This document shows, piece after piece, positions 1-56,053 of a stretch of 56,053 bases of DNA. How positions within the stretch are numbered: position 1 is the first letter of the stretch; each line of letters begins with the position of its first letter. This DNA comes from a virus (lineage: Duplodnaviria; Caudoviricetes): IMG/VR virus record IMGVR_UViG_3300047388_000165, positions 1 through 56,053 of that record, one strand, 5' to 3'. The notes below the pieces were generated by a model. That model made no database searches. It saw nothing but the letters and a program-made list of their open reading frames with translations, and had not been told where the DNA came from. The translations under genes and the position numbers were made by a program.

Positions 1-23
1 CCCGCGGGGGGGGGGGGGGGGCC

Positions 24-139
24 GGGTTTCTCTTTTTTCCTGGCTCGGTGACGGCGGACGGCCTCACGGACTTGAACGGTGCGTTCCTCCTGATTCCTGA
101 CTGCCCGATACTTCGCACCGTTGACCACTCGGTAGGCGA
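24..139. repeat. Terminal 116-bp direct repeat, copy 1 (circular assembly overlap)
   Basis: Identical to 55938-56053. Confidence 0.95.
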
Positions 140-407
140 ATTGACCCAGCCTCACCAGCCTGCGACCATCCTCATCTGGAGTTCTTGATTCGGGGTCAGG
201 GGCGCACAATTTCTCAATTCCAACCTCAATCTCCGATTGATCTGCCCCGAGTATGTAGGCGAGTAATTTGGGGTTTAGTTCCACAATCGACCCATGTTCC
301 CGGTTGGGCTTCTGCTTGGCTATGATATACCCCATGATCGCAAACACCACAGCCCCAGCACCTACCATGGAACCTTCATACATCTGCTCAAAGTGTTTTC
401 CGTACAT
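24..407 (-). CDS. Phage replication initiator/replisome-organiser-like protein, 5' part (continues across the circular junction into 55937-55773)
   Basis: Manual translation from ATG at 407: MYGKHFEQMYEGSMVGAG...LCAPDPESRTPDEDGRRLVRLGQFAYRVVNGAKYRAVRNQEER; joins in frame with ORF 55773..56042; resembles the N-terminal domain of phage initiators. Confidence 0.65.
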
Positions 408-425
408 TCCTGATGGTTTTATCAG

Positions 426-532
426 TTATGTAATCAAAGTCAATTACAATCTTATGTAATCACAAGTAATCCAAAGAAAGCCAATGTTATCCCAATCAGA
501 AGCAGAAGCAGAATAAGAGGGGTGTGGGGAGA
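426..532. promoter_or_regulatory. Candidate replication origin: AT-rich stretch with iteron-like repeats
   Basis: TTATGTAATCA at 426 and 452, GTAATC at 466, inverted CAATTAC at 441, tandem AGAAGC; adjacent to the initiator-like gene. Confidence 0.4.
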
Positions 533-620
533 TTCACGCCCCTCTCGATATCCGCCCTCACCCGATCATGCCTTCAAGCGCCAGGGGGCTGGAGCGGAGA
601 AAAGCGGGGTCCTCTCGGTG

Positions 621-639
621 TGTCAACCGCCGGTTGACA
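621..639. repeat. Dispersed palindrome, 19-bp variant TGTCAACCGCCGGTTGACA
   Basis: 1-bp insertion relative to the consensus; intergenic. Confidence 0.8.
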
Positions 640-982
640 GTACGATCGTGGGGTATGGTCACGACCACAGGATCATCAGGGCAAAGGTGTGATCGTAAGG
701 AGGGGGACTTAAAAGCACACTTTTGGAACGAGAGTTGGCATGGATCGTGAGGATGAAGTTTACCAGGAAATTGGAATTTTCCTGGAGGGGATCATCACCA
801 CTGAAGTTTTCCCAAAAACTGAATTTTTCGTAGAGGGGAGGTAAGGACACTCCAAGTCGCCCAACAGGCCCCTCCCACCGGCACCCTGTGGACACGGTCT
901 GGAATAAAAAGAGATTCCTTTAACGTAAATAAAGCTCGACAAGAAGTGCTGATACTCCCTTAGTATCCCTCCTTGTTATTCT

Positions 983-1234
983 TCACTCAACGCTCGGTAT
1001 GCCAGTCTGCTTCGGCTTGCTCACGTCGATGGGCTTTGGAGCTGGCTTCATTCTGATACGTAGCTTTAACTCCTCAAGCTCCTTGTATGCCCGTGCGAGA
1101 GTGGGCTTTAGCTTTATATCCGTCTCCACCTTAAGACAGTCTGCGAGGATAACTCTCTGCATTGCAACGGCTGCCTTGTAAGCTGGCGGATACTTCACGG
1201 GTGCGACAATAGCCCCATCATGGGTGGGCGTCAA
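983..1234 (-). CDS. Hypothetical basic protein (possibly small terminase-like)
   Basis: 83-aa helical Lys/Pro-rich ORF, divergent from the early arm; function is a guess. Confidence 0.45.
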   Translation of the reverse strand: MTPTHDGAIVAPVKYPPAYKAAVAMQRVILADCLKVETDIKLKPTLARAYKELEELKLRIRMKPAPKPIDVSKPKQTGIPSVE

Positions 1235-1252
1235 GAGTAGGTCTTGGGACGG

Positions 1253-1277
1253 TAACCATCACAGGAGCCATAGAGTG
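1253..1277 (+). promoter_or_regulatory. Putative early promoter, repeat copy 1
   Basis: TAACCATCACAGGAGCCATAGAGTG, 20/25 identical to 1650-1674; contains -10-like TAGAGT. Confidence 0.55.
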
Positions 1278-1314
1278 TAAGGCATTGCATGAAGCGGTGC
1301 CCGTGAAAGGAACT

Positions 1315-1491
1315 ATGAGTCAAGACACAATGAAAGCACTGCTCGTGCCTGTCGATGAGCAAGTCGAATCGAAACGGTTGAAAGAGCAAGCCCGGTGGGA
1401 GAACTGGGGTCGCACGTTGGGCACTGCCACCCGGGACCAAATCCTGCGGAATGCCAAGCCGGACTGGCAATGGGACGATTACAGCATATGA
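1315..1491 (+). CDS. Small hypothetical early protein
   Basis: AAAGGA SD before ATG at 1315; ATGA overlap with the next gene. Confidence 0.6.
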   Translation: MSQDTMKALLVPVDEQVESKRLKEQARWENWGRTLGTATRDQILRNAKPDWQWDDYSI

Positions 1492-1652
1492 GCATCGAAG
1501 CTGCCATCGCCAAGCGACTGATGGACATTCAGTCGGTTCACGGTTTCCGATATGCCTGCCGGGTGTGCCACCATTGGCATGCTTGGTATCGCACCGAGGA
1601 GGCTAAAGCCGTGGTGCGCGCCGCTGCCCGGCTGGCCTTCGGTCGAAGCTAA
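1488..1652 (+). CDS. Small hypothetical protein with CxxC
   Basis: MSIEAAIAKRL...CRVC; translationally coupled. Confidence 0.55.
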   Translation: MSIEAAIAKRLMDIQSVHGFRYACRVCHHWHAWYRTEEAKAVVRAAARLAFGRS

Positions 1653-1674
1653 CCATCATAGGGCGCATATAGTG
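1650..1674 (+). promoter_or_regulatory. Putative early promoter, repeat copy 2
   Basis: TAACCATCATAGGGCGCATATAGTG; contains -10-like TATAGT. Confidence 0.55.
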
Positions 1675-1776
1675 AGGGCTGCTCCGAGAGATGCCCACGG
1701 TCGGGGATTGATTTCCCTTCGAGCGTGAGAATCACTCACCCGGTGCAATCAGCATCGGTTTACAAAGGACAGCAAT

Positions 1777-2268
1777 ATGCAGACTCAAAATGACGGACAA
1801 CTCGGACTAATCGGATTCGTTGACGACGCCATCAACCGCGTCTTCGCCCCGAAAGAGATCAAAGGCAAGAACGGCGCCACAGTGGGCACCTCAGTCACCA
1901 TGCGCTCTCGCAAGGACATTGCCGAAGCTCTCCAACTCAAGGGCAAAGACAACAAGGATGCGCTCGACGCGAAGATTCTCGAACAGTCCGACTCCGCCTT
2001 CCGGCAGGTCAAAGGCCAAATCGCCGGCCTCGGCAACGATTGGACGCTCGCCAAGGTGTCGCAACGCACCCTCGGCAATGGTGTCCGCCAAATCAGCGTG
2101 GTCGTAAAGGAAATCAAACGCCAAGTTGGCCCCAAGGACGAGGAAATCGCCAAGGCCCTCGGCTGGACCGTCGAACAGGTGCAGGAAGCCCGCAATCGCC
2201 AGGAAGCGGCGCTGGCCAAGAACACGGTCGACATGGAGCCCAGCGAAACTGCCCCGGTCAACGCCTGA
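1777..2268 (+). CDS. Hypothetical early protein with C-terminal HTH-like segment
   Basis: 163 aa; EEIAKALGWTVEQV; AAAGGACAG at 1764. Confidence 0.8.
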   Translation: MQTQNDGQLGLIGFVDDAINRVFAPKEIKGKNGATVGTSVTMRSRKDIAEALQLKGKDNKDALDAKILEQSDSAFRQVKGQIAGLGNDWTLAKVSQRTLGNGVRQISVVVKEIKRQVGPKDEEIAKALGWTVEQVQEARNRQEAALAKNTVDMEPSETAPVNA

Positions 2269-2320
2269 ACGATGCCACACTCAACACCGGGTCGAGGACA
2301 CTAAGACCCGGTATTTACCT

Positions 2321-2554
2321 ATGCCTATTCGACAAGCCACGGTTAAATCACTCGCTGAAGGCGCTATCAACGCCCTCACCAACATCAATGGCGGCAGCAC
2401 TCACCTGAATGTCCGAGATTGGATGTTCTGGAGTGGAAAACTCACACCAGACGAGCTGGCTGAGCTGTACCAGCAGATACTCGACGGAATGGTCGAGGTG
2501 TACGCGAAGAACGGTGTGCCTGTTGAACAGTTCAAGGAGATGCTACCAAAATGA
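2321..2554 (+). CDS. Hypothetical protein
   Basis: ATG at 2321 after hairpin 2286-2312; coupled to the next gene. Confidence 0.6.
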   Translation: MPIRQATVKSLAEGAINALTNINGGSTHLNVRDWMFWSGKLTPDELAELYQQILDGMVEVYAKNGVPVEQFKEMLPK

Positions 2555-2748
2555 ACACCAAATGGCTGTTAATACAGGCGTTTCTCAATCGCATACCCTG
2601 CCGCGTCGTCACTCCTGGCGGCGAAGTACTTCAGTTCAAGGTCATCAACCGAATTGAGCACGAGGACGGCAGCACACGCTCCTTTAATGTCGAGGGCTTC
2701 GGCATGACGGGACAACCACTCAAAGCCCACCTGAGAACGGATGACTGA
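2551..2748 (+). CDS. Hypothetical protein
   Basis: 65 aa, overlapping start/stop chain. Confidence 0.6.
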   Translation: MNTKWLLIQAFLNRIPCRVVTPGGEVLQFKVINRIEHEDGSTRSFNVEGFGMTGQPLKAHLRTDD

Positions 2749-2929
2749 TATGACTCAAATTGAAATTGACAACGAATTTGACCTCGATCGACTGAGGCGG
2801 AAGGAAAATGAAGCCTGGGAATTGGCCGGCTGCGCTCGCGTCGATCGTGATAAAACCGACGAAGCGCGGTGGACAGCTATTGCCCGCGCTATCCGTCAAC
2901 GAATGCTCGAACTGAGAGGTAGCCAATGA
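2741..2929 (+). CDS. Hypothetical protein
   Basis: 62 aa, coupled. Confidence 0.6.
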   Translation: MTDMTQIEIDNEFDLDRLRRKENEAWELAGCARVDRDKTDEARWTAIARAIRQRMLELRGSQ

Positions 2930-3336
2930 AATATTTCTGGTACGGAATGGCTATATGCGTCGGATGTGGCTGCATCACATCAGTTATTAAGGGCTGGCTG
3001 CGTCACCGTCGAAACGTGGAGACTTGGAATCAAATCATCGACGGCATGGTCGACAACCTGCACCTGCTCCATGAGGAGACAGGGAAACTGGCCGAAGACT
3101 GGAATCGCTGGACGCTCGATGAGCGCAAGAAAGCTCTCTTTGATGTGATTCTGGGAGAGCGATTGAAGGACGACTCAAACCACGAGCGCAGCAAAGCAAT
3201 GGCTGATTGGACGCTCGAATTGCATACTCAAGACAATCCGACCCTTGCATGGAATCAGCACATCTACGCGATAATGATTCACCGCCGAATGGAGCTGGCC
3301 AAACGAGCAGTTCGAAAGGCGAAGCAAGCCAAGTAG
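2926..3336 (+). CDS. Hypothetical protein with N-terminal membrane anchor
   Basis: GAGG SD; hydrophobic N-terminus. Confidence 0.65.
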   Translation: MKYFWYGMAICVGCGCITSVIKGWLRHRRNVETWNQIIDGMVDNLHLLHEETGKLAEDWNRWTLDERKKALFDVILGERLKDDSNHERSKAMADWTLELHTQDNPTLAWNQHIYAIMIHRRMELAKRAVRKAKQAK

Positions 3337-3410
3337 GCAAAGCACGGTGCGAGACGATCTCACTCGCTCCCTCTTTGCCAGCATGGTGCTGGTGATACGA
3401 AAGGACAGAA

Positions 3411-3674
3411 ATGCAGAACATTGACGCCAAATTCCTGACAGCCTCGCAATTCCGACGGCTGGCAGATATCAAAGACCAAATCGCCGATCTCGAAAACGAG
3501 TTTAACACGATTGCCACCACTGGAACTCCAGTGAGTATGCCGGAGCCCGCACAGTTCAGGAATAAAACATACGTGGCCGGCACAGGCACTCACCGGAAGA
3601 TTACTCGCTGGACACCTGAACGCCGCGCGAAGTTTCGTCGCACAATGCGGCTGAAGCGCGAAGGGAAGCTCTGA
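3411..3674 (+). CDS. Small basic putative DNA-binding protein
   Basis: Coiled coil plus Arg-rich WTPERRAKFRRTMR tail; AAAGGACAG at 3400. Confidence 0.7.
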   Translation: MQNIDAKFLTASQFRRLADIKDQIADLENEFNTIATTGTPVSMPEPAQFRNKTYVAGTGTHRKITRWTPERRAKFRRTMRLKREGKL

Positions 3675-3742
3675 CCGTTCCACTCCCGGCTCCTTGCGAG
3701 CCCGGACTGAAGCGATCATGCTTCATAACCAAAGGACAGAAC

Positions 3743-3934
3743 ATGAGTGCAAAAAATATACCGATTGAGTTCCCTCAAACCTCCACAGCCACCGAGCAGG
3801 GCGATGGCGTGCTGATTCACTGGACGTGTCAACCGCGGTTGACAGGCAAACGTCTCGTGGTGCTCTGCGCCACCGTCGAATCCACGCGCACCGTGAAGCG
3901 CATGACGAAATATCTGCGCGAGGAGGGGCGATGA
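3743..3934 (+). CDS. Hypothetical protein
   Basis: AAAGGACAG at 3731; contains the palindrome (CQPRLT). Confidence 0.65.
   Translation: MSAKNIPIEFPQTSTATEQGDGVLIHWTCQPRLTGKRLVVLCATVESTRTVKRMTKYLREEGR
3827..3844. repeat. Dispersed palindrome TGTCAACCGCGGTTGACA
   Basis: Perfect 18-bp copy. Confidence 0.95.
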
Positions 3935-4401
3935 AAGTGACGCTCAAACGACTCTCTGCGTGCCCGTGCGGGTTCCACGCCCTGAATGACGACATCAAGC
4001 TGGGGACTGAGTATGAGGTCCAAGAGAACAGGCCGAAGCTGACCTTCGACTTCATCTGTGGTAATTGCGGCCACAAACAGAAGCTGATGGGGATATCAGT
4101 GACGCGCGATGGCGGACCTCCTGGATATCTTCCTGAGCTGCTGTTCAGTGACGAGGGCCAGAAGATGATGAAACTCACCGACATCTTGAGCGAAACCCAG
4201 CTCGACGAAGTGGAGCGCATCTTGAACGAGAGTGAGGGTGATCGGATGAAGGCCACGTTGGTGCTCCGGCGATACCTCTCGATGTTCAAAACTGAGCTGG
4301 AAGCCAAAGGCGTGGTCAGCGATTATCTTGCCTACGTCATCGCCTACAAGCAGTGGACTGGTGGCGACAACGGCGACCGCGTGGTCGCATTCAGCGCATG
4401 A
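3931..4401 (+). CDS. Hypothetical protein with CxC/CxxC
   Basis: AGGAGG SD before ATG at 3931; possible second start within. Confidence 0.6.
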   Translation: MKVTLKRLSACPCGFHALNDDIKLGTEYEVQENRPKLTFDFICGNCGHKQKLMGISVTRDGGPPGYLPELLFSDEGQKMMKLTDILSETQLDEVERILNESEGDRMKATLVLRRYLSMFKTELEAKGVVSDYLAYVIAYKQWTGGDNGDRVVAFSA

Positions 4402-4666
4402 GGCCGTACGTGGATGGCCGGCGCAGTCGAATCCTGATGCGTAGGCCTCGCCAAAAACAAAAGCGTTATCAACGTCGCAAGGGCTACTGCTGGCCGGATT
4501 GGGGCAGCAAGCCTGAGTCTCGACATTGGATGGAAAACACTTAAATTCAGCACTCCGCTGTTTCATACTTGCAACAGCGGACTCCTGGAGTTAAAAGGAC
4601 AGGGCGTGAGTGAAGCACGCAATGGGGGATACCCCCTTCACTGTTAGCTAACAAAGAAAGAACAGT

Positions 4667-4957
4667 ATGAACGCAAATCAAGTTCAAGCCTTCGTGGACT
4701 CGGAAGTCCAGAAGCTCGCCGATCGCCGCATCAAGCCGCTCATCGCGGCCATCAACGGCGAACTGGAGACTCAGCGCCAGAACAATGCTGAGAAGGCTCG
4801 TCTCGACGCGCTCAACGCGGAAGGCGACAAGCGCATTGCCGCGTTGCAGGTTGATCTCGGCAAGGCCAACACGGAGGTCAACGACCTCGCGGTGAAGCTG
4901 GCAGAAGCCACGGCTGGCGCTGCCAATACCGGCTCGACGACTCCTAGCGCAAGCTAA
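4667..4957 (+). CDS. Coiled-coil protein upstream of the ubiquitin-like cassette
   Basis: 96 aa heptad pattern; AAAGAACAG at 4657. Confidence 0.75.
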   Translation: MNANQVQAFVDSEVQKLADRRIKPLIAAINGELETQRQNNAEKARLDALNAEGDKRIAALQVDLGKANTEVNDLAVKLAEATAGAANTGSTTPSAS

Positions 4958-5000
4958 GCGTCGAGATAACCAACCAGAACAATAACCAAAAGGACACAAA

Positions 5001-5237
5001 ATGTTCCGATGCAAAGTTATGTATGGTCCCGACGAGTCTGAGTTCACGAGCGATACCCCGATCAAGATTGGGGATATCCGCCGTGCCCAGGAACTGCGCG
5101 ACGAACTCGGTTACGGTGATAACGTCAATCTGATGATTGGCGGAATTGCCATGCCCGACGACGCGATGGTTCCGCAGAACTCGGTCGTGGTGATCGAAAC
5201 CGCTGCGAACCGCAAGGCCGAACTGGCCTGCGCGTAA
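5001..5237 (+). CDS. Ubiquitin-like (beta-grasp) protein
   Basis: 78 aa; pattern KVMYG...IGDIR...LGYGDNVNLMIGG..MPDD.....VVVIETAANRKA; context with E1/E2/JAB. Confidence 0.7.
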   Translation: MFRCKVMYGPDESEFTSDTPIKIGDIRRAQELRDELGYGDNVNLMIGGIAMPDDAMVPQNSVVVIETAANRKAELACA

Positions 5238-5249
5238 GCAGTAAACCGT

Positions 5250-5302
5250 GTGCCCCAGTGGTCCGAGTAACGAGCTCGGCTGCTGGGGCACTTTTCTTGT
5301 TT
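5250..5302 (+). terminator. Intrinsic terminator/attenuator after the Ubl gene
   Basis: GTGCCCCAG...CTGGGGCAC stem followed by TTTTCTTGTTT. Confidence 0.7.
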
Positions 5303-5318
5303 AATCCAAAGGAAAGAT

Positions 5319-6065
5319 ATGGAAACAAAATTACAGTTTATTATTGCGGAGAACGGCACGTTCTACCGCGAGGACATCACCCGGAGAGAGATCGTGGTGG
5401 GGGATGCGCTGCAACGCGCGCTCAACGCCAACGTCGTCTCGAAGGTTCACAACTTACTTGAACTGCCCAGCCATGGAGCGGTTCACTTGGTTTATACCCA
5501 GCAGGACGCCACCTGGAACTTCTCGGTTCCGATGGAAACCATCAACTTTCGCACGACGTTCAAACCGATCGTCAACGAGGCGAAATACAAAGACCAGCTC
5601 TACCCGACGTTTGCCCCCAAGGAGACGACGGATACGATCATGGAGATCGAGTGGTCCCGGGAAAAAGCCATGGTCAGTCAGGACGCATCCATGCGGATTC
5701 GCTTCCTGGTGCAGGTCAAAGAACACAACGGCGGCTATTACGCGCATGACCACTACCTCTTCGCCTTCGATGGCCGGGGAGTCGCGTATCGCATGCCAAT
5801 CGCCAATCTCTTCGACACGTGTCAGGTGTGCATGGGCACCTACGATTCGAAGTCCACTACCGCCATCGGATCAGTCATTCTGGCGCTGCGGCAATTCCGC
5901 TCCGCTTCGTGGAACGCAGACTTGTTTCGCAACAAGGATACGGTCTGGAAATTCATCCGGTTCAAAGCACTGGAAAAAGGGTTCGAAACGCAATCGATCG
6001 TGGGAGCGTGGACTACGCTCTGCGAAAAGGTTGCCCCACCGCAACTCAAATTCTGTGACGTATGA
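5319..6065 (+). CDS. Prokaryotic E2-like conjugating enzyme (PRTRC protein B / E2 family D-like)
   Basis: YRMPIANLFDTCQVCMG (PN...xC catalytic region) and FRSASWNADL. Confidence 0.7.
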   Translation: METKLQFIIAENGTFYREDITRREIVVGDALQRALNANVVSKVHNLLELPSHGAVHLVYTQQDATWNFSVPMETINFRTTFKPIVNEAKYKDQLYPTFAPKETTDTIMEIEWSREKAMVSQDASMRIRFLVQVKEHNGGYYAHDHYLFAFDGRGVAYRMPIANLFDTCQVCMGTYDSKSTTAIGSVILALRQFRSASWNADLFRNKDTVWKFIRFKALEKGFETQSIVGAWTTLCEKVAPPQLKFCDV

Positions 6066-6418
6066 GCGAGACGTATCCTGAAGCGTTGCAGGTGTTATTG
6101 AACTGCGAAAACGCCACCAACCTGAAAGACCATATCGATCGCACCATCGTGAGCGTTGGCAAAGCGATGGAGATTGACACTCTCGAATATCACTCCGGGA
6201 TGTATGCCCGCAAGGACTTCACCGTCGGCGCATTAGTTGCGTCTGATCCTGAAGTTCGCCGACTGGTCAGTCGAGCGGGAGTGAATATTCGGGACTTCGA
6301 CACGAACATCTCCATAGCGTCACGGGCGATTCAGGAGGAGATGAACAAGCGCAGCCCGATTGGTGAGAAGATCGCCAAAGTCTTGAGGGATACCTGCGCC
6401 AATAGGAGCGTCCGATGA
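6062..6418 (+). CDS. Hypothetical protein within the ubiquitin-like cassette
   Basis: 118 aa, ATGA-coupled on both sides. Confidence 0.7.
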   Translation: MSETYPEALQVLLNCENATNLKDHIDRTIVSVGKAMEIDTLEYHSGMYARKDFTVGALVASDPEVRRLVSRAGVNIRDFDTNISIASRAIQEEMNKRSPIGEKIAKVLRDTCANRSVR

Positions 6419-7395
6419 AATCCACCATCTATATTATCGGGTGCGGTGGTGTGGGTAGTTGGCTGGCGCCGTCGCTGGCCTTGCTCACCTCCCCAAAGCA
6501 AATCGTGCTCATCGACGCGGACATGCTGGAAGAGAAGAATCTCGACCGGCAGTTGTTCAAACCGGAAGACATTGGTCGCTCGAAGGCGGAAGCGCTGGCT
6601 GAGCGATACGGGTGTAATCACCTGCACGCTTGGTTCTCGGAAGGACTGATGGAGTTCCATGAGGACGACTGGCTGATCGTGTGTGTCGATAACCACATGG
6701 CACGCAAGGCGGCACTCTCAGTCTGCGACCGGTATGGCACATTGGCCATCTTCGCGGCCAACGAGACGCACTCCGCTGAGGCATACTTCTATCAACGCGA
6801 GTGGATGAATCAACCACTCGATCCCCGGGTTTACTTCCCTAATATTCTCACCGACAAGTCCAATGACCCGCGCTCGCGGACCATCGGCTGCACGGGAGAG
6901 GCGCAGGTGGAAAACCCCCAGCTAGTAACGAGTAACGCACTGGCGGCATCTTTGGCCGGCCACCTTTTCGCGCTGTGGCATCTCCACGCGCCCACGGTCA
7001 AATCAAAGACAATTCCATTCCTACCATACCGTCTCGTGGCGAACCGAACTCGCCTGGAGACTCACTTAATCAAAGACAAACTGAAAGGACAGACAGATGA
7101 GCGATCCCAACCTACACCCGGAGGAGCAGTCGTGGCCGACGCTGCCAATACTTCCGGACCCACCGAGTCCACCGGAGCCAGTGGACCAGAGCCCACAGCA
7201 GCCAATATTGCCAATAATCCAAATGGAGACAGTGCAGGACGACACACTGGACGGGCTGACTCGAATAACGGACACGTCGGCAGCTCAAGCAGTGCCGAGT
7301 CAACCGCGGTTGACACAGGACGAGACGCCGTCGCCGTCCGAGACACCGCCCCCATCCACGTCGGAGCCAGAAGTGGAGGCGGATATGGCGGCTAA
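6415..7395 (+). CDS. ThiF/E1-family adenylyltransferase with a low-complexity tail ending in GG
   Basis: IIGCGGVGSW, DAD..EEKNLDRQ, CVDN, candidate catalytic Cys in IGCTG. Confidence 0.9.
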   Translation: MKSTIYIIGCGGVGSWLAPSLALLTSPKQIVLIDADMLEEKNLDRQLFKPEDIGRSKAEALAERYGCNHLHAWFSEGLMEFHEDDWLIVCVDNHMARKAALSVCDRYGTLAIFAANETHSAEAYFYQREWMNQPLDPRVYFPNILTDKSNDPRSRTIGCTGEAQVENPQLVTSNALAASLAGHLFALWHLHAPTVKSKTIPFLPYRLVANRTRLETHLIKDKLKGQTDERSQPTPGGAVVADAANTSGPTESTGASGPEPTAANIANNPNGDSAGRHTGRADSNNGHVGSSSSAESTAVDTGRDAVAVRDTAPIHVGARSGGGYGG

Positions 7396-8038
7396 AAAGA
7401 AGGTGGCCATCGCAATGGATGGCGCCATCAAAGTCGTGGAGGTGCCTGAGCCGCTCAAACGCAAGTGCGAGCTGAAGGACGTGTTGCCACAGGGCGTGAT
7501 TCAGTTGCTGGCGTCCGCGCCACACAACGAAACCGTCCGCAACGTGCTGCTCGCGCATTTGAAAGTGCCAGTGCCTGAGGAGCTGAAGAGCTACAAGGAC
7601 ATTCAGGACTGGATCGAGTTCAACATCGAGCCTCCCAAGGCGCTAGCGGCGAAAGGCGGAGTTCCTATACCGGCTTCACGTGCGGAGGTGGTCGCGGTCG
7701 CTATCGCCTTGGATGATAGGGAGCATGGAACGTGTTCTTACTCCCGCGACATGTGGGGGCGGGGAACTGTCAACGTGACGCAACATGACATCGTCACGGC
7801 AGCGGCGGAATCGGATGACTCGGATGAGTTCTGGGGGAGAGTGCGAGATGTAATCTACGAAGAAGGCCCAACCGATCACATCGAGATAGAACCGGTTCCG
7901 AACAGCGCGTCACTCAGTGATTGTGACGTGCATGACAGCGACGGGCTGACTGTGGAGATACAGACGGCGGGCTACCAATCGGTCAAGGACTTCCTTGCCC
8001 GGGTCAATCCCGAGGCTTACGAACGACTCTTTGAGTAA
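7097..8038 (+). CDS. Hypothetical acidic protein of the cassette (alternative start 7385)
   Basis: AAAGGACAG at 7084 before ATG 7097; GGAGG at 7375 before ATG 7385; Pro-rich N-terminus overlaps the E1 gene. Confidence 0.7.
   Translation: MSDPNLHPEEQSWPTLPILPDPPSPPEPVDQSPQQPILPIIQMETVQDDTLDGLTRITDTSAAQAVPSQPRLTQDETPSPSETPPPSTSEPEVEADMAAKKKVAIAMDGAIKVVEVPEPLKRKCELKDVLPQGVIQLLASAPHNETVRNVLLAHLKVPVPEELKSYKDIQDWIEFNIEPPKALAAKGGVPIPASRAEVVAVAIALDDREHGTCSYSRDMWGRGTVNVTQHDIVTAAAESDDSDEFWGRVRDVIYEEGPTDHIEIEPVPNSASLSDCDVHDSDGLTVEIQTAGYQSVKDFLARVNPEAYERLFE
7298..7315. repeat. Dispersed palindrome (exact 16-bp core)
   Basis: AGTCAACCGCGGTTGACA. Confidence 0.95.
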
Positions 8039-8064
8039 ATTAACCAGCAACCAAAGGACAGAAA

Positions 8065-9291
8065 ATGAAAATGAAAGTGAACGGGAATATCGTCGAGGAC
8101 GATGTTTCCATAGAGGGGCTGCTTGAGTGCAAGCTGTCCCATCATATCAAAGAAACCAAGGGCACGGTGATTTACACCGGGCCAAAGATTCCACCGGAAG
8201 TGTGGAATGAAGTGCTCTCGTTCTTCAAGTGGTGCTACACCACCTACAAGAGTGAGTGCCAGGTGAGGCTGTTCGTCAGTCCCACCCAGAACACGTGGCG
8301 AGCGTGGGCGTTCCCACAGGAAGCCAAGACGGGCATGACCGCTCGTGAGATCGACAACGAGGACGCGCGGACTCAACGGGCCGAGCTGAACATGAATCCA
8401 CCGGATTGGATTTACTTCGGCACGGTTCATCATCACTGTGGCGCTGGAGCTTTCCAGTCGGGCACGGATGAGGAGAACGAGAAGAATCAGGACGGGCTGC
8501 ATATCACCGTTGGCAAGATGGATGAGAAGAAGCATGACCTGCACGCGCGGTTCTACCGCAAGGGGCTCAAGTTCACGCCGGACTTGAGCTGGTTCTTCGA
8601 TGTGGAGCCGGCACTGGAACAGGTCAGGACGTGGATGGCTTCATCGCCAGTCACACTCGACCCGAAGATCAATCCCACATTGTTCCTTGGCCACAAGGAC
8701 AAAGACGACCTCGCCAAAAGTCTGATGTGCGAGCCGTCGGAGGTGGAGTTCCCGCAGGCATGGAAAGACAACATCATCGAGATCAGGCCGGTGACGCCGA
8801 CCTATCCCGTGACGCCTTACTTCTCGGCCAGCTCTCCAGCGGGTAGCAATGGGACGACACACGGAGTCACGCACGTTCCGTCGGTTTACAGTCCAGACCA
8901 CGATCCTGTGTGGCAGCGAACGCGAAGGGCATGGAGTGAGATTCTGTTTCACTGCGTTGTGCACGAGATTGCCCCGGAGGATATCGAATCCGCCATCGGC
9001 GACCTTGCGCTCAAGGACTTCGCCCCCAACGTCGTCGTCATGGCCTGTCGTCACCACAAGGTCGACCCGGACGATCTGGAACGGGAGATGCCAACGAACC
9101 TTGCTCAAGCAATAGTGGAGGAGGCGATGTCGCAGGCGCAGGAGCGGCATGAGAGAACTGCTCCCACCCCAAAACAAAACACCAGCACGCCAAGAAGTCA
9201 GGCAAAAAGCGAGGGAAAAAAGGCCGATGGAGAGGCCCCCGCTTCTGGAACCGTTGATGGGGACGACTGGTCCCACCTCTCAGTAACTTAA
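8065..9291 (+). CDS. JAB/MPN (JAMM) metalloisopeptidase, PRTRC protein A-like
   Basis: SEC, GTVHHHC, AFQSGTD (E...HxH...S..D), GLHITVG; AAAGGACAG at 8053. Confidence 0.85.
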   Translation: MKMKVNGNIVEDDVSIEGLLECKLSHHIKETKGTVIYTGPKIPPEVWNEVLSFFKWCYTTYKSECQVRLFVSPTQNTWRAWAFPQEAKTGMTAREIDNEDARTQRAELNMNPPDWIYFGTVHHHCGAGAFQSGTDEENEKNQDGLHITVGKMDEKKHDLHARFYRKGLKFTPDLSWFFDVEPALEQVRTWMASSPVTLDPKINPTLFLGHKDKDDLAKSLMCEPSEVEFPQAWKDNIIEIRPVTPTYPVTPYFSASSPAGSNGTTHGVTHVPSVYSPDHDPVWQRTRRAWSEILFHCVVHEIAPEDIESAIGDLALKDFAPNVVVMACRHHKVDPDDLEREMPTNLAQAIVEEAMSQAQERHERTAPTPKQNTSTPRSQAKSEGKKADGEAPASGTVDGDDWSHLSVT

Positions 9292-9298
9292 CCAATCT

Positions 9299-9359
9299 GG
9301 GTGTGGGGCCGCAAATACACGTGGTTGCGACAGGCTCCTGTCCGGCCAGCCCCACACCC
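9299..9359 (+). other. Multi-branch RNA stem-loop after the cassette
   Basis: GGGTGTGGGGC/GCCCCACACCC outer stem with two inner hairpins. Confidence 0.55.
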
Positions 9360-9385
9360 TTCTCAATTTCCGTAATACAAAAACT

Positions 9386-9700
9386 ATGAACATCGAAGTA
9401 ATCCACGGCGGAGGACTCCCTGAGCTGGGAGTTTTTCTTGGTAGCGCCATCGACAGCATGCCGCCAACAGTCGCGCAGGCGATGCTCGGCGGGATATTCG
9501 CCAACATCGTCGGCAACATTTCCGACGAAAACTGGGAAGCCCTCAAGCAGGCGGCGCAGCTACCGTGTGAGTGTGGCGACCCCGACTGCAAGGTTTCCAT
9601 CACAGCGGTAATCGAAGCGGGCGATAAAGCCCGCAAGCAGTTCAAGAAATGCCAGGGCGAGCCGCCCAGCAATTCTGAGGAGAAAGGTTTCTCGGTATGA
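9386..9700 (+). CDS. Hypothetical protein
   Basis: 104 aa with CECGDPDC. Confidence 0.7.
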   Translation: MNIEVIHGGGLPELGVFLGSAIDSMPPTVAQAMLGGIFANIVGNISDENWEALKQAAQLPCECGDPDCKVSITAVIEAGDKARKQFKKCQGEPPSNSEEKGFSV

Positions 9701-9882
9701 AGCGTAAAACCAGCAAGCGTATTGCTGAAATCTACAACGAGGTCGAAGCAGGGTTTGATGAGAAGGCGACCGAGTTTCTGCTGGAAGTCACCGCTGAGCG
9801 CGTCCGGCTCGAGCGGCTAATTACTGATTGCGACCATGGACACGTCGCAGATGCCCTGATTCAAGAAGGAGTTTACAAATGA
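9697..9882 (+). CDS. Hypothetical protein
   Basis: 61 aa, coupled. Confidence 0.6.
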   Translation: MKRKTSKRIAEIYNEVEAGFDEKATEFLLEVTAERVRLERLITDCDHGHVADALIQEGVYK

Positions 9883-11081
9883 ACAACAACGATCAAATCC
9901 CAGGGGCCGAAGTGCCCGAAGCAGAAGTCATCAACGAAACCACCACAGTCGAGCGACGCGCGGACACACCTCCACCAGTTAAACGCGAAAGCGTGACACC
10001 CGAGCAGGCCAAAGTGGATGCCGTGGCCGAGTTGACCATGACTGCCTACGCCAAAGCCAGTGAGTTGGTGTTGACACCCGACGAACAGCTCGCGCTACAA
10101 AAAGACTTCCCGGACGAGGCGTTCCGACCGGGAGCAGCTGGCAAGGAGAACCTACTCTACATCGAGCACGCCTTCCTGCGTGGCCGGCTCAACGAAGTGC
10201 TTGGACTCGGCCAGTGGTCCATCATCCCACGAAAGCGATGGGCTGAGGACTTCATACTCCCAGCCACCCGCGACCGAGCTGAGACACCGGCCAGCCGGGT
10301 CTACGTCGAGGCGATGCTCGTCATCCGCGGTTGTTTCGTGGCGGAAGCCATCGGGGACATGGTGTATTACAAGAACAACCAGTCCCAGAACTACGGCGAT
10401 GCGGTCGAAGGTGCCAAGACGGCAGCCCTTCGTCGCTGCACCAAAGAGCTGGGTATCGGACTCCAAGCGTGGAAGAAGGACTGGTGCGAGGGATGGTGGC
10501 AGCGAAACCGAGGCGGCAGACCCGCTCAGAATGCCCCAGGACGCTCTGGGGGGTCCCAGAGTCCACCCCCAGCCCGTCCGGCAGCGCCTGCCCAGCAAAG
10601 CGCTCCAAGACCTGCCGCCAGAACGGCTGATGTGGTGCCTCCCACAGACGCAACTGAGGAGCAGAAAACCCGGTTCATCACCTCTCTGTCCAACATCAGG
10701 ACAGACGCATTGAGGTTCTTCGTTTCGAAGGGTCACCTGACCGACCTTCAGCAGCTCGAAGCCCTGCCGTTGAAACACGTGCCAGCGACCAAGAAGCAGT
10801 ACGACGACGTGATGGCGCAGATCGAGGCGTTCTCTACTCAGCCAGGGCCGGGCGCAACCGAGTTGTGGCGAGCGTATCCAATGCCGTGGGGGAAGAACAA
10901 GGACACACCGCTGGGCCAGCTCGAGAAAAACTACCTCTATGGACTCGTGATGAACTACGAGGTCGAGCGCGAGTACAATGGTGCCCCCAAGAAGGACGAG
11001 ACGATTGCCAAGGACGAGGAGTTCCGGCGCATGCTCGACGACGCTGGTCGGCACTACGATTGGATCAAGGAAAAGCAGTAA
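9879..11081 (+). CDS. Rad52/Mgm101 (Sak)-like single-strand annealing protein
   Basis: LYIEHAFLRGRLNEVLGLGQW, GDAVEGAKTAALRRCTKELGIGLQAW. Confidence 0.85.
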   Translation: MNNNDQIPGAEVPEAEVINETTTVERRADTPPPVKRESVTPEQAKVDAVAELTMTAYAKASELVLTPDEQLALQKDFPDEAFRPGAAGKENLLYIEHAFLRGRLNEVLGLGQWSIIPRKRWAEDFILPATRDRAETPASRVYVEAMLVIRGCFVAEAIGDMVYYKNNQSQNYGDAVEGAKTAALRRCTKELGIGLQAWKKDWCEGWWQRNRGGRPAQNAPGRSGGSQSPPPARPAAPAQQSAPRPAARTADVVPPTDATEEQKTRFITSLSNIRTDALRFFVSKGHLTDLQQLEALPLKHVPATKKQYDDVMAQIEAFSTQPGPGATELWRAYPMPWGKNKDTPLGQLEKNYLYGLVMNYEVEREYNGAPKKDETIAKDEEFRRMLDDAGRHYDWIKEKQ

Positions 11082-11102
11082 ACCAGAACAAAAGGACAGA
11101 AC

Positions 11103-11381
11103 ATGATAACGAAATGGCTAAAAAATAGAGTCCAGCGCAGGCTGGACCAACAACAGCAACGCGCTGACGCGCAACTTAAACTGGAACAGCAACTCGTCGA
11201 ACTTGGACCCCAACTCAAGGACACACTCATGAAGGCTGGTATTTTCCCGTTCAGCCGAATCAATCGCAATCTCGAGGGAAATTACATCGAGATGTATGGC
11301 ACCCTCAACGGACGGCTGGTGAAGGGTGAGATGACTGCCAAAGGGGCATTCCTCATCAAATACGTGGAGGGGTTCAAATGA
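11103..11381 (+). CDS. Hypothetical protein
   Basis: 92 aa; AAAGGACAG at 11091. Confidence 0.7.
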   Translation: MITKWLKNRVQRRLDQQQQRADAQLKLEQQLVELGPQLKDTLMKAGIFPFSRINRNLEGNYIEMYGTLNGRLVKGEMTAKGAFLIKYVEGFK

Positions 11382-11890
11382 GAGACAATCCGTTCAAACG
11401 AAGACTGGAGGCTGTCGCTGACATCGCCTTCGTCGCAGGGGCATATCGCTACCATAGCGGAGATTCCCGGAAAGACGTGGAGGACTTCATCGCGTGGGCT
11501 GACGAGTTTGAGTCGACGCGCACGTGCCCACCAGACGGCAATGAAACCTACAACGGCAAGGACTACATGACTGCCGTTGCGGAGTTCGCAGAGATCAAGC
11601 TGAAGGAGGAAGGTGTTGGAAAGGCCGGCCACGCAAAAGCAAATGCCCTCAGCACATTCCTGAGCGTGTGGGGCGACGATCAATACCTCGTTACCGACAT
11701 TGGGCCAAAACTGGGTTGTGGTGAGTGCGACGCATTATTCAACCTCCTGAAGGCGTACGGCTTCACGGACACAGCAGAAGCGCTGCTCGATTCACACTCC
11801 CTTGAGGATGATGACGACGATTATCCTGAGCACGTTACCCGACGGGACAAAATGAAACAGGAAGAACCACGAGAAGACGTTCCTTTTTAA
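11378..11890 (+). CDS. Hypothetical protein with SSB-like acidic DVPF tail
   Basis: 170 aa ending EDVPF. Confidence 0.65.
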   Translation: MRDNPFKRRLEAVADIAFVAGAYRYHSGDSRKDVEDFIAWADEFESTRTCPPDGNETYNGKDYMTAVAEFAEIKLKEEGVGKAGHAKANALSTFLSVWGDDQYLVTDIGPKLGCGECDALFNLLKAYGFTDTAEALLDSHSLEDDDDDYPEHVTRRDKMKQEEPREDVPF

Positions 11891-11893
11891 CCT

Positions 11894-12748
11894 ATGAAAA
11901 TCACCAACAAATTCGGACTGCCTGAACCACTGGTCAACGCGGTCAAGTACTCCACTTACACCAAGGGCGAGGCTGACTTCAGTGTCACCGAGCTTATCAA
12001 ACCACCACGCATCGCAGCGCTGGAGATTCTGCACGACGAGGCACTCGAAGAAGACGCGAGCGACCGTCTGTGGATGCTCATGGGCTCAGCCGGCCACGAG
12101 GTTTTGCGACGGTCATCGAACGGCGGCATCGTGGAAGAGCGGTGCATCGTTGAGTTCGAAGGCAAGAAAATCTCCGGTCAGCTCGACTATGCGGTCGCGC
12201 TCAAGGAAATCATCGACTACAAATTCGTCTCGCTCTGGGCCATCCGAGATGGCGTCAAACCGGAGTGGGAACAGCAGCTCAACCTCTACAAGTGGATGGC
12301 TGAGCAATACGGCGTCACGGTGGAGAGCCTGAAGATCATCGGCATCCTCCGAGACTGGTCCAAGCCGGAAGCGCGGCGCAATCCTGACCTGCCGCAGTCG
12401 CAAGTCGTGGTGCTGCCAGTGAGAATCTGGGAGACGCACATGGTTCAAGACTTTCTCAGAATCCGCATCCACGAACACGAGCAGGCACGGTCTGGAAACC
12501 TTCCATTCTGCACTCCCGAAGAGACGTGGGAGCGGCTTGAGAAATACGCGGCGATGAAGAAGGGCAACCAGCGAGCCTCGAAAGTTGAGGACACCAAGTT
12601 CGCCATCGGACAGTGGATAGCGTCTCAAGCGAAGCCATCTCAATTTGAGATTGAGGTGAGGCCAGCGGAGAGGCCGCGTTGTGAGTCGTACTGCCCGTGC
12701 AGTGGTGTCTGCGAACAATTCAACGATTGGAAGAAAGGACAGCAATGA
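11894..12748 (+). CDS. PD-(D/E)XK (Cas4/RecB-like) exonuclease
   Basis: GSAGH, ISGQLD, IIDYK, QLNLY, C-terminal CxxxCxxxxxC. Confidence 0.85.
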   Translation: MKITNKFGLPEPLVNAVKYSTYTKGEADFSVTELIKPPRIAALEILHDEALEEDASDRLWMLMGSAGHEVLRRSSNGGIVEERCIVEFEGKKISGQLDYAVALKEIIDYKFVSLWAIRDGVKPEWEQQLNLYKWMAEQYGVTVESLKIIGILRDWSKPEARRNPDLPQSQVVVLPVRIWETHMVQDFLRIRIHEHEQARSGNLPFCTPEETWERLEKYAAMKKGNQRASKVEDTKFAIGQWIASQAKPSQFEIEVRPAERPRCESYCPCSGVCEQFNDWKKGQQ

Positions 12749-13062
12749 AGCATACCGTAATTCAAACATCAATCGAACCCATTTGTTCGACTTGTGGCAG
12801 TGTCTATGTAGATAAAGATGACTGTCCCGGACCTCAAGAGCAAACGTCCAGAGATCGTTATAACGACGCGTGGACCAAACTGTTGGCCGCGCGACGGAGT
12901 GGAACGTTGGGAGATGTGGGCAATAAAGCCTACGACCTAATGACAATCGCTTACGCCCTCGCAGCAGAACCTGAACCACAGGTTGGGCCGTGCAGTCACT
13001 TCATGATCGTCAACGGCCACTGCATCAACTGTCACGAAATCGTCGGAACCAAATCAAATTAA
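12745..13062 (+). CDS. Hypothetical Cys-rich protein
   Basis: AAAGGACAG at 12734, ATG 12745; two CxxC. Confidence 0.6.
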   Translation: MKHTVIQTSIEPICSTCGSVYVDKDDCPGPQEQTSRDRYNDAWTKLLAARRSGTLGDVGNKAYDLMTIAYALAAEPEPQVGPCSHFMIVNGHCINCHEIVGTKSN

Positions 13063-13488
13063 ATGAGAACACCAGATCACATCGAAAAATATCGTCGTGG
13101 GAAAAGCGCTCCTGGAGGAATCCCGGAGCTTCTGTGGACCACTACGGAGGACGGCATGAACGGCGTCTTTGAGATTCCGTTCGCCAACAATCCCAAGGTC
13201 CACTTCCTCGCCATTGTCAGCGACGGCAGCGAACCGGACGGGACAATGGTCGACTGGGAGCACGTGTCCGTGCGGGCTCGCAGCATGAACGAAAAGGGCC
13301 GTATTTACGAGCGCGTGCCCAACTGGATGGAGATGTGCTGGCTCAAGGAGTTGTTCTGGAATGACGACGAAGCTGTCATCCAGTTCCACCCCGCGAAATC
13401 CGAGCACGTCAACATCCACCCCAACGTCCTGCATCTTTGGAAGTATCGAAAGGCAGACTTTCCGATGCCGGATAAATGTTATGTCTGA
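13063..13488 (+). CDS. Conserved phage protein
   Basis: WEHVSV..RVPNWMEMC..KELFW..QFHP...VNIHPNVLHLW, a motif I recognise from other phage proteins. Confidence 0.8.
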   Translation: MRTPDHIEKYRRGKSAPGGIPELLWTTTEDGMNGVFEIPFANNPKVHFLAIVSDGSEPDGTMVDWEHVSVRARSMNEKGRIYERVPNWMEMCWLKELFWNDDEAVIQFHPAKSEHVNIHPNVLHLWKYRKADFPMPDKCYV

Positions 13489-13531
13489 AAAGGATTGACC
13501 TAACCAGTGTTTCATACTTGAATCAAAAACC

Positions 13532-14353
13532 ATGAGTACCATAGGACAGATAGTTACCACCAGAACCCTCGCCCAGTTAAAACAGATCGTCAGTCGCAAC
13601 CTCAACGCCACACTCGAAGCCGGACAGGCGCTTCAAGAAATCCGGGATCGGGAGCTGTGGAAGGAGGAGGCCGACTCATTCCAGGCGTTCTGCATCGACA
13701 ACTGGGGAGTTACCCGGCAACGGGCTTACCAGTTGATCGGTGCTGCCGTCGTCGTCCAGCAGCTGCCTGCCGAAGTGTCAACCGCGGTTGACAGTGAGCG
13801 GGCAGCGCGGGAGTTGGGAAGGGCGCCTGCGGAAGCCAGGGAATCCATCATCCAGCATGCCAAGGGCGAGAACGGAAAGGTCACGGGACCCGCTGTGGCC
13901 AAGGCAGTTAAGGAGCATGCCGCCGCACTCGCCAAGACGATGCCGGACGGCCCACCTCCGGTTTACGACCGGACTGGGTTTCCCATCCCTCAACCTGCCC
14001 CAGCCATGACCACGTGGCTGCGGGCAGAGGAAGTGCAGACCATGCTCACCGCACTCACACGCATCAAGAGCGTCATCGTCGGCTCCGACGGCGGGAAGGA
14101 CCTGCTGTATGCGGAGATCAATATGTCCACACTCATCGCGGACCTCACCAGCAGTTACAGCGGCCTCAAGGTGGCAATGCCTTACGCCGTGTGCCCGACC
14201 TGCCAAGGCCGGGTGCTGTCACCGTGCGACACGTGCAACGGTCGCGGCATGATTAGCGAGTTCTACTGGAAGCACAAAGTGCCGGATAAGACCAAAGAGA
14301 TTCGAGAGCGCGCTGTCGAAGCTATGCTCGAAAAGAAGAAAGGAAAGAAATGA
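13532..14353 (+). CDS. DUF3102/ParB-HTH-like DNA-binding protein with C-terminal Zn finger
   Basis: AGQALQEIRDRELW...SFQAFCIDNWGVTRQRAYQLI, then VSTAVD (encoded by the palindrome), ERAAREL; CPTCQG..CDTCNG. Confidence 0.75.
   Translation: MSTIGQIVTTRTLAQLKQIVSRNLNATLEAGQALQEIRDRELWKEEADSFQAFCIDNWGVTRQRAYQLIGAAVVVQQLPAEVSTAVDSERAARELGRAPAEARESIIQHAKGENGKVTGPAVAKAVKEHAAALAKTMPDGPPPVYDRTGFPIPQPAPAMTTWLRAEEVQTMLTALTRIKSVIVGSDGGKDLLYAEINMSTLIADLTSSYSGLKVAMPYAVCPTCQGRVLSPCDTCNGRGMISEFYWKHKVPDKTKEIRERAVEAMLEKKKGKK
13776..13793. repeat. Dispersed palindrome inside the HTH gene
   Basis: Perfect 18-bp copy. Confidence 0.95.
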
Positions 14354-14817
14354 GCAAGCAAGACGATCTCAACAAGTGGGTTGCAGATGCCCACAAGGAC
14401 ATCGACCGGGCGGCTGGAGTGACCAACGAACCAACCGAATTGCAGAAGGCGATTGAGGCTTATGAATCCTTGGAGCGGGTGGGCGCAGTGCATTGGTCGA
14501 TTGAAAACATTAAGCCTTTATATCTCGCCGCCAAACAACTCGAAGCAGTGACGAAAGAGAGGGATGAGTTGAAGGAAGACAAGACTATTCTTTTATCCCA
14601 GGTTGACAACGGAGACGTGAATCTTGAGCAGATTAAGATGATTTACGCTAAACAACTCTCCACCCTCAAATCCGACTACAAGCAAGCGTTGGAGGCGTTG
14701 AGCGGATTAACAAAATTTGCAGTCGAATTGTGTGAAGACGTGAAGGTATCAACACATCAACATTCAATTGAAAAAGCAAACAAAGTCCTTTCGCAAAAGG
14801 TAAATTGTGAAAATTAA
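14350..14817 (+). CDS. Hypothetical coiled-coil protein
   Basis: 155 aa, AT-richer 3' half. Confidence 0.65.
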   Translation: MSKQDDLNKWVADAHKDIDRAAGVTNEPTELQKAIEAYESLERVGAVHWSIENIKPLYLAAKQLEAVTKERDELKEDKTILLSQVDNGDVNLEQIKMIYAKQLSTLKSDYKQALEALSGLTKFAVELCEDVKVSTHQHSIEKANKVLSQKVNCEN

Positions 14818-14998
14818 AACGATGACGTTGGAGGAATTAAACAGAATAGCTCCTCCACATCTAGGGAGGCACGCAAGGTGCGTCAACTGCACATGCAAAA
14901 ACAATATGTATAATTGCAGAAGCAACCGACATATCCCTGAAATCCATGAAGACGCCCTACTCCCCTCCGCAATCGCAATAATGAAAGGAGAAGGATGA
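14807..14998 (+). CDS. Hypothetical protein
   Basis: 63 aa, Cys cluster, coupled to the helicase. Confidence 0.45.
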   Translation: MKIKTMTLEELNRIAPPHLGRHARCVNCTCKNNMYNCRSNRHIPEIHEDALLPSAIAIMKGEG

Positions 14999-16755
14999 TC
15001 CGTGCATACCAAGATGAATGCGTCACCGCCTTCGCCACCGAGTTCGAGCGAGGCACCACGGCGACGCTCGGGGTTCTTGCGACTGGTCTTGGAAAAACCA
15101 CCATTGCCAGCGAATTTATCCGACGCATCCAGCCAGCCCGAAGTTTATTCCTGGCACACCGGGACACGCTTATTTATCAGGCGCGGGATACGATAGAGCG
15201 CATTGCGAAAGTCAAATGCGGCATCGAGATGGCAGAGCTGAAGGCTGACTATGGCTTCTTCTCCAAGGAACAGGTCGTCATCGGAACGGTGCAAACTCAG
15301 TACTCGGGAAACTCTGGAGCTGGCCGCATGGCTCTGTTTCGACCTACTGATTTTGATTATCTGTTTCTCGATGAAGCACATCACTGGGTGGCTCCCGCTT
15401 ACCTCAAAGTGGTCCGCTACTTTCAGCAGAATCCTCGACTCAAGATTGTCGGGTTCACCGCCACCGCTGATCGGTTTGACAAAGAGTCGCTCGGCCAGTT
15501 GTTCCAGACGACGGCTTACAAGATGGACATTCTGGCCGGCATCAATGAGGGCTGGCTTGTTCCGATCTACCAGCAATACGTCCCGGTTCAAGGACTCGAT
15601 TATTCCCACATCAAAACCACCGCTGGCGACCTCAACCTCGGACAGCTGTCGGCAGTCCTGGAAGAGGAGGAGACGGTTCAGAGGATGATCCAGCCCACGA
15701 TTGAGGCAGCATGGAATCTCCCCGACCGGAGGCTGGACTACGCACCGGTCGAAGAATGGGGAAATGTTCTGGGCAAGAAAGGACGCCCCAAGAGAACGCT
15801 CGTGTTCTGCTCCAGCATCAAACAGGCGCAGCGATTCGCCGAGGTGCTCAACCGGGTGCGATCTGGAATGGCCTGCGCCATCTGGGATAAGGTTTCCCGC
15901 GAAGAGCGGAAGATCATTCTCGGCGACTTCAAGACCGGCAAACTCCAAATCCTCGTCAACGTCGGCATCTGTGGCGAGGGCTTCGACAACCCGGCAGTGG
16001 AGGTTCTGGTCATGGGACGCGCGACCAAGAGCCGCAGCCTCTACACTCAGTTCGGTGGACGTGGGCTCAGGCCGGCAGACAGCGTGGCCCACAAACTCAA
16101 CGACTGCGCGACCGCTGAGGAGCGCTGCCAGCTCATCGCCAGCTCGGAGAAGCCGCGCTGCATCATTCTCGACTTCGTGGGCAATGCGGGCACCCACAAA
16201 CTCATCACTGCTGCCGATATTCTCGGTGGCAAAATCAGCTCCAAAGGCATCGAGAAGGCCAAGAAGAAGATGCTCAAGACGACCGATCCCATGAACGTCA
16301 TGGACGTGCTGGAGCACTCCGAGGAAGAGGTTCGCAAGAATATGGAGCGAGCCAAGAAACTGGCGGAAGAGCGGCGCATCAAGCTGGTCGCCCGCTCTCA
16401 CTTCACCAAGGTCGACATCGACCCCTTCGACGCGCTGGACTTGAAGCCAACCGCACCCAGATCACTCGACGCCGGGAAGAAGCTCTCCGAGAAACAAGTG
16501 GCGCTCATGTCCCGCTTTGGAATCCAGGCGTCACGGTATCCCTACACTCAGGCCAAGCAACTGTTCATCGAACTGTGCAAGCGGCTCAATGACCGGAAGG
16601 CCACTCCACCTCAGGTCGCTGTGTTAAGGCGAGCAGGATACGAGAACGCAGCCGAACTTCCGCAAAAGGAAGCCAAGCGACTCATCGACAACCTTCGTAA
16701 CAACGGCTGGAAACGGCCACCAGAACCATCAAAAATTGCGGACGAATTATTCTAA
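14995..16755 (+). CDS. SF2 DEAD/DEAH-box helicase
   Basis: ATGLGKT, DEAHH, TAT, EGFD, QFGGRGLR. Confidence 0.95.
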   Translation: MIRAYQDECVTAFATEFERGTTATLGVLATGLGKTTIASEFIRRIQPARSLFLAHRDTLIYQARDTIERIAKVKCGIEMAELKADYGFFSKEQVVIGTVQTQYSGNSGAGRMALFRPTDFDYLFLDEAHHWVAPAYLKVVRYFQQNPRLKIVGFTATADRFDKESLGQLFQTTAYKMDILAGINEGWLVPIYQQYVPVQGLDYSHIKTTAGDLNLGQLSAVLEEEETVQRMIQPTIEAAWNLPDRRLDYAPVEEWGNVLGKKGRPKRTLVFCSSIKQAQRFAEVLNRVRSGMACAIWDKVSREERKIILGDFKTGKLQILVNVGICGEGFDNPAVEVLVMGRATKSRSLYTQFGGRGLRPADSVAHKLNDCATAEERCQLIASSEKPRCIILDFVGNAGTHKLITAADILGGKISSKGIEKAKKKMLKTTDPMNVMDVLEHSEEEVRKNMERAKKLAEERRIKLVARSHFTKVDIDPFDALDLKPTAPRSLDAGKKLSEKQVALMSRFGIQASRYPYTQAKQLFIELCKRLNDRKATPPQVAVLRRAGYENAAELPQKEAKRLIDNLRNNGWKRPPEPSKIADELF

Positions 16756-16758
16756 CCT

Positions 16759-17103
16759 ATGAGCAAACCAAAAGGACCAAAGGCTCGGTTCACGAGCAAA
16801 GAACAGATCATCGCGCAGATCGACAAGTTCACCAGCAAGCGGGACAAAAAGCACACTCAGGCCGCACAGCTGCTGCACGACTGCAAAGAGCTGCGGCGCA
16901 TGATGGCGAACCCTGAATGCACCAGCGGTGCGTCGTTCAGGGTAGAGGCAGACGCCAAATACGCACGCGCCCAAAGGATCGGAAAACAGATCAAACGACT
17001 GGAGGAGAAAGTGCTCCCAATGTGGAAGCACAAACTCTCAGAGTTCCAAACCGATGTGATCCCCGGGTTCCTGCCGGACAACAGCGTGGAGGCACCCGAA
17101 TGA
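16759..17103 (+). CDS. Hypothetical basic protein
   Basis: 114 aa between helicase and primase. Confidence 0.7.
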   Translation: MSKPKGPKARFTSKEQIIAQIDKFTSKRDKKHTQAAQLLHDCKELRRMMANPECTSGASFRVEADAKYARAQRIGKQIKRLEEKVLPMWKHKLSEFQTDVIPGFLPDNSVEAPE

Positions 17104-17918
17104 GCGAAATGCAACGGGTGGATCGCGCCCATAAATGCCCCATCTGCGATCACGACACCTGGTGTTTGCTGGGACGCAGCGTCGTCATATGCATGCGGCA
17201 GACATCATCAAAGCCCAAGAACTTCAAAGGTGGAGAAGTCGGATACCTTCACGACTATCCAAACGGCGACCGGAAACCCAAATACGAACCAACACCACGG
17301 GAAAAACCACCGGCCATCAATGCCCGCAAAGTGCTTTGGGATTGGAAGCGTGCTTACCCGAACGACAAACTCGCCATGCTGGCTGACAACTTGGGCGTAA
17401 CCATCCGCTCACTGGAAGAGATGGAGTGCCAGGTGGCTGGAGGCTATGTGAGCACGTGGGCGTTCCCTATGAAAGATGGCTACGGCAATTACATCGGCAT
17501 CCGGCTCCGCAACCTCGCTGCCCAGAAGTGGGCGGTGACAGGCTCTCAGGCGGGAATCTTCGTGCCGAAGGTAACTCCTCAAAAACGAATGCTCGTGGTG
17601 GAAGGGCCGACTGATTGCGCTGCCGGACTGACACTGGGCATCTACACTGTTGGTCGTCCGTCCTGCTCAGGTGGAGTGACTCACATTGTCGACCACGTTC
17701 GCAAACAGAAGATCATCCGTGAGGTGGTCATCGCTGCCGACAACGACACTCCTGGAATCAAAGGAGCGACTGACTTGCAGAAGTGGCTGCCGGTTCCAAG
17801 CTGCGTGATGCTGCTGCCCACGAAGGACCTTCGAGAATTTATCAAGTTCGGTGATAAGTCCACCATCGACTCGATGATTGAACAAACGGTGTGGACTCAA
17901 CCAAAGGAGAACAAATGA
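17100..17918 (+). CDS. DNA primase (Zn finger + TOPRIM)
   Basis: CPICDHDTWC; VVEGPTD; ADND..G; KDLR. Confidence 0.85.
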   Translation: MSEMQRVDRAHKCPICDHDTWCLLGRSVVICMRQTSSKPKNFKGGEVGYLHDYPNGDRKPKYEPTPREKPPAINARKVLWDWKRAYPNDKLAMLADNLGVTIRSLEEMECQVAGGYVSTWAFPMKDGYGNYIGIRLRNLAAQKWAVTGSQAGIFVPKVTPQKRMLVVEGPTDCAAGLTLGIYTVGRPSCSGGVTHIVDHVRKQKIIREVVIAADNDTPGIKGATDLQKWLPVPSCVMLLPTKDLREFIKFGDKSTIDSMIEQTVWTQPKENK

Positions 17919-17986
17919 TACGAGTGCCGGACTTTGTCCCACTCTTAATCCTTATCTCGGTAGTCGTCGGGCTCGTGCTCGACCGG

Positions 17987-20900
17987 CTACTTCGACGGCG
18001 CAGGTGACTGCTTCGTCAACTCATCGATCAGCAACGTTTGAAAATTACTGAACGTCTGCTGCCGTTCCACCCGTGCCCGGGAGTACAGGTCCAACTCCTT
18101 GTCGGTCAAATCCGACAGGAAGTACTTCTCAGCGACCTTGCTCCCGGTGAACGGGCGGGCATTCCAGAGCTGCATGGCTTTGTAAATCTGGTTGTCCGTC
18201 CGGGTCTGCCGCAACTTCTCCAGTGCCTGCTGAAATCCCTTCTTGTCTTCTGACATCGCCGCGCGGCGCAGGTCGTTATATCCCAGTTCGTCGGTCTGAA
18301 TCTGTTGCCAACCCGTGCTCTTGTTGAGCCCGTTGGTCTTCACAAACTCGTCTGCCTTCTTGAAAATCTGGTTGTTCGCGGTCGGCGCGGGCTCCGTCTT
18401 CACGCCCAGCGACGCCATCGCCTGACGCTGCACGGTTCCTGGTGCCGGCGGCTGGCCAATACCCATCGCTGCCAATCCCGCCTGTCCCACCTTGCCCAAC
18501 GAAATCGGAACCGGAACCATTGCCTTCCCCATTTCCTTCGCCATGCCGCCGGTGCTGGTGATCTTGCGGTGGTCGGGCGTCTCTCCGGTGGCAAAGATCA
18601 TCGCTGCCCGACCGTAGGGACCCAGCTTGTTCTCACCGATCTGGTGGACCGCGTCGTAAACGGTGGGCTTGTTCCCACTCAGTCGAATCACATCGTGCGT
18701 CACCTCGTTGAAGAGCGACAGCGGGCTCATGAAGAATCCTCCACTCTTGCCGGTCACGTCGGGAATCCAGGCGTCCCACTTGTGTCCCTCTTCCTCGTTC
18801 TGCCATGTGGGCTTGCGTCGCGTGATGAGATTGATCGCCTGAGTCACCACGAACATGGCGGCGAGTCCGCGGGCAATGCCACGGCCAGCGGTGCCCAGCA
18901 GCGGCACGTCGCGTCGTCCGGCAAGATACGAGAGCCCGGTCAAACGGCCCGGCAGCGCTGACTCCTTCTTGATGAGCCCTTCCACCCACTGCGGCGCCAG
19001 CCCGAACATGCGAAAGATATCCTGAAAGGTCTGGTTCTTAATCCAGCCCTGACGGCCAATGCTGCCCATGTAGTTGTTGGTGTCGCGGGCGACATCGTCC
19101 ACCAGCCTCCGATAATCCACCTTTGGGTTCTCGCGGTTCATCCGCTCAAACTCCTTCACGGCAGTTTCCAGCATCAGCCCACGGGTGAACTTGTCGAAGA
19201 GCCACTTGTTGTACTTTCCAATGGGACCGCTCTCCACTTTGTAGATAGCGTCAGCGATTCGGCCAGCGTTCAGGCCGCGCTTTAGGAACATATCCGCGAT
19301 CTGGCGACGGGTGATCTGCGTCTTGCCCGCTGGCAGGTTCACGTCGATTAGTGTGTTGGCCCACTCCGCATCTTCCGGACGGACCAGTCCCTTGGCGACC
19401 GCGCCAGGAATGTCCTCCGGACGATACTCGAGGATGCTCAGGCCACCTTTGTAGCCGCCTTTGCCGATGCCGTTGATGGACCAGTCGTATGCTTTGAGCC
19501 GTCCAAGGTGGAAGGTGTCGAGGAACAGGATGGTGTGCTTCAGCTTCTGGCTGAACTGCATCGCGCGGCGCGTGGCGGGAACGTCACGGATGATGCTGCT
19601 GCCCACCAGGGCTTTGATGATGTCCACCGATCCCTTGTGAACGGCCATGTATTTGTTGCCGAAGTCCACCAGATCATACTCGGGCGATGGGCCGGTGTAG
19701 CTGCCATCCGGACGGCGCACGGGCTCAACCACCATCGGCTTGTCACTGTGCGGGTCCTTCAAAGTCTTCAGACTCTTCTCCCAGAGGCGGGTTTCAATCT
19801 GTCGCATGCCTTGACGCACACGGTGAGCCACCAGCGCCGCACCATCCATGTTGAATGGCAGGTAGTTCCCGGCAGCGATGGCCTCGTAGTAGTTGCTGAA
19901 CGTGGCCGGCTTGCGGAAGTTGCGTCCCAGGATGCGCGGTCCTTCCATGAAATTGATCCGGTCACCGTCAAACCACTGCTCGTCGTAACGACCGGGAAGG
20001 TAGTTCTCAGCCCGCTTCACTCGCATGCCCATGTCGCGTTCGGTGCGGTGTTGGGCCTCCATCTCCACGACCATCTTCGCCGCAGTGTCTTGCAGCTCGG
20101 GCTCGTTCCAGTGCTCCTCGGCATACTTCAGCTGCTCGCGCATGTCGCCCACAGCCTTGAGTCGGGCGCGGGCGGCGCGGCGGTCGAGCATACCCTGCAT
20201 GCCACCACCCTTGGACTCGATGATGTTCTTGGACTTCTGTTCTGCCGTGTCGAGTTGCCGGCCAAATCGCTCCAGCTGATCGAAAGCCTTCTTGTTGTAT
20301 TTGATGGTGCCGGTGTGCCAGTCGATCTCACCGTCATCCACCATTTGCAGGACAGTTTCACGCTTCAGCTTGGCAAGCATCTGACCGCCACGGGCTTTGT
20401 CGATGGGATCGGCTGAAGAGAACAGTCCCTCGATGTTCCGGTAGATCGGGTCCTGCTTCATCTTCTCCAGCACGACCGGCTTCATCTCATCCGGCACCGG
20501 ATAATCGATGGTGTAAGCCCCAGCCTGAACCACTGTGGGCGCGGCCTTCAGAACTTCCTTGTTGCCATTGGGCATCTTCTTGTCGGCAGTCACGAACCGG
20601 ATGGCTTTGTCCGCCTTATCGCCAGCGACCGAGTATTGGGTGTCGACCGCATCCCGGGTGGCAGACAGCTGCTGCTCGGAGGCTTTGCGTTTCACGTAGG
20701 CCGTGAGCGCGCTCACTGCATCCGCCGTGTCCTCTTTCAATTCCTCAACTCGGCGCAGGGCTGCCGGGCCGCCATGCTTCTTGAACAGGTCCAGCTGGCC
20801 TTTGTTGCCCTCACCTTTGGCCACGACCTTTTTCTCCGCCTTCAGTGACTCACCAGCGGGCTTAGACGGCGATTCCGATTCTACGTCACGCTCTGGGAAA

Positions 20901-23900
20901 AGCTCACGGTTGATGTAGTCGGAAACCTCTTTGTCCGCAGCTTCCTGTCTTGCGGCCTCGTCTTCCGCCAAAGCATCAGACCCTTCGTTTGGCTCCCTTT
21001 CCACTCTGGCACCTTCGATTGGCTTATTACTTCCGGATACACGATAACGCTCCTTTGGTGTGGGGCTATCCACGATGCTTTGCATCAACTGCTTCGACCG
21101 ACTCTCAGTGATGATGTTGTGCTCTTTCTCGATTTCCGCTTCCAGTTTGGCGCGGTCTTCGTTTGACAGCATCTCCACCGGCTGCTTGGCGATGGCGGCG
21201 GTGGGTTCGGGAGCTATTCCCGGCTTGGCTCCAGCGACTTCGGTAGGCGGACGGTCCCGGATGGTGCTGAGGTCGCGGGCGCCACTGCGCTTCTCGCGCT
21301 CGGCTTGAGCGAGGAGGATGCGTCGAGATGCTGCATCCGCTTCAGCAGTGCTGGGACGGCTTTGTGCCATGGTCCTTTGTACGAAGTCGCTGCGGGTGTC
21401 GCTTTGGTTGTAGTTTTCATAGAGTTGATCGAGCACCTGGCCCAGCGCTTCACCTTCGCTCATTCCCCGGTTCTGTGCCCGGACAATCCGCATGAGCTTC
21501 CGCAGTCCGCTCACCATCGATCGGCTGGCGGTGGCGGCAGTGCGTTCAATCCGGCGTGCCCATTGCAGAGCATCGGAGGGCGGCGTGTCACCAAAGAAAT
21601 TGTGAAAGTCCTTCAGCTCTGCCTCAGTGGGCCGGGGCAGGTCATACTTCTCACCCGGGAACGAGAACGGCGTGGCGAGACGCATACCCTTCTGGGGCAC
21701 ATCCGCCTCACGAACTCCTGGCGCATCCAGTGAGGCTACATCACCACCTTGCGGAATGTCGCTATAACCGGTGCCATGTTCACGGGCGAGGTCAGCCGCC
21801 TCTTTGTGGAACATCTCCTGAAAGTCAGCCATCGAGTTGAACTTCTGGTGGAAGTTCTGTTTTGGCTCACGCAGCAGGATCGAATAAAACGGCTCGTAAT
21901 TCGGAGTGATCTCTTCGATTGGTCGGCTGGGACGTTCCTTGCCGGCCAGAGCAGGGTCCACCATGCGAACGGTACCATCACCGGGGTAGGTCGAAACCAA
22001 ATGGACGGTGCCATCCCGCTTGTCGAAGAGCGCGGTCAGCCGGCGCGTCATGGAAACCGGCAGGGAACTGCCGCCCACGCGAGCCTCTGACGTGAGAATC
22101 TTCTTCAGTTCAGCCGGGTTCTTCGCTTCGCTGGGCGTGATCGCGCGGTAGGGTAGTTGAGCATCTTCGCTCTGAGGCAAATCCTGAAACCAAATATCCT
22201 GCGCGAACACCTTCTGTTCTGGTGGCGTCTCTTTTGCCCCCAGTTGTGCGGCGCTTGCGGCCTGCACATCTTCACCACCGGGCACGCCCTTCTTAGTAAC
22301 CGCCGCGAAAAATTCTTCCTGCTCTCCAGCTTTGCCTTTCTTCCGCAGAGCTGCCGGACCTTCCGGTTCACCAGACCGTTCGACAGCAGCATACGGGCTG
22401 AAACCTTTGATGATCTTGTCCCCCTTTGGGAGCATGCCGTGTGTCCACTTTCCGTTCTTGTCGACGGTCCCAATCGAATCAATCTTGGACCCACCGTACT
22501 TCTCAATCATCGCCTTGCCACCAGCGCTCACATCGTACTGCTTGCCAGCATAGGCCGCGCGGTAGATGGAGCCATCAGGTCGGCGGACGAGAACAACGCG
22601 CTCACCAGGGGCGGTAGGAGGAAGCGGGGATTCCAAATCATCGATGTTGTGGGTGGGCACACCTCCACTCTCCAAGGGCTTCGCACCCTTGGTAAGGTCA
22701 GGAGGCAATTTGAATGCGTTCGGCGTGCCGCTGCCTTCCACTGATCGCACCGCATGATCGCCCAGCCGGTCGGCGGGAATGTCAACGAACTCCATCTTCG
22801 GCCCCATGCGGGAAGCGTAGGTCTTGTCACTGCTCCAGTAGGCACCCCCCTCACCACCGTCATGGCCACGATAAAGCCGGACCATGCCTTCGGCGGGCTC
22901 ATCTTCCTTCCGCACCGAGAACGGCTGGTTGCCAGCACCGGCTCCAACAGTGGCACCGATCGCATCCTTCGCGGCTTCGATATTGTCGCGCACTTTGTCG
23001 AGGATGGACTTCTGGTGGGCACTCAACTCCGAGTCCTTCAATCCCCGGATTTTGCTGACGATGTTGGAAAGATGATCCAGTGCCTGAGCGGTCCAGCGTT
23101 CATGCAGAGCCATGCCGACGAAATCGTCGCGCGTCATCCCCATCGCTCGCTCCATGCGATTGCGGATTGCCTCAAATCCCAACTGTGCAGGTGTGAAATT
23201 GTCCGGGTTGTGACCCTTCAGATACTGGCGCTTCAGAATGCTCTGCTCGAACGGAGACATCGAGTTCCAGAATGGCTCGGCATCCTCTGGGTCGGTCTTG
23301 AGGTGGATGTCCTCGTGATCGAACTTCGACTTCACCGCCGCGGCCTTTTCCTTTGGCGACATTCCCTTCAGGTCGTTGTCCACGAACTTGGCGAACTCCT
23401 GGGGGTCCACGATGATCTGCCCGTTCTCGTGGTCGGCCATCATAATTCGGCCATCCGGCAGTTTCCCAAACACCGACTTACCTTCCTCGCCCATGTGGGG
23501 CTCGAGCAATTTGGAGTGCTCAGGACTCAGTGAAACTTGAGGCTGTGGGGCATTGGCCGCCACCGCTTGTTGCTGCAACAGATCATTCTGACCGATCGCC
23601 GCACGCACTTCTGGCGGTGGAGCGCCTTCCGGACCCGGCACTTTGGCGCGTGGAGCTGATTCTTTGAATGCGGAATGAGCGAGCAGGGAGCCCATCCCAA
23701 TGTTGGCAGTAAGCGACGTGTAGGCTTTGGCGATCTCATCCGGAGTCTTGGCCTCGCTGATGGCCTTCAGGGAGTCCGGGATCGCCATGCCCATCTGGGC
23801 ACCGTAATACGCCTGCACGGGTTTGAACTCAGCAAATGGCAGTGTGGCCACTCCACCGGGCGTGGTAAATCCTTCGATGGTTTGGGCCAATCCCTCGCCA

Positions 23901-24373
23901 ATACCAGCTACCGCTCTCTCTGTGGGAGTGGCACCCTGCATCTCTTCAGGTGTCAACCGCGGTAGACTCAGCATGGGGACGCCTGGCTCGACAGCCTTCA
24001 GGTCCATGCCTTCCGCGCCCTTGCCTTTCTGATCTTCGGTGACTGGAACATCTGCTGCGCCAGCCCGCTTCAATGCAGTGAAAAGCTGGGCAGCCGCCGG
24101 CTCGATCACCTTTTCGCTGACGAACTTCAGTGCTCCCGACACGCCCGGAACTGCGCCACCCTGCCGCACGATGTCATAATCAGGGTTTTGCGACGGAGGA
24201 AGTCCGGGGATTTCCGAGAAGTTTTCCGGTGTGGCGCCCTGACTGACGGCAATCTTGTAGCGATCGTAGGGACTCAGCTGGACCTGCGAGAGATCAACTT
24301 CATCGACAGCCGGAGGGGTGAACTTCGGCTGTGACTCATCAACCTCATCAACTGCCGGTGGCAAGAATGCCAT
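17987..24373 (-). CDS. Giant internal virion/ejection (polyvalent-type) protein, 2128 aa
   Basis: Last gene of the tail operon; HEDIH motif; LYRG..YWS ART-like segment; helical C-terminal region. Confidence 0.8.
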   Translation of the reverse strand: MAFLPPAVDEVDESQPKFTPPAVDEVDLSQVQLSPYDRYKIAVSQGATPENFSEIPGLPPSQNPDYDIVRQGGAVPGVSGALKFVSEKVIEPAAAQLFTALKRAGAADVPVTEDQKGKGAEGMDLKAVEPGVPMLSLPRLTPEEMQGATPTERAVAGIGEGLAQTIEGFTTPGGVATLPFAEFKPVQAYYGAQMGMAIPDSLKAISEAKTPDEIAKAYTSLTANIGMGSLLAHSAFKESAPRAKVPGPEGAPPPEVRAAIGQNDLLQQQAVAANAPQPQVSLSPEHSKLLEPHMGEEGKSVFGKLPDGRIMMADHENGQIIVDPQEFAKFVDNDLKGMSPKEKAAAVKSKFDHEDIHLKTDPEDAEPFWNSMSPFEQSILKRQYLKGHNPDNFTPAQLGFEAIRNRMERAMGMTRDDFVGMALHERWTAQALDHLSNIVSKIRGLKDSELSAHQKSILDKVRDNIEAAKDAIGATVGAGAGNQPFSVRKEDEPAEGMVRLYRGHDGGEGGAYWSSDKTYASRMGPKMEFVDIPADRLGDHAVRSVEGSGTPNAFKLPPDLTKGAKPLESGGVPTHNIDDLESPLPPTAPGERVVLVRRPDGSIYRAAYAGKQYDVSAGGKAMIEKYGGSKIDSIGTVDKNGKWTHGMLPKGDKIIKGFSPYAAVERSGEPEGPAALRKKGKAGEQEEFFAAVTKKGVPGGEDVQAASAAQLGAKETPPEQKVFAQDIWFQDLPQSEDAQLPYRAITPSEAKNPAELKKILTSEARVGGSSLPVSMTRRLTALFDKRDGTVHLVSTYPGDGTVRMVDPALAGKERPSRPIEEITPNYEPFYSILLREPKQNFHQKFNSMADFQEMFHKEAADLAREHGTGYSDIPQGGDVASLDAPGVREADVPQKGMRLATPFSFPGEKYDLPRPTEAELKDFHNFFGDTPPSDALQWARRIERTAATASRSMVSGLRKLMRIVRAQNRGMSEGEALGQVLDQLYENYNQSDTRSDFVQRTMAQSRPSTAEADAASRRILLAQAEREKRSGARDLSTIRDRPPTEVAGAKPGIAPEPTAAIAKQPVEMLSNEDRAKLEAEIEKEHNIITESRSKQLMQSIVDSPTPKERYRVSGSNKPIEGARVEREPNEGSDALAEDEAARQEAADKEVSDYINRELFPERDVESESPSKPAGESLKAEKKVVAKGEGNKGQLDLFKKHGGPAALRRVEELKEDTADAVSALTAYVKRKASEQQLSATRDAVDTQYSVAGDKADKAIRFVTADKKMPNGNKEVLKAAPTVVQAGAYTIDYPVPDEMKPVVLEKMKQDPIYRNIEGLFSSADPIDKARGGQMLAKLKRETVLQMVDDGEIDWHTGTIKYNKKAFDQLERFGRQLDTAEQKSKNIIESKGGGMQGMLDRRAARARLKAVGDMREQLKYAEEHWNEPELQDTAAKMVVEMEAQHRTERDMGMRVKRAENYLPGRYDEQWFDGDRINFMEGPRILGRNFRKPATFSNYYEAIAAGNYLPFNMDGAALVAHRVRQGMRQIETRLWEKSLKTLKDPHSDKPMVVEPVRRPDGSYTGPSPEYDLVDFGNKYMAVHKGSVDIIKALVGSSIIRDVPATRRAMQFSQKLKHTILFLDTFHLGRLKAYDWSINGIGKGGYKGGLSILEYRPEDIPGAVAKGLVRPEDAEWANTLIDVNLPAGKTQITRRQIADMFLKRGLNAGRIADAIYKVESGPIGKYNKWLFDKFTRGLMLETAVKEFERMNRENPKVDYRRLVDDVARDTNNYMGSIGRQGWIKNQTFQDIFRMFGLAPQWVEGLIKKESALPGRLTGLSYLAGRRDVPLLGTAGRGIARGLAAMFVVTQAINLITRRKPTWQNEEEGHKWDAWIPDVTGKSGGFFMSPLSLFNEVTHDVIRLSGNKPTVYDAVHQIGENKLGPYGRAAMIFATGETPDHRKITSTGGMAKEMGKAMVPVPISLGKVGQAGLAAMGIGQPPAPGTVQRQAMASLGVKTEPAPTANNQIFKKADEFVKTNGLNKSTGWQQIQTDELGYNDLRRAAMSEDKKGFQQALEKLRQTRTDNQIYKAMQLWNARPFTGSKVAEKYFLSDLTDKELDLYSRARVERQQTFSNFQTLLIDELTKQSPAPSK
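23951..23968. repeat. Dispersed palindrome, variant with one core mismatch
   Basis: TGTCAACCGCGGTAGACT. Confidence 0.85.
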
Positions 24374-24374
24374 A

Positions 24375-25256
24375 TCATTTTACCTTTTCCCAACTGGACT
24401 CGTCGTTCGGGTCGCCTCCCAAATACTTCAGTCCGCCCTTGTAAACAACCCCAATCTTGTAACCACCCTCAGCCTTACGCTGCTTCTTGGTGTCAACCGC
24501 GGTTGACTTGTTCTTCTCCTGCTGGCGCTTCTTCAGGATGGTTTCAATGTCATCTCCAGAACCCGTCTTCCCCCTGAAGATGGGCTTTTGACCTGGGATT
24601 TGAATGACGTGCCCCACGTCGTTGCCTTCCGGGTCTGATACGGGTAAGGCAGTCGGAGCATTGGTAAGCGTCTGAGGAATCGTCGCATATTTTTCCCATC
24701 GGGTTGGACTGACCTGCACCAGAGATTCAGGGGAGTTCGGAATGGCGAACGTGTTGCCGGGTTTGAAATCCCCCGGCAGCGCCGCCAGCCGGCCCAGCTC
24801 AGTGCCGGTCATGTAGGGCGACATATACTTGAGCGCGGCCTGCGTGGGTGTGAGTCCCTCACCACCCTGCTCTTTGGGAAGCACGGCTTTCTGAAACGCC
24901 TGGTTCGCGGTGAACTTCTTCGATGCTTCCTCAGTCTTCGCTTGGAATTGCTTCTTGGCCAGATCAAGGTCCTGAGTTTGTAACCCGATCTGCTGCTGAC
25001 GGTATTGCTGCTCGATGGCGTTCTTCTGCTGCTCCATCTGATGCTCATAATCGAGCTGTTGTTTCTTCGCCTCGTTGGCGGCAGCAATTTCCTGAGAGCG
25101 TTGCTGCATCTCAATGGACGACTGCGCCGCTTCCTGCGACATCTTCTCGCGCTGGATTTCCGCGCTGAGTTCAGCCCGCGATGCCTCGCCCGCGAGCGCC
25201 CCGTAACCTTGGGCGGCGGAAGGATTGAGCCACGGCGGGATTGGATAATTCGCCAT
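24375..25256 (-). CDS. Internal virion/ejection protein
   Basis: Gln-rich coiled coil; C-terminal YLGGDPNDESSWEKVK; position in operon. Confidence 0.7.
   Translation of the reverse strand: MANYPIPPWLNPSAAQGYGALAGEASRAELSAEIQREKMSQEAAQSSIEMQQRSQEIAAANEAKKQQLDYEHQMEQQKNAIEQQYRQQQIGLQTQDLDLAKKQFQAKTEEASKKFTANQAFQKAVLPKEQGGEGLTPTQAALKYMSPYMTGTELGRLAALPGDFKPGNTFAIPNSPESLVQVSPTRWEKYATIPQTLTNAPTALPVSDPEGNDVGHVIQIPGQKPIFRGKTGSGDDIETILKKRQQEKNKSTAVDTKKQRKAEGGYKIGVVYKGGLKYLGGDPNDESSWEKVK
24491..24508. repeat. Dispersed palindrome (exact 16-bp core)
   Basis: TGTCAACCGCGGTTGACT. Confidence 0.95.
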
Positions 25257-25259
25257 ATA

Positions 25260-25997
25260 TCAGCCTCCCGCTCCTGCTGGAGTATGCCAGGTGGTCCCCT
25301 GCAAATACGATCCCGGTCCCAAGGTAGTCGGCATGCCCTGAGCGCGCGCCCACCACGGGAGATTGGGATTTCCATAGCCCACTGTGGCGGCTGATTTGGC
25401 GGCATCAGCGGCATCCTTGGGGGATGGAGCAGAGGCGTAAAGGTTGGCGGCCATCTGGGCTTCCTGTTGCTGCTCGGGAGTCACGAACATGCTGGCCGGG
25501 TCGAATGGCTTGGCGATCGGCGCATCAGCGGACAGCTGGTGAAGATTCGACATTCCAGTTTGCTCCTGACCGATGGACGTTAAACCGAGCGCCCGCAAAT
25601 AAGCAGCATTGGAATTGGGGCTGCCGGGCATGCCACCAGTGATTCCGCGCTCTGCCGCTCCAGTGAGCAGCTGACTGATAACATCGTCCGGCACCTGACC
25701 ATTGAGTTGCTGCATCGCGTTACCACTGGCGGTTTGCGTAAGCGCGGCATAGTTCGGAATGGCCATGTTGTACTGGCCGAGAAGTTGTTCCTGATTGAAC
25801 GGGTTCAGGGCGGTAGCGGTGCTCTCAAATCCCGGCAGATTGCCAGCGTTCCCAGCGTTGGCTGACGATGCGGTCGTGGTCGGGTTCGGAACGGTTGGTA
25901 TCCCGCCGTACGCCGGGTTATACATATTGACTGGTCCGGGTGCGAGCGATGTCGCACCGCCGCCACCTGTTTGAAATTTGCCTGAGCCAAAAGCCAT
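25260..25997 (-). CDS. Internal virion/DNA pilot-like protein
   Basis: Ala/Gly/Asn/Gln-rich, AAERG motif, position in operon. Confidence 0.65.
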   Translation of the reverse strand: MAFGSGKFQTGGGGATSLAPGPVNMYNPAYGGIPTVPNPTTTASSANAGNAGNLPGFESTATALNPFNQEQLLGQYNMAIPNYAALTQTASGNAMQQLNGQVPDDVISQLLTGAAERGITGGMPGSPNSNAAYLRALGLTSIGQEQTGMSNLHQLSADAPIAKPFDPASMFVTPEQQQEAQMAANLYASAPSPKDAADAAKSAATVGYGNPNLPWWARAQGMPTTLGPGSYLQGTTWHTPAGAGG

Positions 25998-26001
25998 AAC
26001 G

Positions 26002-27069
26002 TTATTGCATTGTGCCAATCGCTTGGCGTTCAAGTTTTGCCGAGCCGAACACGTTCACCTGGACTCCTGGTGTATTGACGCCCAGATAGTGTCCCAACTC
26101 GCCGTTGAGCAACCGCACTGCCCGCTTGTGGTGAATCTCCGCTTGCTGCTGGGAGCTGGCATTATCCATCTCCGAGAACCGAACCGCCGCGCACTCTTCG
26201 ATGATCGCCTCAAGGTTCTGGAACAAGAGCCAGTCGGTATCATTGACCACCGGGATCAATTCCAGCTTGGCGATGGCGGTGACCTGAGGCGGCAGACAGC
26301 TGGCGTCGGGAATAGGACCATTGGGAACCGGACAACATCCGCAGGGCAGGCAATCAAAAAAGTATCGTCGGTAGCTGGTCGTCTGCTCACCGGGTTCCAG
26401 CGTGGATAGGAGAACCAGAGCGCCGCTCGCGGGACTCATCTGGAAAATCTGCACTGGGCCAGAAGTGACATCCTTCTGGATGCCGGTGATCCGCACGAAC
26501 TGATTCAGCGTGGTGGCGAAGGGCGCCTTCAAGATGACGAACTCACCCACGATAGTATTGCCTCCATCGTTCGTGTAGATCGGCTGGTTGTTCTGGTCAA
26601 AGCCCTGAACCAGCACCCGCTTGTTACCGGTCACGTCAGCAGCATCGGAAGCAAACAATGAAATGAGTTGAGCCCCACCATGAACGTCAGTGAAGAGCGG
26701 CTCGTTATTGCGGGTGTAGGCAGCTCGAATGTGCGACTTATTATTGTGCCGGCGGTGCTGCATCCGGCCATTACCGAACTGCATATACTCGTAGAACTGA
26801 TTGAACACCGGGACTGGCCAGTCGCAGATGGTGACAGATTCAATGCGGGCAATCTCGCGTGGCAGCGTGATGTAGGGCGCCGCGCGGGAAACGTTCAATC
26901 GTACTTCGGACCAGGTTCCAAACCAGCTCTCATCCCCAGCCTCCGGCGCATAGAGCAACCGTTGCTGGGCAGTGTTCACGAATCGGGCGATCTCGGGGAT
27001 GTCGTCCTGGCATTTGACGATGACCTTGGGAAGGCGGCTGACCCGGCAATCATATAGTCGAAGACGCAT
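26002..27069 (-). CDS. Head-tail adaptor (tail tubular protein A-like)
   Basis: VNTAQQRLL...ITLPREI...; C-terminal helices; synteny. Confidence 0.6.
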   Translation of the reverse strand: MRLRLYDCRVSRLPKVIVKCQDDIPEIARFVNTAQQRLLYAPEAGDESWFGTWSEVRLNVSRAAPYITLPREIARIESVTICDWPVPVFNQFYEYMQFGNGRMQHRRHNNKSHIRAAYTRNNEPLFTDVHGGAQLISLFASDAADVTGNKRVLVQGFDQNNQPIYTNDGGNTIVGEFVILKAPFATTLNQFVRITGIQKDVTSGPVQIFQMSPASGALVLLSTLEPGEQTTSYRRYFFDCLPCGCCPVPNGPIPDASCLPPQVTAIAKLELIPVVNDTDWLLFQNLEAIIEECAAVRFSEMDNASSQQQAEIHHKRAVRLLNGELGHYLGVNTPGVQVNVFGSAKLERQAIGTMQ

Positions 27070-27109
27070 AAAGTCTTTTACTCTCCGAATCGTGGTTTGG
27101 AAAGAGATT

Positions 27110-28486
27110 TCATGCGTTGGAGAACGTACCACTGAAGGCTTCCAGAACGCCAGTGGTGCCATAAGCCCACAGCCGGGCAGGATCACCCACGTCCAGACGG
27201 CCTGTCAATAGGACCACGGAGTTCACGCCAGCGATGAGGGAGAATGGTAGCACATACACGCCAGGCGCGGGAAGATTGGCGGGAACCACATCCAGCCGAT
27301 GCACTCCGTCCTGCACCACCGAGAACCCTCCATTGATGGCCGCAGCAGTGACGGTGACAGTCACTTTGCAGTTCACTGCCGGTCCAGTGAAGGTGAGCGT
27401 GCCCAGGGCTTCCACTTTCGATGGAGGCCCACCAGTTCCTTTGGCTGCCACGTTAAAGTTCGCACCAGAGAAAACTCCTATCGCAACCGGGCTCGGCCCA
27501 CTCCCGGGAGTCGCGAGCACGTTGGTCCACACCAACTGACTCCAGTTGATGATCTGAGCGTTCATGGTGAAAGCCTTGGAACAGTTGCCGCCATTGATCG
27601 AGCACTCGATGGTGAGGTGCAGCAAGCCGCCGCCACTGGAGGGCGTGCCGCTGATAATGCCCGTGGCTGAGTCGAGCGAGAGTCCCGAGGGAAGCGTGCC
27701 GGAAGTGATCGACCACACCTCGGCGGCATTGTTCGGATTGAAAGCGGTCAGCGTCACTGAGTATGGCGTGCCAAAGAAGGCATCCGGCAACGCCGAGTCT
27801 GTAACAATGCCGGTTACAGAGGCTAAGTAATTCTGCTGCGTCACCAGACCGGCGGCGCTCGTGGCGCGAAGGGTGAATTGATGGGTGCCAAAAGTCGTTG
27901 CCGTCCCCTGCAACACAATCCGATCGGACTGGATGGTCATGGAGATTCCCGGTGGCAAATCTCCAGCAATCAAATCAACCGTGACTGGGGTATCAGTGGA
28001 CAGGATGGCAATAGTTCCGAAATAAAAGTCCCCGCGGCAGAGGGTGGCGGTGGGCACCAGGGTTCCCATGCAAATCGACCGGCCACGAAGAGCAGCCGCA
28101 GCAGCAGTGAAAGCCTTTCGGTCGGCCAACACCTGATTGTCAGCCACGAAAATGCCTGCTGGAATTGTGACTGAGTAGATGCTGCCATTGGCACAGACGC
28201 CTGAAGCGGTCTGAACGGAGTTGGAAAATATCGGGTCGCACGGGCTGGCGCAGATCACGGTCTGGTTGTCGGCGATCCGATCGGCGTCCGCCTGGGAAAC
28301 CTGTGACTCCACAATCGCCTCACACGGATAGACGGTAAATGGTTTGTTGAGCGCTGGAAGTTTATTCTGCCATGCGATCCCAATGAACGTGGTGGAGTCG
28401 TCCGCTTCCGATGAGAAGGCCGTCAGCGGGTTCGGGTTCGTCTCACACGTGCTGGGCGTTTTATCGCAAGGGAATGGAGCATCCAT
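27110..28486 (-). CDS. Tail fibre/decoration protein with putative Ig (He_PIG) domains
   Basis: LPPGI..; WSITSGTLPSGLSLDSATGIISGTP. Confidence 0.8.
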   Translation of the reverse strand: MDAPFPCDKTPSTCETNPNPLTAFSSEADDSTTFIGIAWQNKLPALNKPFTVYPCEAIVESQVSQADADRIADNQTVICASPCDPIFSNSVQTASGVCANGSIYSVTIPAGIFVADNQVLADRKAFTAAAAALRGRSICMGTLVPTATLCRGDFYFGTIAILSTDTPVTVDLIAGDLPPGISMTIQSDRIVLQGTATTFGTHQFTLRATSAAGLVTQQNYLASVTGIVTDSALPDAFFGTPYSVTLTAFNPNNAAEVWSITSGTLPSGLSLDSATGIISGTPSSGGGLLHLTIECSINGGNCSKAFTMNAQIINWSQLVWTNVLATPGSGPSPVAIGVFSGANFNVAAKGTGGPPSKVEALGTLTFTGPAVNCKVTVTVTAAAINGGFSVVQDGVHRLDVVPANLPAPGVYVLPFSLIAGVNSVVLLTGRLDVGDPARLWAYGTTGVLEAFSGTFSNA

Positions 28487-28487
28487 A

Positions 28488-31229
28488 TCAACAAATCTTT
28501 CCTTCGTAGAGTGCCTTGCCCTTCGGAATCGCGTGCAGCAACAATCCCCGGATACGGCAAAAACCTTTGACTGTCAACCGCGGTTGACACTGGTAGTTGA
28601 TGTAGGAGGGCCGGCCACTGCCTGAGGAGCAGGATTCCGGAGGGGTCGGCAGCGTCATGGTCTGACGATAGCTCTCGCCATACGGGACCAGTGGATAACA
28701 CTGCACCTGGGCCAGTCCAGTGCAGGGATTGATCGCGGTGTTTTCACAGCTGTTGCGCGGCGAGCACACCTTCCACTCGTGCCATTTCTTCCAACACGAC
28801 TCGCCATCTGGACGATACTCCAGCAGGAACACCACCTCGCCATACAGGCGGTCGATCCAGATTTCTCCGGCGATCTGCTGTTTCATGGCAAACTCATTGC
28901 CCCACGTGAGCGCCGGAAACTCCACCTGCATCTGGATGCGGGTGTTGTCGTTGTCGAACCGGTTGTCAGCGGTCAGCTCCCACAGTTGCAGGGTGAAGTC
29001 GGTGCGCGACACCACCACCGCGAACGCGCGTTCCTTGCCGTTGAAAATTCCAGAGAAGGTCTGGAGGATATCCAAACCTTCGAGCATCCCCTCCCAGATC
29101 GGCGCTGACTGTGCGTTGAAATTGCTGATGGGCTCAAGGTCCATGGCCGACAACGCCTGATGCACTACGCCCTGAGGGGTGAGGAGGGGGAGAGCGGACT
29201 GCAACATCCGGTTGTTGAAGTAGATTCCACATCCCCAGCTGAGCAGGGTTTTGTCGTTGAACTGGAGAAGGCGGTTGATGTTGGAACTGATCGGCAGGTT
29301 GCCCCACTGCCCAAAATAGCGCACCGCCGTCAACAGCGTGCGGACATTGCCGAGTGGGTCCTGATAAAAAAGGTCGCCGTTGACCTGCACCACCGAGCGA
29401 TCCGATAGCGTCCCCATGGCCAACTGCACCGGAACCATCTTCGGCTGGTTCGACCGGTCGGCCCCAATCCAATCCAGGCGAGTCACCGGCACCGTCAGGC
29501 CGTGAGCGCCGCGCGGCGTGAAGGCGAAGAGCACACCCTGACCCAGAGCGTTATCCTGATTGGCGTTGTGCTTCAGGGCGGTGATGAGCCCCTCGTTGGC
29601 CGGCGTGGAAAAACCATCACCTCCCAAAACCAGAGGGTTCTCGGTGACGTTCAGGATGGCGTCTCGGAAGTTGTAGGTCGCGGTGCCTGATGGTCCGCCA
29701 GTGATGTCGCCAGCCTGAAAGTTGAGCCCCACCGAGTACCAAAGCCGCCCCATGTAAAAGTCCATAGGACCTCCGGGAGGCAGCTCGTTGACCCCTGGAG
29801 TGCCGGGAGCCACGGCGTTATCGTTTATGCCGATGGACTGGCGAAGGACAGAACCATCCCAGAAGAGCGGCAAAGTTGTGTAATCGCCCGCCTGGATAAT
29901 TGCGAACTCATTTCCTTGAGCAAAGAAGGGCTTTTTTAATCCATCTCCAAAATTGAACGGTGTCGCGTGCTTGATGCTGGTGACGATGGCTGCGGCCCAA
30001 AAGATGTTGATGGAAGAACCCACGGCGATATTGCCATCAGGAAAGAGGCCGGGAGGGACCTGCGCGGGCTGGGTCATCATCATGTGCGAGTTGCCCAAGG
30101 CAGCCACCACGAAAGGACTGAGCACCCAATTTGGAACCGGCGTGCAATCCATGCGGAGGAGCGCTGTTGGAGTGATCGTGGTTCCACCCATCGTGGCCAT
30201 GTTCGCCATCGGCTTGCCACAGATGCTGGTGACTGCATTGCCCGCTGCGTCCCGCAGGATGCCCCCGTGAAATCCGATATCGTTGCTCAGGGTGTTGGTG
30301 CCGCTGTTGTAATTTATGACCTGGTCGAGGTTGGGCACCGTGAACAGATAGGAGTGGTTCGCGTCCTGAAGAATGTAGGACCCTGGTTGCACGCGCACGT
30401 CGATGGGGTTGGTGAAGATAGTGTTGACCGAGCCACCTCCGTTGGGCGCCACGAACGGCTTCATGCCCCACGTGGCAATGTTGGTCAGTTGTCCTATCAC
30501 TGGCACCCCATGAGGATCACCGAACACCGCGAGGCCTGTGATCGTTTGACCTGCGGGAAGGAGGTTGCTGTGGTTGTTCACCAAGGTCACATTCGCTACC
30601 CACTGCCCGTTGACACTGTCGTACGTGATCGCCAGAGCGGAGAGCGTCATCGTGCCGTAGAACTTGATGATGTCGCCCACGCTGCCCACCGGGTCCGCGG
30701 TAGTCGTGAACGTGATATTGCTTCCGATGGCTGGCTGGGCAAAAAATGCTGGGAGCCCATAAAGCGATTGGATATCTGGGGCGACCGTGATTTGACCTAC
30801 CGTGCCGACGGGCGGGATCGAAAGATTCTTGAGCGTGATGCTCGGCTTGTTGTTCACGTTCTGGACGTAGGCAGTGGTGAACAAATCCTCCAAGCTGTTG
30901 TCATCAGCGTTGGCCTTGTAGAGGCGGCCACCAATCAGGAAAAGGAAGTAAGGGTCCAGTCCATCGATGGGCTGATAAAGAAACCCGCCCTGATACGTTC
31001 CTGAACCAGTGCCGATCTTCTTCAGGAATCTCCAGCCACCGCGCGGAGTAATGCCGCCATCACGGACGGAACCATTGGTGAGCCACGCCAGCTCGTTGCG
31101 AGCGAGCCCGTTGGGGTTTTGATCGGAGGCGATGGTGGTCACCTTGAGGGAGTTGACTCCCCCAGAGAAGTCCACCGACCCATCAACATTCGAAACATCG
31201 GAGTTTGGACTGGGGCTGGGCTGTGCCAT
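28488..31229 (-). CDS. Tail nozzle/stabilisation protein (tubular B / P22 gp10-like)
   Basis: FSGGVNS..P..L..N....N.SVR.G..PRGG N-terminus; beta-rich; 913 aa with an apparent insertion. Confidence 0.7.
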   Translation of the reverse strand: MAQPSPSPNSDVSNVDGSVDFSGGVNSLKVTTIASDQNPNGLARNELAWLTNGSVRDGGITPRGGWRFLKKIGTGSGTYQGGFLYQPIDGLDPYFLFLIGGRLYKANADDNSLEDLFTTAYVQNVNNKPSITLKNLSIPPVGTVGQITVAPDIQSLYGLPAFFAQPAIGSNITFTTTADPVGSVGDIIKFYGTMTLSALAITYDSVNGQWVANVTLVNNHSNLLPAGQTITGLAVFGDPHGVPVIGQLTNIATWGMKPFVAPNGGGSVNTIFTNPIDVRVQPGSYILQDANHSYLFTVPNLDQVINYNSGTNTLSNDIGFHGGILRDAAGNAVTSICGKPMANMATMGGTTITPTALLRMDCTPVPNWVLSPFVVAALGNSHMMMTQPAQVPPGLFPDGNIAVGSSINIFWAAAIVTSIKHATPFNFGDGLKKPFFAQGNEFAIIQAGDYTTLPLFWDGSVLRQSIGINDNAVAPGTPGVNELPPGGPMDFYMGRLWYSVGLNFQAGDITGGPSGTATYNFRDAILNVTENPLVLGGDGFSTPANEGLITALKHNANQDNALGQGVLFAFTPRGAHGLTVPVTRLDWIGADRSNQPKMVPVQLAMGTLSDRSVVQVNGDLFYQDPLGNVRTLLTAVRYFGQWGNLPISSNINRLLQFNDKTLLSWGCGIYFNNRMLQSALPLLTPQGVVHQALSAMDLEPISNFNAQSAPIWEGMLEGLDILQTFSGIFNGKERAFAVVVSRTDFTLQLWELTADNRFDNDNTRIQMQVEFPALTWGNEFAMKQQIAGEIWIDRLYGEVVFLLEYRPDGESCWKKWHEWKVCSPRNSCENTAINPCTGLAQVQCYPLVPYGESYRQTMTLPTPPESCSSGSGRPSYINYQCQPRLTVKGFCRIRGLLLHAIPKGKALYEGKIC
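28572..28589. repeat. Dispersed palindrome
   Basis: Perfect 18-bp copy. Confidence 0.95.
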
Positions 31230-31274
31230 ACTGCTTGACCCTAGCGCGGGCAGTGATTAACTCAAGAGAAAACA

Positions 31275-33134
31275 ATGGCCTCCGTTGCTCCTTACACTCC
31301 AAGACGCTCCAACAAAATCGAGAAGTACGGTCGCCTCATCAGCCCCACCGTGGACCCCGTGGCGCTGGAGATCGACATGATCCGCAAGGGCGGACAATGG
31401 ATGGAGGAGGACCGCATCGTGGGCATGGGGCTGTTCTACCACTTCATGCAGCTGGAGACGCTGCTGTGGCCGCACAAGAAGTGGCATCGTTGGAGCGAGC
31501 TGGTGCTCGAGAATTATCTGAAGTACCGATCGATTGGCTGCATGGGTCCGGCCAGCTCCGGCAAATCGTTCTGCTTCGCCACCGACGCATTAGCCGACTA
31601 CTACTGCTTCAGCGATTGCACCACTGTCCTGTGCTGCTCGACCACCCGGGAAATGTTGGAGCAACGCATCTTCGGCGAAGTGAAGAAGCATCACCTCCTC
31701 GCCAAAAAAGCCCGTTCGTGGATTCCTGGTTTCATCAAGGAGTCCCGCCAGCGCATCGTCACTGCCACCAAGGACGCTGATGTGGAAGGGATCGATGTCC
31801 GCAATGGATTTCTGGGAGTGCCCTGCAAACGGGGCAACGACTATGTGGGCCTCGGAGATTTCGCCGGTGTGAAGAACAAGCGGGTCCGCCTCATCGCCGA
31901 CGAGTTGCACCTCCTGCCGCGCGTCTTCGTGGATGCAATCGCCAACCTCGACAAGAACCCCGACTTCAAAGCTGCGGGACTGGGCAATCCGAAGGACACG
32001 ACCGACGCACTTGGCATCATGTGCGAGCCCTCCGCCGAGCTGGGTGGATGGGATGGTGGCATTGACCAATCCCCTGGCACAAAGACGTGGCCCACCCGCC
32101 GACCCCAAGGCGTCTGCATCCAGCTGCCGGGAAGTGACTCTCCAAATCTGAAAGGTGATCTCGGCATCCCGCTTATCACTCAGGCCGATATCGACCGTGA
32201 CGTGGCGTTCTACGGCACCGACTCCATCTGGGTGTCGATGATGGATGAAGGCAAGATGCCGCGCGGCCAGGGAAGCCGGCGCGTGCTGACCCGGAACATG
32301 GCGATCAAAAACAAAGCCATGGAGCAGCCCGTCTGGAGGAACTCGAACCGGACGAGGATTGCGTGTCTCGACGCGGCGTACAAGGGAGTTGGCGGTGACC
32401 GCTGCGTGTACGCAGAGCTGGAGTTTGGCGATGAGATCAACTCCTCGGAGCCGGATATGGGCGTAGCCACCGTGGAGGTGTTGGTCAACCAGGCGGTTCC
32501 CAAGCAGCCGATTCGACCGATCATCATGCTGCTCAAAACCGAGATCATTCCCATCCAAGGGCAGGTCAAAGATGAAGCGGAAGAACAGATCGCCGAGTTC
32601 GTCATCAGCCACTGCGAAGCGAGCGGCATACCGCAGGACAAGTTCTTCTACGACTCCGGCATGCGGACTGGACTTGTGAGCGCTTTCGCAAGAAGAGGGT
32701 GGATATCATCCGTTTCCATCGACTGCGGTGGCCCTGCCTCCGAGAAGTCGGTAAGCGAACAGATTCAAATTCCGTGCAAGGATTACTACTTCAATTACGT
32801 GACCGAGATGTGGTACTCCGTTCGTCACATCGTTGAGTCCGGACAGTTCCGCGGGATGACCGAGGACGTGCTGATGGAGTTCTGCCAGCGCGAGTGGGGC
32901 ATGGCCGGAAAGAACAAGATTCAGGTCGAGCCCAAGGCGGATATGAAGCTCAAGACTGGACGCTCTCCCGACTTGGCCGACTGCGTATCGGTGGGCATTG
33001 AAGGAGCCCGGCGCTTGGGATTCATCATCAAGAATCTCGGTAAGCAGGTCGTGCTGCACCGGGAGGATTGGCTGAAAGGCACCCGCGATAAAGCCCGTGA
33101 GTCCATGAGGAAACACGAGCTGAACTATTCCTAG
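31275..33134 (+). CDS. terL: Terminase large subunit
   Basis: Walker A GPASSGKS, Walker B LIADE, GN motif, RNase H-like LDAA..GGDRC and SPDLAD. Confidence 0.9.
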   Translation: MASVAPYTPRRSNKIEKYGRLISPTVDPVALEIDMIRKGGQWMEEDRIVGMGLFYHFMQLETLLWPHKKWHRWSELVLENYLKYRSIGCMGPASSGKSFCFATDALADYYCFSDCTTVLCCSTTREMLEQRIFGEVKKHHLLAKKARSWIPGFIKESRQRIVTATKDADVEGIDVRNGFLGVPCKRGNDYVGLGDFAGVKNKRVRLIADELHLLPRVFVDAIANLDKNPDFKAAGLGNPKDTTDALGIMCEPSAELGGWDGGIDQSPGTKTWPTRRPQGVCIQLPGSDSPNLKGDLGIPLITQADIDRDVAFYGTDSIWVSMMDEGKMPRGQGSRRVLTRNMAIKNKAMEQPVWRNSNRTRIACLDAAYKGVGGDRCVYAELEFGDEINSSEPDMGVATVEVLVNQAVPKQPIRPIIMLLKTEIIPIQGQVKDEAEEQIAEFVISHCEASGIPQDKFFYDSGMRTGLVSAFARRGWISSVSIDCGGPASEKSVSEQIQIPCKDYYFNYVTEMWYSVRHIVESGQFRGMTEDVLMEFCQREWGMAGKNKIQVEPKADMKLKTGRSPDLADCVSVGIEGARRLGFIIKNLGKQVVLHREDWLKGTRDKARESMRKHELNYS

Positions 33135-34522
33135 CTATCCGGGAAAGACGGCTGCAACGGATACACCCGGTTCGGAGTCAGCAAACCACCACCTTTGACG
33201 AACCGGAACTCATCGATGTAGCCATTGATCGAGCGGGAAGTTCCGGTTTTGTTTCCTCCGATAATCACCGTGTCTGCGCCGTTGTAATACAAAGCCGGGA
33301 ACGTCGTCAGAGTGTTGGTGTAAGTGATAAATCCGTTGACCGTGCAGATAACCTGCATCCCCTTTCGCTCCACCAGAATCTCAGAGGGATCAGTGGTTGA
33401 CAGCAGTGCGATCTGAGGTCCGTTCAGGATGTCGAAACTCGCCCCCAAGCTGCTCAAATAAAGATGAAGGTCGGTGTTGCCGCCGCCTCCAGGATTTAGG
33501 TCGATCGCAATGCCAGCGACAGTATCGCCATCCCGGGTGTGAAATACACGGGCGCTGGTCTGGGGAGCGCCGATGTACTTGTAGTAAAACTGGATCGTCC
33601 AGTCACCTGAGCCCACTTGATATCCTGTGTTGATCGGCATGGAGACGCAGGAGTTGCCGCTGGCCGCGACCTTGAGCGATGACACGCCAAACGCAAACCA
33701 GTTCGTGCTGAGCTGAGCGCCGCCGTTCGCAGTCCAAATGTTTGCCGGCACCGAGTCAGTGACTATCGTGGACGTGTTGGTTCCCTCAAAATGCAGCAGG
33801 GAGGACACCTGAGCGAAGGGCGCGTTGGTGTAGGTGTACGCTGACAGGGTGCTGTTGGTGCCATTCGCTTTGTTGTTAAACGTCGTCCAGTCCGTCAAAG
33901 AAAGATAACCGTTGTGAGAGGAGTCCGCCTGTTGCTGTGAAAGCGATGTTCCGCTTCCAATCACCGCCCCGGTGCCGCCAGTGACGGTAATCCCATCCGT
34001 TCCGGCATCAGTGAGATTTCCAATGGTGAGCGCGGACTGCTTCGAGTTGAACGTGGACCAGTCCGTCAGGGAGAGGTAGCCGTTGTGCGTCGAGTCCGCC
34101 ACGTGCATGGAGAAAATGCCCGTCGTGTTGTCGTATAGAACCGGCGTGGTGGCTGACACATCACCTCTCACGATGGCGGTGATGGATGGCAGGTCGCCAG
34201 TGGTGAGTGAGCGAAAGGATGGGAACCCCAATCCACCATCAGGACTGGCGAACACCAGATTCCCCAGTTGACCGACCGGAGAGAATGTCACTGCGGGAGC
34301 CGTGGTGGGATTGGCGACGCTAGACGTGAACAGTGGAGAGAGGTTCCCCACCGTCAGGTTGCTCACAGTGCCACCGCCACCGGGAGCGTTGGTCTGTATC
34401 CCAAGATAATTCCGATCTGCCTCGGCGCTCGGCTGGCGGAGAAATCCCTGATTGAAGTAGCTGATTTGAGCTGATGCGGTGATGCAGGAGCACAACAAAA
34501 GGAAGAGGGCTCTGAGTCTCAT
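33131..34522 (-). CDS. Fibre/adhesin-like protein with LamG/ConA domain and N-terminal signal-like peptide
   Basis: SLLHFEG, GDWTIQFY, NGYIDEFRFVKG; two ADSxHNGYLSLTDWxTFNxK repeats. Confidence 0.8.
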   Translation of the reverse strand: MRLRALFLLLCSCITASAQISYFNQGFLRQPSAEADRNYLGIQTNAPGGGGTVSNLTVGNLSPLFTSSVANPTTAPAVTFSPVGQLGNLVFASPDGGLGFPSFRSLTTGDLPSITAIVRGDVSATTPVLYDNTTGIFSMHVADSTHNGYLSLTDWSTFNSKQSALTIGNLTDAGTDGITVTGGTGAVIGSGTSLSQQQADSSHNGYLSLTDWTTFNNKANGTNSTLSAYTYTNAPFAQVSSLLHFEGTNTSTIVTDSVPANIWTANGGAQLSTNWFAFGVSSLKVAASGNSCVSMPINTGYQVGSGDWTIQFYYKYIGAPQTSARVFHTRDGDTVAGIAIDLNPGGGGNTDLHLYLSSLGASFDILNGPQIALLSTTDPSEILVERKGMQVICTVNGFITYTNTLTTFPALYYNGADTVIIGGNKTGTSRSINGYIDEFRFVKGGGLLTPNRVYPLQPSFPDS

Positions 34523-34583
34523 GCCGTCGGGTATATACTTTTCCCCAGTTGCGTTCAATGGTAAAGAGTGCAAGCCTTCAGGA

Positions 34584-34814
34584 ATGCAACCCCTTCTCGC
34601 AGCTGCCATCGCAGGCAATGACTTCGTTCACGGCCTGATTTACATGATCGTCATTGGGATAATCCTCGGCCTATTGCTCTGGCTGGTGTCGGTGATCCCG
34701 TTGATTCCACCGATCGTAAAGCAAGTCCTGACGTGGCTTATCTACCTCGTGGCCGTGCTAGTCCTTGTCAACTTCCTGCTCGGACTCACCGGCCACCCGC
34801 TGATCGCGTGGTGA
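34584..34814 (+). CDS. Small two-TM membrane protein on the opposite strand
   Basis: LIYMIVIGIILGLLLWLV..IP..PPIVKQVL..LIYLVAVLVLV. Confidence 0.7.
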   Translation: MQPLLAAAIAGNDFVHGLIYMIVIGIILGLLLWLVSVIPLIPPIVKQVLTWLIYLVAVLVLVNFLLGLTGHPLIAW

Positions 34815-35048
34815 TTAAGCTGCGGGAGCAGCGGCGAGCAGGGCCTTGCCTTTGTCGCTTTCCGGGTCAATTCCGAGCAGCTTCAGAACAGCGAGCATCC
34901 GGTCTTTGGCACTGTCTTTGCCTTTGGCGAGGATGGCCTGCCATTCCTCAGCAGACACCGATCCCTTCTTCTCGATGGTTGCGATCAGTTCATCCACAAG
35001 GGTAACAGCGAGTGGTCCGAATGCGTTCAGAAGTGCGGCGAAAGTCAT
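34815..35048 (-). CDS. Hypothetical protein (lysis region)
   Basis: 77 aa, coupled. Confidence 0.65.
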   Translation of the reverse strand: MTFAALLNAFGPLAVTLVDELIATIEKKGSVSAEEWQAILAKGKDSAKDRMLAVLKLLGIDPESDKGKALLAAAPAA

Positions 35049-35431
35049 GGCTTTTTAAGTTTGGTTTTGATTTGAGCAGCAGCGGGTTTGTAAAACTGGT
35101 CGATGACATCGGCCACACCCAGTGCCTCCTGAATCACATTGTCGGGAGCCAGGGCGTTGGTGTTGTTCTGCGCGAAGATCACTGCGGCCACGTAAACCTT
35201 CTGGAACTTGTTGTACGCCGCTCCCACTGGCGCGATGCCGTTGGTGGATGCCAACCCTTGCGCGGTGGCGATGTAGTAACCGTCAACGCCAGTAGTCACC
35301 ACGTCATGCGTGGCGGAAAGCGTGTTGGCAGCGAGGCGCTGCTGGGTGGTATTGCAGGCCGTGACCATGCCGACAACGAGCGCGGCGGTGAGGAGAACGA
35401 TCGAAATAACTGGGGAAGAGAATTTCTTCAT
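35045..35431 (-). CDS. Lipoprotein (possible spanin component)
   Basis: Signal peptide with lipobox MVTA-C. Confidence 0.7.
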   Translation of the reverse strand: MKKFSSPVISIVLLTAALVVGMVTACNTTQQRLAANTLSATHDVVTTGVDGYYIATAQGLASTNGIAPVGAAYNKFQKVYVAAVIFAQNNTNALAPDNVIQEALGVADVIDQFYKPAAAQIKTKLKKP

Positions 35432-35438
35432 CTGGCCC

Positions 35439-35801
35439 TTATACACCCGCAACTGGATTTTGGCTAGCGGGTTTTCTAATAAACTCAGTGGCGGATTCAG
35501 GGCTCATCACCTGCGCGTCGGGCTTTTCATCGGTCGTGGCCGGTAGAACCGTCCCCACCGGGAGCGTGTCCGCTGCCTTTTGCTGGATCGCCTTGGTGGT
35601 GTTTGCCTTCAGGCCGGAGACAATGGCGATGACGGCTGCGGTGAGTCCAAGAATCAGTTCGATGGTATCCGCCGCGCTCAATGCTTCAGCCATTTTGGTT
35701 CCACCGTGGGCCGCGACCCCGATGGCGATGATCTTGATGGCCGTCCTGACCGCGTAGGACTGCATTGGTGTCAGCTCCGGAACTCGGAATGGAGTGCTCA
35801 T
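35439..35801 (-). CDS. Holin-like membrane protein
   Basis: Two hydrophobic segments. Confidence 0.55.
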   Translation of the reverse strand: MSTPFRVPELTPMQSYAVRTAIKIIAIGVAAHGGTKMAEALSAADTIELILGLTAAVIAIVSGLKANTTKAIQQKAADTLPVGTVLPATTDEKPDAQVMSPESATEFIRKPASQNPVAGV

Positions 35802-36043
35802 GATTTTCCTGTGTGTTTTTCGGTATCTGATTTTATCTGGTCTTTCTTTCCACGTTCGTACGCGGCAATTACAGCCTCCACGTTCGCCGCCTTTGTCTCC
35901 GCTTTCCACTCCGTAAGCCGGCTGTTCAGCTCCTTGTGGACTGATCGTATCTTATACCATGCAGCCAATGAGGCGATGGTTGGAGCTACCGACACAATGA
36001 TCGCCACCAGCACCGCATCGGAAAATTTAATGACGGAGATCAT
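35798..36043 (-). CDS. Small membrane protein (holin-like)
   Basis: Single N-terminal TM; VHKELNSRL. Confidence 0.6.
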   Translation of the reverse strand: MISVIKFSDAVLVAIIVSVAPTIASLAAWYKIRSVHKELNSRLTEWKAETKAANVEAVIAAYERGKKDQIKSDTEKHTGKS

Positions 36044-36318
36044 GGAGACGCAGATTGATTCATCAGGTTCACGATGCCGTCAGCGGTTGGCAGCTTCAGC
36101 GTGGGGTTGTTGATGGCGAGCTGGTTCTCCCACATGATCTGATGCTGGATGGTCCAGGCTTTGCGCTGGAAGTTCTCCATCGAAACCAGTTTGGCATAAA
36201 TCAACGTGAACGAAGCCGCCGCCGTCAGCAGCGGAATCACAATTTCCAGGCGCATTTTGGTTTTCAATCCAAGGCTGGTGTCTGCCTTGTCTTCTTCTCT
36301 CGTAGCCGGGTTTTGCAT
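36040..36318 (-). CDS. Small membrane protein
   Basis: Single TM. Confidence 0.55.
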   Translation of the reverse strand: MQNPATREEDKADTSLGLKTKMRLEIVIPLLTAAASFTLIYAKLVSMENFQRKAWTIQHQIMWENQLAINNPTLKLPTADGIVNLMNQSASP

Positions 36319-36322
36319 ATTT

Positions 36323-36922
36323 TTATTGTGTTGATGTTGCTTTGCCACGATAAAACCTTGCAGCTGTCGGGTCACCGGTCACTCGCCACACACCGTTTGT
36401 TGATACCGCATCAAGGTCAGCCCATTGAGACAGGTCGGGACTTGCTTGTAAAGTTGCATCCGTCACTGGCTGGTCAAACACAAAGAACAAATCCAAAAAT
36501 AACGGCGTGGTGTAGGACGCCTCCGCCGACAGATCGCTTTCCGCACCATTCTGATCGATAGCGGTGGCGGCAAAGTAGTAGGTAGTTCCTCCATGAAGCC
36601 CCATCAGGGTGGTGTTTGTCAGCGTTCCAACCGCAACGACATTCGAATAATTGCTCGGCCAGGTGCCGTCATTGTCGAAGCGAGACTCGATATCGTAGTA
36701 GAGGTTATATCCAGAGACGATTAGATCGTCCTCGTTGGTGGATGGGTTCCACTGCAACCCGACATCTTTTGGAACCACCGTGATGGAACCTCCCGGAGCT
36801 ACTGTTGACTTAAGCGACGCTTTACTAAAAACAACTGACGCGGGCTTTACCGATATCTGTTTTTGGTGTGGGGCGGCGCATCCTATAATCAGCAACAAGC
36901 ACAATGGCAGGAGCCGCATCAT
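36323..36922 (-). CDS. Fibronectin type III lipoprotein
   Basis: LLIIG-C lipobox; LQWNPS..GYNLYY..GLHGGTTYYFAATAID..G.ES..S. Confidence 0.8.
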   Translation of the reverse strand: MMRLLPLCLLLIIGCAAPHQKQISVKPASVVFSKASLKSTVAPGGSITVVPKDVGLQWNPSTNEDDLIVSGYNLYYDIESRFDNDGTWPSNYSNVVAVGTLTNTTLMGLHGGTTYYFAATAIDQNGAESDLSAEASYTTPLFLDLFFVFDQPVTDATLQASPDLSQWADLDAVSTNGVWRVTGDPTAARFYRGKATSTQ

Positions 36923-37155
36923 GTCGCTATTTGGTTGAGCAGTACCAACTCCATCAACTGAGGGATGCTGACCATCCCATAACACTCCAGGCACTTGCCT
37001 TGCGCGATCAACCCTTGAGGGGTCACATCATTGGCGGCGTTGTGAGCGGTTGAAATCTGGGACAGCAACGCCAGCTTCATGATCTCGAAGGTGCTGGCAC
37101 CATAGCAGGCAAAACATTTACCTGCCGTCATCAGTGATTGTGGGTCTGTGGCCAT
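36919..37155 (-). CDS. Small virion-associated protein with two KCxxC repeats
   Basis: Internal duplication; paralogous to the N-terminus of 37159-37515. Confidence 0.75.
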   Translation of the reverse strand: MATDPQSLMTAGKCFACYGASTFEIMKLALLSQISTAHNAANDVTPQGLIAQGKCLECYGMVSIPQLMELVLLNQIAT

Positions 37156-37158
37156 ACT

Positions 37159-37515
37159 TCAAGGAATTACAACCGAATTGCTGGGTGCTACGATTTCGTT
37201 TCCAAACACGTCCTCACCCACAACTCTCGCAAGAACACCGCTATCCAAAAACGGACTGGAGCGGGAGATGCCTGGAACGCTGCTGTCCTCAAACCAAGTG
37301 ATCCCACCATCATCCGATCCCTGAACGCTCCAAATTTCCGGATTGGTGCCAGAGAATGTCCAATGAAGGTTCGGGAACGCAAAGCTCAACACGGGAGCTG
37401 GTGGCGGAGAAGCAACTCTCGCCAGCAACGCCAGCTCTAAAGCCTCTTCCAAAGTGACTCCGTTGCAGAGGTAGCATTTTGCCTCAGCCAATAATGTCTG
37501 AGAATCAACAGCCAT
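37159..37515 (-). CDS. Small virion-associated protein with one KCxxC repeat
   Basis: MAVDSQTLLAEAKCYLCNG... Confidence 0.7.
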   Translation of the reverse strand: MAVDSQTLLAEAKCYLCNGVTLEEALELALLARVASPPPAPVLSFAFPNLHWTFSGTNPEIWSVQGSDDGGITWFEDSSVPGISRSSPFLDSGVLARVVGEDVFGNEIVAPSNSVVIP

Positions 37516-37517
37516 GA

Positions 37518-37811
37518 TTATTCCATCATGCTGGCCATCGAACCTTCAGGAGCGGACGCTGGAGCGGGAGTTTCCTCTTGCTCGTCAGGCTTTCCTTCCT
37601 TGGGCGCGTAGGCGACTTCGTAACTATCGTCGTCGACTCCCACGATTTTCAAAACCATCTCGTCGCCGACTTTCATCCCCGGACACAGCTCGGACGGGAC
37701 GACCGCCGTCGTGCCGGTATCGTGCGGCTGTTCGCCACCCAACTCATCTGGGGCTGTTGCGCCACCCTCACTCGGGGCGGCATCTCCATCACCGTAGTAA
37801 TCTTCAGGCAT
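37518..37811 (-). CDS. Acidic hypothetical protein downstream of the capsid gene
   Basis: 97 aa; CPGMKVGDE. Confidence 0.7.
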   Translation of the reverse strand: MPEDYYGDGDAAPSEGGATAPDELGGEQPHDTGTTAVVPSELCPGMKVGDEMVLKIVGVDDDSYEVAYAPKEGKPDEQEETPAPASAPEGSMASMME

Positions 37812-37902
37812 ATCTCGGTAGGCTCACATTCGAGCCAGTTGATGTTTAGTTGTTTCACCCGGGAGAGTTGTAACCCTCCCGGGTGGTGAGAAGCAACCCA
37901 GA

Positions 37903-39435
37903 TTACAGGTCGAGGTTCGGATCGGTCAGGGCCGGCACCGGCTGCGGCTGCGGCACAGGTCCGTCTTGAGTGCCGCTCGGGACACCGCAAGGGAACGTTC
38001 CATACAGCGCGGTGAAGTCCAACGGGATCGGGCAGGACGGCAGCGTGCTGTCGTAGCTCTGCACTGGATATCCCGGATCGGACGAGCAGGTGTCGATTTC
38101 CGGCACGCAGAACTGCTCGCGTTTGTGCAGATACGTTTCGAGGAACTCGTAGTGCATCGGGCGGACATAATACATGAAGTCCGCGATGAACTGGCCTTTG
38201 TTGCGGCGCTTGTTCTGGATGACGTTTCCAGAGGCGTCGGCACCAAGGTTGTCCATGACGAACTGCCACTTGCCGCCGAAGTCCCGATGACCGAAGGGCA
38301 TCTCGGGATTGAGCGAGGTCGCATCCGGCACCAGGAGCTCCATACCCATTTTGTGATGGATTTGGCTGAGGCAGAAATGCGCGCGATCGAAGTCGGTGTT
38401 GGGCTGCGAGCCGAGGCCGGCGGCACCACCCGCGCCAGTCGTGATCTGATTCACGAAGGGCAGCACCACCTGGTAGCGATACCGGTTGCCGTTGCCACCA
38501 TTGGCGCCAGCACCGAGGTCCGCCACGAAGTTGAACCGAAGGCCCATCGGGTCCATGCGGGACATGAAGTTACCGATCGAACCGGAATAACCATAGCGCC
38601 AGTACTTCGTGCTGTCGTCGAACTGCGTGAAGCGCCAGTTGCCGAGAACATTGGGGTTGTCGCCACCACCGATGCCTTGCTGGCCACCGAGATGGTCGAG
38701 GCTCCAGATGGTGTCCATGTCGGTCACCAACTCGATGAACGGACTGGTGTCCTTGAACGGGTTCTTCCCGGCGTAACCTTTCAACATCAGGTTGTTGAAC
38801 CGGTTCTGCAACATCTGCGGAACCAGTTTGAAGATGCGCGTCGGGGGCACGCTCGCATCGAAATAAACTTCGTCTCCCGCGGCGTTGTTGTTCCACTGGA
38901 AGTTGAACACGCCGTCCGTGGCGGCCTGACCGAAGTTCTTGTTGGCAACTGCCCGCATGAACGACCACGTGAGGTGGCGGCGGCGGAGGAAGTTGCTCGA
39001 AATCGCGGTGGTGGCGGGCTTGAGGATTTCGCTGATGATCTGCTCGATATGCTCCTGGGCAGCGGTGATGTGCATGTCCTGGTCATAGCAGAACAGCGGC
39101 GTGGACCAGTACTGTTGCTCGGCATACCATGTGAGCCGGTCAGCACCCCAGCCGACTTGATGCTCCACTTGATCGCAGGGGTTACCCACGCAACCGGGGC
39201 CGTTGGCGATCTTGCGAGTCCAAGGCTTCGTGACGTTGGGGAACACGCTGCGGAAACGATCCTGGGTCACCTCGACGGGCGTACCCATCTCGATGGTTCC
39301 AGTGGAAACGTTATACAGCCAGCCATCGGTGGGCCGGATATCTTCCATGATGATCTCGTCAAATCGAGGCGTTTGATCGACGAGGAACTGCGGGAAGTCG
39401 CAAGCTGCAATGATTTGGCCTGTTGGGCACGACAT
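37903..39435 (-). CDS. Major capsid protein
   Basis: 510 aa, strongly biased codons, downstream of the scaffold, own promoter and 3' hairpin (37856-37885). Confidence 0.75.
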   Translation of the reverse strand: MSCPTGQIIAACDFPQFLVDQTPRFDEIIMEDIRPTDGWLYNVSTGTIEMGTPVEVTQDRFRSVFPNVTKPWTRKIANGPGCVGNPCDQVEHQVGWGADRLTWYAEQQYWSTPLFCYDQDMHITAAQEHIEQIISEILKPATTAISSNFLRRRHLTWSFMRAVANKNFGQAATDGVFNFQWNNNAAGDEVYFDASVPPTRIFKLVPQMLQNRFNNLMLKGYAGKNPFKDTSPFIELVTDMDTIWSLDHLGGQQGIGGGDNPNVLGNWRFTQFDDSTKYWRYGYSGSIGNFMSRMDPMGLRFNFVADLGAGANGGNGNRYRYQVVLPFVNQITTGAGGAAGLGSQPNTDFDRAHFCLSQIHHKMGMELLVPDATSLNPEMPFGHRDFGGKWQFVMDNLGADASGNVIQNKRRNKGQFIADFMYYVRPMHYEFLETYLHKREQFCVPEIDTCSSDPGYPVQSYDSTLPSCPIPLDFTALYGTFPCGVPSGTQDGPVPQPQPVPALTDPNLDL

Positions 39436-39610
39436 AAAGTTAAAATTTTCTGCGTTTTATTTTAAGACGATCGGTTCGATTAAAGCGCACACGCGCAAAC
39501 GATGACCGTCAGGGAACACTTTATGAAGTCGGCTGGGAGCTTCGATATTACGCCGATGTGCCGAGTTCAGATTATAGATGCGAACTCGACCAACAAAGCA
39601 TCTGAATGGC

Positions 39611-39639
39611 TTCTACACCCGTAGAGCAGGTGGTGTCAA
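39611..39639 (-). promoter_or_regulatory. Putative capsid promoter
   Basis: TTGACA at 39639-39634, 17-18 bp spacer, weak (G)TAGAA -10. Confidence 0.5.
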
Positions 39640-39640
39640 A

Positions 39641-39943
39641 CTATTTTATGTCCGCAGCCGGTTGACACGCTCTCTGAAGAAAGTCTTCCAGGCGCTTAAT
39701 CGCGTCTGGAAATAAGATCGGCTGCTTGTCGGGTTCGTTAATCCAGGACCGTTTGGAGGCACGTCGATTGTAGTACTCATCCTTCCCGGAATCCGGCACC
39801 CCGCAAGTGAGAGTCTTTTTGGCATAGAGATCGCGCACCGATTGTTTATACAAACACCCGGCGCACACCGGGTCATGGCAGGAGTCCTTCTTGATAGCCG
39901 GCTCTCCACATTCACAGATGAATGGCTTTTTAGTTTGGGGCAT
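39641..39943 (-). CDS. Small Zn-finger-like protein
   Basis: MPQTKKPFICECG...VCAGC. Confidence 0.55.
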   Translation of the reverse strand: MPQTKKPFICECGEPAIKKDSCHDPVCAGCLYKQSVRDLYAKKTLTCGVPDSGKDEYYNRRASKRSWINEPDKQPILFPDAIKRLEDFLQRACQPAADIK

Positions 39944-39977
39944 AAAAAAGCCCGGTGCAACTCGTAAGCACCGGGCT
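39944..39977 (-). terminator. Intrinsic terminator
   Basis: AGCCCGGTGC/GCACCGGGCT 10-bp stem plus U6. Confidence 0.85.
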
Positions 39978-40027
39978 AACCAGAGTTCCAAAGGACAGGG
40001 AACAGGGGACAGGGAACAGTATCGCTG
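39944..40027 (-). ncRNA. Putative trans-acting antisense sRNA
   Basis: Promoter upstream; CU-rich tandem seed CTGTTCCCTGTCC x2 + TTTGG; intrinsic terminator; complementary to early-gene AAAGGACAG motifs. Confidence 0.6.
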
Positions 40028-40032
40028 TGGCT

Positions 40033-40061
40033 ACTTAAACTCACATTCAATAAAATGTCAA
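40033..40061 (-). promoter_or_regulatory. Putative sRNA promoter
   Basis: TTGACA-17 bp-TTAAGT overlapping the scaffold stop codon. Confidence 0.55.
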
Positions 40062-41380
40062 CGCGCTTTCTCGCGCAACTTCTGAAACATGTTGGCCTTG
40101 GCACCACCAGGTCCCGCCGGCCCGCCAGTCGTCGCCGACCGACCCGGACCTCCCGGCGGCTCCGTGCCTTTGTATTGAGCCAGCTCTTCCTTCAGGGCTT
40201 TGTTGGCGGCGGAGAGAGACTCCACTTCGCCACGCAGTGCGCCCCATGCTGCCGCGCGGTTCCTCACTGCCGCGTGACGGCGGATCACTGAGGCGCGTTC
40301 CTCGGGCGTCAGCTTCGGATCAGCCGGGTTCTGGGAAAAGGCTTTGTCAACCAACTCGAAGCCTTTGGCGAGGCGCTGATTCCAGTGCTCATCGCCCTCG
40401 CGGGGCTTGAATAATGAACCATACTTTTCATCCTTCAGCACAGCTTCATTCTCCTGCTTCCACGTGTTCGAGATTACCTGAGACAATTCTCCCATTGCCT
40501 TCTTCTGTGCCTCAGTCTCCTGCTGCTTCTTGGTGAGGCCGGTCTTTTTGGCCTCTTCGAGCGCAGCAGCCTGCTTGTCGTAGAGTCCGCGAATCTCATT
40601 ACGGTGGGCCATGACATCGTTGGCGAATGGCCCGAAGAACTCGTCGGCCATCTGCCGGGCTTTGGCCAGCGGAGCGTTGACGATCGTCAGCAAATCGTTG
40701 GGATGAACGTCGCGCTCACCACCCTGACCATCACCCACCTTAATGTCCTTCAGCTCAGCCATGGCAACCTTCCACGCTTTGTCGTAAGGCTCGACATACT
40801 TCGCCTTGAACTCCTCGGTCTGGGAGTAGTCCACGTAGGTCATGTGCTCCTCGAGCTGCTTGGCGCGGGCCTCAGCTTTGGCCGCGCGGTCCTCAAGGGC
40901 CTTGCGATCATTCTCGGGCGTGAGTTGCTTCCGCAGCTCAGCCAGTTCCGTTTCCGCTTTGGTGGCCTTACCTTTGTAATCCTCGACCAGCTTCCACGGA
41001 TTTGGCTTTTTGCCATCCTTACTGTCAACCGCGGTTGACACCTCACCCGGCTTGGCACCCTCGGCGGGAGGGGTGGTTCCGGCTGGCGCCTCACCGGGGA
41101 CGGGTGGATCAGCCGAAGCCGGCTTTGCTGGAGCGGCAGCCGCCGGCTTGGCCGGAGGAGTGGTAGTGGATGACCGGGGTCCCCCGGTGGACTTTTCCCC
41201 CAGCTTCTCAAATAGCTTGGCCTTGGCAGCACCGGGCTTCGGTTCTGGCGTGGCGGTGGGCCGGGTTCCAGGAGTGACGTGAATCTCACCAGCCGAGGCC
41301 GGCACAGCGCTGGGTGCGCCAGCGGCGGCGGGCCGTGCGGGAGCGGCGGGTGGTACGATGGTTGGAGCTTCAGCTGGCAT
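40058..41380 (-). CDS. Capsid scaffolding protein
   Basis: Pro/Ala-rich N-terminus and long coiled coil, between portal and capsid. Confidence 0.7.
   Translation of the reverse strand: MPAEAPTIVPPAAPARPAAAGAPSAVPASAGEIHVTPGTRPTATPEPKPGAAKAKLFEKLGEKSTGGPRSSTTTPPAKPAAAAPAKPASADPPVPGEAPAGTTPPAEGAKPGEVSTAVDSKDGKKPNPWKLVEDYKGKATKAETELAELRKQLTPENDRKALEDRAAKAEARAKQLEEHMTYVDYSQTEEFKAKYVEPYDKAWKVAMAELKDIKVGDGQGGERDVHPNDLLTIVNAPLAKARQMADEFFGPFANDVMAHRNEIRGLYDKQAAALEEAKKTGLTKKQQETEAQKKAMGELSQVISNTWKQENEAVLKDEKYGSLFKPREGDEHWNQRLAKGFELVDKAFSQNPADPKLTPEERASVIRRHAAVRNRAAAWGALRGEVESLSAANKALKEELAQYKGTEPPGGPGRSATTGGPAGPGGAKANMFQKLREKAR
41023..41040. repeat. Dispersed palindrome
   Basis: Perfect 18-bp copy. 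Confidence 0.95.
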
Positions 41381-41385
41381 AAATT

Positions 41386-41706
41386 TTATTTGTGTTGGAG
41401 ATTATCGTCAGGACGGCGAATGGATGGTGTTGAGGTTTCCGAAAGGGTTCTCAGTATTTGCAGGAATTGCTGCGCCCCCTGCATCCTCAATCCAGCCGAC
41501 CCAGCACCAGTCCCGTCGGTGATATTCGAGGTAACATCGGCCTGAAACTGCAACATTGCAAAGTCACATCCACGAGTGAAGGCCACACTGTCCACCATCT
41601 GCCGGTGCTCGCCAATCCACTGGGACATCTCGACGAAGCGCTGCTTGGGGGTCTTGTTTGGATTGTATGGCGGAGCCGGCTTCGGTGGCGCTGCTTGAGG
41701 AGGCAT
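41386..41706 (-). CDS. Hypothetical head-region protein
   Basis: 106 aa; RMQGAQQFLQIL. Confidence 0.7.
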   Translation of the reverse strand: MPPQAAPPKPAPPYNPNKTPKQRFVEMSQWIGEHRQMVDSVAFTRGCDFAMLQFQADVTSNITDGTGAGSAGLRMQGAQQFLQILRTLSETSTPSIRRPDDNLQHK

Positions 41707-41709
41707 AGT

Positions 41710-41895
41710 TCAAATAATCTTGAACTTCCTTTTAGTCACTCTGTTTCGTCTTTGCAACACTTTTGTTTTGGGCATCTTCAACATTTTGTTCGCCAATTTG
41801 AACAAAGGACTGGTCTGCTTGCGCTGCATGAACGTGTGATGCGGCACTGGCGTATAACTCGGAAACTGCGGCGGAGACGGCTCCTGCTCGTTCAT
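41710..41895 (-). CDS. Small basic protein
   Basis: 61 aa, Lys/Arg-rich. Confidence 0.5.
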   Translation of the reverse strand: MNEQEPSPPQFPSYTPVPHHTFMQRKQTSPLFKLANKMLKMPKTKVLQRRNRVTKRKFKII

Positions 41896-42046
41896 AGGAA
41901 TCGTTGCTTGCGGTGCTTCTTGGTTGGCCGGTAGACGCCAGCCTTGCGTGAGAGCACGGTCTTGCGAGCCTTGTGCTTATTATCGAAGATGGGCGTCTGG
42001 TCCACCATCGATTGCGGCGCGTTGCCTGAGTGACTCATTCCACAGC

Positions 42047-43330
42047 TCATAATACGACCTCCGGTTTTGGCAGTTCTTCGTCGGTAAATTCAATGCCCTC
42101 TTCTTTCGCTGTCTCTGCTTCCTTGAGCAGGTTGGCGAGCGAGTCGACATCGCACTTGATGCCGTCGGGCAACTCCTCACGATACTCCTTCAGAGCCTCG
42201 ATTGCCTCTTCTAAATCATCACCGGTCGCCACCAGCCAGCCGAGCATCGTGTGCAACGGATGTGGGGGAATGCAAATCTTGCCGCCCACTTCGCAGGCGA
42301 ACCCGCACTTCACCCACTGACGGATTTTATCTGGGACATCGATGACCAGCCACTCGTCCGCGTCACGGTCACATTTGAGTAACGCCTGCACTCCAAACTG
42401 AGCAGTCGGCTCCGGTTCCACCAGGATGCCTTGAGCGCCCTTCCACACGATCTCGCCAAGGTTGCCGAACAACTCGGTCATCACCTGTGACGGTGGGGAA
42501 GCCGCGCGACAGGTGGGATCGATGAAATAACTGTCCTCGTCCTTGATGCGAACCTCGAACGAGAAGAACCCGCGGTATCCATATTCGCCCAGAACAGGTC
42601 CAAACTTTTCCGGCACCATCCGGACGCGCTCGTCGATGTCCTGCATCTGCTGGATGGAACAGAAGTACGATTTGTCTTTGCACTCCATGCCATGCATCAC
42701 GGTCTTGGGGAACTGGCCGTTGATACAGTAGCTGTCGATGCCGTCCTCAATGTCGGTGTCGATCGAATCGAACACGTAGAAAGTGACGACGTTCTTCAGG
42801 GGGCCAAATTTGCAGGCGTAATAATCGAGCGTGCCTTCATCGTGGGACCAGTCGCGCCAGTGCAGCGTCTCCCAATCTCCGCGCCAACGGGACATCTTGA
42901 TCCACTTGTCCTCTTCATTCCGGAGATGCTCGCGGAGGGCATCCATGCCGGTGATTTTCTTGAACACGGGCACGAGCATTCCAATGTCTCCGATCTGCTC
43001 CAGGAACAGCCCGCGCTGAGTCTCCAACTCGTCGGCTCCATGATGGCCCCACACTGGAAATCCCTGCTGGATCAGCTCGCGTTGCAGGCCGGCAAATCCC
43101 ACATCCGGAAATACGAACAGGTCACAGTTGCGCTTCACCTTCCAGATGTCACCCACGCGCTCGATGTTCTTGAATCCGTCGCCGATGACCCCCTTCTCCG
43201 TCTTGGGGGCCATGTCATCCCACGGGCTCCAGTAATAAACTTTCTTGAATTGCTCTCCCAACTTTTGTGCGATGGGCAGGAACAATCCATGGTCTATTAC
43301 ACAGGCAACAACTTCTTCGACCGGCTTCAT
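42047..43330 (-). CDS. ATP-grasp ligase, phosphoribosylamine-glycine ligase-like
   Basis: DLFVFPD, PVWG...ELE..R, WIK, YRGFFSFE, FIDPTCR..SPP. Confidence 0.75.
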   Translation of the reverse strand: MKPVEEVVACVIDHGLFLPIAQKLGEQFKKVYYWSPWDDMAPKTEKGVIGDGFKNIERVGDIWKVKRNCDLFVFPDVGFAGLQRELIQQGFPVWGHHGADELETQRGLFLEQIGDIGMLVPVFKKITGMDALREHLRNEEDKWIKMSRWRGDWETLHWRDWSHDEGTLDYYACKFGPLKNVVTFYVFDSIDTDIEDGIDSYCINGQFPKTVMHGMECKDKSYFCSIQQMQDIDERVRMVPEKFGPVLGEYGYRGFFSFEVRIKDEDSYFIDPTCRAASPPSQVMTELFGNLGEIVWKGAQGILVEPEPTAQFGVQALLKCDRDADEWLVIDVPDKIRQWVKCGFACEVGGKICIPPHPLHTMLGWLVATGDDLEEAIEALKEYREELPDGIKCDVDSLANLLKEAETAKEEGIEFTDEELPKPEVVL

Positions 43331-43479
43331 AAAATCGGAGTCCACGGGTGCGACATATCCTGCCACTTCCCTACAAACCAGTATTGATACTTCCCGCAGT
43401 CAAGACACAACCTTCGCGGCTTAGAGGTGCGATGGTGACCCCTCGGCCAAAAAATCCATTTGTGGAACAAGTGAATCAT
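43327..43479 (-). CDS. Small protein (HKW...CxxCG)
   Basis: Manual translation MIHLFHKW...RLCLDCGK; ATGA-coupled on both sides. Confidence 0.5.
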   Translation of the reverse strand: MIHLFHKWIFWPRGHHRTSKPRRLCLDCGKYQYWFVGKWQDMSHPWTPIL

Positions 43480-43874
43480 TCAAACAGATCGAGTATGGCC
43501 TTCTCGTGTTCTATCCAGCCAACTCCCATGTGAGTGGCGGTGATGCGTTCGATGGCGGTGGCGTAGCCGTGTTCCCGGTGATAAGGAGCCTCCAAATGAT
43601 CGCCGGGCTCAGACTCGTCATCCGGGCGACGGTGCTTCTCAAAATCCATGTCGAACTTATCCACCTCTTCCTGACCAACCCCGTTGGCCATACACATCAT
43701 CACCTCAGCCAGTTCGTGAAGCGCGACGAGTTGCTGTGATTTCTCTGGCAGCTCCCGGCTAACCCTGATTCTGAGAGTTGGCTCCAGCGTTCCCGGCTCC
43801 TGCTCAAACCACCAATCACCACACGTCGGGTAGCGGTGCTGTTCGTGAGGAATAGATTCGATGAGAATTTTCAT
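43476..43874 (-). CDS. Conserved phage protein with HExxE motif
   Basis: RYPTCGDW, ALHELAE, EPGD...APYHREH. Confidence 0.75.
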   Translation of the reverse strand: MKILIESIPHEQHRYPTCGDWWFEQEPGTLEPTLRIRVSRELPEKSQQLVALHELAEVMMCMANGVGQEEVDKFDMDFEKHRRPDDESEPGDHLEAPYHREHGYATAIERITATHMGVGWIEHEKAILDLFE

Positions 43875-44034
43875 ATCAACATTTCTTCCAGTGCCGGTCC
43901 CAGTCGAGCAACTGCGATGTCCGCATCAGCGATGGCCATTTCCACCTGGGCGGGAGTGGGATTGTCGGTGCCACACAAAATCCCGAGCCGCTCGGTGAAT
44001 CGATAGCCCCACTCAGCATCCAGCTCTTGCTGCG

Positions 44035-46347
44035 TCATTCGTCGCCTCCGTCTTTGTGATCGCCATTGAGCATCTTCAAGCGCTGCTGCGTAAGCTCGAT
44101 GCCGGCCTCGGCAGCTTTGACTTTCAGCTCCAGCTCGTGCTCCTGCTCCTTCTGCTTCATGCCCTGCTCGAACTGAATCTGGCGCTGCGCGGTCTTCTGC
44201 GCGTGACTCTGGCTGGAGAGCTTCGCCTTGGTCTGAGCCTGCAACATGGTGGCCTGAATCTTGGCCTGCGCCGCCGGATCACCCTGCTGGCCCTGCTGCT
44301 GTTGCTGCTTCTTCATCTGCTCGACCAGGCGCTGAGCCATGGCCTTCACGAGGTTCATCATCTTGCCCAGCTGATCGCCATACTGTTTGACCCGCTGCTT
44401 CTCGTTCGGGTCCTGTGCGATGATCTGGATGTGCTGCGCGATGTGGTTGGACATGTTCTGCAAGCCCTGGATGGTCTTGATATCGGCCATGCCGCCGTTG
44501 TCCTGAGCGCCTTTGATGATGTGAGCCATAGTGACCATGAGCGTGTCCACATACTCGATGTGGTTCATGCCGGTCTTGAGCGCGACGGGCAGGCCCTGCA
44601 TGAGCGTGCCGGCAGCGAGCTGCGCGTCGTGAACAGCATCGGTGATGGTGACCGGGTTCTCGGGCACCAGCTGGTCCGCGCGGGCGGCGTCGTCGGTGAT
44701 GGCGAGCGTAACGTCGTGGAGAATCTGGCGCTGCGGGCCGGGGTCATAAAGATTGCGGTATTGCATGAGCTGCTGGGCAATGCTCATCTCCAGTGTCTTG
44801 TTGCCCGCGCCCATCACGCGCTCCGGTTCAATATCCCACGCGGTGTAGTCCTCAAGATATTTCTTGGGCACTCCATTGCGAAGGCACTCCGCCTGAAACC
44901 GCACCACGTCTGCATCTCGGGAGTTGGGTTTACAAAACCTGCGGAAAATTTCTTTGTACTCGAACGTCTGGTAAGTGTACGCCTGCTGAAGCGCGATGCT
45001 CACCATGGCGGTGGCCGTCTGGGTTTCCGCCTGCACCTGGAACTTCGTCTTCTCCACGTCCGATGCTCCACTCTGGGGAGTGGTCGTGAACGTCGAAGAG
45101 TGCCGGGAAATCAAGTCCGCGATCTGAGTAATGCCCATCTCCGCCAGCTGGACGTTGGGTTGGAATCGATCTTCTGCCGGGATGAACTGCACTGACTCAT
45201 CGATGAAGCCCCGGTTGTAGAGGTCCACCTTCACCACGCGCTGCACGTCGTCCATGCTCTTCACGCGGAACAGCATCATCAACTGCTCGAAAGTTGTCTC
45301 GGTCAGTCGGCAACGCAGCCGGTTCTGGAGGTGGCAAACTGCGTATAGAAGGAAGCCAAGGGACCTGACCGAGTGATAACGGAAGGGGGCAACCGAGGAA
45401 AGGTCAGCGAACTGACAACTGAAAATCTGCTCCCGGCTGGTGGCCTTCACCGTTTCGCCTGAGTCGTATAGCCACTTGCCTTTGGCGAAGTCCATGGCCT
45501 TGTTGGCGCTCATCTCCGGAGCGACGCCGGTTGGAGCGCTCCACGTGTCGAGCACCATGCGACGGCGCCATCCACCGTTGCCACCCTGGTCCGACCAGTA
45601 CCAGAAATCGAACACGTTGATCGTGGGAACCCGGTCCCCCATGTAAAAGCCGCCATCCCCCTTGGTCCGTTCCGCCATTTTCTCCGGCGACCAAATGTCG
45701 GGGAAGTTGGAGCCGAGCAGCGCTTGTGATTCCTTGTCCACCCACTCAATGCAGGCGTCCACCAGTTTCATGTTCCAGCCCTTGTCGCGCTTCTCGCCCT
45801 TCGTCAGCTTGATTAACTCCGGCGCGGTGTAGGCCCGCATCTTGATAAAGAACGGAAGATTGCGAAACGAAAGCAAAGTGTCTGAGGGCACCAGCAAATC
45901 CTCGACGCCCATTGAGATCGGGCACCACGAGTCGCTGTTGTCCCACGAGTTCGGAGCCATCCCGTGCATGACCAGCAGCGCAAACCGGGAACGCATCGTC
46001 TCGTAATACTCGAGCGATCGCTTCATCACCCGGTTCACCGCCTTGGTCACCACCACGCTACGCTCGTTGCGCTTGTGTAGCGGACCCTGATCGGTGGTGC
46101 AGCGAAAGTAATTGCCGGGTTTCTGGAACGCCGAGGCGAACTGGGAACGCGCGTCGTGGGAGAGGGTGGTGGCTTCGAGAAAGTTGACGTTGACGTTGAT
46201 ATTGTTCTCCTCCACTTCCTCGGCGGAGTAAGGAGGAGCGCCATTGAACAGTGTGTTGATGCGAGCACGATTCTGTCCGCGGGACCAATCACCGTAACGC
46301 AACTGCCAGGCGATTGATTGAACGAGGTCGGCATCTTCGAAGCGCAT
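44035..46347 (-). CDS. Portal protein
   Basis: 770 aa; NRARI...FNGAPPY..NVNF N-terminus; Gln-rich coiled C-terminal barrel. Confidence 0.85.
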   Translation of the reverse strand: MRFEDADLVQSIAWQLRYGDWSRGQNRARINTLFNGAPPYSAEEVEENNINVNVNFLEATTLSHDARSQFASAFQKPGNYFRCTTDQGPLHKRNERSVVVTKAVNRVMKRSLEYYETMRSRFALLVMHGMAPNSWDNSDSWCPISMGVEDLLVPSDTLLSFRNLPFFIKMRAYTAPELIKLTKGEKRDKGWNMKLVDACIEWVDKESQALLGSNFPDIWSPEKMAERTKGDGGFYMGDRVPTINVFDFWYWSDQGGNGGWRRRMVLDTWSAPTGVAPEMSANKAMDFAKGKWLYDSGETVKATSREQIFSCQFADLSSVAPFRYHSVRSLGFLLYAVCHLQNRLRCRLTETTFEQLMMLFRVKSMDDVQRVVKVDLYNRGFIDESVQFIPAEDRFQPNVQLAEMGITQIADLISRHSSTFTTTPQSGASDVEKTKFQVQAETQTATAMVSIALQQAYTYQTFEYKEIFRRFCKPNSRDADVVRFQAECLRNGVPKKYLEDYTAWDIEPERVMGAGNKTLEMSIAQQLMQYRNLYDPGPQRQILHDVTLAITDDAARADQLVPENPVTITDAVHDAQLAAGTLMQGLPVALKTGMNHIEYVDTLMVTMAHIIKGAQDNGGMADIKTIQGLQNMSNHIAQHIQIIAQDPNEKQRVKQYGDQLGKMMNLVKAMAQRLVEQMKKQQQQQGQQGDPAAQAKIQATMLQAQTKAKLSSQSHAQKTAQRQIQFEQGMKQKEQEHELELKVKAAEAGIELTQQRLKMLNGDHKDGGDE

Positions 46348-46386
46348 AATGTCGTCTTACTCGCCTTCGATGATAATTGCAACCGC

Positions 46387-46421
46387 AAACAAAAGGCAGG
46401 CACCCGTTAGAGCGCCTGCCT
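46387..46421 (-). terminator. Intrinsic terminator
   Basis: AGGCAGGC/GCCTGCCT stem followed by TTTGTTT on the - strand. Confidence 0.65.
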
Positions 46422-46439
46422 GATGGTGGGTTTGATTGG

Positions 46440-46805
46440 TTACGGGGTCGGGGGAGTGGGCGTGTTCGCGGCCACTGCGGCAGCGAGCGTTGCCTTGTTT
46501 TTGTCAATCGCGTCCTTGATCGCCTGAAGTTTCACCGGGTCCGTGCCGGCGTCTTTGAGTTGCTGACTGATGTTATTCAGCAGCGTAACCACGCTGTCGA
46601 TAACTGTGGTTTCCTCCTCCACGTCTGCCTGGATGTCGTCGAGTAATGCCATAATCCGTTTCTCCATTTCTGCCAAGTCGTGTTTGGTTGCGAGTTGAGC
46701 GACTTGAAACTCAAACTGCTTTTGCAACTGGTGCCGGGCTTCCTTGAGCTCAAGCGCCAGAAGTAAAATTGCGTCGGTTAGCTGATGTGCGTGCGCGTCG
46801 TCCAT
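46440..46805 (-). CDS. Coiled-coil hypothetical protein
   Basis: LDDIQADVEEETTVIDSVVTLL...AAVAANTP. Confidence 0.7.
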   Translation of the reverse strand: MDDAHAHQLTDAILLLALELKEARHQLQKQFEFQVAQLATKHDLAEMEKRIMALLDDIQADVEEETTVIDSVVTLLNNISQQLKDAGTDPVKLQAIKDAIDKNKATLAAAVAANTPTPPTP

Positions 46806-46857
46806 CCCGATACTGTCCCCCTTGCAGGCGAATTTGCAACTGGGATACGCTCCCCAA

Positions 46858-47580
46858 TCAAAGAGTGTAACCCGCCTCCGCAGCATCGCGGAAAAACATT
46901 TGCGCGGTCGCTATGGATAGTTGCTCAAGGTTCTGCTCCTGCATGTTGATGGCCTTTTTCAATATCTCCTCCGGAACGGTGATAATATCGCAACCGGTTT
47001 CGTTGGCCTCGTAGATGTTCAACGGCTCGCGCACGCTGGCCCAAAGCAGCTCGGTGTTGGGACGGTCGCCGAACTTCATCTTATCGACTGCATTGAACAT
47101 GAACTCCCGAGCGTGCAATCCGGTATCAGCCACCCTTCCGGCGAATATCGATATCACGGACGGCACATTGCGATGGATCGCCTTCAAGGACTCGGAGACC
47201 TGCCACAATCCCAGGACAGCAGTGACATTGACACAGACTCCGCATTCGCCCAGCTCCTTGATTAAATCGTAAGTAGGATTCCCGTTGGTGAACACCACTG
47301 GAATTTTAACGAACACGTTGTTGCCCCATTTGCTGATCTTCAATGCCTGCCTCAGCATCTCCGACGGCTCATCCGAGAACACCTCGAAGGATATTGGCTT
47401 GCGATCGACCACCTCCAGAACCTCCTTGGCAAAGCGCTCGTAATCGGTCACGCCCGCACGCCGCATCAACGTGGGATTGGTGGTGAACCCTTTTATCAAA
47501 GGGTCTTCGTTGAGCCTGATGATCGACTTCAAATCAGCCCCGTCAGCGTAAATCTTTACTTTGAGTTCGGATAATTTCAT
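46858..47580 (-). CDS. tal: Transaldolase
   Basis: YADGA, GFTTNPTL, ISFEV, VFVKIP (Schiff-base Lys), NVT, FAGR, LWAS.RE. Confidence 0.9.
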   Translation of the reverse strand: MKLSELKVKIYADGADLKSIIRLNEDPLIKGFTTNPTLMRRAGVTDYERFAKEVLEVVDRKPISFEVFSDEPSEMLRQALKISKWGNNVFVKIPVVFTNGNPTYDLIKELGECGVCVNVTAVLGLWQVSESLKAIHRNVPSVISIFAGRVADTGLHAREFMFNAVDKMKFGDRPNTELLWASVREPLNIYEANETGCDIITVPEEILKKAINMQEQNLEQLSIATAQMFFRDAAEAGYTL

Positions 47581-48245
47581 AGCGTGATGATGATAGGGTC
47601 GTTCTCGTGGGCTCGGCACTCAGCCAATATCTGCTCACGAGTGCGGCGCGTGTGGGTCCCGTGGCCACGAGCGATGTTGCGCTCACTCAATCTCGGCCCT
47701 CGGTCGCGCGTCTCCCGGTCAATCCAGAAGCACGGGTCGGAGTTGGCCCAGTGAGCGCCCTTCCATGCCGTTCCTGATGACCTCGGGTCAGTGGCCCTAT
47801 AATCGTGATTACCCGCGCCCATCTCCACGCCGGTCGGATCGAAGATGCAGGGCTTGACGTGGTCAGGGATGCCGTGCAATCGCTGGGGAACTGGGGGTAT
47901 GGTGCGATCGATGTTCTTATCGGAGTGATGGCGCCACATCCGGGTCATGGCGGAGTAGATCATCCGGTTTCCCAACATCCGTTCTTTTTCCAAAACCGAT
48001 CTCGGATTGGTTCCGTACGGATCAGGGTAGACGAACTCATCCATGTCGACCAGCACCACCCAGTCAGCCTTAGACCGGGCCAGTGCCTCGTTAATCCAGT
48101 TCATCTTCAACTCGTCATCAAACTTTCCATCCGGAAACTGCTGGGTGATGAAGGTCATGCGGTCGCACCAGGGCGAATAGTGGAGCATGAAGAGCGGAGC
48201 GAGAAACTCCTCCCGATAGAACGTGGTGATGAGTTCGATAATCAT
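47577..48245 (-). CDS. GT-A fold glycosyltransferase
   Basis: ADWVVLVDMDEF (DxD). Confidence 0.75.
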   Translation of the reverse strand: MIIELITTFYREEFLAPLFMLHYSPWCDRMTFITQQFPDGKFDDELKMNWINEALARSKADWVVLVDMDEFVYPDPYGTNPRSVLEKERMLGNRMIYSAMTRMWRHHSDKNIDRTIPPVPQRLHGIPDHVKPCIFDPTGVEMGAGNHDYRATDPRSSGTAWKGAHWANSDPCFWIDRETRDRGPRLSERNIARGHGTHTRRTREQILAECRAHENDPIIITL

Positions 48246-48496
48246 GGTTGTGAGCACTTGTGTCTGAGGAGTTGCAGGTCGGCGTCGTGGAGGTAGACGT
48301 GGGTGGCGGGAGGATATCCAACCGGAGCCGGCCCATCCATCAACTCCCGAAGGTTGGTGAGATTGTTGATCGCTGCGACGTTCATTGCCTGGTCAACGGT
48401 TGGGTTTATCACACACCCCGTCGCGTCCAGTTGACCAACCTGCGAGCGCAAGTCGTCTACGCGATAATCAATCCACGCTTTCGCTTGTTCGTTCAT
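48242..48496 (-). CDS. Hypothetical protein
   Basis: 84 aa, coupled. Confidence 0.55.
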   Translation of the reverse strand: MNEQAKAWIDYRVDDLRSQVGQLDATGCVINPTVDQAMNVAAINNLTNLRELMDGPAPVGYPPATHVYLHDADLQLLRHKCSQP

Positions 48497-49182
48497 AATT
48501 TCTTTTTGAGAATCAACAGCTCTTTGCTGACGTGGGCTTCTTCGATATCACGCTCACCCAGCAGGATGCGACCCAACAATGACTCCGCGAACTGGACCTG
48601 ATCGGGATATCCCTCGGTGTGGCTGGCGGGATTGTTGACCGATTCCCGAAAGTCCTCAATGCAATAGTAGCCACCCGGTTTCACGTGGGACCACAGATAC
48701 TGGAACGACATGACCATGGTGCCGGAAGAGTGGGCGCCGTCGTCAATGATGATGTCGAACTGTTCGGGATACTCCTCCACGAATCGCTGGAGATCGTAAG
48801 GGCGTAGGGCATCGCCTTTGAAAAAGTTGAACCTTGGGAACAGTCCGTTGTCGATCACGCTCTGCTCAATCTCGGGAGCGAACTTAAAGTCGGCGATGTC
48901 CATGCCGACAATCTGCGCCCTGGTGAAATACTGGAGCCATAGTTTGATTGATGCTCCCACGTTGAGCCCGATCTCCAGCATTCGGATTGGTTCGTCACGC
49001 CACTTGGAAAACTCCCGGTCGTAGAACGGTGTGTAACCGTGGAGGATGTAATCGCCATCACCTTCACGTCTCGTGCGCTTGTCAGTCCACAAAGCGGGGA
49101 CTGTTTCTCTGTGCGCTAGTTCGTCCAAAGTAAATCGTTCATTAAGCATATGCTCCACTGGCTGCCATTTATTTTCAATCAT
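48493..49182 (-). CDS. Class I SAM methyltransferase (sugar O-methyltransferase-like)
   Basis: TDK...HGYTPFY, MLEIG, DIIIDDGAH, GGYYCIED. Confidence 0.85.
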   Translation of the reverse strand: MIENKWQPVEHMLNERFTLDELAHRETVPALWTDKRTRREGDGDYILHGYTPFYDREFSKWRDEPIRMLEIGLNVGASIKLWLQYFTRAQIVGMDIADFKFAPEIEQSVIDNGLFPRFNFFKGDALRPYDLQRFVEEYPEQFDIIIDDGAHSSGTMVMSFQYLWSHVKPGGYYCIEDFRESVNNPASHTEGYPDQVQFAESLLGRILLGERDIEEAHVSKELLILKKKL

Positions 49183-49183
49183 A

Positions 49184-49843
49184 TCAGTTTGGTGTTGGCC
49201 AGCCGGGATGGAAGTCCGCCACCCGCGCCGGGCGGGGGCTTCTGCCAATCCAGTTCTCGGCTTCATACCGATTCTCCCACGTGGCCGGAGGGAGAGGTGG
49301 GAGACTGGCAAGATAGTTCGACTTCGCCCACCAGAAGGTGCCCCCGAAAAACGGGATGGTGATAGTTCCAGGATTTCTCTCCGGAGTAAGCCAATGAGCA
49401 CCAGCGCAGTCGTACCCCTTTTGGAGCGCTTTGTAGCACTCCTGCCAGCCCCACACCGAAATCGCTTCCATCCGGCGGCGCCATCCATCAGCCTGATTGG
49501 GCGTGCTCACACCCTTCGTGTGATGATACATGATCGCCCAGTTGGGATGCTGAATGGCCCAGTCGCGCACGAGATTCATGGTCGGGATTTCCGAGGTGGC
49601 TCCCGACCCGTGCTGAATCACCACTGCTTTTTCAGACACGATTGATGCAACCGCCATCGCGTCGCTCTCGTCGCCGTTCACTCCGACAATGATATTCGTG
49701 GCGGCGTCCTCCAGGCCACTCCGCTTGAGCGCGTCCATCTGTGACACAATAAGTCGGAAGGCGTAGTCGGGATCGATGGGACGCTTCTCGCTCTTGAGCA
49801 GGCAGTGGTAGAACACTGCGATGGGTAAATTTATTTGGGCCAT
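49184..49843 (-). CDS. Putative glycosyltransferase-like protein
   Basis: E.PT, YHHTKG, FGGTFWW, RYEAENWIG. Confidence 0.65.
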   Translation of the reverse strand: MAQINLPIAVFYHCLLKSEKRPIDPDYAFRLIVSQMDALKRSGLEDAATNIIVGVNGDESDAMAVASIVSEKAVVIQHGSGATSEIPTMNLVRDWAIQHPNWAIMYHHTKGVSTPNQADGWRRRMEAISVWGWQECYKALQKGYDCAGAHWLTPERNPGTITIPFFGGTFWWAKSNYLASLPPLPPATWENRYEAENWIGRSPRPARVADFHPGWPTPN

Positions 49844-50469
49844 GTTGGTGCCATGTGTTGATCGACCAGCAGCGACTCGTTGGGCGTCACCGGGTGCCAG
49901 TTCTCCATGTGGTAAGTCCCACGCCACGTCACCTGCAACGGCTCGAAGCCCTGCTTCTGACTCCAGAGCGTGAATGAGTCCGCGCCGTGTTCAAACTGAT
50001 AACGATTCGAGTTGTCCACCCGGTTGGGATACGAGTTGAGAAATTCCGGAGGACACCAAAAGGCAGTGGTTCTCAGGTGGGGTCGAGGCGAATGAAAGCC
50101 CCACGGCGAGTAGACCGCTGGTCCGTTTTCAATGTATGACATCACAATCCGGTCGAGCCAGCCAGCGCGGTGGAAGTGGACGGGTGATCCCAGGCACACC
50201 ATCAGGTCGCACTCAATCAAATCCGCTGCCGCCTGATAAGCACCGATGTCCTTCCCAAAATTGTTGTGCTGGAAAAACCGTGGGCTGAGCGGCGAGAAGA
50301 TCGGCTTGCACCAGTCTCCCATGGGAATGCTCCCGTTGATGCAGACATAAATCTCGTGATCGTACTGGCCGGGCGGGTTCTCCATGTAAGTCTCAACGAA
50401 CCGTCGCGCCATCGGACCATAGGTCATCATGTTGGCTGTGGGATGAATGTAAACCAAAGCGATCTTCAT
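49831..50469 (-). CDS. Putative glycosyltransferase (RgpF-like motif)
   Basis: NFGKDIGAY, PHLRTTAF, FEHG. Confidence 0.6.
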   Translation of the reverse strand: MKIALVYIHPTANMMTYGPMARRFVETYMENPPGQYDHEIYVCINGSIPMGDWCKPIFSPLSPRFFQHNNFGKDIGAYQAAADLIECDLMVCLGSPVHFHRAGWLDRIVMSYIENGPAVYSPWGFHSPRPHLRTTAFWCPPEFLNSYPNRVDNSNRYQFEHGADSFTLWSQKQGFEPLQVTWRGTYHMENWHPVTPNESLLVDQHMAPTWPK

Positions 50470-50747
50470 TGTCTGCGCGGGTCTGCGGGAACCAGTTTGA
50501 TGACCGCTCTTCCACTGTCCACCGTGTTGGTGGCGAGGATGATCTCGTTGGACACCGCCGCGCGAAAGATGCGGTCGATGAAGATTTCGCTGACCACTTT
50601 CTTGGTCATGCCGTCCGGTTGAGGGATTTCAACCTGCGTCACCGGCCTCTCGACTTGAATGAAGTGGGCGGTGATATCAGCCTCGAAGGTTGAGCCCACC
50701 CAACACCAGACCGCAATCCCCAACATGAAGGCGAAACAGTATTTCAC
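50466..50747 (-). CDS. Hypothetical secreted/membrane protein
   Basis: Hydrophobic N-terminus. Confidence 0.55.
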   Translation of the reverse strand: MKYCFAFMLGIAVWCWVGSTFEADITAHFIQVERPVTQVEIPQPDGMTKKVVSEIFIDRIFRAAVSNEIILATNTVDSGRAVIKLVPADPRRQ

Positions 50748-51481
50748 GCCGGCTTAGTGTCTACCGCGGTTGACACCGTTTTGTTTATTTCCTCGAGAAT
50801 CCAGCAGTTTTTATCCAGCTCGTTCTTGGTGGCGTCGCTCATGTGCTCAGTGATGAAGGGGAGCGGCGTGTGGACCTTCAGCTTCAGCGGGCAGAGGCAG
50901 GCGGTACAGACGTTCAGCTTGTCATCGACCGTGGTGGACAACTTGCGGGAGGCCAACTGGGACATCTGGAGTTTTATCGCAGCGGCAGCCGGCTTGGTGA
51001 ACCACTCCTCAAGGCCACCCTTTCCGTTCAACACACAGGCCGCACAGACCTCCGCGCGGTGCTGAGAGAGGGAGGTTTCCACGGGAGGGAGCTGGGAATC
51101 GATCCAGTCGTTCAGTGTCTTTACGCCCTGCCACACCTTCTTGGCTTTATCCGCCACAGCACTTAGCTGCTTTTCGGCGAGAGGTGCCAGGGCTTTGAAT
51201 TTTGGGGAGGGGGCCACTCCTGCTCCCGGCTGGTTGATGAAGTTGGTCCAACCCATCCGCTCACAGATGGCGGCGTTGAACATGTCCACTTCGGTTGCGA
51301 CAGTGTCCCAGTCCGTCGCCCACCCGTGTTTGGCGACCAGCGCTGGGTTTGCCTTCCTCATGGCGACCACCTGGTCGACCACGTTGTTGAAGGAGCCCTG
51401 CCTTGAATTGAACCGGGTTTCCGGCTGATAGAACTTTATCCCAAAGGGTATCTGAATCTGGCGATTGTTAAGCGTTGCCAT
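50744..51481 (-). CDS. Conserved Cys-rich phage protein
   Basis: RAEVCAAC, CTACLCPLKLKVH, CW. Confidence 0.75.
   Translation of the reverse strand: MATLNNRQIQIPFGIKFYQPETRFNSRQGSFNNVVDQVVAMRKANPALVAKHGWATDWDTVATEVDMFNAAICERMGWTNFINQPGAGVAPSPKFKALAPLAEKQLSAVADKAKKVWQGVKTLNDWIDSQLPPVETSLSQHRAEVCAACVLNGKGGLEEWFTKPAAAAIKLQMSQLASRKLSTTVDDKLNVCTACLCPLKLKVHTPLPFITEHMSDATKNELDKNCWILEEINKTVSTAVDTKPA
50758..50775. repeat. Dispersed palindrome, variant with one mismatch
   Basis: TGTCTACCGCGGTTGACA (core is the reverse complement of the 23951 variant). Confidence 0.85.
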
Positions 51482-51547
51482 AGTGAGTTTGGTTATCCCT
51501 GATTTTTCGCTTGCTGTCAACATCGCTCTGTATCATAGTCGAAACAC

Positions 51548-52063
51548 ATGAAATCATTCTTCGTATTTGATGTCGAGTCAGTTGGACTGCATGGTGAAGG
51601 ATTCGCTGTCGGCGGAGGAGTGTTCCTCGCCAACGGAGCCATCCAGTGGGGGTTCCGAATGTCGTGCCCGATTGACGAGTGCATCGGCACCGATGAGGGA
51701 AGGAAGTGGGTTAAGGATAATTGCCCTGTTCTGGAAATCACTCATCGGTCCCCGAAGGCAATGAGGGACGCATTCTGGGAAAAGTGGTCAATGGCGAAAA
51801 GTGAAGGCGCTGTAATGGCGGCTGAATGTGGCTGGCCGGTGGAGGCGAACTTCCTTGGAAGCTGCATCACTGACGACCCTTCTCGACAGTGGTGCGGACC
51901 TTATCCACTGCACGAAATCGCCTCATTCATGGTAGCGGCAGGAATGGACCCGATGGCTAAATACGAACGCACTTCGAGTGAGCTGCCGCAGCACGACCCA
52001 TACGCTGATGCGGTGCAGTCAGCGCGTCTTTTATCAGAAGCCCTCTCCAAAATAAAAATATGA
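51548..52063 (+). CDS. DEDDh 3'-5' exonuclease
   Basis: VFDVES.GL; HDPYADA. Confidence 0.8.
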   Translation: MKSFFVFDVESVGLHGEGFAVGGGVFLANGAIQWGFRMSCPIDECIGTDEGRKWVKDNCPVLEITHRSPKAMRDAFWEKWSMAKSEGAVMAAECGWPVEANFLGSCITDDPSRQWCGPYPLHEIASFMVAAGMDPMAKYERTSSELPQHDPYADAVQSARLLSEALSKIKI

Positions 52064-52242
52064 TTCTCGGACAAATGATTCAGGCATGGCGTGAGAAGCA
52101 CCATGTCTCCCGACGACAGCTCGCCCTTCAAATCGGCATCGATCACGTGACGCTCTCCCGGCTGGAGAACAATGACGTGCGCGCCATCTCCGTGGATATC
52201 CTCGGCAAGATTTACACCTGGCAAATCTCAAAGGAAAAATGA
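52060..52242 (+). CDS. XRE-family HTH protein
   Basis: SRRQLALQIGIDHVTLSRLE. Confidence 0.8.
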   Translation: MILGQMIQAWREKHHVSRRQLALQIGIDHVTLSRLENNDVRAISVDILGKIYTWQISKEK

Positions 52243-52604
52243 GCTGGAAAGGTTTCGACTCAAGTTGGCTGCAAGCGCATGAAAATCGTACTCGAACTCA
52301 ATTACCGAACCCCGCGCCACGCGAACGACCGGCACCACTGGCGAGCAGTTGTGGCGGAGAAGCACCGAGCACAATCTGTCCTATTGTCCGCTTTACGCTC
52401 CGCCGCGTCCGGCTACTTGACGTTGACGCCAAATACGCCTCAGTCAAAGATTTGCTCGACGGCCTCCAATACGCTGGCCTTATTCATGGCGACAAAGAGG
52501 GTCAAGTCCGTCTCGAAGTCGTCCAAGAAAAAGTCAGGAAGTTCACCGAAGAAAGCACCCTCATCGAAATAGAATATGCTGAGCCTCAAACCCACCCGGA
52601 ATAA
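52239..52604 (+). CDS. RusA-like Holliday junction resolvase
   Basis: LDVD...SVKDLLDGL...GLI.GD. Confidence 0.6.
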   Translation: MSWKGFDSSWLQAHENRTRTQLPNPAPRERPAPLASSCGGEAPSTICPIVRFTLRRVRLLDVDAKYASVKDLLDGLQYAGLIHGDKEGQVRLEVVQEKVRKFTEESTLIEIEYAEPQTHPE

Positions 52605-52878
52605 AATCCTCGTCACTCCGTACCGCCGCGACAAGAAGTGGGGCGGCAAGATTGAACTCCTCGAGAAGCAGCGCGATGTTCTCATGGGCGACGACCACTG
52701 CTTCTGGGTGGTGGCGGTGCCGGACGGCTGTGAGGAAATCAAAGTAAAAGACCGCGTGATCCTGATTCAGGACCACGACGGTCTGGAGTACTTGGTGGAC
52801 GGAACTAAGCGGGCTTTTGTGAATCTGGCTCAGGTGCTGGTGGTTCTGCCACATGAGGGATTTCAGACGCCGCCCTGA
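52576..52878 (+). CDS. groES: GroES-like co-chaperonin
   Basis: LKPTRNKILV, GGKIEL, VVAV, EIKVKDRV, VLVV. Confidence 0.7.
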   Translation: MLSLKPTRNKILVTPYRRDKKWGGKIELLEKQRDVLMGDDHCFWVVAVPDGCEEIKVKDRVILIQDHDGLEYLVDGTKRAFVNLAQVLVVLPHEGFQTPP

Positions 52879-53059
52879 TACCGGACAACTGAATCAGCTT
52901 CTCAGTATAAACGGCGGCATCCAGCAACTCCATTTGCAGATGCTCCAACCACTCCACCCCAGTTAGATCGGTGCGGTCCATGGTGACACCGTACTTCCGC
53001 TCGCCCACTTGAGCGCGGTGCTGCAACTTGGCGATTACTGCTTGATTGATAGAATCCAT
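52805..53059 (-). CDS. Small conserved phage protein (possible all-alpha NTP pyrophosphatase)
   Basis: GERKYGVTMDR..WLEHLQMELLDAAVY. Confidence 0.65.
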   Translation of the reverse strand: MDSINQAVIAKLQHRAQVGERKYGVTMDRTDLTGVEWLEHLQMELLDAAVYTEKLIQLSGIRAASEIPHVAEPPAPEPDSQKPA

Positions 53060-53060
53060 A

Positions 53061-53552
53061 TTAGCTCGCTTTCTCCGGTAGCAGCCCGGCGTAGCCGTTG
53101 ACCTTCAGCCGGTCGTAATAGCTTTCGTCCTTGGACATCATCACGTAAGGCAGGAACACTTGCAGCGTCTCTGCCTGCTTGAGTTGGATCATGGACATTT
53201 GGACCTCCACCCAATCCTGTATGATCTTCCACGCGGTGCGACCGGCTTGTTCCTTGAACGACGCCTTGCTCTTTTTCTTTTGGCATCCCCACGCGATTTT
53301 ACCATCAGGCAGCAGGTCGTCACCCATGTAATCCCGCCAGAGCGCGTCCCACGCTTTGTCTACATCGGCTGGCAACCGGATGAACACCTTCCCACTGGGC
53401 GTCTCCAGTTGAAAATTGATGGCCGCGATCTGGCCATCAGTGCCGACATACTCCTTCATGATGCCGCTGACGCCACACCGGATGAGAACCTGCTCAATCC
53501 GGTAGATGGTCTGCGACACCGGCACGTCGGAGGTATAGTTTTTAAGAAACAT
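53061..53552 (-). CDS. Conserved phage protein
   Basis: KNYTSDVPVSQT, FIRLP, QAGRTAWKIIQDWV, FLPY. Confidence 0.75.
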   Translation of the reverse strand: MFLKNYTSDVPVSQTIYRIEQVLIRCGVSGIMKEYVGTDGQIAAINFQLETPSGKVFIRLPADVDKAWDALWRDYMGDDLLPDGKIAWGCQKKKSKASFKEQAGRTAWKIIQDWVEVQMSMIQLKQAETLQVFLPYVMMSKDESYYDRLKVNGYAGLLPEKAS

Positions 53553-53949
53553 TGGCCTTCTCCTGTTGAACCTCCGCGAGTTTGTTGATGACCTTCTGGA
53601 GCGCCCGGTCGAGCCGGTCCTGTTCGGCGAGGATGAGGGCGCCGGCTTTGATGAGGCAGCGCTCCCGATCGATCTCGCTGGTGTAATTTCCGAAGCCGTT
53701 CTTCTTCCACGGTTTGAAATAATCCGATCCCCACGGCCACTGTTTGAAGTTGTGGTAGGCCCAGATGGGCGACTTGATGGCGGCGTTGGCGTAGAAGTGA
53801 GCTGCTGCCCACAGGCTGCCGTTGGTGTGAGCGTCGTCGTGATCCTCGCTCCACTGTTCGTCGTTGACTTGGCGATCTCGCTCGAAGTCGATGGCGGCAG
53901 TGGCATTGACCCTCGCCTCTTCGCTGATGATGACTGTCTCGGTGTTCAT
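53542..53949 (-). CDS. Conserved phage protein
   Basis: ERDRQ..EQWSEDHDDAH, WPW, LIKAGALILAE.DRLDR. Confidence 0.75.
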   Translation of the reverse strand: MNTETVIISEEARVNATAAIDFERDRQVNDEQWSEDHDDAHTNGSLWAAAHFYANAAIKSPIWAYHNFKQWPWGSDYFKPWKKNGFGNYTSEIDRERCLIKAGALILAEQDRLDRALQKVINKLAEVQQEKANVS

Positions 53950-54233
53950 TTTTCCTTTGGTTGTTTTTGTTGCAGTGACGTTAGAAAGCAGGTGGCCTCA
54001 AGCATCGCGTCGATTTTATTTTCGCGGTCGGAGCCAGTGAAGGCGTGCATGGCGTCCTTGGTAATTTCGGAGAACCATGGGCCGTCGGCAGCCCAGTGTT
54101 TGTCCTCCCGCATCCGGCGTCGGCGGCAGATGCGAATGACGTAGCAGTCGTGGTTGACGACTTCTGAAACCGGCAGACCCTGCTCCCCGTGGATGGGGCA
54201 GGGGTATTTATTTTTCGAGCAGGTGCAGTTCAT
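53946..54233 (-). CDS. Hypothetical protein
   Basis: 95 aa, coupled. Confidence 0.55.
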   Translation of the reverse strand: MNCTCSKNKYPCPIHGEQGLPVSEVVNHDCYVIRICRRRRMREDKHWAADGPWFSEITKDAMHAFTGSDRENKIDAMLEATCFLTSLQQKQPKEK

Positions 54234-54712
54234 ACAGGCATCGGTTGAGCCTTGAGCGACTCGATCGGTTTAAGAAGTTCGGACTCGATGGCGTAGCACC
54301 CCTTGGTGATTCCCTTCCACCAGTGGCACGGCTGCTTGGCCCAGTGGCCCCAGCACCAACCCTTGAGTTGGACGGTGTCGAAGCTGGGCATCCGGCACAA
54401 AATGTAGATCATGTCCTCCGGGTCCTGAGGGCGGATGAGCAGCCGGTCGTTCTCTCCTAGCACGGTTTTCACCTGCAACAGTCCAACGTCGCCCCGCAGG
54501 GTATCGGTTGTGTGCGTGACCGGATTCCATTCAATGCCGTAGACCTTGGAGGTGACGAACTCACCACACGCGCCGTTGCAATCGCCTTCAATCCCAAAGT
54601 CTTTACGGCCCTTGTCCATGGGAAAATTCTGCGCCCGAGCGGACAGGAAGCGAGCGGTGCCCACGTCGTAACAGCGGCGCAGTTCCGCGAAGGTGAGGGC
54701 CACAGTTATCAT
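54230..54712 (-). CDS. Putative PD-(D/E)XK-type nuclease
   Basis: GACGE...GDVG.LQVKT. Confidence 0.55.
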   Translation of the reverse strand: MITVALTFAELRRCYDVGTARFLSARAQNFPMDKGRKDFGIEGDCNGACGEFVTSKVYGIEWNPVTHTTDTLRGDVGLLQVKTVLGENDRLLIRPQDPEDMIYILCRMPSFDTVQLKGWCWGHWAKQPCHWWKGITKGCYAIESELLKPIESLKAQPMPV

Positions 54713-55137
54713 TGGAACTCCACAGGCAGCACGATGTTCCAGAGCTGGCTGCAATGGAAGAACGGCCTGATTTCCTTGGGCGAATAGCCGGCGTAACCGC
54801 AGCCGATCTTGGTGACGAGGAACTCGTTCTCCGGATGGTTCTCGGCGTAGTCGAGGAACCGGTAGACCGCGGCCTCGATCTCATCCAGCGGCACGGCCTG
54901 GAACCGGACCTTCCAATGCTCCGGAGTGCGCGGGAGGTAGATGCGGGTGGGGATGGCGTAGCATCTGCCGGTCGGGCCTTCCGAGATTCCCTTCTCGGCG
55001 CCGAAGAGTTGCTGGGCGGTGCGCGCGGCGCCCTTGCCATGCACGCCGTGAGTGTTGGAGCCGAACACAAAAATCTGGTTGGGCTCGAGCATGAGGATAT
55101 TTTCCGGTGTCGATTTCATATTGGTGTGATGATTCAC
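54709..55137 (-). CDS. A1S_2505-family (macro-like) phage protein
   Basis: IFVFGSN..G.HGKGAA, YAIPT, FLVTKIGCGYAG. Confidence 0.8.
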   Translation of the reverse strand: MNHHTNMKSTPENILMLEPNQIFVFGSNTHGVHGKGAARTAQQLFGAEKGISEGPTGRCYAIPTRIYLPRTPEHWKVRFQAVPLDEIEAAVYRFLDYAENHPENEFLVTKIGCGYAGYSPKEIRPFFHCSQLWNIVLPVEFQ

Positions 55138-55421
55138 TCCAGATTCTGCGGGATTTGGTGGTGCGAGTCTTCTCCAATTTTAGAGTTGAAAAAATCAGTC
55201 ATGGCGAAGTGATTAGTCCGGAGAGCGACGCGGATCATGGCGGTGATGTTGTTGACCCGCCACTTGAAGTAGATCGCCTGCCGGTGCTTCTCCACGGTCT
55301 TGATGGAGCAGCCCAGATAATCGGCGATGCTTTTGTTCACGTAACCGAGGCACAGCAGCTGCATGACCTCGTGTTCCCGATCGGTGAGCGGTTTCAATCT
55401 CGCGGTCCTTTCCTGCGGCAA
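55134..55421 (-). CDS. LuxR-type HTH regulator
   Basis: LTDREHEV...G..NKSIA..L..S.KTVEKH. Confidence 0.85.
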   Translation of the reverse strand: MPQERTARLKPLTDREHEVMQLLCLGYVNKSIADYLGCSIKTVEKHRQAIYFKWRVNNITAMIRVALRTNHFAMTDFFNSKIGEDSHHQIPQNLE

Positions 55422-55615
55422 TCGATGATGCAGCCCTCATACATCCCGTCCTTCAGCAAATTCGGCAGCTCCCTGGCGATCATGTGGGCGGTGATCGGGT
55501 CGTCGTGAGTGATGACGGCCAGCTTGGGGAAGAGCCGCACGGTCACGCCGTCGAGGCGCATGGTGTGGCGGAAACGCTTCCGGATGATCTGCTCGAGTTT
55601 GATCTGGAGAGTCAC
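55394..55615 (-). CDS. Hypothetical protein
   Basis: GTG start overlapping the upstream TGA; GAAGGA SD. Confidence 0.5.
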   Translation of the reverse strand: MTLQIKLEQIIRKRFRHTMRLDGVTVRLFPKLAVITHDDPITAHMIARELPNLLKDGMYEGCIIDCRRKGPRD

Positions 55616-55776
55616 GGCTTTTTGTCCTTCTCGGCATGGAGCCAGCCCATCTGCCAGTTCCAGCGCTTCGTGATGTCCTCTGGCTGCATGCCTTCGAAGG
55701 GACACTCGTTGAATTTCTTGCCGGCGAGGTAGTCGGCATACCCGCGCTCGGCCTCTTGGGTTCGGCAGTCGCTCAT
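55612..55776 (-). CDS. Rmf/CrpP-fold small protein (54 aa, not in the ORF track)
   Basis: Manual translation MSDCRTQEAERGYADYLAGKKFNECPF...RWNWQMGW. Confidence 0.65.
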   Translation of the reverse strand: MSDCRTQEAERGYADYLAGKKFNECPFEGMQPEDITKRWNWQMGWLHAEKDKKP

Positions 55777-55937
55777 TCGTTCTCGGGGAAAGAGGGTTGT
55801 TCGGAGAGGGAGTTGAACTCGCTGCTTTTGAGGTCCTTGTTTTCGGGGAGGTGATCTTCGACTGCCTGATCGAACCCTGCCTCGTCGTTCCGTTCGAGGG
55901 CGGCGATGGCTCGAGCCTCACCGGGAGGGGGGGGGGA
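55773..55937 (-). CDS. 3' part of the replication-initiator-like gene (joined to 24..407)
   Basis: In frame across the terminal overlap. Confidence 0.65.
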   Translation of the reverse strand, partial: SPPPPGEARAIAALERNDEAGFDQAVEDHLPENKDLKSSEFNSLSEQPSFPENE

Positions 55938-56053
55938 GGGTTTCTCTTTTTTCCTGGCTCGGTGACGGCGGACGGCCTCACGGACTTGAACGGTGCGTTC
56001 CTCCTGATTCCTGACTGCCCGATACTTCGCACCGTTGACCACTCGGTAGGCGA
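55938..56053. repeat. Terminal 116-bp direct repeat, copy 2
   Basis: Identical to 24-139. Confidence 0.95.

Follow-up and report, generated by a model that had tools for sequence, protein, structure and literature searches.

An uncultured phage with a genome of 56 kb carries, on the plus strand at positions 4667–9291, seven successive genes that probably make up a functional cassette for ubiquitin-like protein conjugation of the PRTRC, or operon 6d, kind, one that has diverged past the curated thresholds and belongs to a clade of phages of about 56 kb. Four of the seven products are identified, namely a ubiquitin-like beta-grasp tag (Ubl), an E2-like protein, a ThiF-type E1, and a JAMM/JAB metallopeptidase, and the other three, here called cc96, X, and Y, have no family. 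No E3 was identified. These parts retain their catalytic residues, stand in an order that is conserved among related viruses, and are kin to PRTRC components.

The window, that is, the whole stretch of 56,053 nucleotides that was analysed, makes up an entire virus record, and its genes include those for an exonuclease, helicase, primase, terminase, and baseplate; this bears out the phage origin proposed in the initial annotation of this DNA. All the ORFs listed in that annotation are present on the plus strand where it had placed them, as are the motifs it had picked out: the 248-aa protein contains ANLFDTCQVCMG, the 326-aa protein GCGGVG, NLDRQ, and CVDN, and the 408-aa protein HHH...SGTD. 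The three ORFs it had left unassigned match no family, and its reading of the locus as a Ubl-E2-X-E1-Y-JAB cassette is consistent with all the tests that were run. The cassette lies directly 5' of the recombination and replication genes, i.e., in the replication arm and outside the tail module, a position that suggests early expression. It is preceded by a gap of 265 nt (4402–4666), where a consensus scan picked out a promoter-like candidate site, TCGACA-16-TAAATT (4520–4547, plus strand); this candidate is without statistical support because the scan gave three sites against 7.2 expected in shuffles.

The ThiF-type E1 (6415–7395, plus strand, 326 aa) matches Pfam ThiF with an E-value of 4.4e-18 and 65.8 bits, where the cut-off is 28.1, and this match together with its catalytic motifs upholds the ThiF/E1 assignment first made from the DNA. 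The core of the protein, residues 1–227 (6415–7095), carries G9xGGxG14, R45, D92, and the crossover-loop C159; in all six E1 sequences compared, G9xGGxG14, N42LDRQ46, D92, and C159 are invariant. From the structures of MoeB, ThiF, and Uba, we take these residues to be the nucleotide-binding Gly motif, the Arg finger, the Mg-binding Asp, and the crossover-loop Cys, respectively. Residues 228–326 form a low-complexity tail that is missing in distant relatives, and the E1 of three related loci (L013–L015) is 225–230 aa long. TIGR03736 (PRTRC_ThiF) is among the best-scoring families (E 7.6e-13, residues 4–178), yet its 48.3 bits are far under the trusted score of 144.75.

The E2-like protein (5319–6065, plus strand, 248 aa) by itself matches no E2 family in Pfam, PF14460 included, or in NCBIfam, TIGR03737 included, and its kinship emerges at the level of the family, which comprises 490 representative clusters at E ≤ 1e-3. 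Among 80 diverse members, the sole invariant positions are P160, N163, and C171, and G173 is nearly invariant, which gives the motif P160-x2-N163-x7-C171-x-G173, with N163 eight residues before the putative catalytic C171; both of these are found in 80/80. An Asn eight residues upstream of the Cys is the spacing of the HPN motif and the Cys in eukaryotic E2s. Pfam Prok-E2_D (PF14460) is matched, below its cut-off, by 39 of the 80 members (best E 4.5e-5) and PRTRC_B by 10, in every case over the active-site stretch (positions 82–141 of the 171 in the profile), while every other Pfam family is matched by one member at most. When the family was aligned to 38 PRTRC_B proteins with hhalign (probability 84%, E 7.4e-6, 73 columns), P160, N163, C171, and G173 were paired with the invariant P148, N151, C159, and G161 of PRTRC_B. 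Moreover, L016, a viral contig that is less closely related, encodes a Prok-E2_D domain that scores above the Pfam cut-off, with 27.4 bits, and adjoins a ThiF E1 and a JAB of the same long type as that of the window. Judged by these profiles and by the invariant Asn-x7-Cys, the 248-aa protein is remotely related to Prok-E2_D and PRTRC_B without being a member of either, in line with its earlier designation as E2-like. Its AlphaFold2 (AF2) model (pLDDT 83.6) has no match in the PDB at E ≤ 0.001 with Foldseek, and in a wide VIA-align search the best Z was 5.3, all rows falling under the noise level of the tool (Z 7–8). These sub-noise rows include the E2 proteins Ubc9 (Z 3.7, rmsd 5.0, 97 aligned) and UBE2J2 (Z 3.5, rmsd 3.9, 94 aligned) as well as FANCL (Z 4.0) and kinetochore RWD-type proteins (Z 3.5–5.3). 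A UBC fold is predicted for the protein solely from profile similarity to an E2 family.

The tag (5001–5237, plus strand, 78 aa) is, according to its AF2 model (pLDDT 80.5), a ubiquitin-like beta-grasp protein, as had been suspected. Foldseek returned six PDB matches at E ≤ 0.001, and every match listed is to a protein or domain of the ubiquitin type; TM is 0.62–0.70 and the probability 1.00 for ubiquitin, NEDD8, SUMO, and the ubiquitin-like protein of Bacteroides fragilis (BfUbb). The conserved C-terminal end, ...VVVIETAANxKA (A73), is followed by a variable tail of 0–8 residues, or 30 in L015. The residue after the conserved ETxANxK is A in all 26 aligned relatives and N or Q in the distant relatives L013 and L014, and in none of these sequences does a C-terminal Gly or Gly-Gly follow the last strand. 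With no such Gly, and with a residue after the Lys that varies, the tag may be a poor substrate for the E1. None of the 26 members of the tag family matches Pfam Prok_Ub (PF14454) at E ≤ 10, and hhalign gave P 0.33 against two PRTRC_C sequences.

The JAMM/JAB metallopeptidase (8065–9291, plus strand, 408 aa) carries E64 and H122-x-H124-x7-S132-x2-D135, a complete JAMM motif that aligns to the motif HSHGTFEAFFSGTD of PRTRC_A, and in this respect, too, the protease call made from the DNA is confirmed. The window, L002, and L006 share all five residues, which are also visible in L013–L016. Pfam Prok-JAB is matched over residues 60–151 (E 0.0032, 17.8 bits, against a cut-off of 25) and PRTRC_A of NCBIfam over residues 121–167 (0.021). 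Identity in relatives is 50–55%, and the C-terminal region (about 170–408) is conserved and has no match in PDB sequences or the Atlas.

The remaining three proteins have no family in Pfam, NCBIfam, PHROG, or PADLOC (for cc96, none above noise), and hhalign found no similarity between any of them and PRTRC_E or PRTRC_F (P 0.05–0.86). The first, cc96 (4667–4957, plus strand, 96 aa), is a coiled coil, and its gene is better conserved among close relatives than any other nearby, with 83–88% amino acid identity in L002, L003, and L006 and 54% in L007; none was detected in L013 and L015. X (6062–6418, plus strand, 118 aa) overlaps the stop of the E2 gene and the start of the E1 gene by 4 nt each in the window, L002, and L013, and in L015 there is an overlap at X/E1 only, E2 and X abutting. 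Its identity is 28–31% in L002 and L007, and its slot is filled by an ORF of 111–118 aa in L002, L003, L013, and L015. Y (7097–8038, plus strand, 313 aa; identity 32–39% in relatives) has a Pro-rich N-terminus that shares DNA with the E1 tail in a different frame; its conserved body begins near residue 97, and there is an alternative internal start at 7385. A phage-typical ribosome-binding site, AAAGGACAGA, stands 5' of 7097 and of the equivalent Y start in L002, L006, L013, and L015, and the C-terminus of Y in close relatives reads [YF]xxLF plus acidic residues. X and Y diverge much faster than E1 and the tag in the same genomes (28–39% against 70–77% identity), and these two fast-evolving proteins are the best candidates for adaptors or first substrates.

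At the protein level, each of the seven ORFs has relatives in further contigs from viruses or metagenomes, and all seven reading frames are intact in independent contigs at 28–88% amino acid identity. The order Ubl-E2-(X)-E1-Y-JAB is kept in 7/7 related loci that span the cassette, on viral contigs of 56–58 kb, with an E1 identity of 47–77% across them.

For the chemical steps and their target, we infer a route in which the JAMM peptidase would first trim the 78-aa pro-tag just past its conserved ETxANxK(A) end. Such a conserved end with a variable tail parallels Type II BilA, in which up to nine non-conserved residues lie past the conserved Gly, the site at which the JAB enzyme BilC cuts (PMC10557695). 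The E1 would then adenylate the new C-terminus of the tag with ATP, and C159 would probably take up the tag. C171 of the E2-like protein would receive it next, N163 taking the role that the Asn has in the HPN motif of eukaryotic E2s, and a lysine of a target would be the final acceptor, from which the same peptidase could take the tag off again. X would be translationally coupled between E2 and E1.

The same chemistry could serve a different target, in that the cassette might be, as the initial annotation had suggested, a counter-defence or inter-phage weapon, either with the JAB stripping host Ubl conjugates of the CBASS Cap2 or Bil type, or with the E1 and E2 tagging and disabling a host-defence or rival-phage protein. 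We consider this unlikely. The faster evolution of X and Y is as expected of proteins that face a changing opponent, and defence against phages is a known function of bacterial E1/E2/JAB systems (PMC10097602, PMC10557695). Furthermore, the Rossmann N-terminus of the E1 matches 32 'E1-E2' (CBASS Cap2) models of PADLOC, the best at 8.7e-11, but these matches are limited to residues 3–76, the generic nucleotide-binding part, and the other six proteins match no PADLOC defence model. A pure eraser, in addition, would need no tag or writer enzymes of its own, and the cassette has both.

Less likely still, in our judgment, is that no protein is conjugated at all, the tag and E1 being an adenylation and sulfur-carrier pair (as ThiS/ThiF or MoaD/MoeB) or a processing pair like TAPI/TAPK of lambda, and the 248-aa protein no catalytic E2. 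The structure searches, with no UBC match for this protein above noise, would fit such a reading, as would the occurrence of phage Ubl and JAB pairs without E1 or E2 in tail assembly (Iyer et al. 2006, PMC1779556); the cassette, however, is located in the replication arm, and a non-catalytic protein is hard to square with an Asn-x7-Cys that is invariant and aligned to that of PRTRC_B. The best NCBIfam matches of the E1 also include ThiF equivalogs, at 4.3e-13, but over residues 2–64 only and with 49 bits against 159. Neither a rhodanese domain nor thiamine or molybdopterin genes nor a Gly-Gly end is present, and Iyer et al. argue that E1s found with a JAB use a thioester route over sulfur transfer (PMC1779556). 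That the cassette is a decaying remnant with one or more genes inactive in this phage, as the extension of the E1 ORF by about 100 codons beyond its conserved core into the frame of the next gene in this clade and the JAB and E2 family scores under their cut-offs might suggest, is very improbable given catalytic residues that are all intact and invariant across relatives, seven ORFs open in independent contigs, and a gene order maintained in every locus.

A conjugation cassette thus interpreted can be set beside several known systems. TAPI (Ubl) and TAPK (JAB+NlpC/P60) of lambda and T1 tail assembly share with it a phage beta-grasp protein that adjoins a JAB peptidase (PMC1779556), but this pair sits in the tail module without E1 or E2, whereas the cassette has both and lies beside recombination and replication genes. 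Bub, according to the preprint by Ye et al. 2024 (PMC11601596), is likewise a diverged bacterial E1/E2/Ubl set with an E2 that is hard to recognise by sequence; it uses oxyester (serine) intermediates and a serine protease, in contrast to the invariant Cys and JAMM metalloprotease of the window's family. BilABCD (Types I and II) and CBASS type II Cap2/Cap3 follow the same logic of E1, E2, and JAB with a tag whose C-terminal tail is removable (PMC10557695), but these are host defence systems and the cassette is phage-encoded. In Cap2, E1 and E2 are fused, and the E1 of the Bil system, BilD, is a large protein of two domains with a separate CYS domain, whereas the E1 of the window has a single-domain core of 227 aa with a crossover-loop Cys.

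The closest comparison is with PRTRC, the ParB-Related, ThiF-Related Cassette (NCBIfam TIGR03734-03742), which corresponds to operon type 6d of Iyer, Burroughs, and Aravind 2006 (PMC1779556), and for which plasmid pB1901 of Ralstonia insidiosa (L004) and Ralstonia phage Dina (L005) served as examples. PRTRC had been called uncharacterised, and among the matches listed in a literature search, by their titles and abstract openings, no paper on its function was found; phage-borne PRTRC is already known, being annotated in phage Dina. Curated membership was rejected: a family cut-off is reached by ThiF only, the tag lacks a Gly at its C-terminus, and the order differs (E-C-F-B-A-ThiF in PRTRC), while ParB, PRTRC_E, and PRTRC_F/alpha-hel2 are absent from the cassette ORFs and 37 other window ORFs in Pfam and NCBIfam searches. 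Unlike curated PRTRC members, the proteins of the window have no match at all to the Prok_Ub and Prok-E2_D models, and their matches to Prok-JAB and TIGR03736 stay below the cut-offs. The JAB is 408 aa long, against 213–261 aa in PRTRC, and is without the DUF2016 (JAB-N) match that accompanies Prok-JAB in PRTRC_A of L004 and L005. The His that follows the E2 Cys, absolutely conserved in 6d E2-like proteins according to Table 1 (row 6d) of Iyer et al. (PMC1779556), is H188 (F-T-H-P-N), invariant in our PRTRC_B alignment; in the profile alignment it falls in a gap of the window's family, which has W198-N199-x-D201-L202 instead. In both systems, nevertheless, the small beta-grasp tag, the JAB, the short ThiF-type E1, which lacks rhodanese, and the E2-like protein, which has P-x2-N-x7-C-x-G and measures about 240 aa, each have their own gene. 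Both also have a tag end of the form ...x-K-(G/A) followed by a tail (...G-x-K-G in PRTRC_C, Ala or another residue in place of the Gly here), fast-evolving companion proteins, and carriage on mobile DNA, phages included. The cassette is a strongly diverged relative of PRTRC.

Seven + strand ORFs, set nearly without spacing, occupy positions 4667–9291 of the window, and their best-supported reading is a working conjugation cycle of ubiquitin-like tag, E1, E2 and JAB peptidase; as far as the chemistry is concerned, we consider this reading likely. In order, the ORFs encode a coiled-coil protein, cc96 (4667–4957), the tag, a 78-aa ubiquitin-like protein (5001–5237), an E2-like protein (5319–6065), a protein X (6062–6418), a ThiF-type E1 (6415–7395), a protein Y (7097–8038), and a 408-aa JAB peptidase (8065–9291). 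The initial annotation had proposed a phage conjugation cassette of this composition, and the motifs that it quoted are all present in the ORFs. The E2-like and X genes, as well as the X and E1 genes, overlap by 4 nt in the window and in two related loci (L002 and L013); in a third locus, L015, only X and E1 overlap, and E2 and X abut.

The order tag, E2-like, E1, Y, JAB is found in all seven loci that span the region, namely the window and six related viral or metagenomic loci (L002, L003, L006, L013, L014, and L015). These seven are contigs of 56–58 kb, with E1 identities of 47–77%, and four fragmentary loci (L007–L010) are consistent with the cassette order as far as they extend. All the loci inspected, eight gene contexts in total, are on phage-sized contigs. 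Compared at the nucleotide level with 50,697 phage records, the cassette had zero matches, and a tblastn search of the phage collection with the E2-like protein and P0102, a distant member of its family, likewise found none; P0102 and two further distant members, P0120 and P0210, retrieved nothing from viral or genome contigs when searched singly. A more distant relative is L016, a 64.7-kb viral contig whose E1 is 28% identical. Its three-gene stretch at 1413–5669 includes the gene of an 819-aa protein that matches Pfam Prok-E2_D at residues 115–230 with 27.4 bits, above the Pfam cut-off, and carries a C-terminal extension of about 590 aa without a family; downstream of it are a 363-aa long-type JAB (5e-16 to the JAB profile) and then a 228-aa ThiF E1. 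L016 thus bridges the cassette of the window and the curated family.

The E1 exceeds the Pfam ThiF cut-off (E 4.4e-18). Its longest NCBIfam match is to PRTRC_ThiF (7.6e-13, residues 4–178) and scores 48 bits, where 145 would be needed to reach the cut-off; PRTRC stands for ParB-Related, ThiF-Related Cassette, whose parts are labeled by letters. In six orthologues, G9xGGxG14, N42-L-D-R-Q46, D92, and C159 are invariant, with C159 located within GIGCTGE at the crossover-loop position. The conserved core stops at about residue 227, and the tail beyond it is variable and of low complexity in the clade of the window, where total E1 length is 259–326 aa; in L013–L015 the E1 has 225–230 aa. In the window, the E1 ORF runs about 100 codons past the core, over the Pro-rich N-terminus of Y.

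The JAB peptidase has the motif residues E64 and H122-x-H124-x7-S132-x2-D135, which are retained in L002, L006, and L013–L016. It matches Pfam Prok-JAB under the cut-off (E 0.0032, residues 60–151) and PRTRC_A at 0.021 (residues 121–167), and in a small profile comparison its segment HHHCGAGAFQSGTD aligned to HSHGTFEAFFSGTD of PRTRC_A. Its C-terminal 240 residues are conserved across the relatives, e.g., ACRHHKVDPDDLE, with no match among PDB sequences or in the ESM Atlas; the JAB as a whole gave only chance-level rows against PDB sequences.

The E2-like protein, taken alone, has zero family matches in single-sequence searches. Its close relatives number 27, the longest of their contigs reaching 56 kb, and a profile search of 1.84 billion representatives returned 490 clusters (defined at 50% identity) at E ≤ 1e-3, of which 320 pass E ≤ 1e-10. 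Ten clusters that were looked up are metagenomic, with one or two members, and unannotated except for two labeled "hypothetical protein"; one of the ten lies on a 55,324-bp contig. Across 80 diverse members, which share 22–60% identity with the window protein, P160, N163, and C171 are the sole invariant positions, while G173, W198, N199, D201, L202, and C235 are near-invariant. The CxxC motif singled out in the initial annotation is present, but its first cysteine, C168, is not conserved.

Matches to the curated family emerge at the level of these diverse members: 39 of the 80 match Pfam Prok-E2_D (best 4.5e-5), any other family is matched by at most one, and 10 match TIGR03737, the model of PRTRC_B. 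When 30 members were scanned singly, all four matches at E ≤ 0.01 covered profile positions 82–141 of 171, which is the active-site stretch. A second profile was built from 38 true PRTRC_B proteins, each of them with PF14460; hhalign aligned the E2-like family with it over 73 columns (probability 84%, E 7.4e-6), pairing P160, N163, C171, and G173 with the PRTRC_B invariant residues P148, N151, C159, and G161 at identical spacing. The 6d E2-like proteins have an absolutely conserved histidine C-terminal to the cysteine, according to Table 1 of Iyer et al. (2006, PMC1779556); this corresponds to H188 in our alignment of true PRTRC_B proteins, a place where the family of the window has a gap.

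In fold searches, the AF2 model, although a good one (pLDDT 83.6), found nothing in the PDB by Foldseek, and the diverse family profile gave 0 matches to PDB sequences at E ≤ 10. About 8 of 50 rows of a wide VIA-align search are E2 or RWD-type by their titles (Ubc9, Z 3.7; UBE2J2, Z 3.5; FANCL, Z 4.0 and 3.4; kinetochore RWD proteins, up to Z 5.3), all of them below the noise level stated for the tool. A second VIA search had a p32-like protein at the top (Z 5.0), and BFVD returned two uncharacterized phage proteins (E 5.5e-7 and 2.7e-5) and no named family. Complex prediction of E1 residues 1–226 plus tag with the E2-like protein gave run scores of 0.49, 0.12, and 0.00 (mark, 0.32), which argue neither way on binding. 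Judging from the sequence comparisons, we regard the E2-like protein as remotely related to Prok-E2_D, with the putative catalytic Asn-x7-Cys kept, and not as a member of that family.

Neither the tag nor any of its 26 relatives matches a family model. Its AF2 model (pLDDT 80.5) has a beta-grasp fold, and its Foldseek PDB list consists of ubiquitin, NEDD8, SUMO, FAT10, and a Bacteroides fragilis ubiquitin-like protein at TM 0.62–0.70, which bears out the earlier beta-grasp call for this ORF. The aligned relatives share the end (V/I)-E-T-x-A-N-x-K-A, followed by 0–8 unconserved residues, five of them in the window protein, and wider relatives end in ANTKNN, ANSKQS, or ANSKA plus 30 residues. 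PRTRC_C proteins end in RA(A/V)G(A/R)KG and then a tail, and in Type II Bil a conserved glycine is followed by up to nine non-conserved residues, with the JAB enzyme cutting there, as stated in PMC10557695. A removable tail on the phage tag therefore fits the kind, whereas its end, which is without any glycine, does not. The candidates for the activated residue are A73 and K72; if such a glycine-less tag proves to be activated, the known chemistry of E1 enzymes would be widened.

The remaining proteins, cc96, X, and Y, have no family, and hhalign found no similarity to PRTRC_E and PRTRC_F. The coiled coil cc96 is 83–88% identical in L002, L003, and L006, above every cassette enzyme, and was not detected in L013 and L015. 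X and Y evolve far faster than the tag and E1 across the same genomes (identities of 28–31% for X and 32–39% for Y vs 70–75% for the tag and 63–77% for E1), and the X slot holds an ORF of 111–118 aa in the six loci checked (window, L002, L003, L007, L013, and L015). An ESM Atlas search with Y gave nothing usable. The ATG of Y at 7097 is preceded by AAAGGACAGA, the usual RBS of this phage, also found before 1777, 3411, 5001, 8065, and 11103, and the equivalent ATG in L002, L006, L013, and L015 is likewise preceded by it. From this start, 299 nt are shared, in different frames, by the E1 tail and the Pro-rich N-terminus of Y. In L013 and L014 the Y start coincides with the E1 stop, and in L015 the ends overlap by 17 nt. 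A start at 7385, which has a GGAGG and from which Y is conserved, was rejected given the phage-typical RBS at 7097 and its equivalents in four relatives, and may be an internal start.

Regarding the genomic setting, the window is a complete single virus record (CheckV 100%) in which end repeats are absent. The recombination and replication genes lie on the + strand at about 1.8–17.9 kb and encode a Rad52/Mgm101-like annealing protein (9828–11081; Pfam Mgm101p 2.1e-13), an exonuclease (PHROG 1.8e-39), a helicase (PHROG 3.3e-71), and a Toprim primase; upstream of this early arm, a 163-aa protein (1777–2268, + strand) matches sigma-70 region 3 below the threshold (E 6.3e-5, 23.4 vs 25.3 bits) and may be a sigma-like factor of the phage. 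The remainder of the window includes terminase, baseplate, and further structural genes, and its structural arm starts with a 2128-aa ORF (17987–24373, − strand) without a Pfam or PHROG family. A transaldolase/fructose-6-phosphate aldolase gene (46858–47619, − strand; Pfam TAL_FSA 3e-38) is probably an auxiliary metabolic gene, and it adjoins glycosyltransferase-like and methyltransferase genes.

The cassette opens the recombination/replication arm, after a 265-nt gap with a single weak promoter-like match, which is without support because such matches are rarer than in shuffles. Between the tag and E2-like genes, positions 5275–5287 form a weak terminator-like hairpin, no commoner than in shuffles; with it, tag expression could exceed that of the enzymes. 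A 104-aa ORF without a family (9386–9700, + strand) lies between the JAB and annealing-protein genes, is 50–63% identical in L002, L003, and L006, and may be part of either neighboring module. The annealing-protein slot downstream of JAB is occupied by RecT-family proteins in L013 (7880–8998) and L015 (8304–9218), so the neighborhood has outlived a swap between unrelated families. In L015, the RecT-family gene comes after an HNH endonuclease gene.

As to the target of a working conjugation cycle, a role in conflict is loosely suggested by how fast X and Y evolve, and other features hint, as loosely, at DNA metabolism. These are the recombination-gene neighbors, since the cassette is always directly upstream of an annealing-protein gene, even where the family was swapped; the failure to detect a DNA polymerase among the window ORFs scanned (12, 18, and 37 ORFs in three scans); and the short hydrophobic peptide [YF]xxLF that ends Y in four close relatives. 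From them one may derive a specific proposal, which we regard as improbable, that the glycine-less tag, activated at Ala or Lys, modifies a replication or recombination protein, either the phage's own annealing protein or a part of the host replisome such as the sliding clamp. The textbook clamp-binding motif begins with Gln; the end of Y was rejected as evidence for such a motif, as the leading Gln is absent and the ending varies to AIF, GLM, or LGL in L013–L015. Should the proposal hold, no earlier case would be known of a bacterial virus that seizes control of DNA metabolism by writing a ubiquitin-like mark, and PRTRC-type cassettes would gain a function.

A search of titles and abstract openings found no functional study of PRTRC, or operon type 6d, in agreement with the initial description of these cassettes as uncharacterized, and the literature search returned nothing relevant on Prok-E2 in phages or on phage-encoded ubiquitin-like proteins together with ThiF. 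To our knowledge, the demonstrated cases of ubiquitin-like conjugation in bacteria are all host defense systems, namely CBASS type II and Bil. The PRTRC of a Ralstonia plasmid has the canonical order ParB-E-C-F-(B)-A-ThiF, and that of the Ralstonia phage Dina, annotated as such in RefSeq, has E-C-F-B-A-ThiF, so a phage-borne cassette of such a kind is not new in itself. The PRTRC parts are assigned by Pfam to Prok-E2_D (B), Prok_Ub (C), DUF2016 plus Prok-JAB (A), and alpha-hel2 (F), which agrees with row 6d in Table 1 of Iyer et al. (2006, PMC1779556), the class having been predicted in that year. The short, separately encoded proteins of the compact seven-gene set in the window make it handy for reconstitution. 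On sequence grounds, it would have the four core activities in common with PRTRC, from which it departs in the order of its genes, the accessory genes, the length of the JAB, the E2 histidine, and the end of the tag; with this cassette, the PRTRC/6d class reaches well past what curated models detect.

Follow-up and report, generated by a model that had tools for sequence, protein, structure and literature searches.

The gene at 13532..14353 (+ strand) of the window, by which we mean the whole 56,053-bp stretch analysed, is an ORF whose translation is a two-domain protein of 273 aa, with a ParB-type helix-turn-helix (HTH) part and a zinc-ribbon part. Its structure was modelled with a mean pLDDT of 93.7, and 8591 representative relatives were retrieved at E <= 1e-3. 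The N-terminal domain (aa 1-139; 13532..13948, + strand), examined with VIA-align and Foldseek, has a predicted ParB/Spo0J/KorB-like DNA-binding fold. Within it, a predicted HTH covers aa 50-76 (13679..13759, + strand) and is formed in the structure model by helices 50-58 and 62-76, with the recognition helix TRQRAYQLI..., a stretch that coincides with the conserved WG..R.R..QLI block of a 40-sequence alignment. The HTH-like sequence F50-P79, FQAFCIDNWGVTRQRAYQLIGAAVVVQQLP, ends three residues ahead of the codons of a perfect 18-bp palindrome, TGTCAACCGCGGTTGACA, located at 13776..13793. This palindrome spans codons V82-S88 (G-TG TCA ACC GCG GTT GAC A-GT, i.e. V82 S83 T84 A85 V86 D87 S88) and its codons begin six residues past the second (recognition) helix of the model. 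The C-terminal domain (aa 140-273; 13949..14350, + strand) comprises a helical hairpin, a zinc ribbon and a terminal helix, and alignments identify it as the constant part of the family. Its zinc ribbon, CxxCxG(x5)CxxCxGxG (14192..14251, + strand), was located as a motif in the translation, and its four cysteines C221, C224, C232 and C235 are invariant across 40 sequences. An earlier reading made from the sequence alone (hereafter the sequence-only reading) had reported a palindrome directly after the protein's own HTH and a CxxCxG..CxxCxG zinc motif; both are found as described, the latter as C221-x2-C224-x-G ... C232-x2-C235-x-G-x-G.

The fold of the N-domain (aa 5-139) was compared with solved structures using VIA-align, which superposed it on Spo0J (1vz0_A; Z 8.8, rmsd 3.0, 107 residues aligned), ParB-parS (6s6h_B; Z 7.7) and KorB (8qa8_A, Z 6.7; 1r71_A, Z 6.5), and the Foldseek list includes ParB, Noc, KorB and SopB domains, with E-values of 0.13-1.6 for the ParB-type rows. 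These matches are middling for a helical domain (Z 6.5-8.8; Foldseek E never < 0.03), and the top VIA-align row is the alpha domain of Raf1, no DNA binder, which weighs against the ParB-fold reading. The likeness of the modelled HTH to the ParB/Spo0J/KorB family is one of predicted fold only. A profile search of solved structures (PDB) gave no ParB match for the 273-aa protein and returned weak matches only, to CdiA-CT tRNase entries (E 0.005-0.013, residues 99-179) and to zinc-finger proteins. The DUF3102 label of the sequence-only reading has to be abandoned, with no Pfam match for the window's protein (E <= 1) or for any of 40 aligned relatives (E <= 0.01); DUF3102 proteins occur among its weak structural neighbours, and the literature mentioning DUF3102 held nothing on function. 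Two absences that had been noted at the outset were upheld. A ParB CTPase N-domain is lacking, since Pfam ParB_N (PF02195) has no match at E <= 1 and the protein opens with the helical DNA-binding domain; some distant family members match ParB_N weakly, below the cut-off (L047, E 2.8e-5; also L058 and L041). Likewise, six-frame searches of the 56,053-bp record for ParA with CbiA (PF01656) and AAA_31 (PF13614) gave zero matches, with positive controls in 14/14 genomes.

Modelled alone, the C-domain reached a pLDDT of 91.7, and fold searches with either the full model or the isolated domain yielded generic helical-hairpin matches only (Z <= 7.6), from which no fold could be named. The zinc ribbon is matched weakly by Pfam DnaJ_CXXCXGXG (PF00684; 12.7 bits, E 0.16). 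The 273-aa protein has no match in PHROGs, where three of 40 relatives weakly match a Q-like antiterminator family, and none by tblastn in 50,697 GenBank phage records; Phage_rep_O and similar families gave no Pfam or PHROGs match. A weak likeness to the Borrelia PF49 'replication/partitioning' family was seen (NCBIfam, E 0.005), with precomputed PF01672 assignments on 7/57 close relatives. A literature search on ParB-like proteins with dispersed phage palindromes, or on origin binders with a palindrome in their own gene, found no description of the family.

The in-gene palindrome recurs across the window, with eight matches at <=3 mismatches vs 0.02 expected, a number reached in 0/100 shuffles. 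Four copies are perfect (3827, 13776, 28572 and 41023), three have one mismatch (7298, 24491 and 50758) and one has two (23951). Besides the in-gene site, which occupies the same codons in the related genomes G001 and G002 and in the partial sequence L083, the perfect copies lie at 3827..3844, on the 5' edge of a conserved ORF (3826-4401); at 28572..28589, at aa 880 of a 913-aa ORF (28488-31229, minus strand; frame CQPRLT), orthologous in G002 and represented in G001 by a decayed copy of the old type whose centre is altered; and at 41023..41040, at aa 114 of a 440-aa ORF (40058-41380, minus strand; frame STAVD), orthologous in G002. The copies with one mismatch are found at 7298..7315 in the C-terminal tail of a ThiF-like ORF (6415-7395; frame STAVD), at 24491..24508 at aa 250 of a 293-aa ORF (24375-25256, minus strand; frame STAVD) and at 50758..50775 at aa 250 of a 259-aa ORF (50744-51523, minus strand; frame STAVD), the last two with orthologous copies in both G001 and G002. 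The copy with two mismatches (23951..23968) falls at aa 135 of a 2128-aa ORF (minus strand; frame SLPRLT) and has an orthologous copy in G002. A ninth copy, a 19-bp variant with an extra central base (TGTCAACCG-C-CGGTTGACA), is intergenic at 621..639, at a distance of roughly 150 nt from the genome's A+T-richest stretch; a region at 419-480 is A+T-rich. Among the window's genome (G000), G001 and G002, site positions are conserved for 6/10 sites in G002 and 5/10 in G001 (decayed copy counted); they are not conserved in the more distant G003 or G014.

The copies tend to be evenly spaced. For the gaps separating neighbouring copies, the coefficient of variation, compared with simulation, was 0.12 for G003 (P < 0.001), 0.38 for G014 (P 0.006), 0.47 for G002 (P 0.014) and 0.54 for G000 (P 0.07); for G000, G003 and G014 combined, 0/20,000 simulations were as even, and the trend persists when weak copies are added. 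Beside the in-gene palindrome of the window there is no A+T-rich unwinding element, the flanks being at or below the genome A+T content, and the mean A+T profile at in-gene palindromes over 25 loci has no A+T-rich tract; nor does the in-gene site of the window form an iteron array, consisting of a single dyad only. Two conventional readings of the sites were rejected. The site ends in TTGACA, and a sigma-70 promoter was considered, for which the flanks hold no -10-like element at the right distance and the G001 variant lacks the hexamer. A terminator reading fails for want of a T-run after the sites.

Comparison with relatives shows the palindrome changing together with the N-domain. G001 has no copy of the window-type palindrome and instead five perfect copies of TCCACCGCGGTGGA plus four near copies, all of the type TCCACC...GGTGGA, and its recognition helix carries two substitutions (Q65 to S and Y68 to H): the sequence there is SRSRAHQLI, where the window has TRQRAYQLI and G002, which shares the window's site, has SKQRAYQLI. 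G003 retains the C-domain and has a different N-domain, which weakly matches DUF3102 (PF11300; 21.1 bits, E 3.9e-4, under the gathering score of 24.4 bits); the window's palindrome is absent from this genome, which contains five copies of AATACGCAAC[C/G]GTTGCGTATT, one of them in its own family gene at aa 116. G014, with a winged-helix-like N-domain, has eight copies of TCCGGAAWTTCCGGA vs 0.12 expected, one lying within the family gene 17 residues past its HTH. For the three site types, a copy would fall in the family gene by chance with probabilities of 0.11, 0.07 and 0.13. Across the family, N-domains vary (ParB-type HTH, DUF3102-like, ParB_N-like, winged helix) while C-domain, helicase and primase stay constant. 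This comparative evidence ties the family gene to its putative site, which co-varies with the N-domain. As the sequence-only reading had proposed, the 273-aa protein is the best candidate for the cognate binder, and the co-evolution of protein and site that it anticipated is visible as co-variation in the window's clade.

Another phage protein could in principle read the dispersed palindrome, either a 95-aa GerE/LuxR-type protein (55134-55421, minus strand) or, less likely, a 60-aa Cro-like HTH_3 protein (52060-52242), which would make the in-gene copy a further target, such as a roadblock in regulation. GerE-type proteins recognise, as dimers, palindromes some 18-20 bp long. G000-G002 have the GerE gene and G003, with its different palindrome, lacks it; the recognition-helix region of the GerE-type protein is altered in G001 (V to I, R to K), so in a four-genome comparison the GerE/LuxR-type protein co-varies with the site too, which counts against the 273-aa protein as binder. 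We nevertheless judge this explanation quite improbable: unrelated phages without a GerE homologue (0/5 genomes) still carry a family gene with its own long palindrome, G003 and G014 with their swapped N-domains have dispersed palindromes of their own that include a copy in that very gene, and the HTH_3 recognition region is the same in G001 and G002 despite their differing sites.

The association between family gene and palindrome extends well beyond this clade. We recorded the longest perfect palindrome per gene in 52 non-redundant loci and in 829 control windows of the same size. Perfect palindromes with arms >=8 (>=16 bp) occur in 24/52 family genes vs 38/829 control windows, and those with arms >=9 in 18/52 vs 22/829; with arms >=7, the Fisher p value is 4e-11. 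Near-palindromes in the gene that recur within the locus were found in 12/57 genes vs 80/951 control windows (Fisher p 0.0036), a weak comparison, given some redundancy among the loci and control counts raised by partner copies. Among 27 sequences with the window's N-domain type, 12 have a palindrome that maps to window residues 77-85; among them are nine distinct cores, read in three codon phases, and a conserved peptide therefore does not account for the palindrome as a by-product. It had been predicted that homologues would each carry a different palindrome at this codon position, dispersed in their own genome. The first part stands for these 12 of the 27; dispersal was seen in only 7 of the 19 genomes examined (G000-G003, G011, G012 and G014), and in six others the in-gene palindrome is the sole copy. 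Copy numbers reach about 15 in G011 and about 32 in G012, where the centres of the repeats are variable and sometimes asymmetric.

Such loop-like centres would suit palindromes that act as nucleic-acid structures, either as RNA hairpins involved in processing or in the control of translation or as DNA cruciforms involved in recombination. A perfect palindrome gives an identical hairpin in transcripts of either strand, and the G001 switch (A:T to C:G) keeps the pairing. We regard this possibility as very improbable, because the sites are symmetrical right through the centre, which a hairpin loop would not require, no T-run follows the sites, and the link to N-domain type would be left unexplained. 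In addition, single-arm variants (TCTACC) without compensation on the opposite arm make up 2/8 copies in G000 and 3/9 in G001, which fits protein half-sites better than a hairpin.

The gene belongs to a conserved module. Downstream on the + strand are an SF2 helicase (ResIII + Helicase_C; 14995..16755), the conserved partner, and a Toprim primase-like gene (16917..17918), the third member of the module, both assigned with Pfam and PHROGs. Orthologues of these partners lie downstream on the same strand as the family gene in 26/27 (helicase) and 25/27 (primase) relatives; an SF2 helicase occurs within the next two ORFs at 24/38 family loci, and two genes of the module overlap in G002. The description of a minimal self-contained system in the sequence-only reading does not survive this conserved module. 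At three family loci a DUF1376 gene lies upstream and may be a separate initiator.

The ThiF-like ORF on the same arm had led to the suggestion that the protein forms a PRTRC-like unit with a ThiF/JAB cassette. Some 4-7 kb upstream there are indeed a ThiF-family gene (6415-7395; Pfam E 4.4e-18) and a gene with weak likeness to JAB (8065-9291; E 0.0032), and, as in PRTRC systems, a ThiF-family gene shares the arm with a ParB-HTH-like protein; PRTRC_ThiF is among the NCBIfam matches (E 7.6e-13), and a palindrome copy sits in the ThiF tail. Failed model cut-offs largely refute this link, which we now find barely credible. PRTRC_ThiF (TIGR03736) scores 48.3 bits against a cut-off of 144.75, with the generic ThiF model NF006395 slightly higher and TIGR02356 comparable. 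The PRTRC ParB and PRTRC A-F models match none of 19 proteins scanned (E <= 0.01), the ParB_N domain is absent, and ThiF and the family gene are unlinked in other genomes: at 38 other family loci, the 148 neighbouring proteins include no ThiF.

Because the palindrome at this spot differs from one relative to another, the protein probably serves as the component that finds sites for the DNA-replication machinery of this soil phage. More explicitly, we propose, tentatively and at slightly less than an even chance, that the 273-aa protein is a sequence-specific palindrome binder and the DNA-targeting subunit of the phage helicase-primase replication module. From what was observed directly (the palindromes and their excess, the fold, the co-variation of site and N-domain, the gene order and the even spacing), we infer every step of the following mechanism. 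A dimer would read the half-sites TGTCAACC / GGTTGACA through its ParB-type HTH domain, and the constant zinc-ribbon C-domain would link the protein on its site with the SF2 helicase and Toprim primase transcribed along with it, so that unwinding and priming would begin at the palindromes, which would serve as origins or loading sites. One target copy would reside in the codons just past the recognition helix; with the site adjoining the recognition-helix codons, the specificity determinant and at least one target would be inherited as one unit, comparable to the lambda origin in gene O. In this phage group, multiplication of the site would have produced 8-10 copies at even intervals, located in gene parts that tolerate the encoded peptide. 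Against a replication role, 8-10 origins in 56 kb would be unusual and the approximately 32 of G012 very unusual, and replicative helicases do not usually belong to SF2; the lack of an A+T-rich unwinding element and of an iteron array at the in-gene palindrome, and the DUF1376 gene upstream at three loci, count against it too.

The same protein may instead bind the palindromes without a direct replication role, as a KorB/Noc/ParB-like genome-wide organiser, silencer or tether acting on evenly spaced sites, with the in-gene copy reflecting autoregulation or simple linkage. Multiple dispersed 16-18-bp palindromes are the pattern of KorB-OB, Noc-NBS and ParB-parS, and the predicted ParB/KorB/Noc fold of the DNA-binding domain, the even spacing, the high copy numbers of G011 and G012, the weak Borrelia PF49 likeness and sites without an A+T-rich element are all compatible with such a function. 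L017 and L026 moreover carry a second copy 60-69 nt upstream of the family gene start, and this combination of upstream and in-gene copies suggests autoregulation. We consider an organiser unlikely, as both the ParB CTPase domain for clamping and spreading and ParA are absent, a single-copy site in 6/19 genomes examined is ill-suited to it, and the near-universal helicase and primase neighbours and the co-constant C-domain would remain unexplained.

The proposed targeting subunit can be set against known systems. Lambda O is described as having inverted-repeat binding sites bound by dimers within the initiator's own gene (PMC5043065). With this precedent, the self-referential layout is not new in kind: here too a palindrome lies inside the candidate binder's gene, with a putative origin function, and the gene is directly upstream of replication partner genes. 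By analogy with O and ori-lambda, the DNA-reading N-part may set specificity while the C-part would, as proposed here, engage the replication machinery. The differences are equally clear. The window's protein has a ParB-type HTH fold and no Pfam Phage_rep_O match, one dyad stands in place of lambda's four iterons and 40-bp A+T-rich region, the partners are an SF2 helicase and a Toprim primase rather than P/DnaB, and this clade has multiplied the site into 8-10 copies at even intervals. A similar arrangement exists in SPP1, where oriL is inside gene 38, which encodes G38P.

ParB-family DNA-binding domains read 13-16-bp palindromes as dimers, and Lin and Grossman reportedly described, in 1998, a parS site inside the spo0J gene itself. 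With ParB/Spo0J-parS, Noc-NBS and KorB-OB, our system shares a similar DNA-binding fold and 13-18-bp TGT...ACA-style palindromes in several to many dispersed copies; unlike them, it has no N-terminal CTPase and no ParA, ends in a zinc-ribbon C-domain and is found in a helicase-primase context instead of a par operon. Mycobacteriophages of the L5 type contain stoperators, tens of repressor sites scattered through the phage genome, and this resembles the present case in that one phage protein, here a candidate binder, has many scattered sites in its own genome. Stoperators are asymmetric, oriented and mostly intergenic, they are bound by the immunity repressor and they are not known to lie within the binder's coding sequence, whereas the candidate binder here is a replication-module protein with a site in its own coding sequence. 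A functional analogy, with no homology claimed, may be drawn with UL9 of herpes simplex virus, an SF2 helicase targeted to origin sites of specific sequence. The UL9 origins are palindromes, and each genome has several of them. UL9 combines site reader and helicase in one polypeptide, unlike the two adjacent genes that would share these tasks here.

A more far-reaching interpretation, which we hold to be doubtful, would make the family a portable specificity cassette, in which a swappable DNA-reading domain with its own palindrome after the recognition helix is joined to a constant zinc-ribbon adaptor for the SF2 helicase-primase. With the target spread to evenly spaced copies inside genes in several lineages, the phage would have numerous programmed sites for helicase loading or origins, and a large unnamed phage family would hold a bacterial-virus counterpart, in split form, of herpesvirus UL9. 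If true, evolution of the site would be steered along positions at which changes in the in-gene copy are synonymous; more generally, a binding site overlapping the binder's own codons may constrain the evolution of both protein and site. Should the targeting-subunit reading hold, it would give a function to a very large group of related phage proteins so far called 'hypothetical', whose genes sit in a common helicase-primase module, and the likely origin or loading site of each phage would be readable from the gene itself. Swapped domains with their matching palindromes, a series supplied by nature, offer a ready-made data set for the DNA-recognition code of ParB-type domains, and the evenly spaced in-gene copies raise the question of how small phage genomes organise replication or genome-wide binding. 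A metagenome scan for further relatives returned one new partial sequence (L083) and a duplicate of G001, and a genome scan with a smaller alignment gave three prophage-like loci of the family.

The protein encoded at 13532..14353 (+ strand, 273 residues) is unnamed by Pfam, PHROGs and NCBIfam, whose scans return only weak matches: some zinc-finger models and, below threshold, the Borrelia PF49 'replication/partitioning' family. Its relatives, mostly full-length and of 240-290 residues, number 8591 representative clusters at E ≤1e-3 and 170 at E ≤1e-30; the close ones are annotated solely as 'hypothetical protein', and tblastn against 50,697 GenBank phage records gave no match. A structure model built from 40 relatives is confident (mean pLDDT 93.7), and its N-domain (residues 5-139) aligns with Spo0J (1vz0_A; Z 8.8, rmsd 3.0, 107 aligned residues), ParB-parS (6s6h_B; Z 7.7), and KorB (8qa8_A and 1r71_A; Z 6.7 and 6.5), and also with the Raf1 alpha domain (Z 9.3). 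ParB, Noc, KorB and SopB domains were present in the Foldseek results, none below E 0.03. The sequence-only reading had called this segment DUF3102/ParB-HTH-like: the modelled fold supports the second term, at middling scores (Z 6.5-8.8), while Pfam supports DUF3102 membership neither for the window protein nor for its aligned relatives. As that reading had stated, Pfam finds no ParB CTPase domain in the protein, and a search of the whole record finds no ParA-type ATPase. The C-domain (residues 140-273) consists of a helical hairpin, a CxxCxG(x5)CxxCxGxG zinc ribbon and a final helix; the four cysteines of the anticipated zinc finger are invariant, and a structure search with this domain gave no specific match. 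Weak matches to PDB entries for CdiA-CT tRNases (E 0.005-0.013) cover the linker and the beginning of the C-domain (13949-14100; family-profile residues ~99-179), a stretch with the motif D-x-T-G-x-P-I-P ... W-x-R-x-x-E-V-Q.

The gene carries a perfect 18-bp palindrome, TGTCAACCGCGGTTGACA (13776-13793), over codons V82-S-T-A-V-D-S88, just past the predicted recognition helix. The window, a 56,053-bp record with a completeness rating of 100%, holds eight copies at up to three mismatches against 0.02 expected, a number reached in 0/100 shuffled sequences: four perfect (3827, 13776, 28572, 41023), three with one mismatch (7298, 24491, 50758) and one with two (23951). A ninth, of 19 bp with an extra central base, is intergenic (621-639). 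On a gene map based on conservation across three related phages, the copies lie within coding regions, except 3827, at an ORF's 5' edge, which is itself uncertain. S-T-A-V-D is the reading of six copies, 3827 included, and (C/S)(Q/L)PRLT that of two; the third frame contains a stop codon. The pair at 23951 and 24491 flanks the start of a 2128-aa ORF (17987-24373, minus strand) that has no Pfam match and keeps 50-64% identity in the three related phages (G001-G003); a similar pair is retained in G002 (540 bp apart) and G001 (64 bp apart).

These three ~56-kb phages were each read over their full length. G002 shares the window palindrome, with seven perfect 14-bp cores and three near copies. G001 lacks it and has instead TCCACCGCGGTGGA, in five perfect and four near copies, plus one decayed old-type copy at the place orthologous to window 28572. 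The S-T-A-V-D codons of the homologous gene carry a copy in G001, G002 and the partial contig L083. The recognition helix reads TRQRAYQLI in the window, SKQRAYQLI in G002 and SRSRAHQLI in G001, and the site changes of G001 fall at positions 3 and 12 of the 14-mer, which in the in-gene copy serve as wobble bases of the Ser and Val codons. Helix and site may thus have co-varied, which, as a single event, is suggestive only. G003 keeps the C-domain and has a different N-domain (weak DUF3102 match, E 3.9e-4); it lacks the window palindrome and carries five copies of AATACGCAAC[C/G]GTTGCGTATT, one within its own family gene at residue 116. Another phage of 56.7 kb, G014, encodes a family protein with a winged-helix-like N-domain and holds TCCGGAAWTTCCGGA eight times (0.12 expected), with one copy inside the family gene, 17 residues past its HTH. 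For the three site types, the probability of at least one copy in the family gene by chance is 0.11, 0.07 and 0.13. That another protein binds the palindrome, chiefly the GerE/LuxR-type protein at 55134-55421, is improbable: it also tracks site type among the four genomes, but is absent from five other family genomes and leaves the family-wide palindrome pattern unexplained. A Cro-like protein of these phages has the same recognition region in G001 as in G002, despite the difference between their sites.

This pattern was established on 52 non-redundant family loci from viral and genome contigs, leaving out twelve duplicate or truncated loci (L018, L019, L022, L054, L057, L061, L064, L068 and L082-L085), with same-size windows tiled across the same loci as the control for the longest perfect in-gene palindrome. 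Arms of at least 8 occur in 24/52 family genes and 38/829 control windows, and arms of at least 9 in 18/52 and 22/829; for arms of at least 7, the difference gives a Fisher p of 4e-11. Homologues had been expected to carry differing palindromes at the same codons, and 12 of the 27 sequences with a window-type N-domain do so, at window residues 77-85. These twelve comprise nine different cores, every codon phase is represented, and the peptides that they encode are unrelated (e.g. NVKHALQ, KSPIGDS, VLSALNS, MSTIVDN); selection therefore acts on the palindrome as DNA, at a fixed place directly past the recognition helix. The further expectation, dispersal of each palindrome in its own genome, holds for G000 (the window), G001-G003, G014, G011 and G012, and fails in G004, G005, G007, G008, G010 and G013, where the in-gene palindrome is the sole copy; G006 has one further near copy, and G009 two copies, both within the family gene. 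In two distant family members (L017, at 8766 and 9062; L026, at 1204 and 1494), an in-gene near-palindrome (aa 75-76) has a partner copy 60-69 nt ahead of the gene start; this arrangement, with one operator before the gene and another within it, suggests that the gene is autoregulated by looping.

The most numerous repeats are ~15 copies of CGGGGA-WW-TCCCCG in G011 (40.9-kb contig; L109-L111) and ~32 of CTCGGA-NN-TCCGAG in G012 (57.8-kb phage; L112-L114), each with one copy in the family gene. Their centres are variable and the dyad is often extended by its flanks; they may be a more abundant form of the phenomenon seen in the other genomes, or else repeats of the hairpin type. For the palindromes at large, a pure hairpin or cruciform element is very improbable.

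The dispersed copies are spaced more evenly than random points on the genome, as measured by the coefficient of variation (CV) of the gaps: CV 0.12 in G003 (P below 0.001), 0.38 in G014 (P 0.006), 0.47 in G002 (P 0.014), 0.54 in the window (P 0.07) and 0.62 in G001 (P 0.13). With three independent site types combined, 0/20,000 simulations were equally even. The trend persists when weak or variant copies are added (G003, six copies, P 0.009; window, nine, P 0.09; G012, P 0.006; G011, P 0.15). Copy positions are orthologous to those of the window for 6/10 copies in G002 and 5/10 in G001 (decayed copy counted) and for none in G003 and G014; copies were therefore gained separately per lineage.

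In the window, the family gene is preceded by genes for a Rad52/Mgm101-like annealing protein, a PD-(D/E)XK exonuclease and a DUF7694 protein, and followed by an SF2 helicase and a Toprim primase. Among 38 other loci, an SF2 helicase (538-583 residues) lies within two ORFs downstream in 24, often abutting the family gene (the two genes overlap in G002), and frequent upstream genes are RecT plus exonuclease, or AAA_24. By tblastn, downstream same-strand orthologues were found for the helicase in 26/27 sequences and the primase in 25/27. C-domain, helicase and primase are constant while N-domains vary (ParB-type HTH, DUF3102-like, weak ParB_N, winged helix). The PRTRC linkage suggested earlier from a ThiF cassette is highly improbable, since the curated model cut-offs failed and no ThiF adjoins the family gene in any of the 38 loci. 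The cassette itself (6415-9291), a ThiF-family (E1-like) gene and then a large ORF with a weak JAB/MPN match, both conserved in G001-G003, is a ubiquitin-like conjugation cassette in a phage; among its weak NCBIfam matches, which all score far under the cut-offs, are PRTRC_ThiF and a 6A-MBL cap2_3 model.

We tentatively favour, at somewhat short of even chances, a role in replication: a dimer of the family protein would read the palindrome through its ParB-type domain, the constant zinc-ribbon domain would link the bound protein to the neighbouring helicase and primase, and the palindromes would serve as origins or loading sites, with the in-gene copy holding specificity and target together upon module exchange. 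Sites, fold, gene order, spacing and co-variation are observed; that the protein binds and dimerises, what its C-domain partners with, and that the sites act as origins are conjectural. The lambda origin lies within gene O, and its inverted repeats are bound by dimers of O (PMC5043065), so that there too the site sits inside its binder's own gene. Herpes simplex UL9 is an SF2 helicase and itself the origin-binding protein, a functional analogy to the family protein with its helicase.

Several points count against replication: no A+T-rich unwinding region near the sites, a single dyad instead of iterons, up to ~32 copies per genome, the middling structural scores, a DUF1376 gene upstream in three loci and the autoregulation suggested by L017 and L026; SF2 helicases are also atypical as replicative helicases. 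An organiser or silencer of the KorB/Noc kind, acting genome-wide and without a part in replication, is a rather unlikely alternative. The A+T content of the genome peaks at 419-480 (75% over 60 nt, at 419), in a stretch that contains two direct repeats, TTATGTAATCA, and lies in an intergenic region ~150 nt from the 19-bp variant at 621-639; it could serve in control, or be where replication truly starts.

A partition site within its own binder's gene has a precedent in parS within spo0J and, like the origin in lambda O, is already known. New are a very large unnamed phage family with such architecture, a lineage-specific palindrome at a fixed place, the codons just past the recognition helix, and evenly spaced in-gene copies in several lineages; literature searches, supplementary files aside, yielded no description of the family.

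Large contigs also contain family members (L086-L088); they come from a Pyrinomonadaceae MAG (231 kb), from Chthoniobacter flavus (269 kb) and from a Planctomycetota MAG. With viral record G018 classified as a provirus as well, integrated prophages of soil bacteria are among the carriers. Of the indexed sequencing runs, the one that contains the window in full is labelled soil metagenome and may be its source. In G002, the orthologue of the helicase (L006, 10768-13434) has 888 instead of 586 aa; its insertion, past the DE(A/C) motif, starts with Cys, ends with HN-C and looks like an intein. In the window, 46858-49488 (minus strand), among late genes, holds a transaldolase-like gene (Pfam E 3e-38), a weak glycosyltransferase match and a methyltransferase-domain gene, possibly auxiliary metabolic or DNA/cell-surface modification genes. 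The window also has a long homopolymer C run, with the 10-mer CCCCCCCCCC counted 8 times (overlaps included) and the 12-mer 5 times.

Follow-up and report, generated by a model that had tools for sequence, protein, structure and literature searches.

An uncultivated soil phage carries, between a scaffold-like gene and its major capsid gene, a short non-coding stretch with the anatomy of a small RNA gene: a sigma-70-like promoter, a predicted RNA of about 83 nt and an intrinsic terminator. The RNA is complementary to the ribosome-site motif that recurs in the early leaders of the same phage. Comparison with related genomes makes the stretch a credible candidate for an sRNA gene, one confined to a small group of closely related uncultivated soil phages. 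We think it probable that it is a real sRNA gene making a discrete RNA. That this RNA would act in trans on the ribosome-binding sites of the early leaders, and so shut off the early genes, is a possibility that we put forward tentatively.

The candidate unit and its genomic setting

The stretch of DNA analysed here (the window) covers an entire IMG/VR virus record; it is 56,053 bp long and has a completeness rating of 100%. Between about 1.8 and 17.9 kb, its + strand encodes a ThiF-family protein, an Mgm101/Rad52-like protein, a helicase and a protein with a weak Toprim match, and this part appears from those matches to be the early, replication-type region. The structural genes run along the - strand from 51.5 to 18.0 kb. 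No tRNA genes were found in the window, and no Rfam family reached its gathering score anywhere in it. The candidate unit lies on the - strand among the following features.

40058..41380, - strand: 440-aa low-complexity, coiled-coil-like ORF directly upstream of the RNA unit, called a scaffold by position only
40061-39944, - strand: the whole non-coding unit, promoter to U-run, between the scaffold-like and capsid genes, delimited by sequence inspection
40056..40061, - strand: -35 hexamer TTGACA of the putative promoter P1, invariant in the window and in the relatives G001, G002 and G003
40034..40039, - strand: -10-like hexamer TTTAAG, after a 16-nt spacer, within the invariant 13-nt block TGAGTTTAAGTAG, which is identical in the window, G001 and G002
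39944..40026, - strand: predicted non-coding RNA of about 83 nt, its 5' end placed about 7 nt after the -10 and its 3' end at the U-run
39993..40019 (40019-40007 and 40005-39993), - strand: tandem repeat, 2 x CTGTTCCCTGTCC with one C between, specific to the window
39992-39977, - strand: TTTGGAACTCTGGTTA, directly after the tandem repeat
39988..39998, - strand: anti-RBS core CUGUCCUUUGG, exact complement of CCAAAGGACAG
39977..39983, - strand: second box CUGGUUA, complement of TAACCAG, with (U)CUGGUU kept in G001 and G002
39944..39977, - strand: intrinsic terminator, a 10-bp G+C-rich stem with a 9-nt loop and U6, conserved in structure
39641..39943, - strand: Zn-ribbon-like ORF, 100 aa, CxCG..PA..CxxC, with homologues in G001, G002 and G003 (27-45% identity)
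39610..39639, - strand: P2, TTGACA-N18-TAGAAG with conserved block GGGTGTAGAAGCC, a capsid promoter common to the wider phage group
37903..39435, - strand: major capsid protein, 510 aa, assigned by structure-model matches

The initial annotation had described a promoter, a tandem repeat, a 10-bp stem and U6 in this stretch, and checking the sequence finds every one of them in place. Its framing of the -10 element, TTAAGT at 40038-40033 (- strand) with a 17-nt spacer, is an alternative to the one adopted here. The P1 hexamer TTGACA overlaps the TGA stop (40060-40058) of the 440-aa ORF. At the other end, the terminator arms lie at 39977-39968 and 39958-39949, with T6 at 39949-39944 (- strand), and the stretch predicted as RNA contains no ORF of its own. 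In the predicted fold of the window RNA, CUGUCCUUU forms the 9-nt loop of a 5-bp GUUCC/GGAAC stem, and opening the anti-RBS core is predicted to cost 1.5-5.6 kcal/mol.

A generic sigma-70 scan returned four sites against 8.5 expected, and neither P1 nor P2 is listed because their -10 elements are non-canonical (in P1, position 2 is not A). The terminator was missed in a generic scan that allows loops of up to 8 nt, its own loop having 9. Below the Rfam gathering scores of 45-50, the predicted RNA has matches of 21-24 bits at best. When contigs of four soil DNA runs were compared with positions 39300-40500, the element was covered only in the probable source run, with no variants.

All Foldseek matches listed for the 510-aa ORF (31 listed, 36 counted at E <= 1e-3) are HK97-fold shell proteins, and they include the major capsid proteins of phages and satellites (A4, N4, P22, T7 and others); two encapsulin shells appear from rank 41 (E 1.5e-3 and above), and the structure model used is of low confidence (pLDDT 54). 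This ORF has no Pfam or PHROG family above threshold, and a PDB sequence search gave nothing meaningful for it or for a 770-aa ORF. Neither the 440-aa scaffold-like ORF nor the Zn-ribbon ORF has a Pfam or PHROG family. Of 77 related loci, 63 have a scaffold-like homologue ahead of the capsid gene. The Zn-ribbon ORF begins with an ATG directly 3' of the U-run, without a Shine-Dalgarno (SD) sequence, and a 106-aa ORF (41706-41386) lies upstream of the scaffold-like gene (41380-40058).

Conservation of the unit in related phages

The 77 related loci were collected by a capsid search of viral contigs; the capsid alignment excludes L030, which has two stop codons in its match range. Among them, the window's unit was found only in L003 (G001) and L005 (G002), whose capsids are 90-91% identical. 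Across the window, G001 and G002 the flanking proteins have diverged, with 61-71% identity in the scaffold-like protein and 27-45% in the Zn-ribbon protein. Nevertheless, TTGACATTT (the -35 plus TTT) and the -10 block TGAGTTTAAGTAG are identical in all three; the 9-nt spacer segment that they enclose varies from phage to phage, in G003 as well. The 5'-most 20-35 nt of the RNA cannot be aligned among the three phages, yet they are CUGU-rich in each; the tandem CTGTTCCCTGTCC repeat is absent from G001 and G002, which have different CUGU-rich sequences in its stead. Further 3', both relatives keep CC(U)UUUGG, an interval of 5-6 nt and UCUGGUU, and the CC(U)UUUGG part is also kept in G003. The most conserved segment of the RNA (CCUUUGG, UCUGGUU) mirrors the most conserved segment of the early leaders. 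The terminator is the sole consensus structure, with 11 pairs of which three have changed on both sides with pairing kept, and all copies of the unit have a G+C-rich terminator stem plus U6-U7.

Such a pattern of conservation would be expected of a promoter, a seed and a terminator. It also supports the initial annotation's proposal of an independent small transcription unit, in that the putative promoter hexamers and the terminator are conserved in relatives and the remainder has diverged.

In G003 (L027; capsid 80% identical) the gap between the scaffold-like and Zn-ribbon ORFs is 6 nt and holds no unit. An analogous unit lies 3' of the Zn-ribbon ORF, directly before the capsid promoter P2, and consists of TTGACA-16-TTTAAT (block GTGGTTTAATAAA), about 20 unpaired nt with GUCCCUUGGUGGUUUA (core GUCCCUUGGUGG), and a 12-14-bp terminator. 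Because the order of the RNA unit and the Zn-ribbon gene is swapped in G003, the unit appears to be a self-contained module and not the leader of that gene.

Wider searches yielded no further independent copies. A DNA search of a phage collection with positions 37900-41400 gave no match. Promoter-pattern scans of viral and metagenome contigs returned 85 loci (L089-L173), all of which were examined; seven passed a simple filter and three of these are real, namely G001, G002 and L108, the last being a metagenome twin of G002 and not independent. The other four proved to be unrelated A/T-rich sequences. A covariance model (R1), run against 85 sources (1.11 Mb), recovered only its three training copies, together with their hairpins read on the reverse strand; the G003 unit escaped the model and was spotted by eye. 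An attempt to name the host through capsid relatives led to only three MAG contigs, whose labels (Gemmataceae, Pedosphaera and Bryobacteraceae) belong to three different phyla, and was discarded as unreliable.

Could the unit serve only in cis? The terminator would then end the 106-aa/scaffold-like operon and insulate the Zn-ribbon gene and the capsid promoter, the promoter block would give low read-through transcription, and the short RNA would be a by-product without a trans target, its complementarity to the leaders incidental. A terminator right after the scaffold-like gene, followed by the capsid promoter, is indeed common in the wider group (L017, L018, L019, L046), in which TTGACA...GGnGTAnAAGCC precedes the capsid leader of L004, L007, L008, L012, L016 and L027. 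In several of the wider-group relatives the P2-type TTGACA overlaps the scaffold-like stop, as P1 does in the window. Another conserved promoter-like site lies upstream, at 41757, and the composition-matched pairing controls described below are weak in G002 and G003, which also suits this explanation. However, a terminator alone leaves unexplained why the -35 and the 13-nt -10 block about 80 nt upstream are conserved exactly while the spacer is free to vary, and why the CCUUUGG and CUGGUU boxes are conserved when their surroundings are not. In G003, moreover, the unit sits after the Zn-ribbon gene and directly before a promoter, so that its own promoter would drive nothing but the short RNA. 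On balance we consider a purely cis-acting role somewhat doubtful.

Complementarity to the early leaders

The proposal that the RNA acts in trans starts from the leaders of the early genes. The motif AAAGGACAG occurs nine times in the window, all on the + strand, against 0.44 expected from 100 dinucleotide shuffles (sd 0.69, largest 3). Seven of the nine copies sit 2-4 nt 5' of the ATG of early ORFs of 63-408 aa. An eighth, at 4594, precedes a 13-codon frame only and lies inside a conserved promoter-like sequence (TTGCAA-N17-TAAAAG), and the ninth is the complement of the late-strand RNA unit. The early leaders share a longer consensus, (A)ACCAAAGGACAG, sometimes with AACCAG before it. The leaders concerned are as follows.

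8041..8067, + strand: leader TAACCAGCAACCAAAGGACAGAAAATG of the 408-aa early ORF, the best predicted target
11081..11105, + strand: leader of the 92-aa early ORF, the second predicted target
1763..12747, + strand: span of the other motif-bearing early leaders, at 1763, 3400, 3726, 4989, 7084 and 12734; the promoter-embedded copy at 4594 is also inside it

The 408-aa early protein has a sub-threshold JAB match only. The initial annotation had listed six matches to the early leaders (8041, 3726, 11081, 4594, 1763 and 4657), all of them correct, but it overlooked three exact copies (3400, 7084 and 12734) and a near copy (4989). The window, G001, G002 and G003 each retain the motif in some 8-10 early leaders. 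In the window, 14 of 23 early start regions have an SD core, compared with 4 of 31 late ones, the late start codons being longest-ORF guesses. Because the late genes are largely SD-less, an anti-SD-like RNA would be selective.

Taken alone, a reverse-complement 9-mer somewhere along 56 kb is no rarity (about 0.2 expected on each strand). The antisense copy owes its significance to the extension to an 11-mer together with TAACCAG, to its promoter-like and terminator-like flanks and to the comparison with relatives. The complement of the element reads TAACCAG-N6-CCAAAGGACAG, and the nearest leader is that of the 408-aa gene, with TAACCAG-N5-CCAAAGGACAG at 8041. The combination AACCAG-N-AAAGGAC is found on the early strand only, in 2-3 leaders per phage, apart from the antisense copy.

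Among the four phages, perfect complementarity to the motif over at least 9 nt occurs in the window only (11 nt). The G001 core carries an inserted A (CUGUACCUUUGG) that makes a 1-nt bulge in the middle of the duplex, the match shrinks to 7 nt in G002, and a central mismatch interrupts it in G003. The complementarity reported in the initial annotation is thus exact in the window but interrupted or shortened in its relatives. Since the target motif itself is invariant in all four phages, the drift of the pairing argues that the GGACAG-pairing part of the RNA is not strongly constrained. The covariation of seed and ribosome-site motif that the initial annotation had anticipated was not seen, because the paired blocks do not vary. 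One apparent instance in G003, a leader with AAGGGAC fitting the core GUCCCUU, was set aside when the 302-aa ORF behind it turned out not to be an orthologue of the 92-aa gene (no BLAST hit).

Beyond this clade, the early leaders of the sister clades G004 and G005 (capsid 74-76%) are uniform too but follow another motif, TTACTGAAAGGAAA (6-10 copies), of which there is no antisense copy. Uniform early leaders are therefore a family trait that needs no partner RNA and, since the leader motif is independent of the RNA, the RNA would be a lineage-specific addition if it acts on leaders at all. This weakens the interpretation offered in the initial annotation. No enrichment of AAGGACAG was detected in more distant genomes. 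In L041, L042 and L053 a short promoter/terminator unit contains AAUCCUUAA, the complement of which, TAAGGATT, is not enriched (1-3 copies), and G011 has no dominant upstream 8-mer.

To rank potential targets, we scored each phage's own RNA against its own start regions by cofold ddG (dimer minus monomers). In the window, the 408-aa gene ranks first (ddG -24.1) and the 92-aa gene second (ddG -21.9), and the motif is present in seven of the top nine among 54 curated start regions (Mann-Whitney p 3.6e-5). The sets for the relatives were limited to genes whose N-terminus could be placed by tblastn from the window (33, 31 and 24 of the 54). Motif-bearing starts are again favoured in G001 (p 0.0037; 4 motif-bearing of 33 mapped start regions) and in G002 (p 1.2e-4; 7 of 31), where the orthologous leader of the 408-aa gene ranks third and first, respectively. 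Unfiltered sets of 160-166 start regions give p values of 1.8e-5 for the window, 1.3e-4 for G001 and 3e-6 for G002. With the RNA of G003, motif-bearing starts are not enriched (p 0.12; 11 with the motif of 144). The pairing scan suggested in the initial annotation, for which cofold ddG served as a surrogate for IntaRNA, thus places the motif leaders at the top in three phages but not in the fourth.

Controls temper this ranking. Plain duplex energies compared with 300 dinucleotide shuffles give z from -2.3 to -5.6. When only the seed is shuffled and intramolecular structure is included, z is -1.66 in the window (3 of 100 shuffles as good) and -3.11 in G001 (0 of 100), and it is -0.93 in G002 (18 of 100) and -1.04 in G003 (16 of 100), so that this composition-matched control is significant in only one or two of the four phages. 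The weak z values imply that much of the predicted affinity is due to composition. An unrestricted genome-wide RNAduplex scan found the motif in 0 of the 21 best segments in the window (the RNA's own locus excluded), 2 of 21 in G001 and 1 of 21 in G002; it is dominated by long imperfect duplexes with G-rich segments and is therefore uninformative as a target predictor.

These results bear on the possibility that the unit makes a real trans-acting sRNA with its main targets elsewhere, such as host SD sequences of the AAAGGA type or other phage RNAs, the early leaders being at most secondary. The RNA has an invariant, anti-SD-like core, (U)CC(U)UUGG(U), that falls short of the full phage-specific motif; the phage-specific, CAG-pairing part of the RNA drifts, and the G003 RNA does not favour its own early leaders. 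Against such a reading, the phages' own leaders come out on top among phage start regions in three genomes, and we judge it unlikely.

The antisense copy might also be a relic, an inverted partial duplicate of an early leader that is decaying without function. Its reverse complement does read as a leader without a start codon, most like that of the 408-aa gene, with the N6 against N5 noted above; the motif-pairing part has decayed in G001, G002 and G003, and a lone reverse 9-mer in a genome would be no great coincidence. But a decaying copy would hardly keep promoter hexamers, two boxes and a compensatory terminator selectively conserved amid neighbouring sequence saturated with changes, and we give this explanation a small chance.

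Proposed mode of action, precedents and significance

Our preferred reading, repression of the early leaders in trans, would work as follows. The sigma-70-like promoter over the scaffold-like stop (TTGACA, 16 nt, TTTAAG) would start a transcript of about 83 nt, which would end at the strong intrinsic terminator that may also close the upstream operon. Over its 5' two thirds the predicted RNA is rich in pyrimidines and similar to the anti-Shine-Dalgarno end of 16S rRNA. Its boxes CUGUCCUUUGG and CUGGUUA would complement the (A)ACCAG..CCAAAGGACAG of SD-dependent early leaders, which are transcribed from the other strand. Base pairing over the SD sequence of these leaders, predicted to be best for the 408-aa and 92-aa genes, would block 30S binding and lower the synthesis of early proteins, and the SD-less late genes would be spared. 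What the sequences show is the anatomy of the unit, its conservation, its complementarity to the leaders and the ranking of targets; a firing promoter, an accumulating discrete RNA and translational repression through pairing are our inference.

The physiological role is a further step. A lytic-cycle switch would combine uniform early leaders of the SD type, SD-less and A/U-rich late leaders, and an anti-SD-like RNA from the head module that silences the early regulon; at present we hold this scenario to be plausible but on the doubtful side. As the leader motif is common to relatives, the RNA could also exclude superinfecting kin. The early-to-late switch and the immunity factor envisaged in the initial annotation are conjectural roles.

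Two other layouts deserve comparison. In a lambda-type Q unit, a single late promoter and a terminated leader precede the whole late operon. By analogy with PR'/6S-tR', P1 could be a late promoter at which a Q-like factor lets polymerase pass the terminator, controlling the capsid-to-tail genes; the order of promoter, short transcript, strong terminator and structural genes fits, and the striking invariance of the promoter region would suit a factor-binding site. Yet structural genes lie on both sides of the unit (the capsid gene downstream, the scaffold-like gene and the 770-aa ORF upstream), the capsid gene has its own conserved downstream promoter P2, which the terminator abuts in G003, and a Pfam scan of 46 different ORFs, a subset of the total, turned up no Q-like family. 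The chance of this arrangement is very slim. A type III toxin-antitoxin-like module, with promoter, tandem RNA repeats as antitoxin, terminator and toxin ORF in the order seen in the window, is scarcely conceivable, as in ToxIN-like systems a series of RNA repeats, each about 30-36 nt long, is followed by a terminator and then by the gene of an endoribonuclease toxin, whereas the repeats here are 13 nt long, only two in number and confined to the window, the downstream ORF is a 100-aa Zn-ribbon-like protein without a family match, and the relatives contradict the module, the order of ORF and RNA unit being reversed in G003.

The closest precedents for the proposed mode of action are c4 (immI) of phages P1 and P7 and the CI RNA of phage P4, RNAs of about 80 nt that, as the candidate would, act in trans through two short boxes complementary to a ribosome-binding site. 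The c4 and CI RNAs are processed from the leader of the operon that they control, one operon each. In contrast, the candidate has its own putative promoter and terminator, and lies on the opposite strand 27-38 kb from its presumed targets, which would number about 8-10 leaders. According to a 2025 review, c4 binds the ant mRNA around the ribosome-binding site, with the complementary sequences probably in loops (PMC12197685); the 9-mer of the window is likewise in a loop of the predicted fold. The c4 and CI families are not among the six matches at E <= 1 in an Rfam search of the RNA.

Short RNAs with their own terminator are also found in RF02278 (Betaproteobacteria toxic small RNA) and RF02837 (Burkholderia anti-hemB), and RF02278 members share with the candidate a pyrimidine-rich 5' motif. 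The RF02278 RNAs have an anti-SD mode of action. Their length is given as 57-92 nt and their function as unknown in one source (PMC4603805). Both families are chromosomal, unlike the phage candidate. They are among its best sub-threshold Rfam matches, and membership in either was rejected: RF02278 scores 21.4 bits (gathering score 50) and RF02837 21.2 bits (gathering score 49.5), with an alignment mostly over the terminator.

Outside these families, T4 RegA is a translational repressor of many early mRNAs that occludes their ribosome-binding sites; the proposed outcome, late shut-off of early genes, is the same, but the effector is a protein in T4 and would be an RNA here. C-rich or CU-rich anti-SD sRNAs of bacteria, such as the staphylococcal RsaE and RNAIII, use unpaired pyrimidine-rich motifs, sometimes repeated, to pair with the SD sequences of several mRNAs. 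These RNAs are host-encoded and unrelated in sequence, and the candidate seed also takes in phage-specific sequence next to the SD (CAG, plus CC 5' of the SD). The 2025 review also cites P22 Sar and lambda OOP, small RNAs of phages whose pairing takes place at or close to a ribosome site (PMC12197685). They lie opposite a single target and are fully complementary to it, whereas the candidate is far from its presumed targets and partly complementary to them.

To our knowledge, phage sRNAs that act on the phage's own programme come from a handful of temperate model phages, and each RNA acts on one operon. A search of open-access literature, which included passages of the 2025 review (PMC12197685), turned up no case of a phage RNA that shuts off an early regulon of several genes by way of a ribosome-site motif common to them. 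Even if the unit had no function in trans, it would present a clean case of a conserved module of promoter, short RNA and terminator that shifts its position relative to a neighbouring gene. If the proposed trans-action is true, it would give this uncultivated phage lineage a compact and portable mechanism for an early-to-late switch, and would provide a rationale for the split between SD-rich early genes and SD-less late genes.

Early and late start regions

Early and late genes of the window differ in their start regions. A Shine-Dalgarno (SD) core precedes 14 of 23 early genes (+ strand, 1.8-17.9 kb), whose SD-type leaders are strong, compared to 4 of 31 late genes (- strand, 18-54.8 kb), for which the starts are longest-ORF guesses. 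Late leaders are mostly A/U-rich and devoid of an SD, those of the capsid and scaffold-like genes among them.

In the stretch 4569-4666 (+), one early copy of the motif, AAAGGACAG at 4594, sits within a promoter-like TTGCAA-N17-TAAAAG that is kept in both closest relatives, G001 and G002. A GGGGG-ATA-CCCCC hairpin and then a 96-aa gene follow on its 3' side. With a conserved promoter-like site around it and a hairpin between it and the gene, this copy is therefore something other than a normal ribosome site.

The initial annotation also placed a ubiquitin-like cassette among the early genes, for which three proteins of the region are listed here.

6415-7395, early region: ThiF-family (E1-like) protein, E = 4.4e-18
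8065-9291, early region: 408-aa protein, JAB match at 17.8 bits, below the threshold of 25
9828-11081, early region: Mgm101/Rad52-like protein, E = 2e-13

On these assignments the cassette is half supported.

The Zn-ribbon-like ORF and the capsid leader

39943-39641, - strand: Zn-ribbon-like ORF, with its ATG directly 3' of the terminator U-run and no SD

This arrangement is the same in the window, G001 and G002, unlike in the next relative, G003, where the ORF begins 6 nt past the stop of the scaffold-like gene. The protein evolves fast (27-45% identity). Between this ORF and the capsid promoter, G001 carries ~400 bp extra (L003 ~5380-5790) that is absent from the window and G002.

The region ahead of the capsid gene (39639-39436 in the window, - strand; loci L003, L005, L027, L008 and L012 in relatives) holds a conserved promoter, TTGACA...GGnGTAnAAGCC, and the capsid leader. 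The leader is ~170-200 nt long, with boxes such as GCCGACTTC conserved across distant relatives, and it may be a structured leader RNA.

A repeated palindrome and the record ends

The perfect 18-bp palindrome TGTCAACCGCGGTTGACA has eight copies in the window, four of them perfect, versus zero expected.

3827-3844, 13776-13793, 28572-28589, 41023-41040: perfect copies
7298, 23951, 24491, 50758: imperfect copies, 1-2 mismatches

Most copies fall within ORFs, on either gene strand. AACCGCGGTT occurs seven times in G001 and zero times in G002 and G003. The palindrome is a candidate regulator binding site, or a candidate methylase- or nuclease-related site. Long G-runs occupy positions 1-25 and about 55920-55940, near the end of the record; these are possibly assembly-end artefacts or terminal sequences.

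Early leader motifs in the sister clades

Both sister clades, G004 (L180-L182) and G005 (L183-L185), have a uniform early leader, TTACTGAAAGGAAA, which differs from that of the window and stands before 6-10 early genes. Extended ribosome-site motifs specific to each lineage apparently characterise this phage group.
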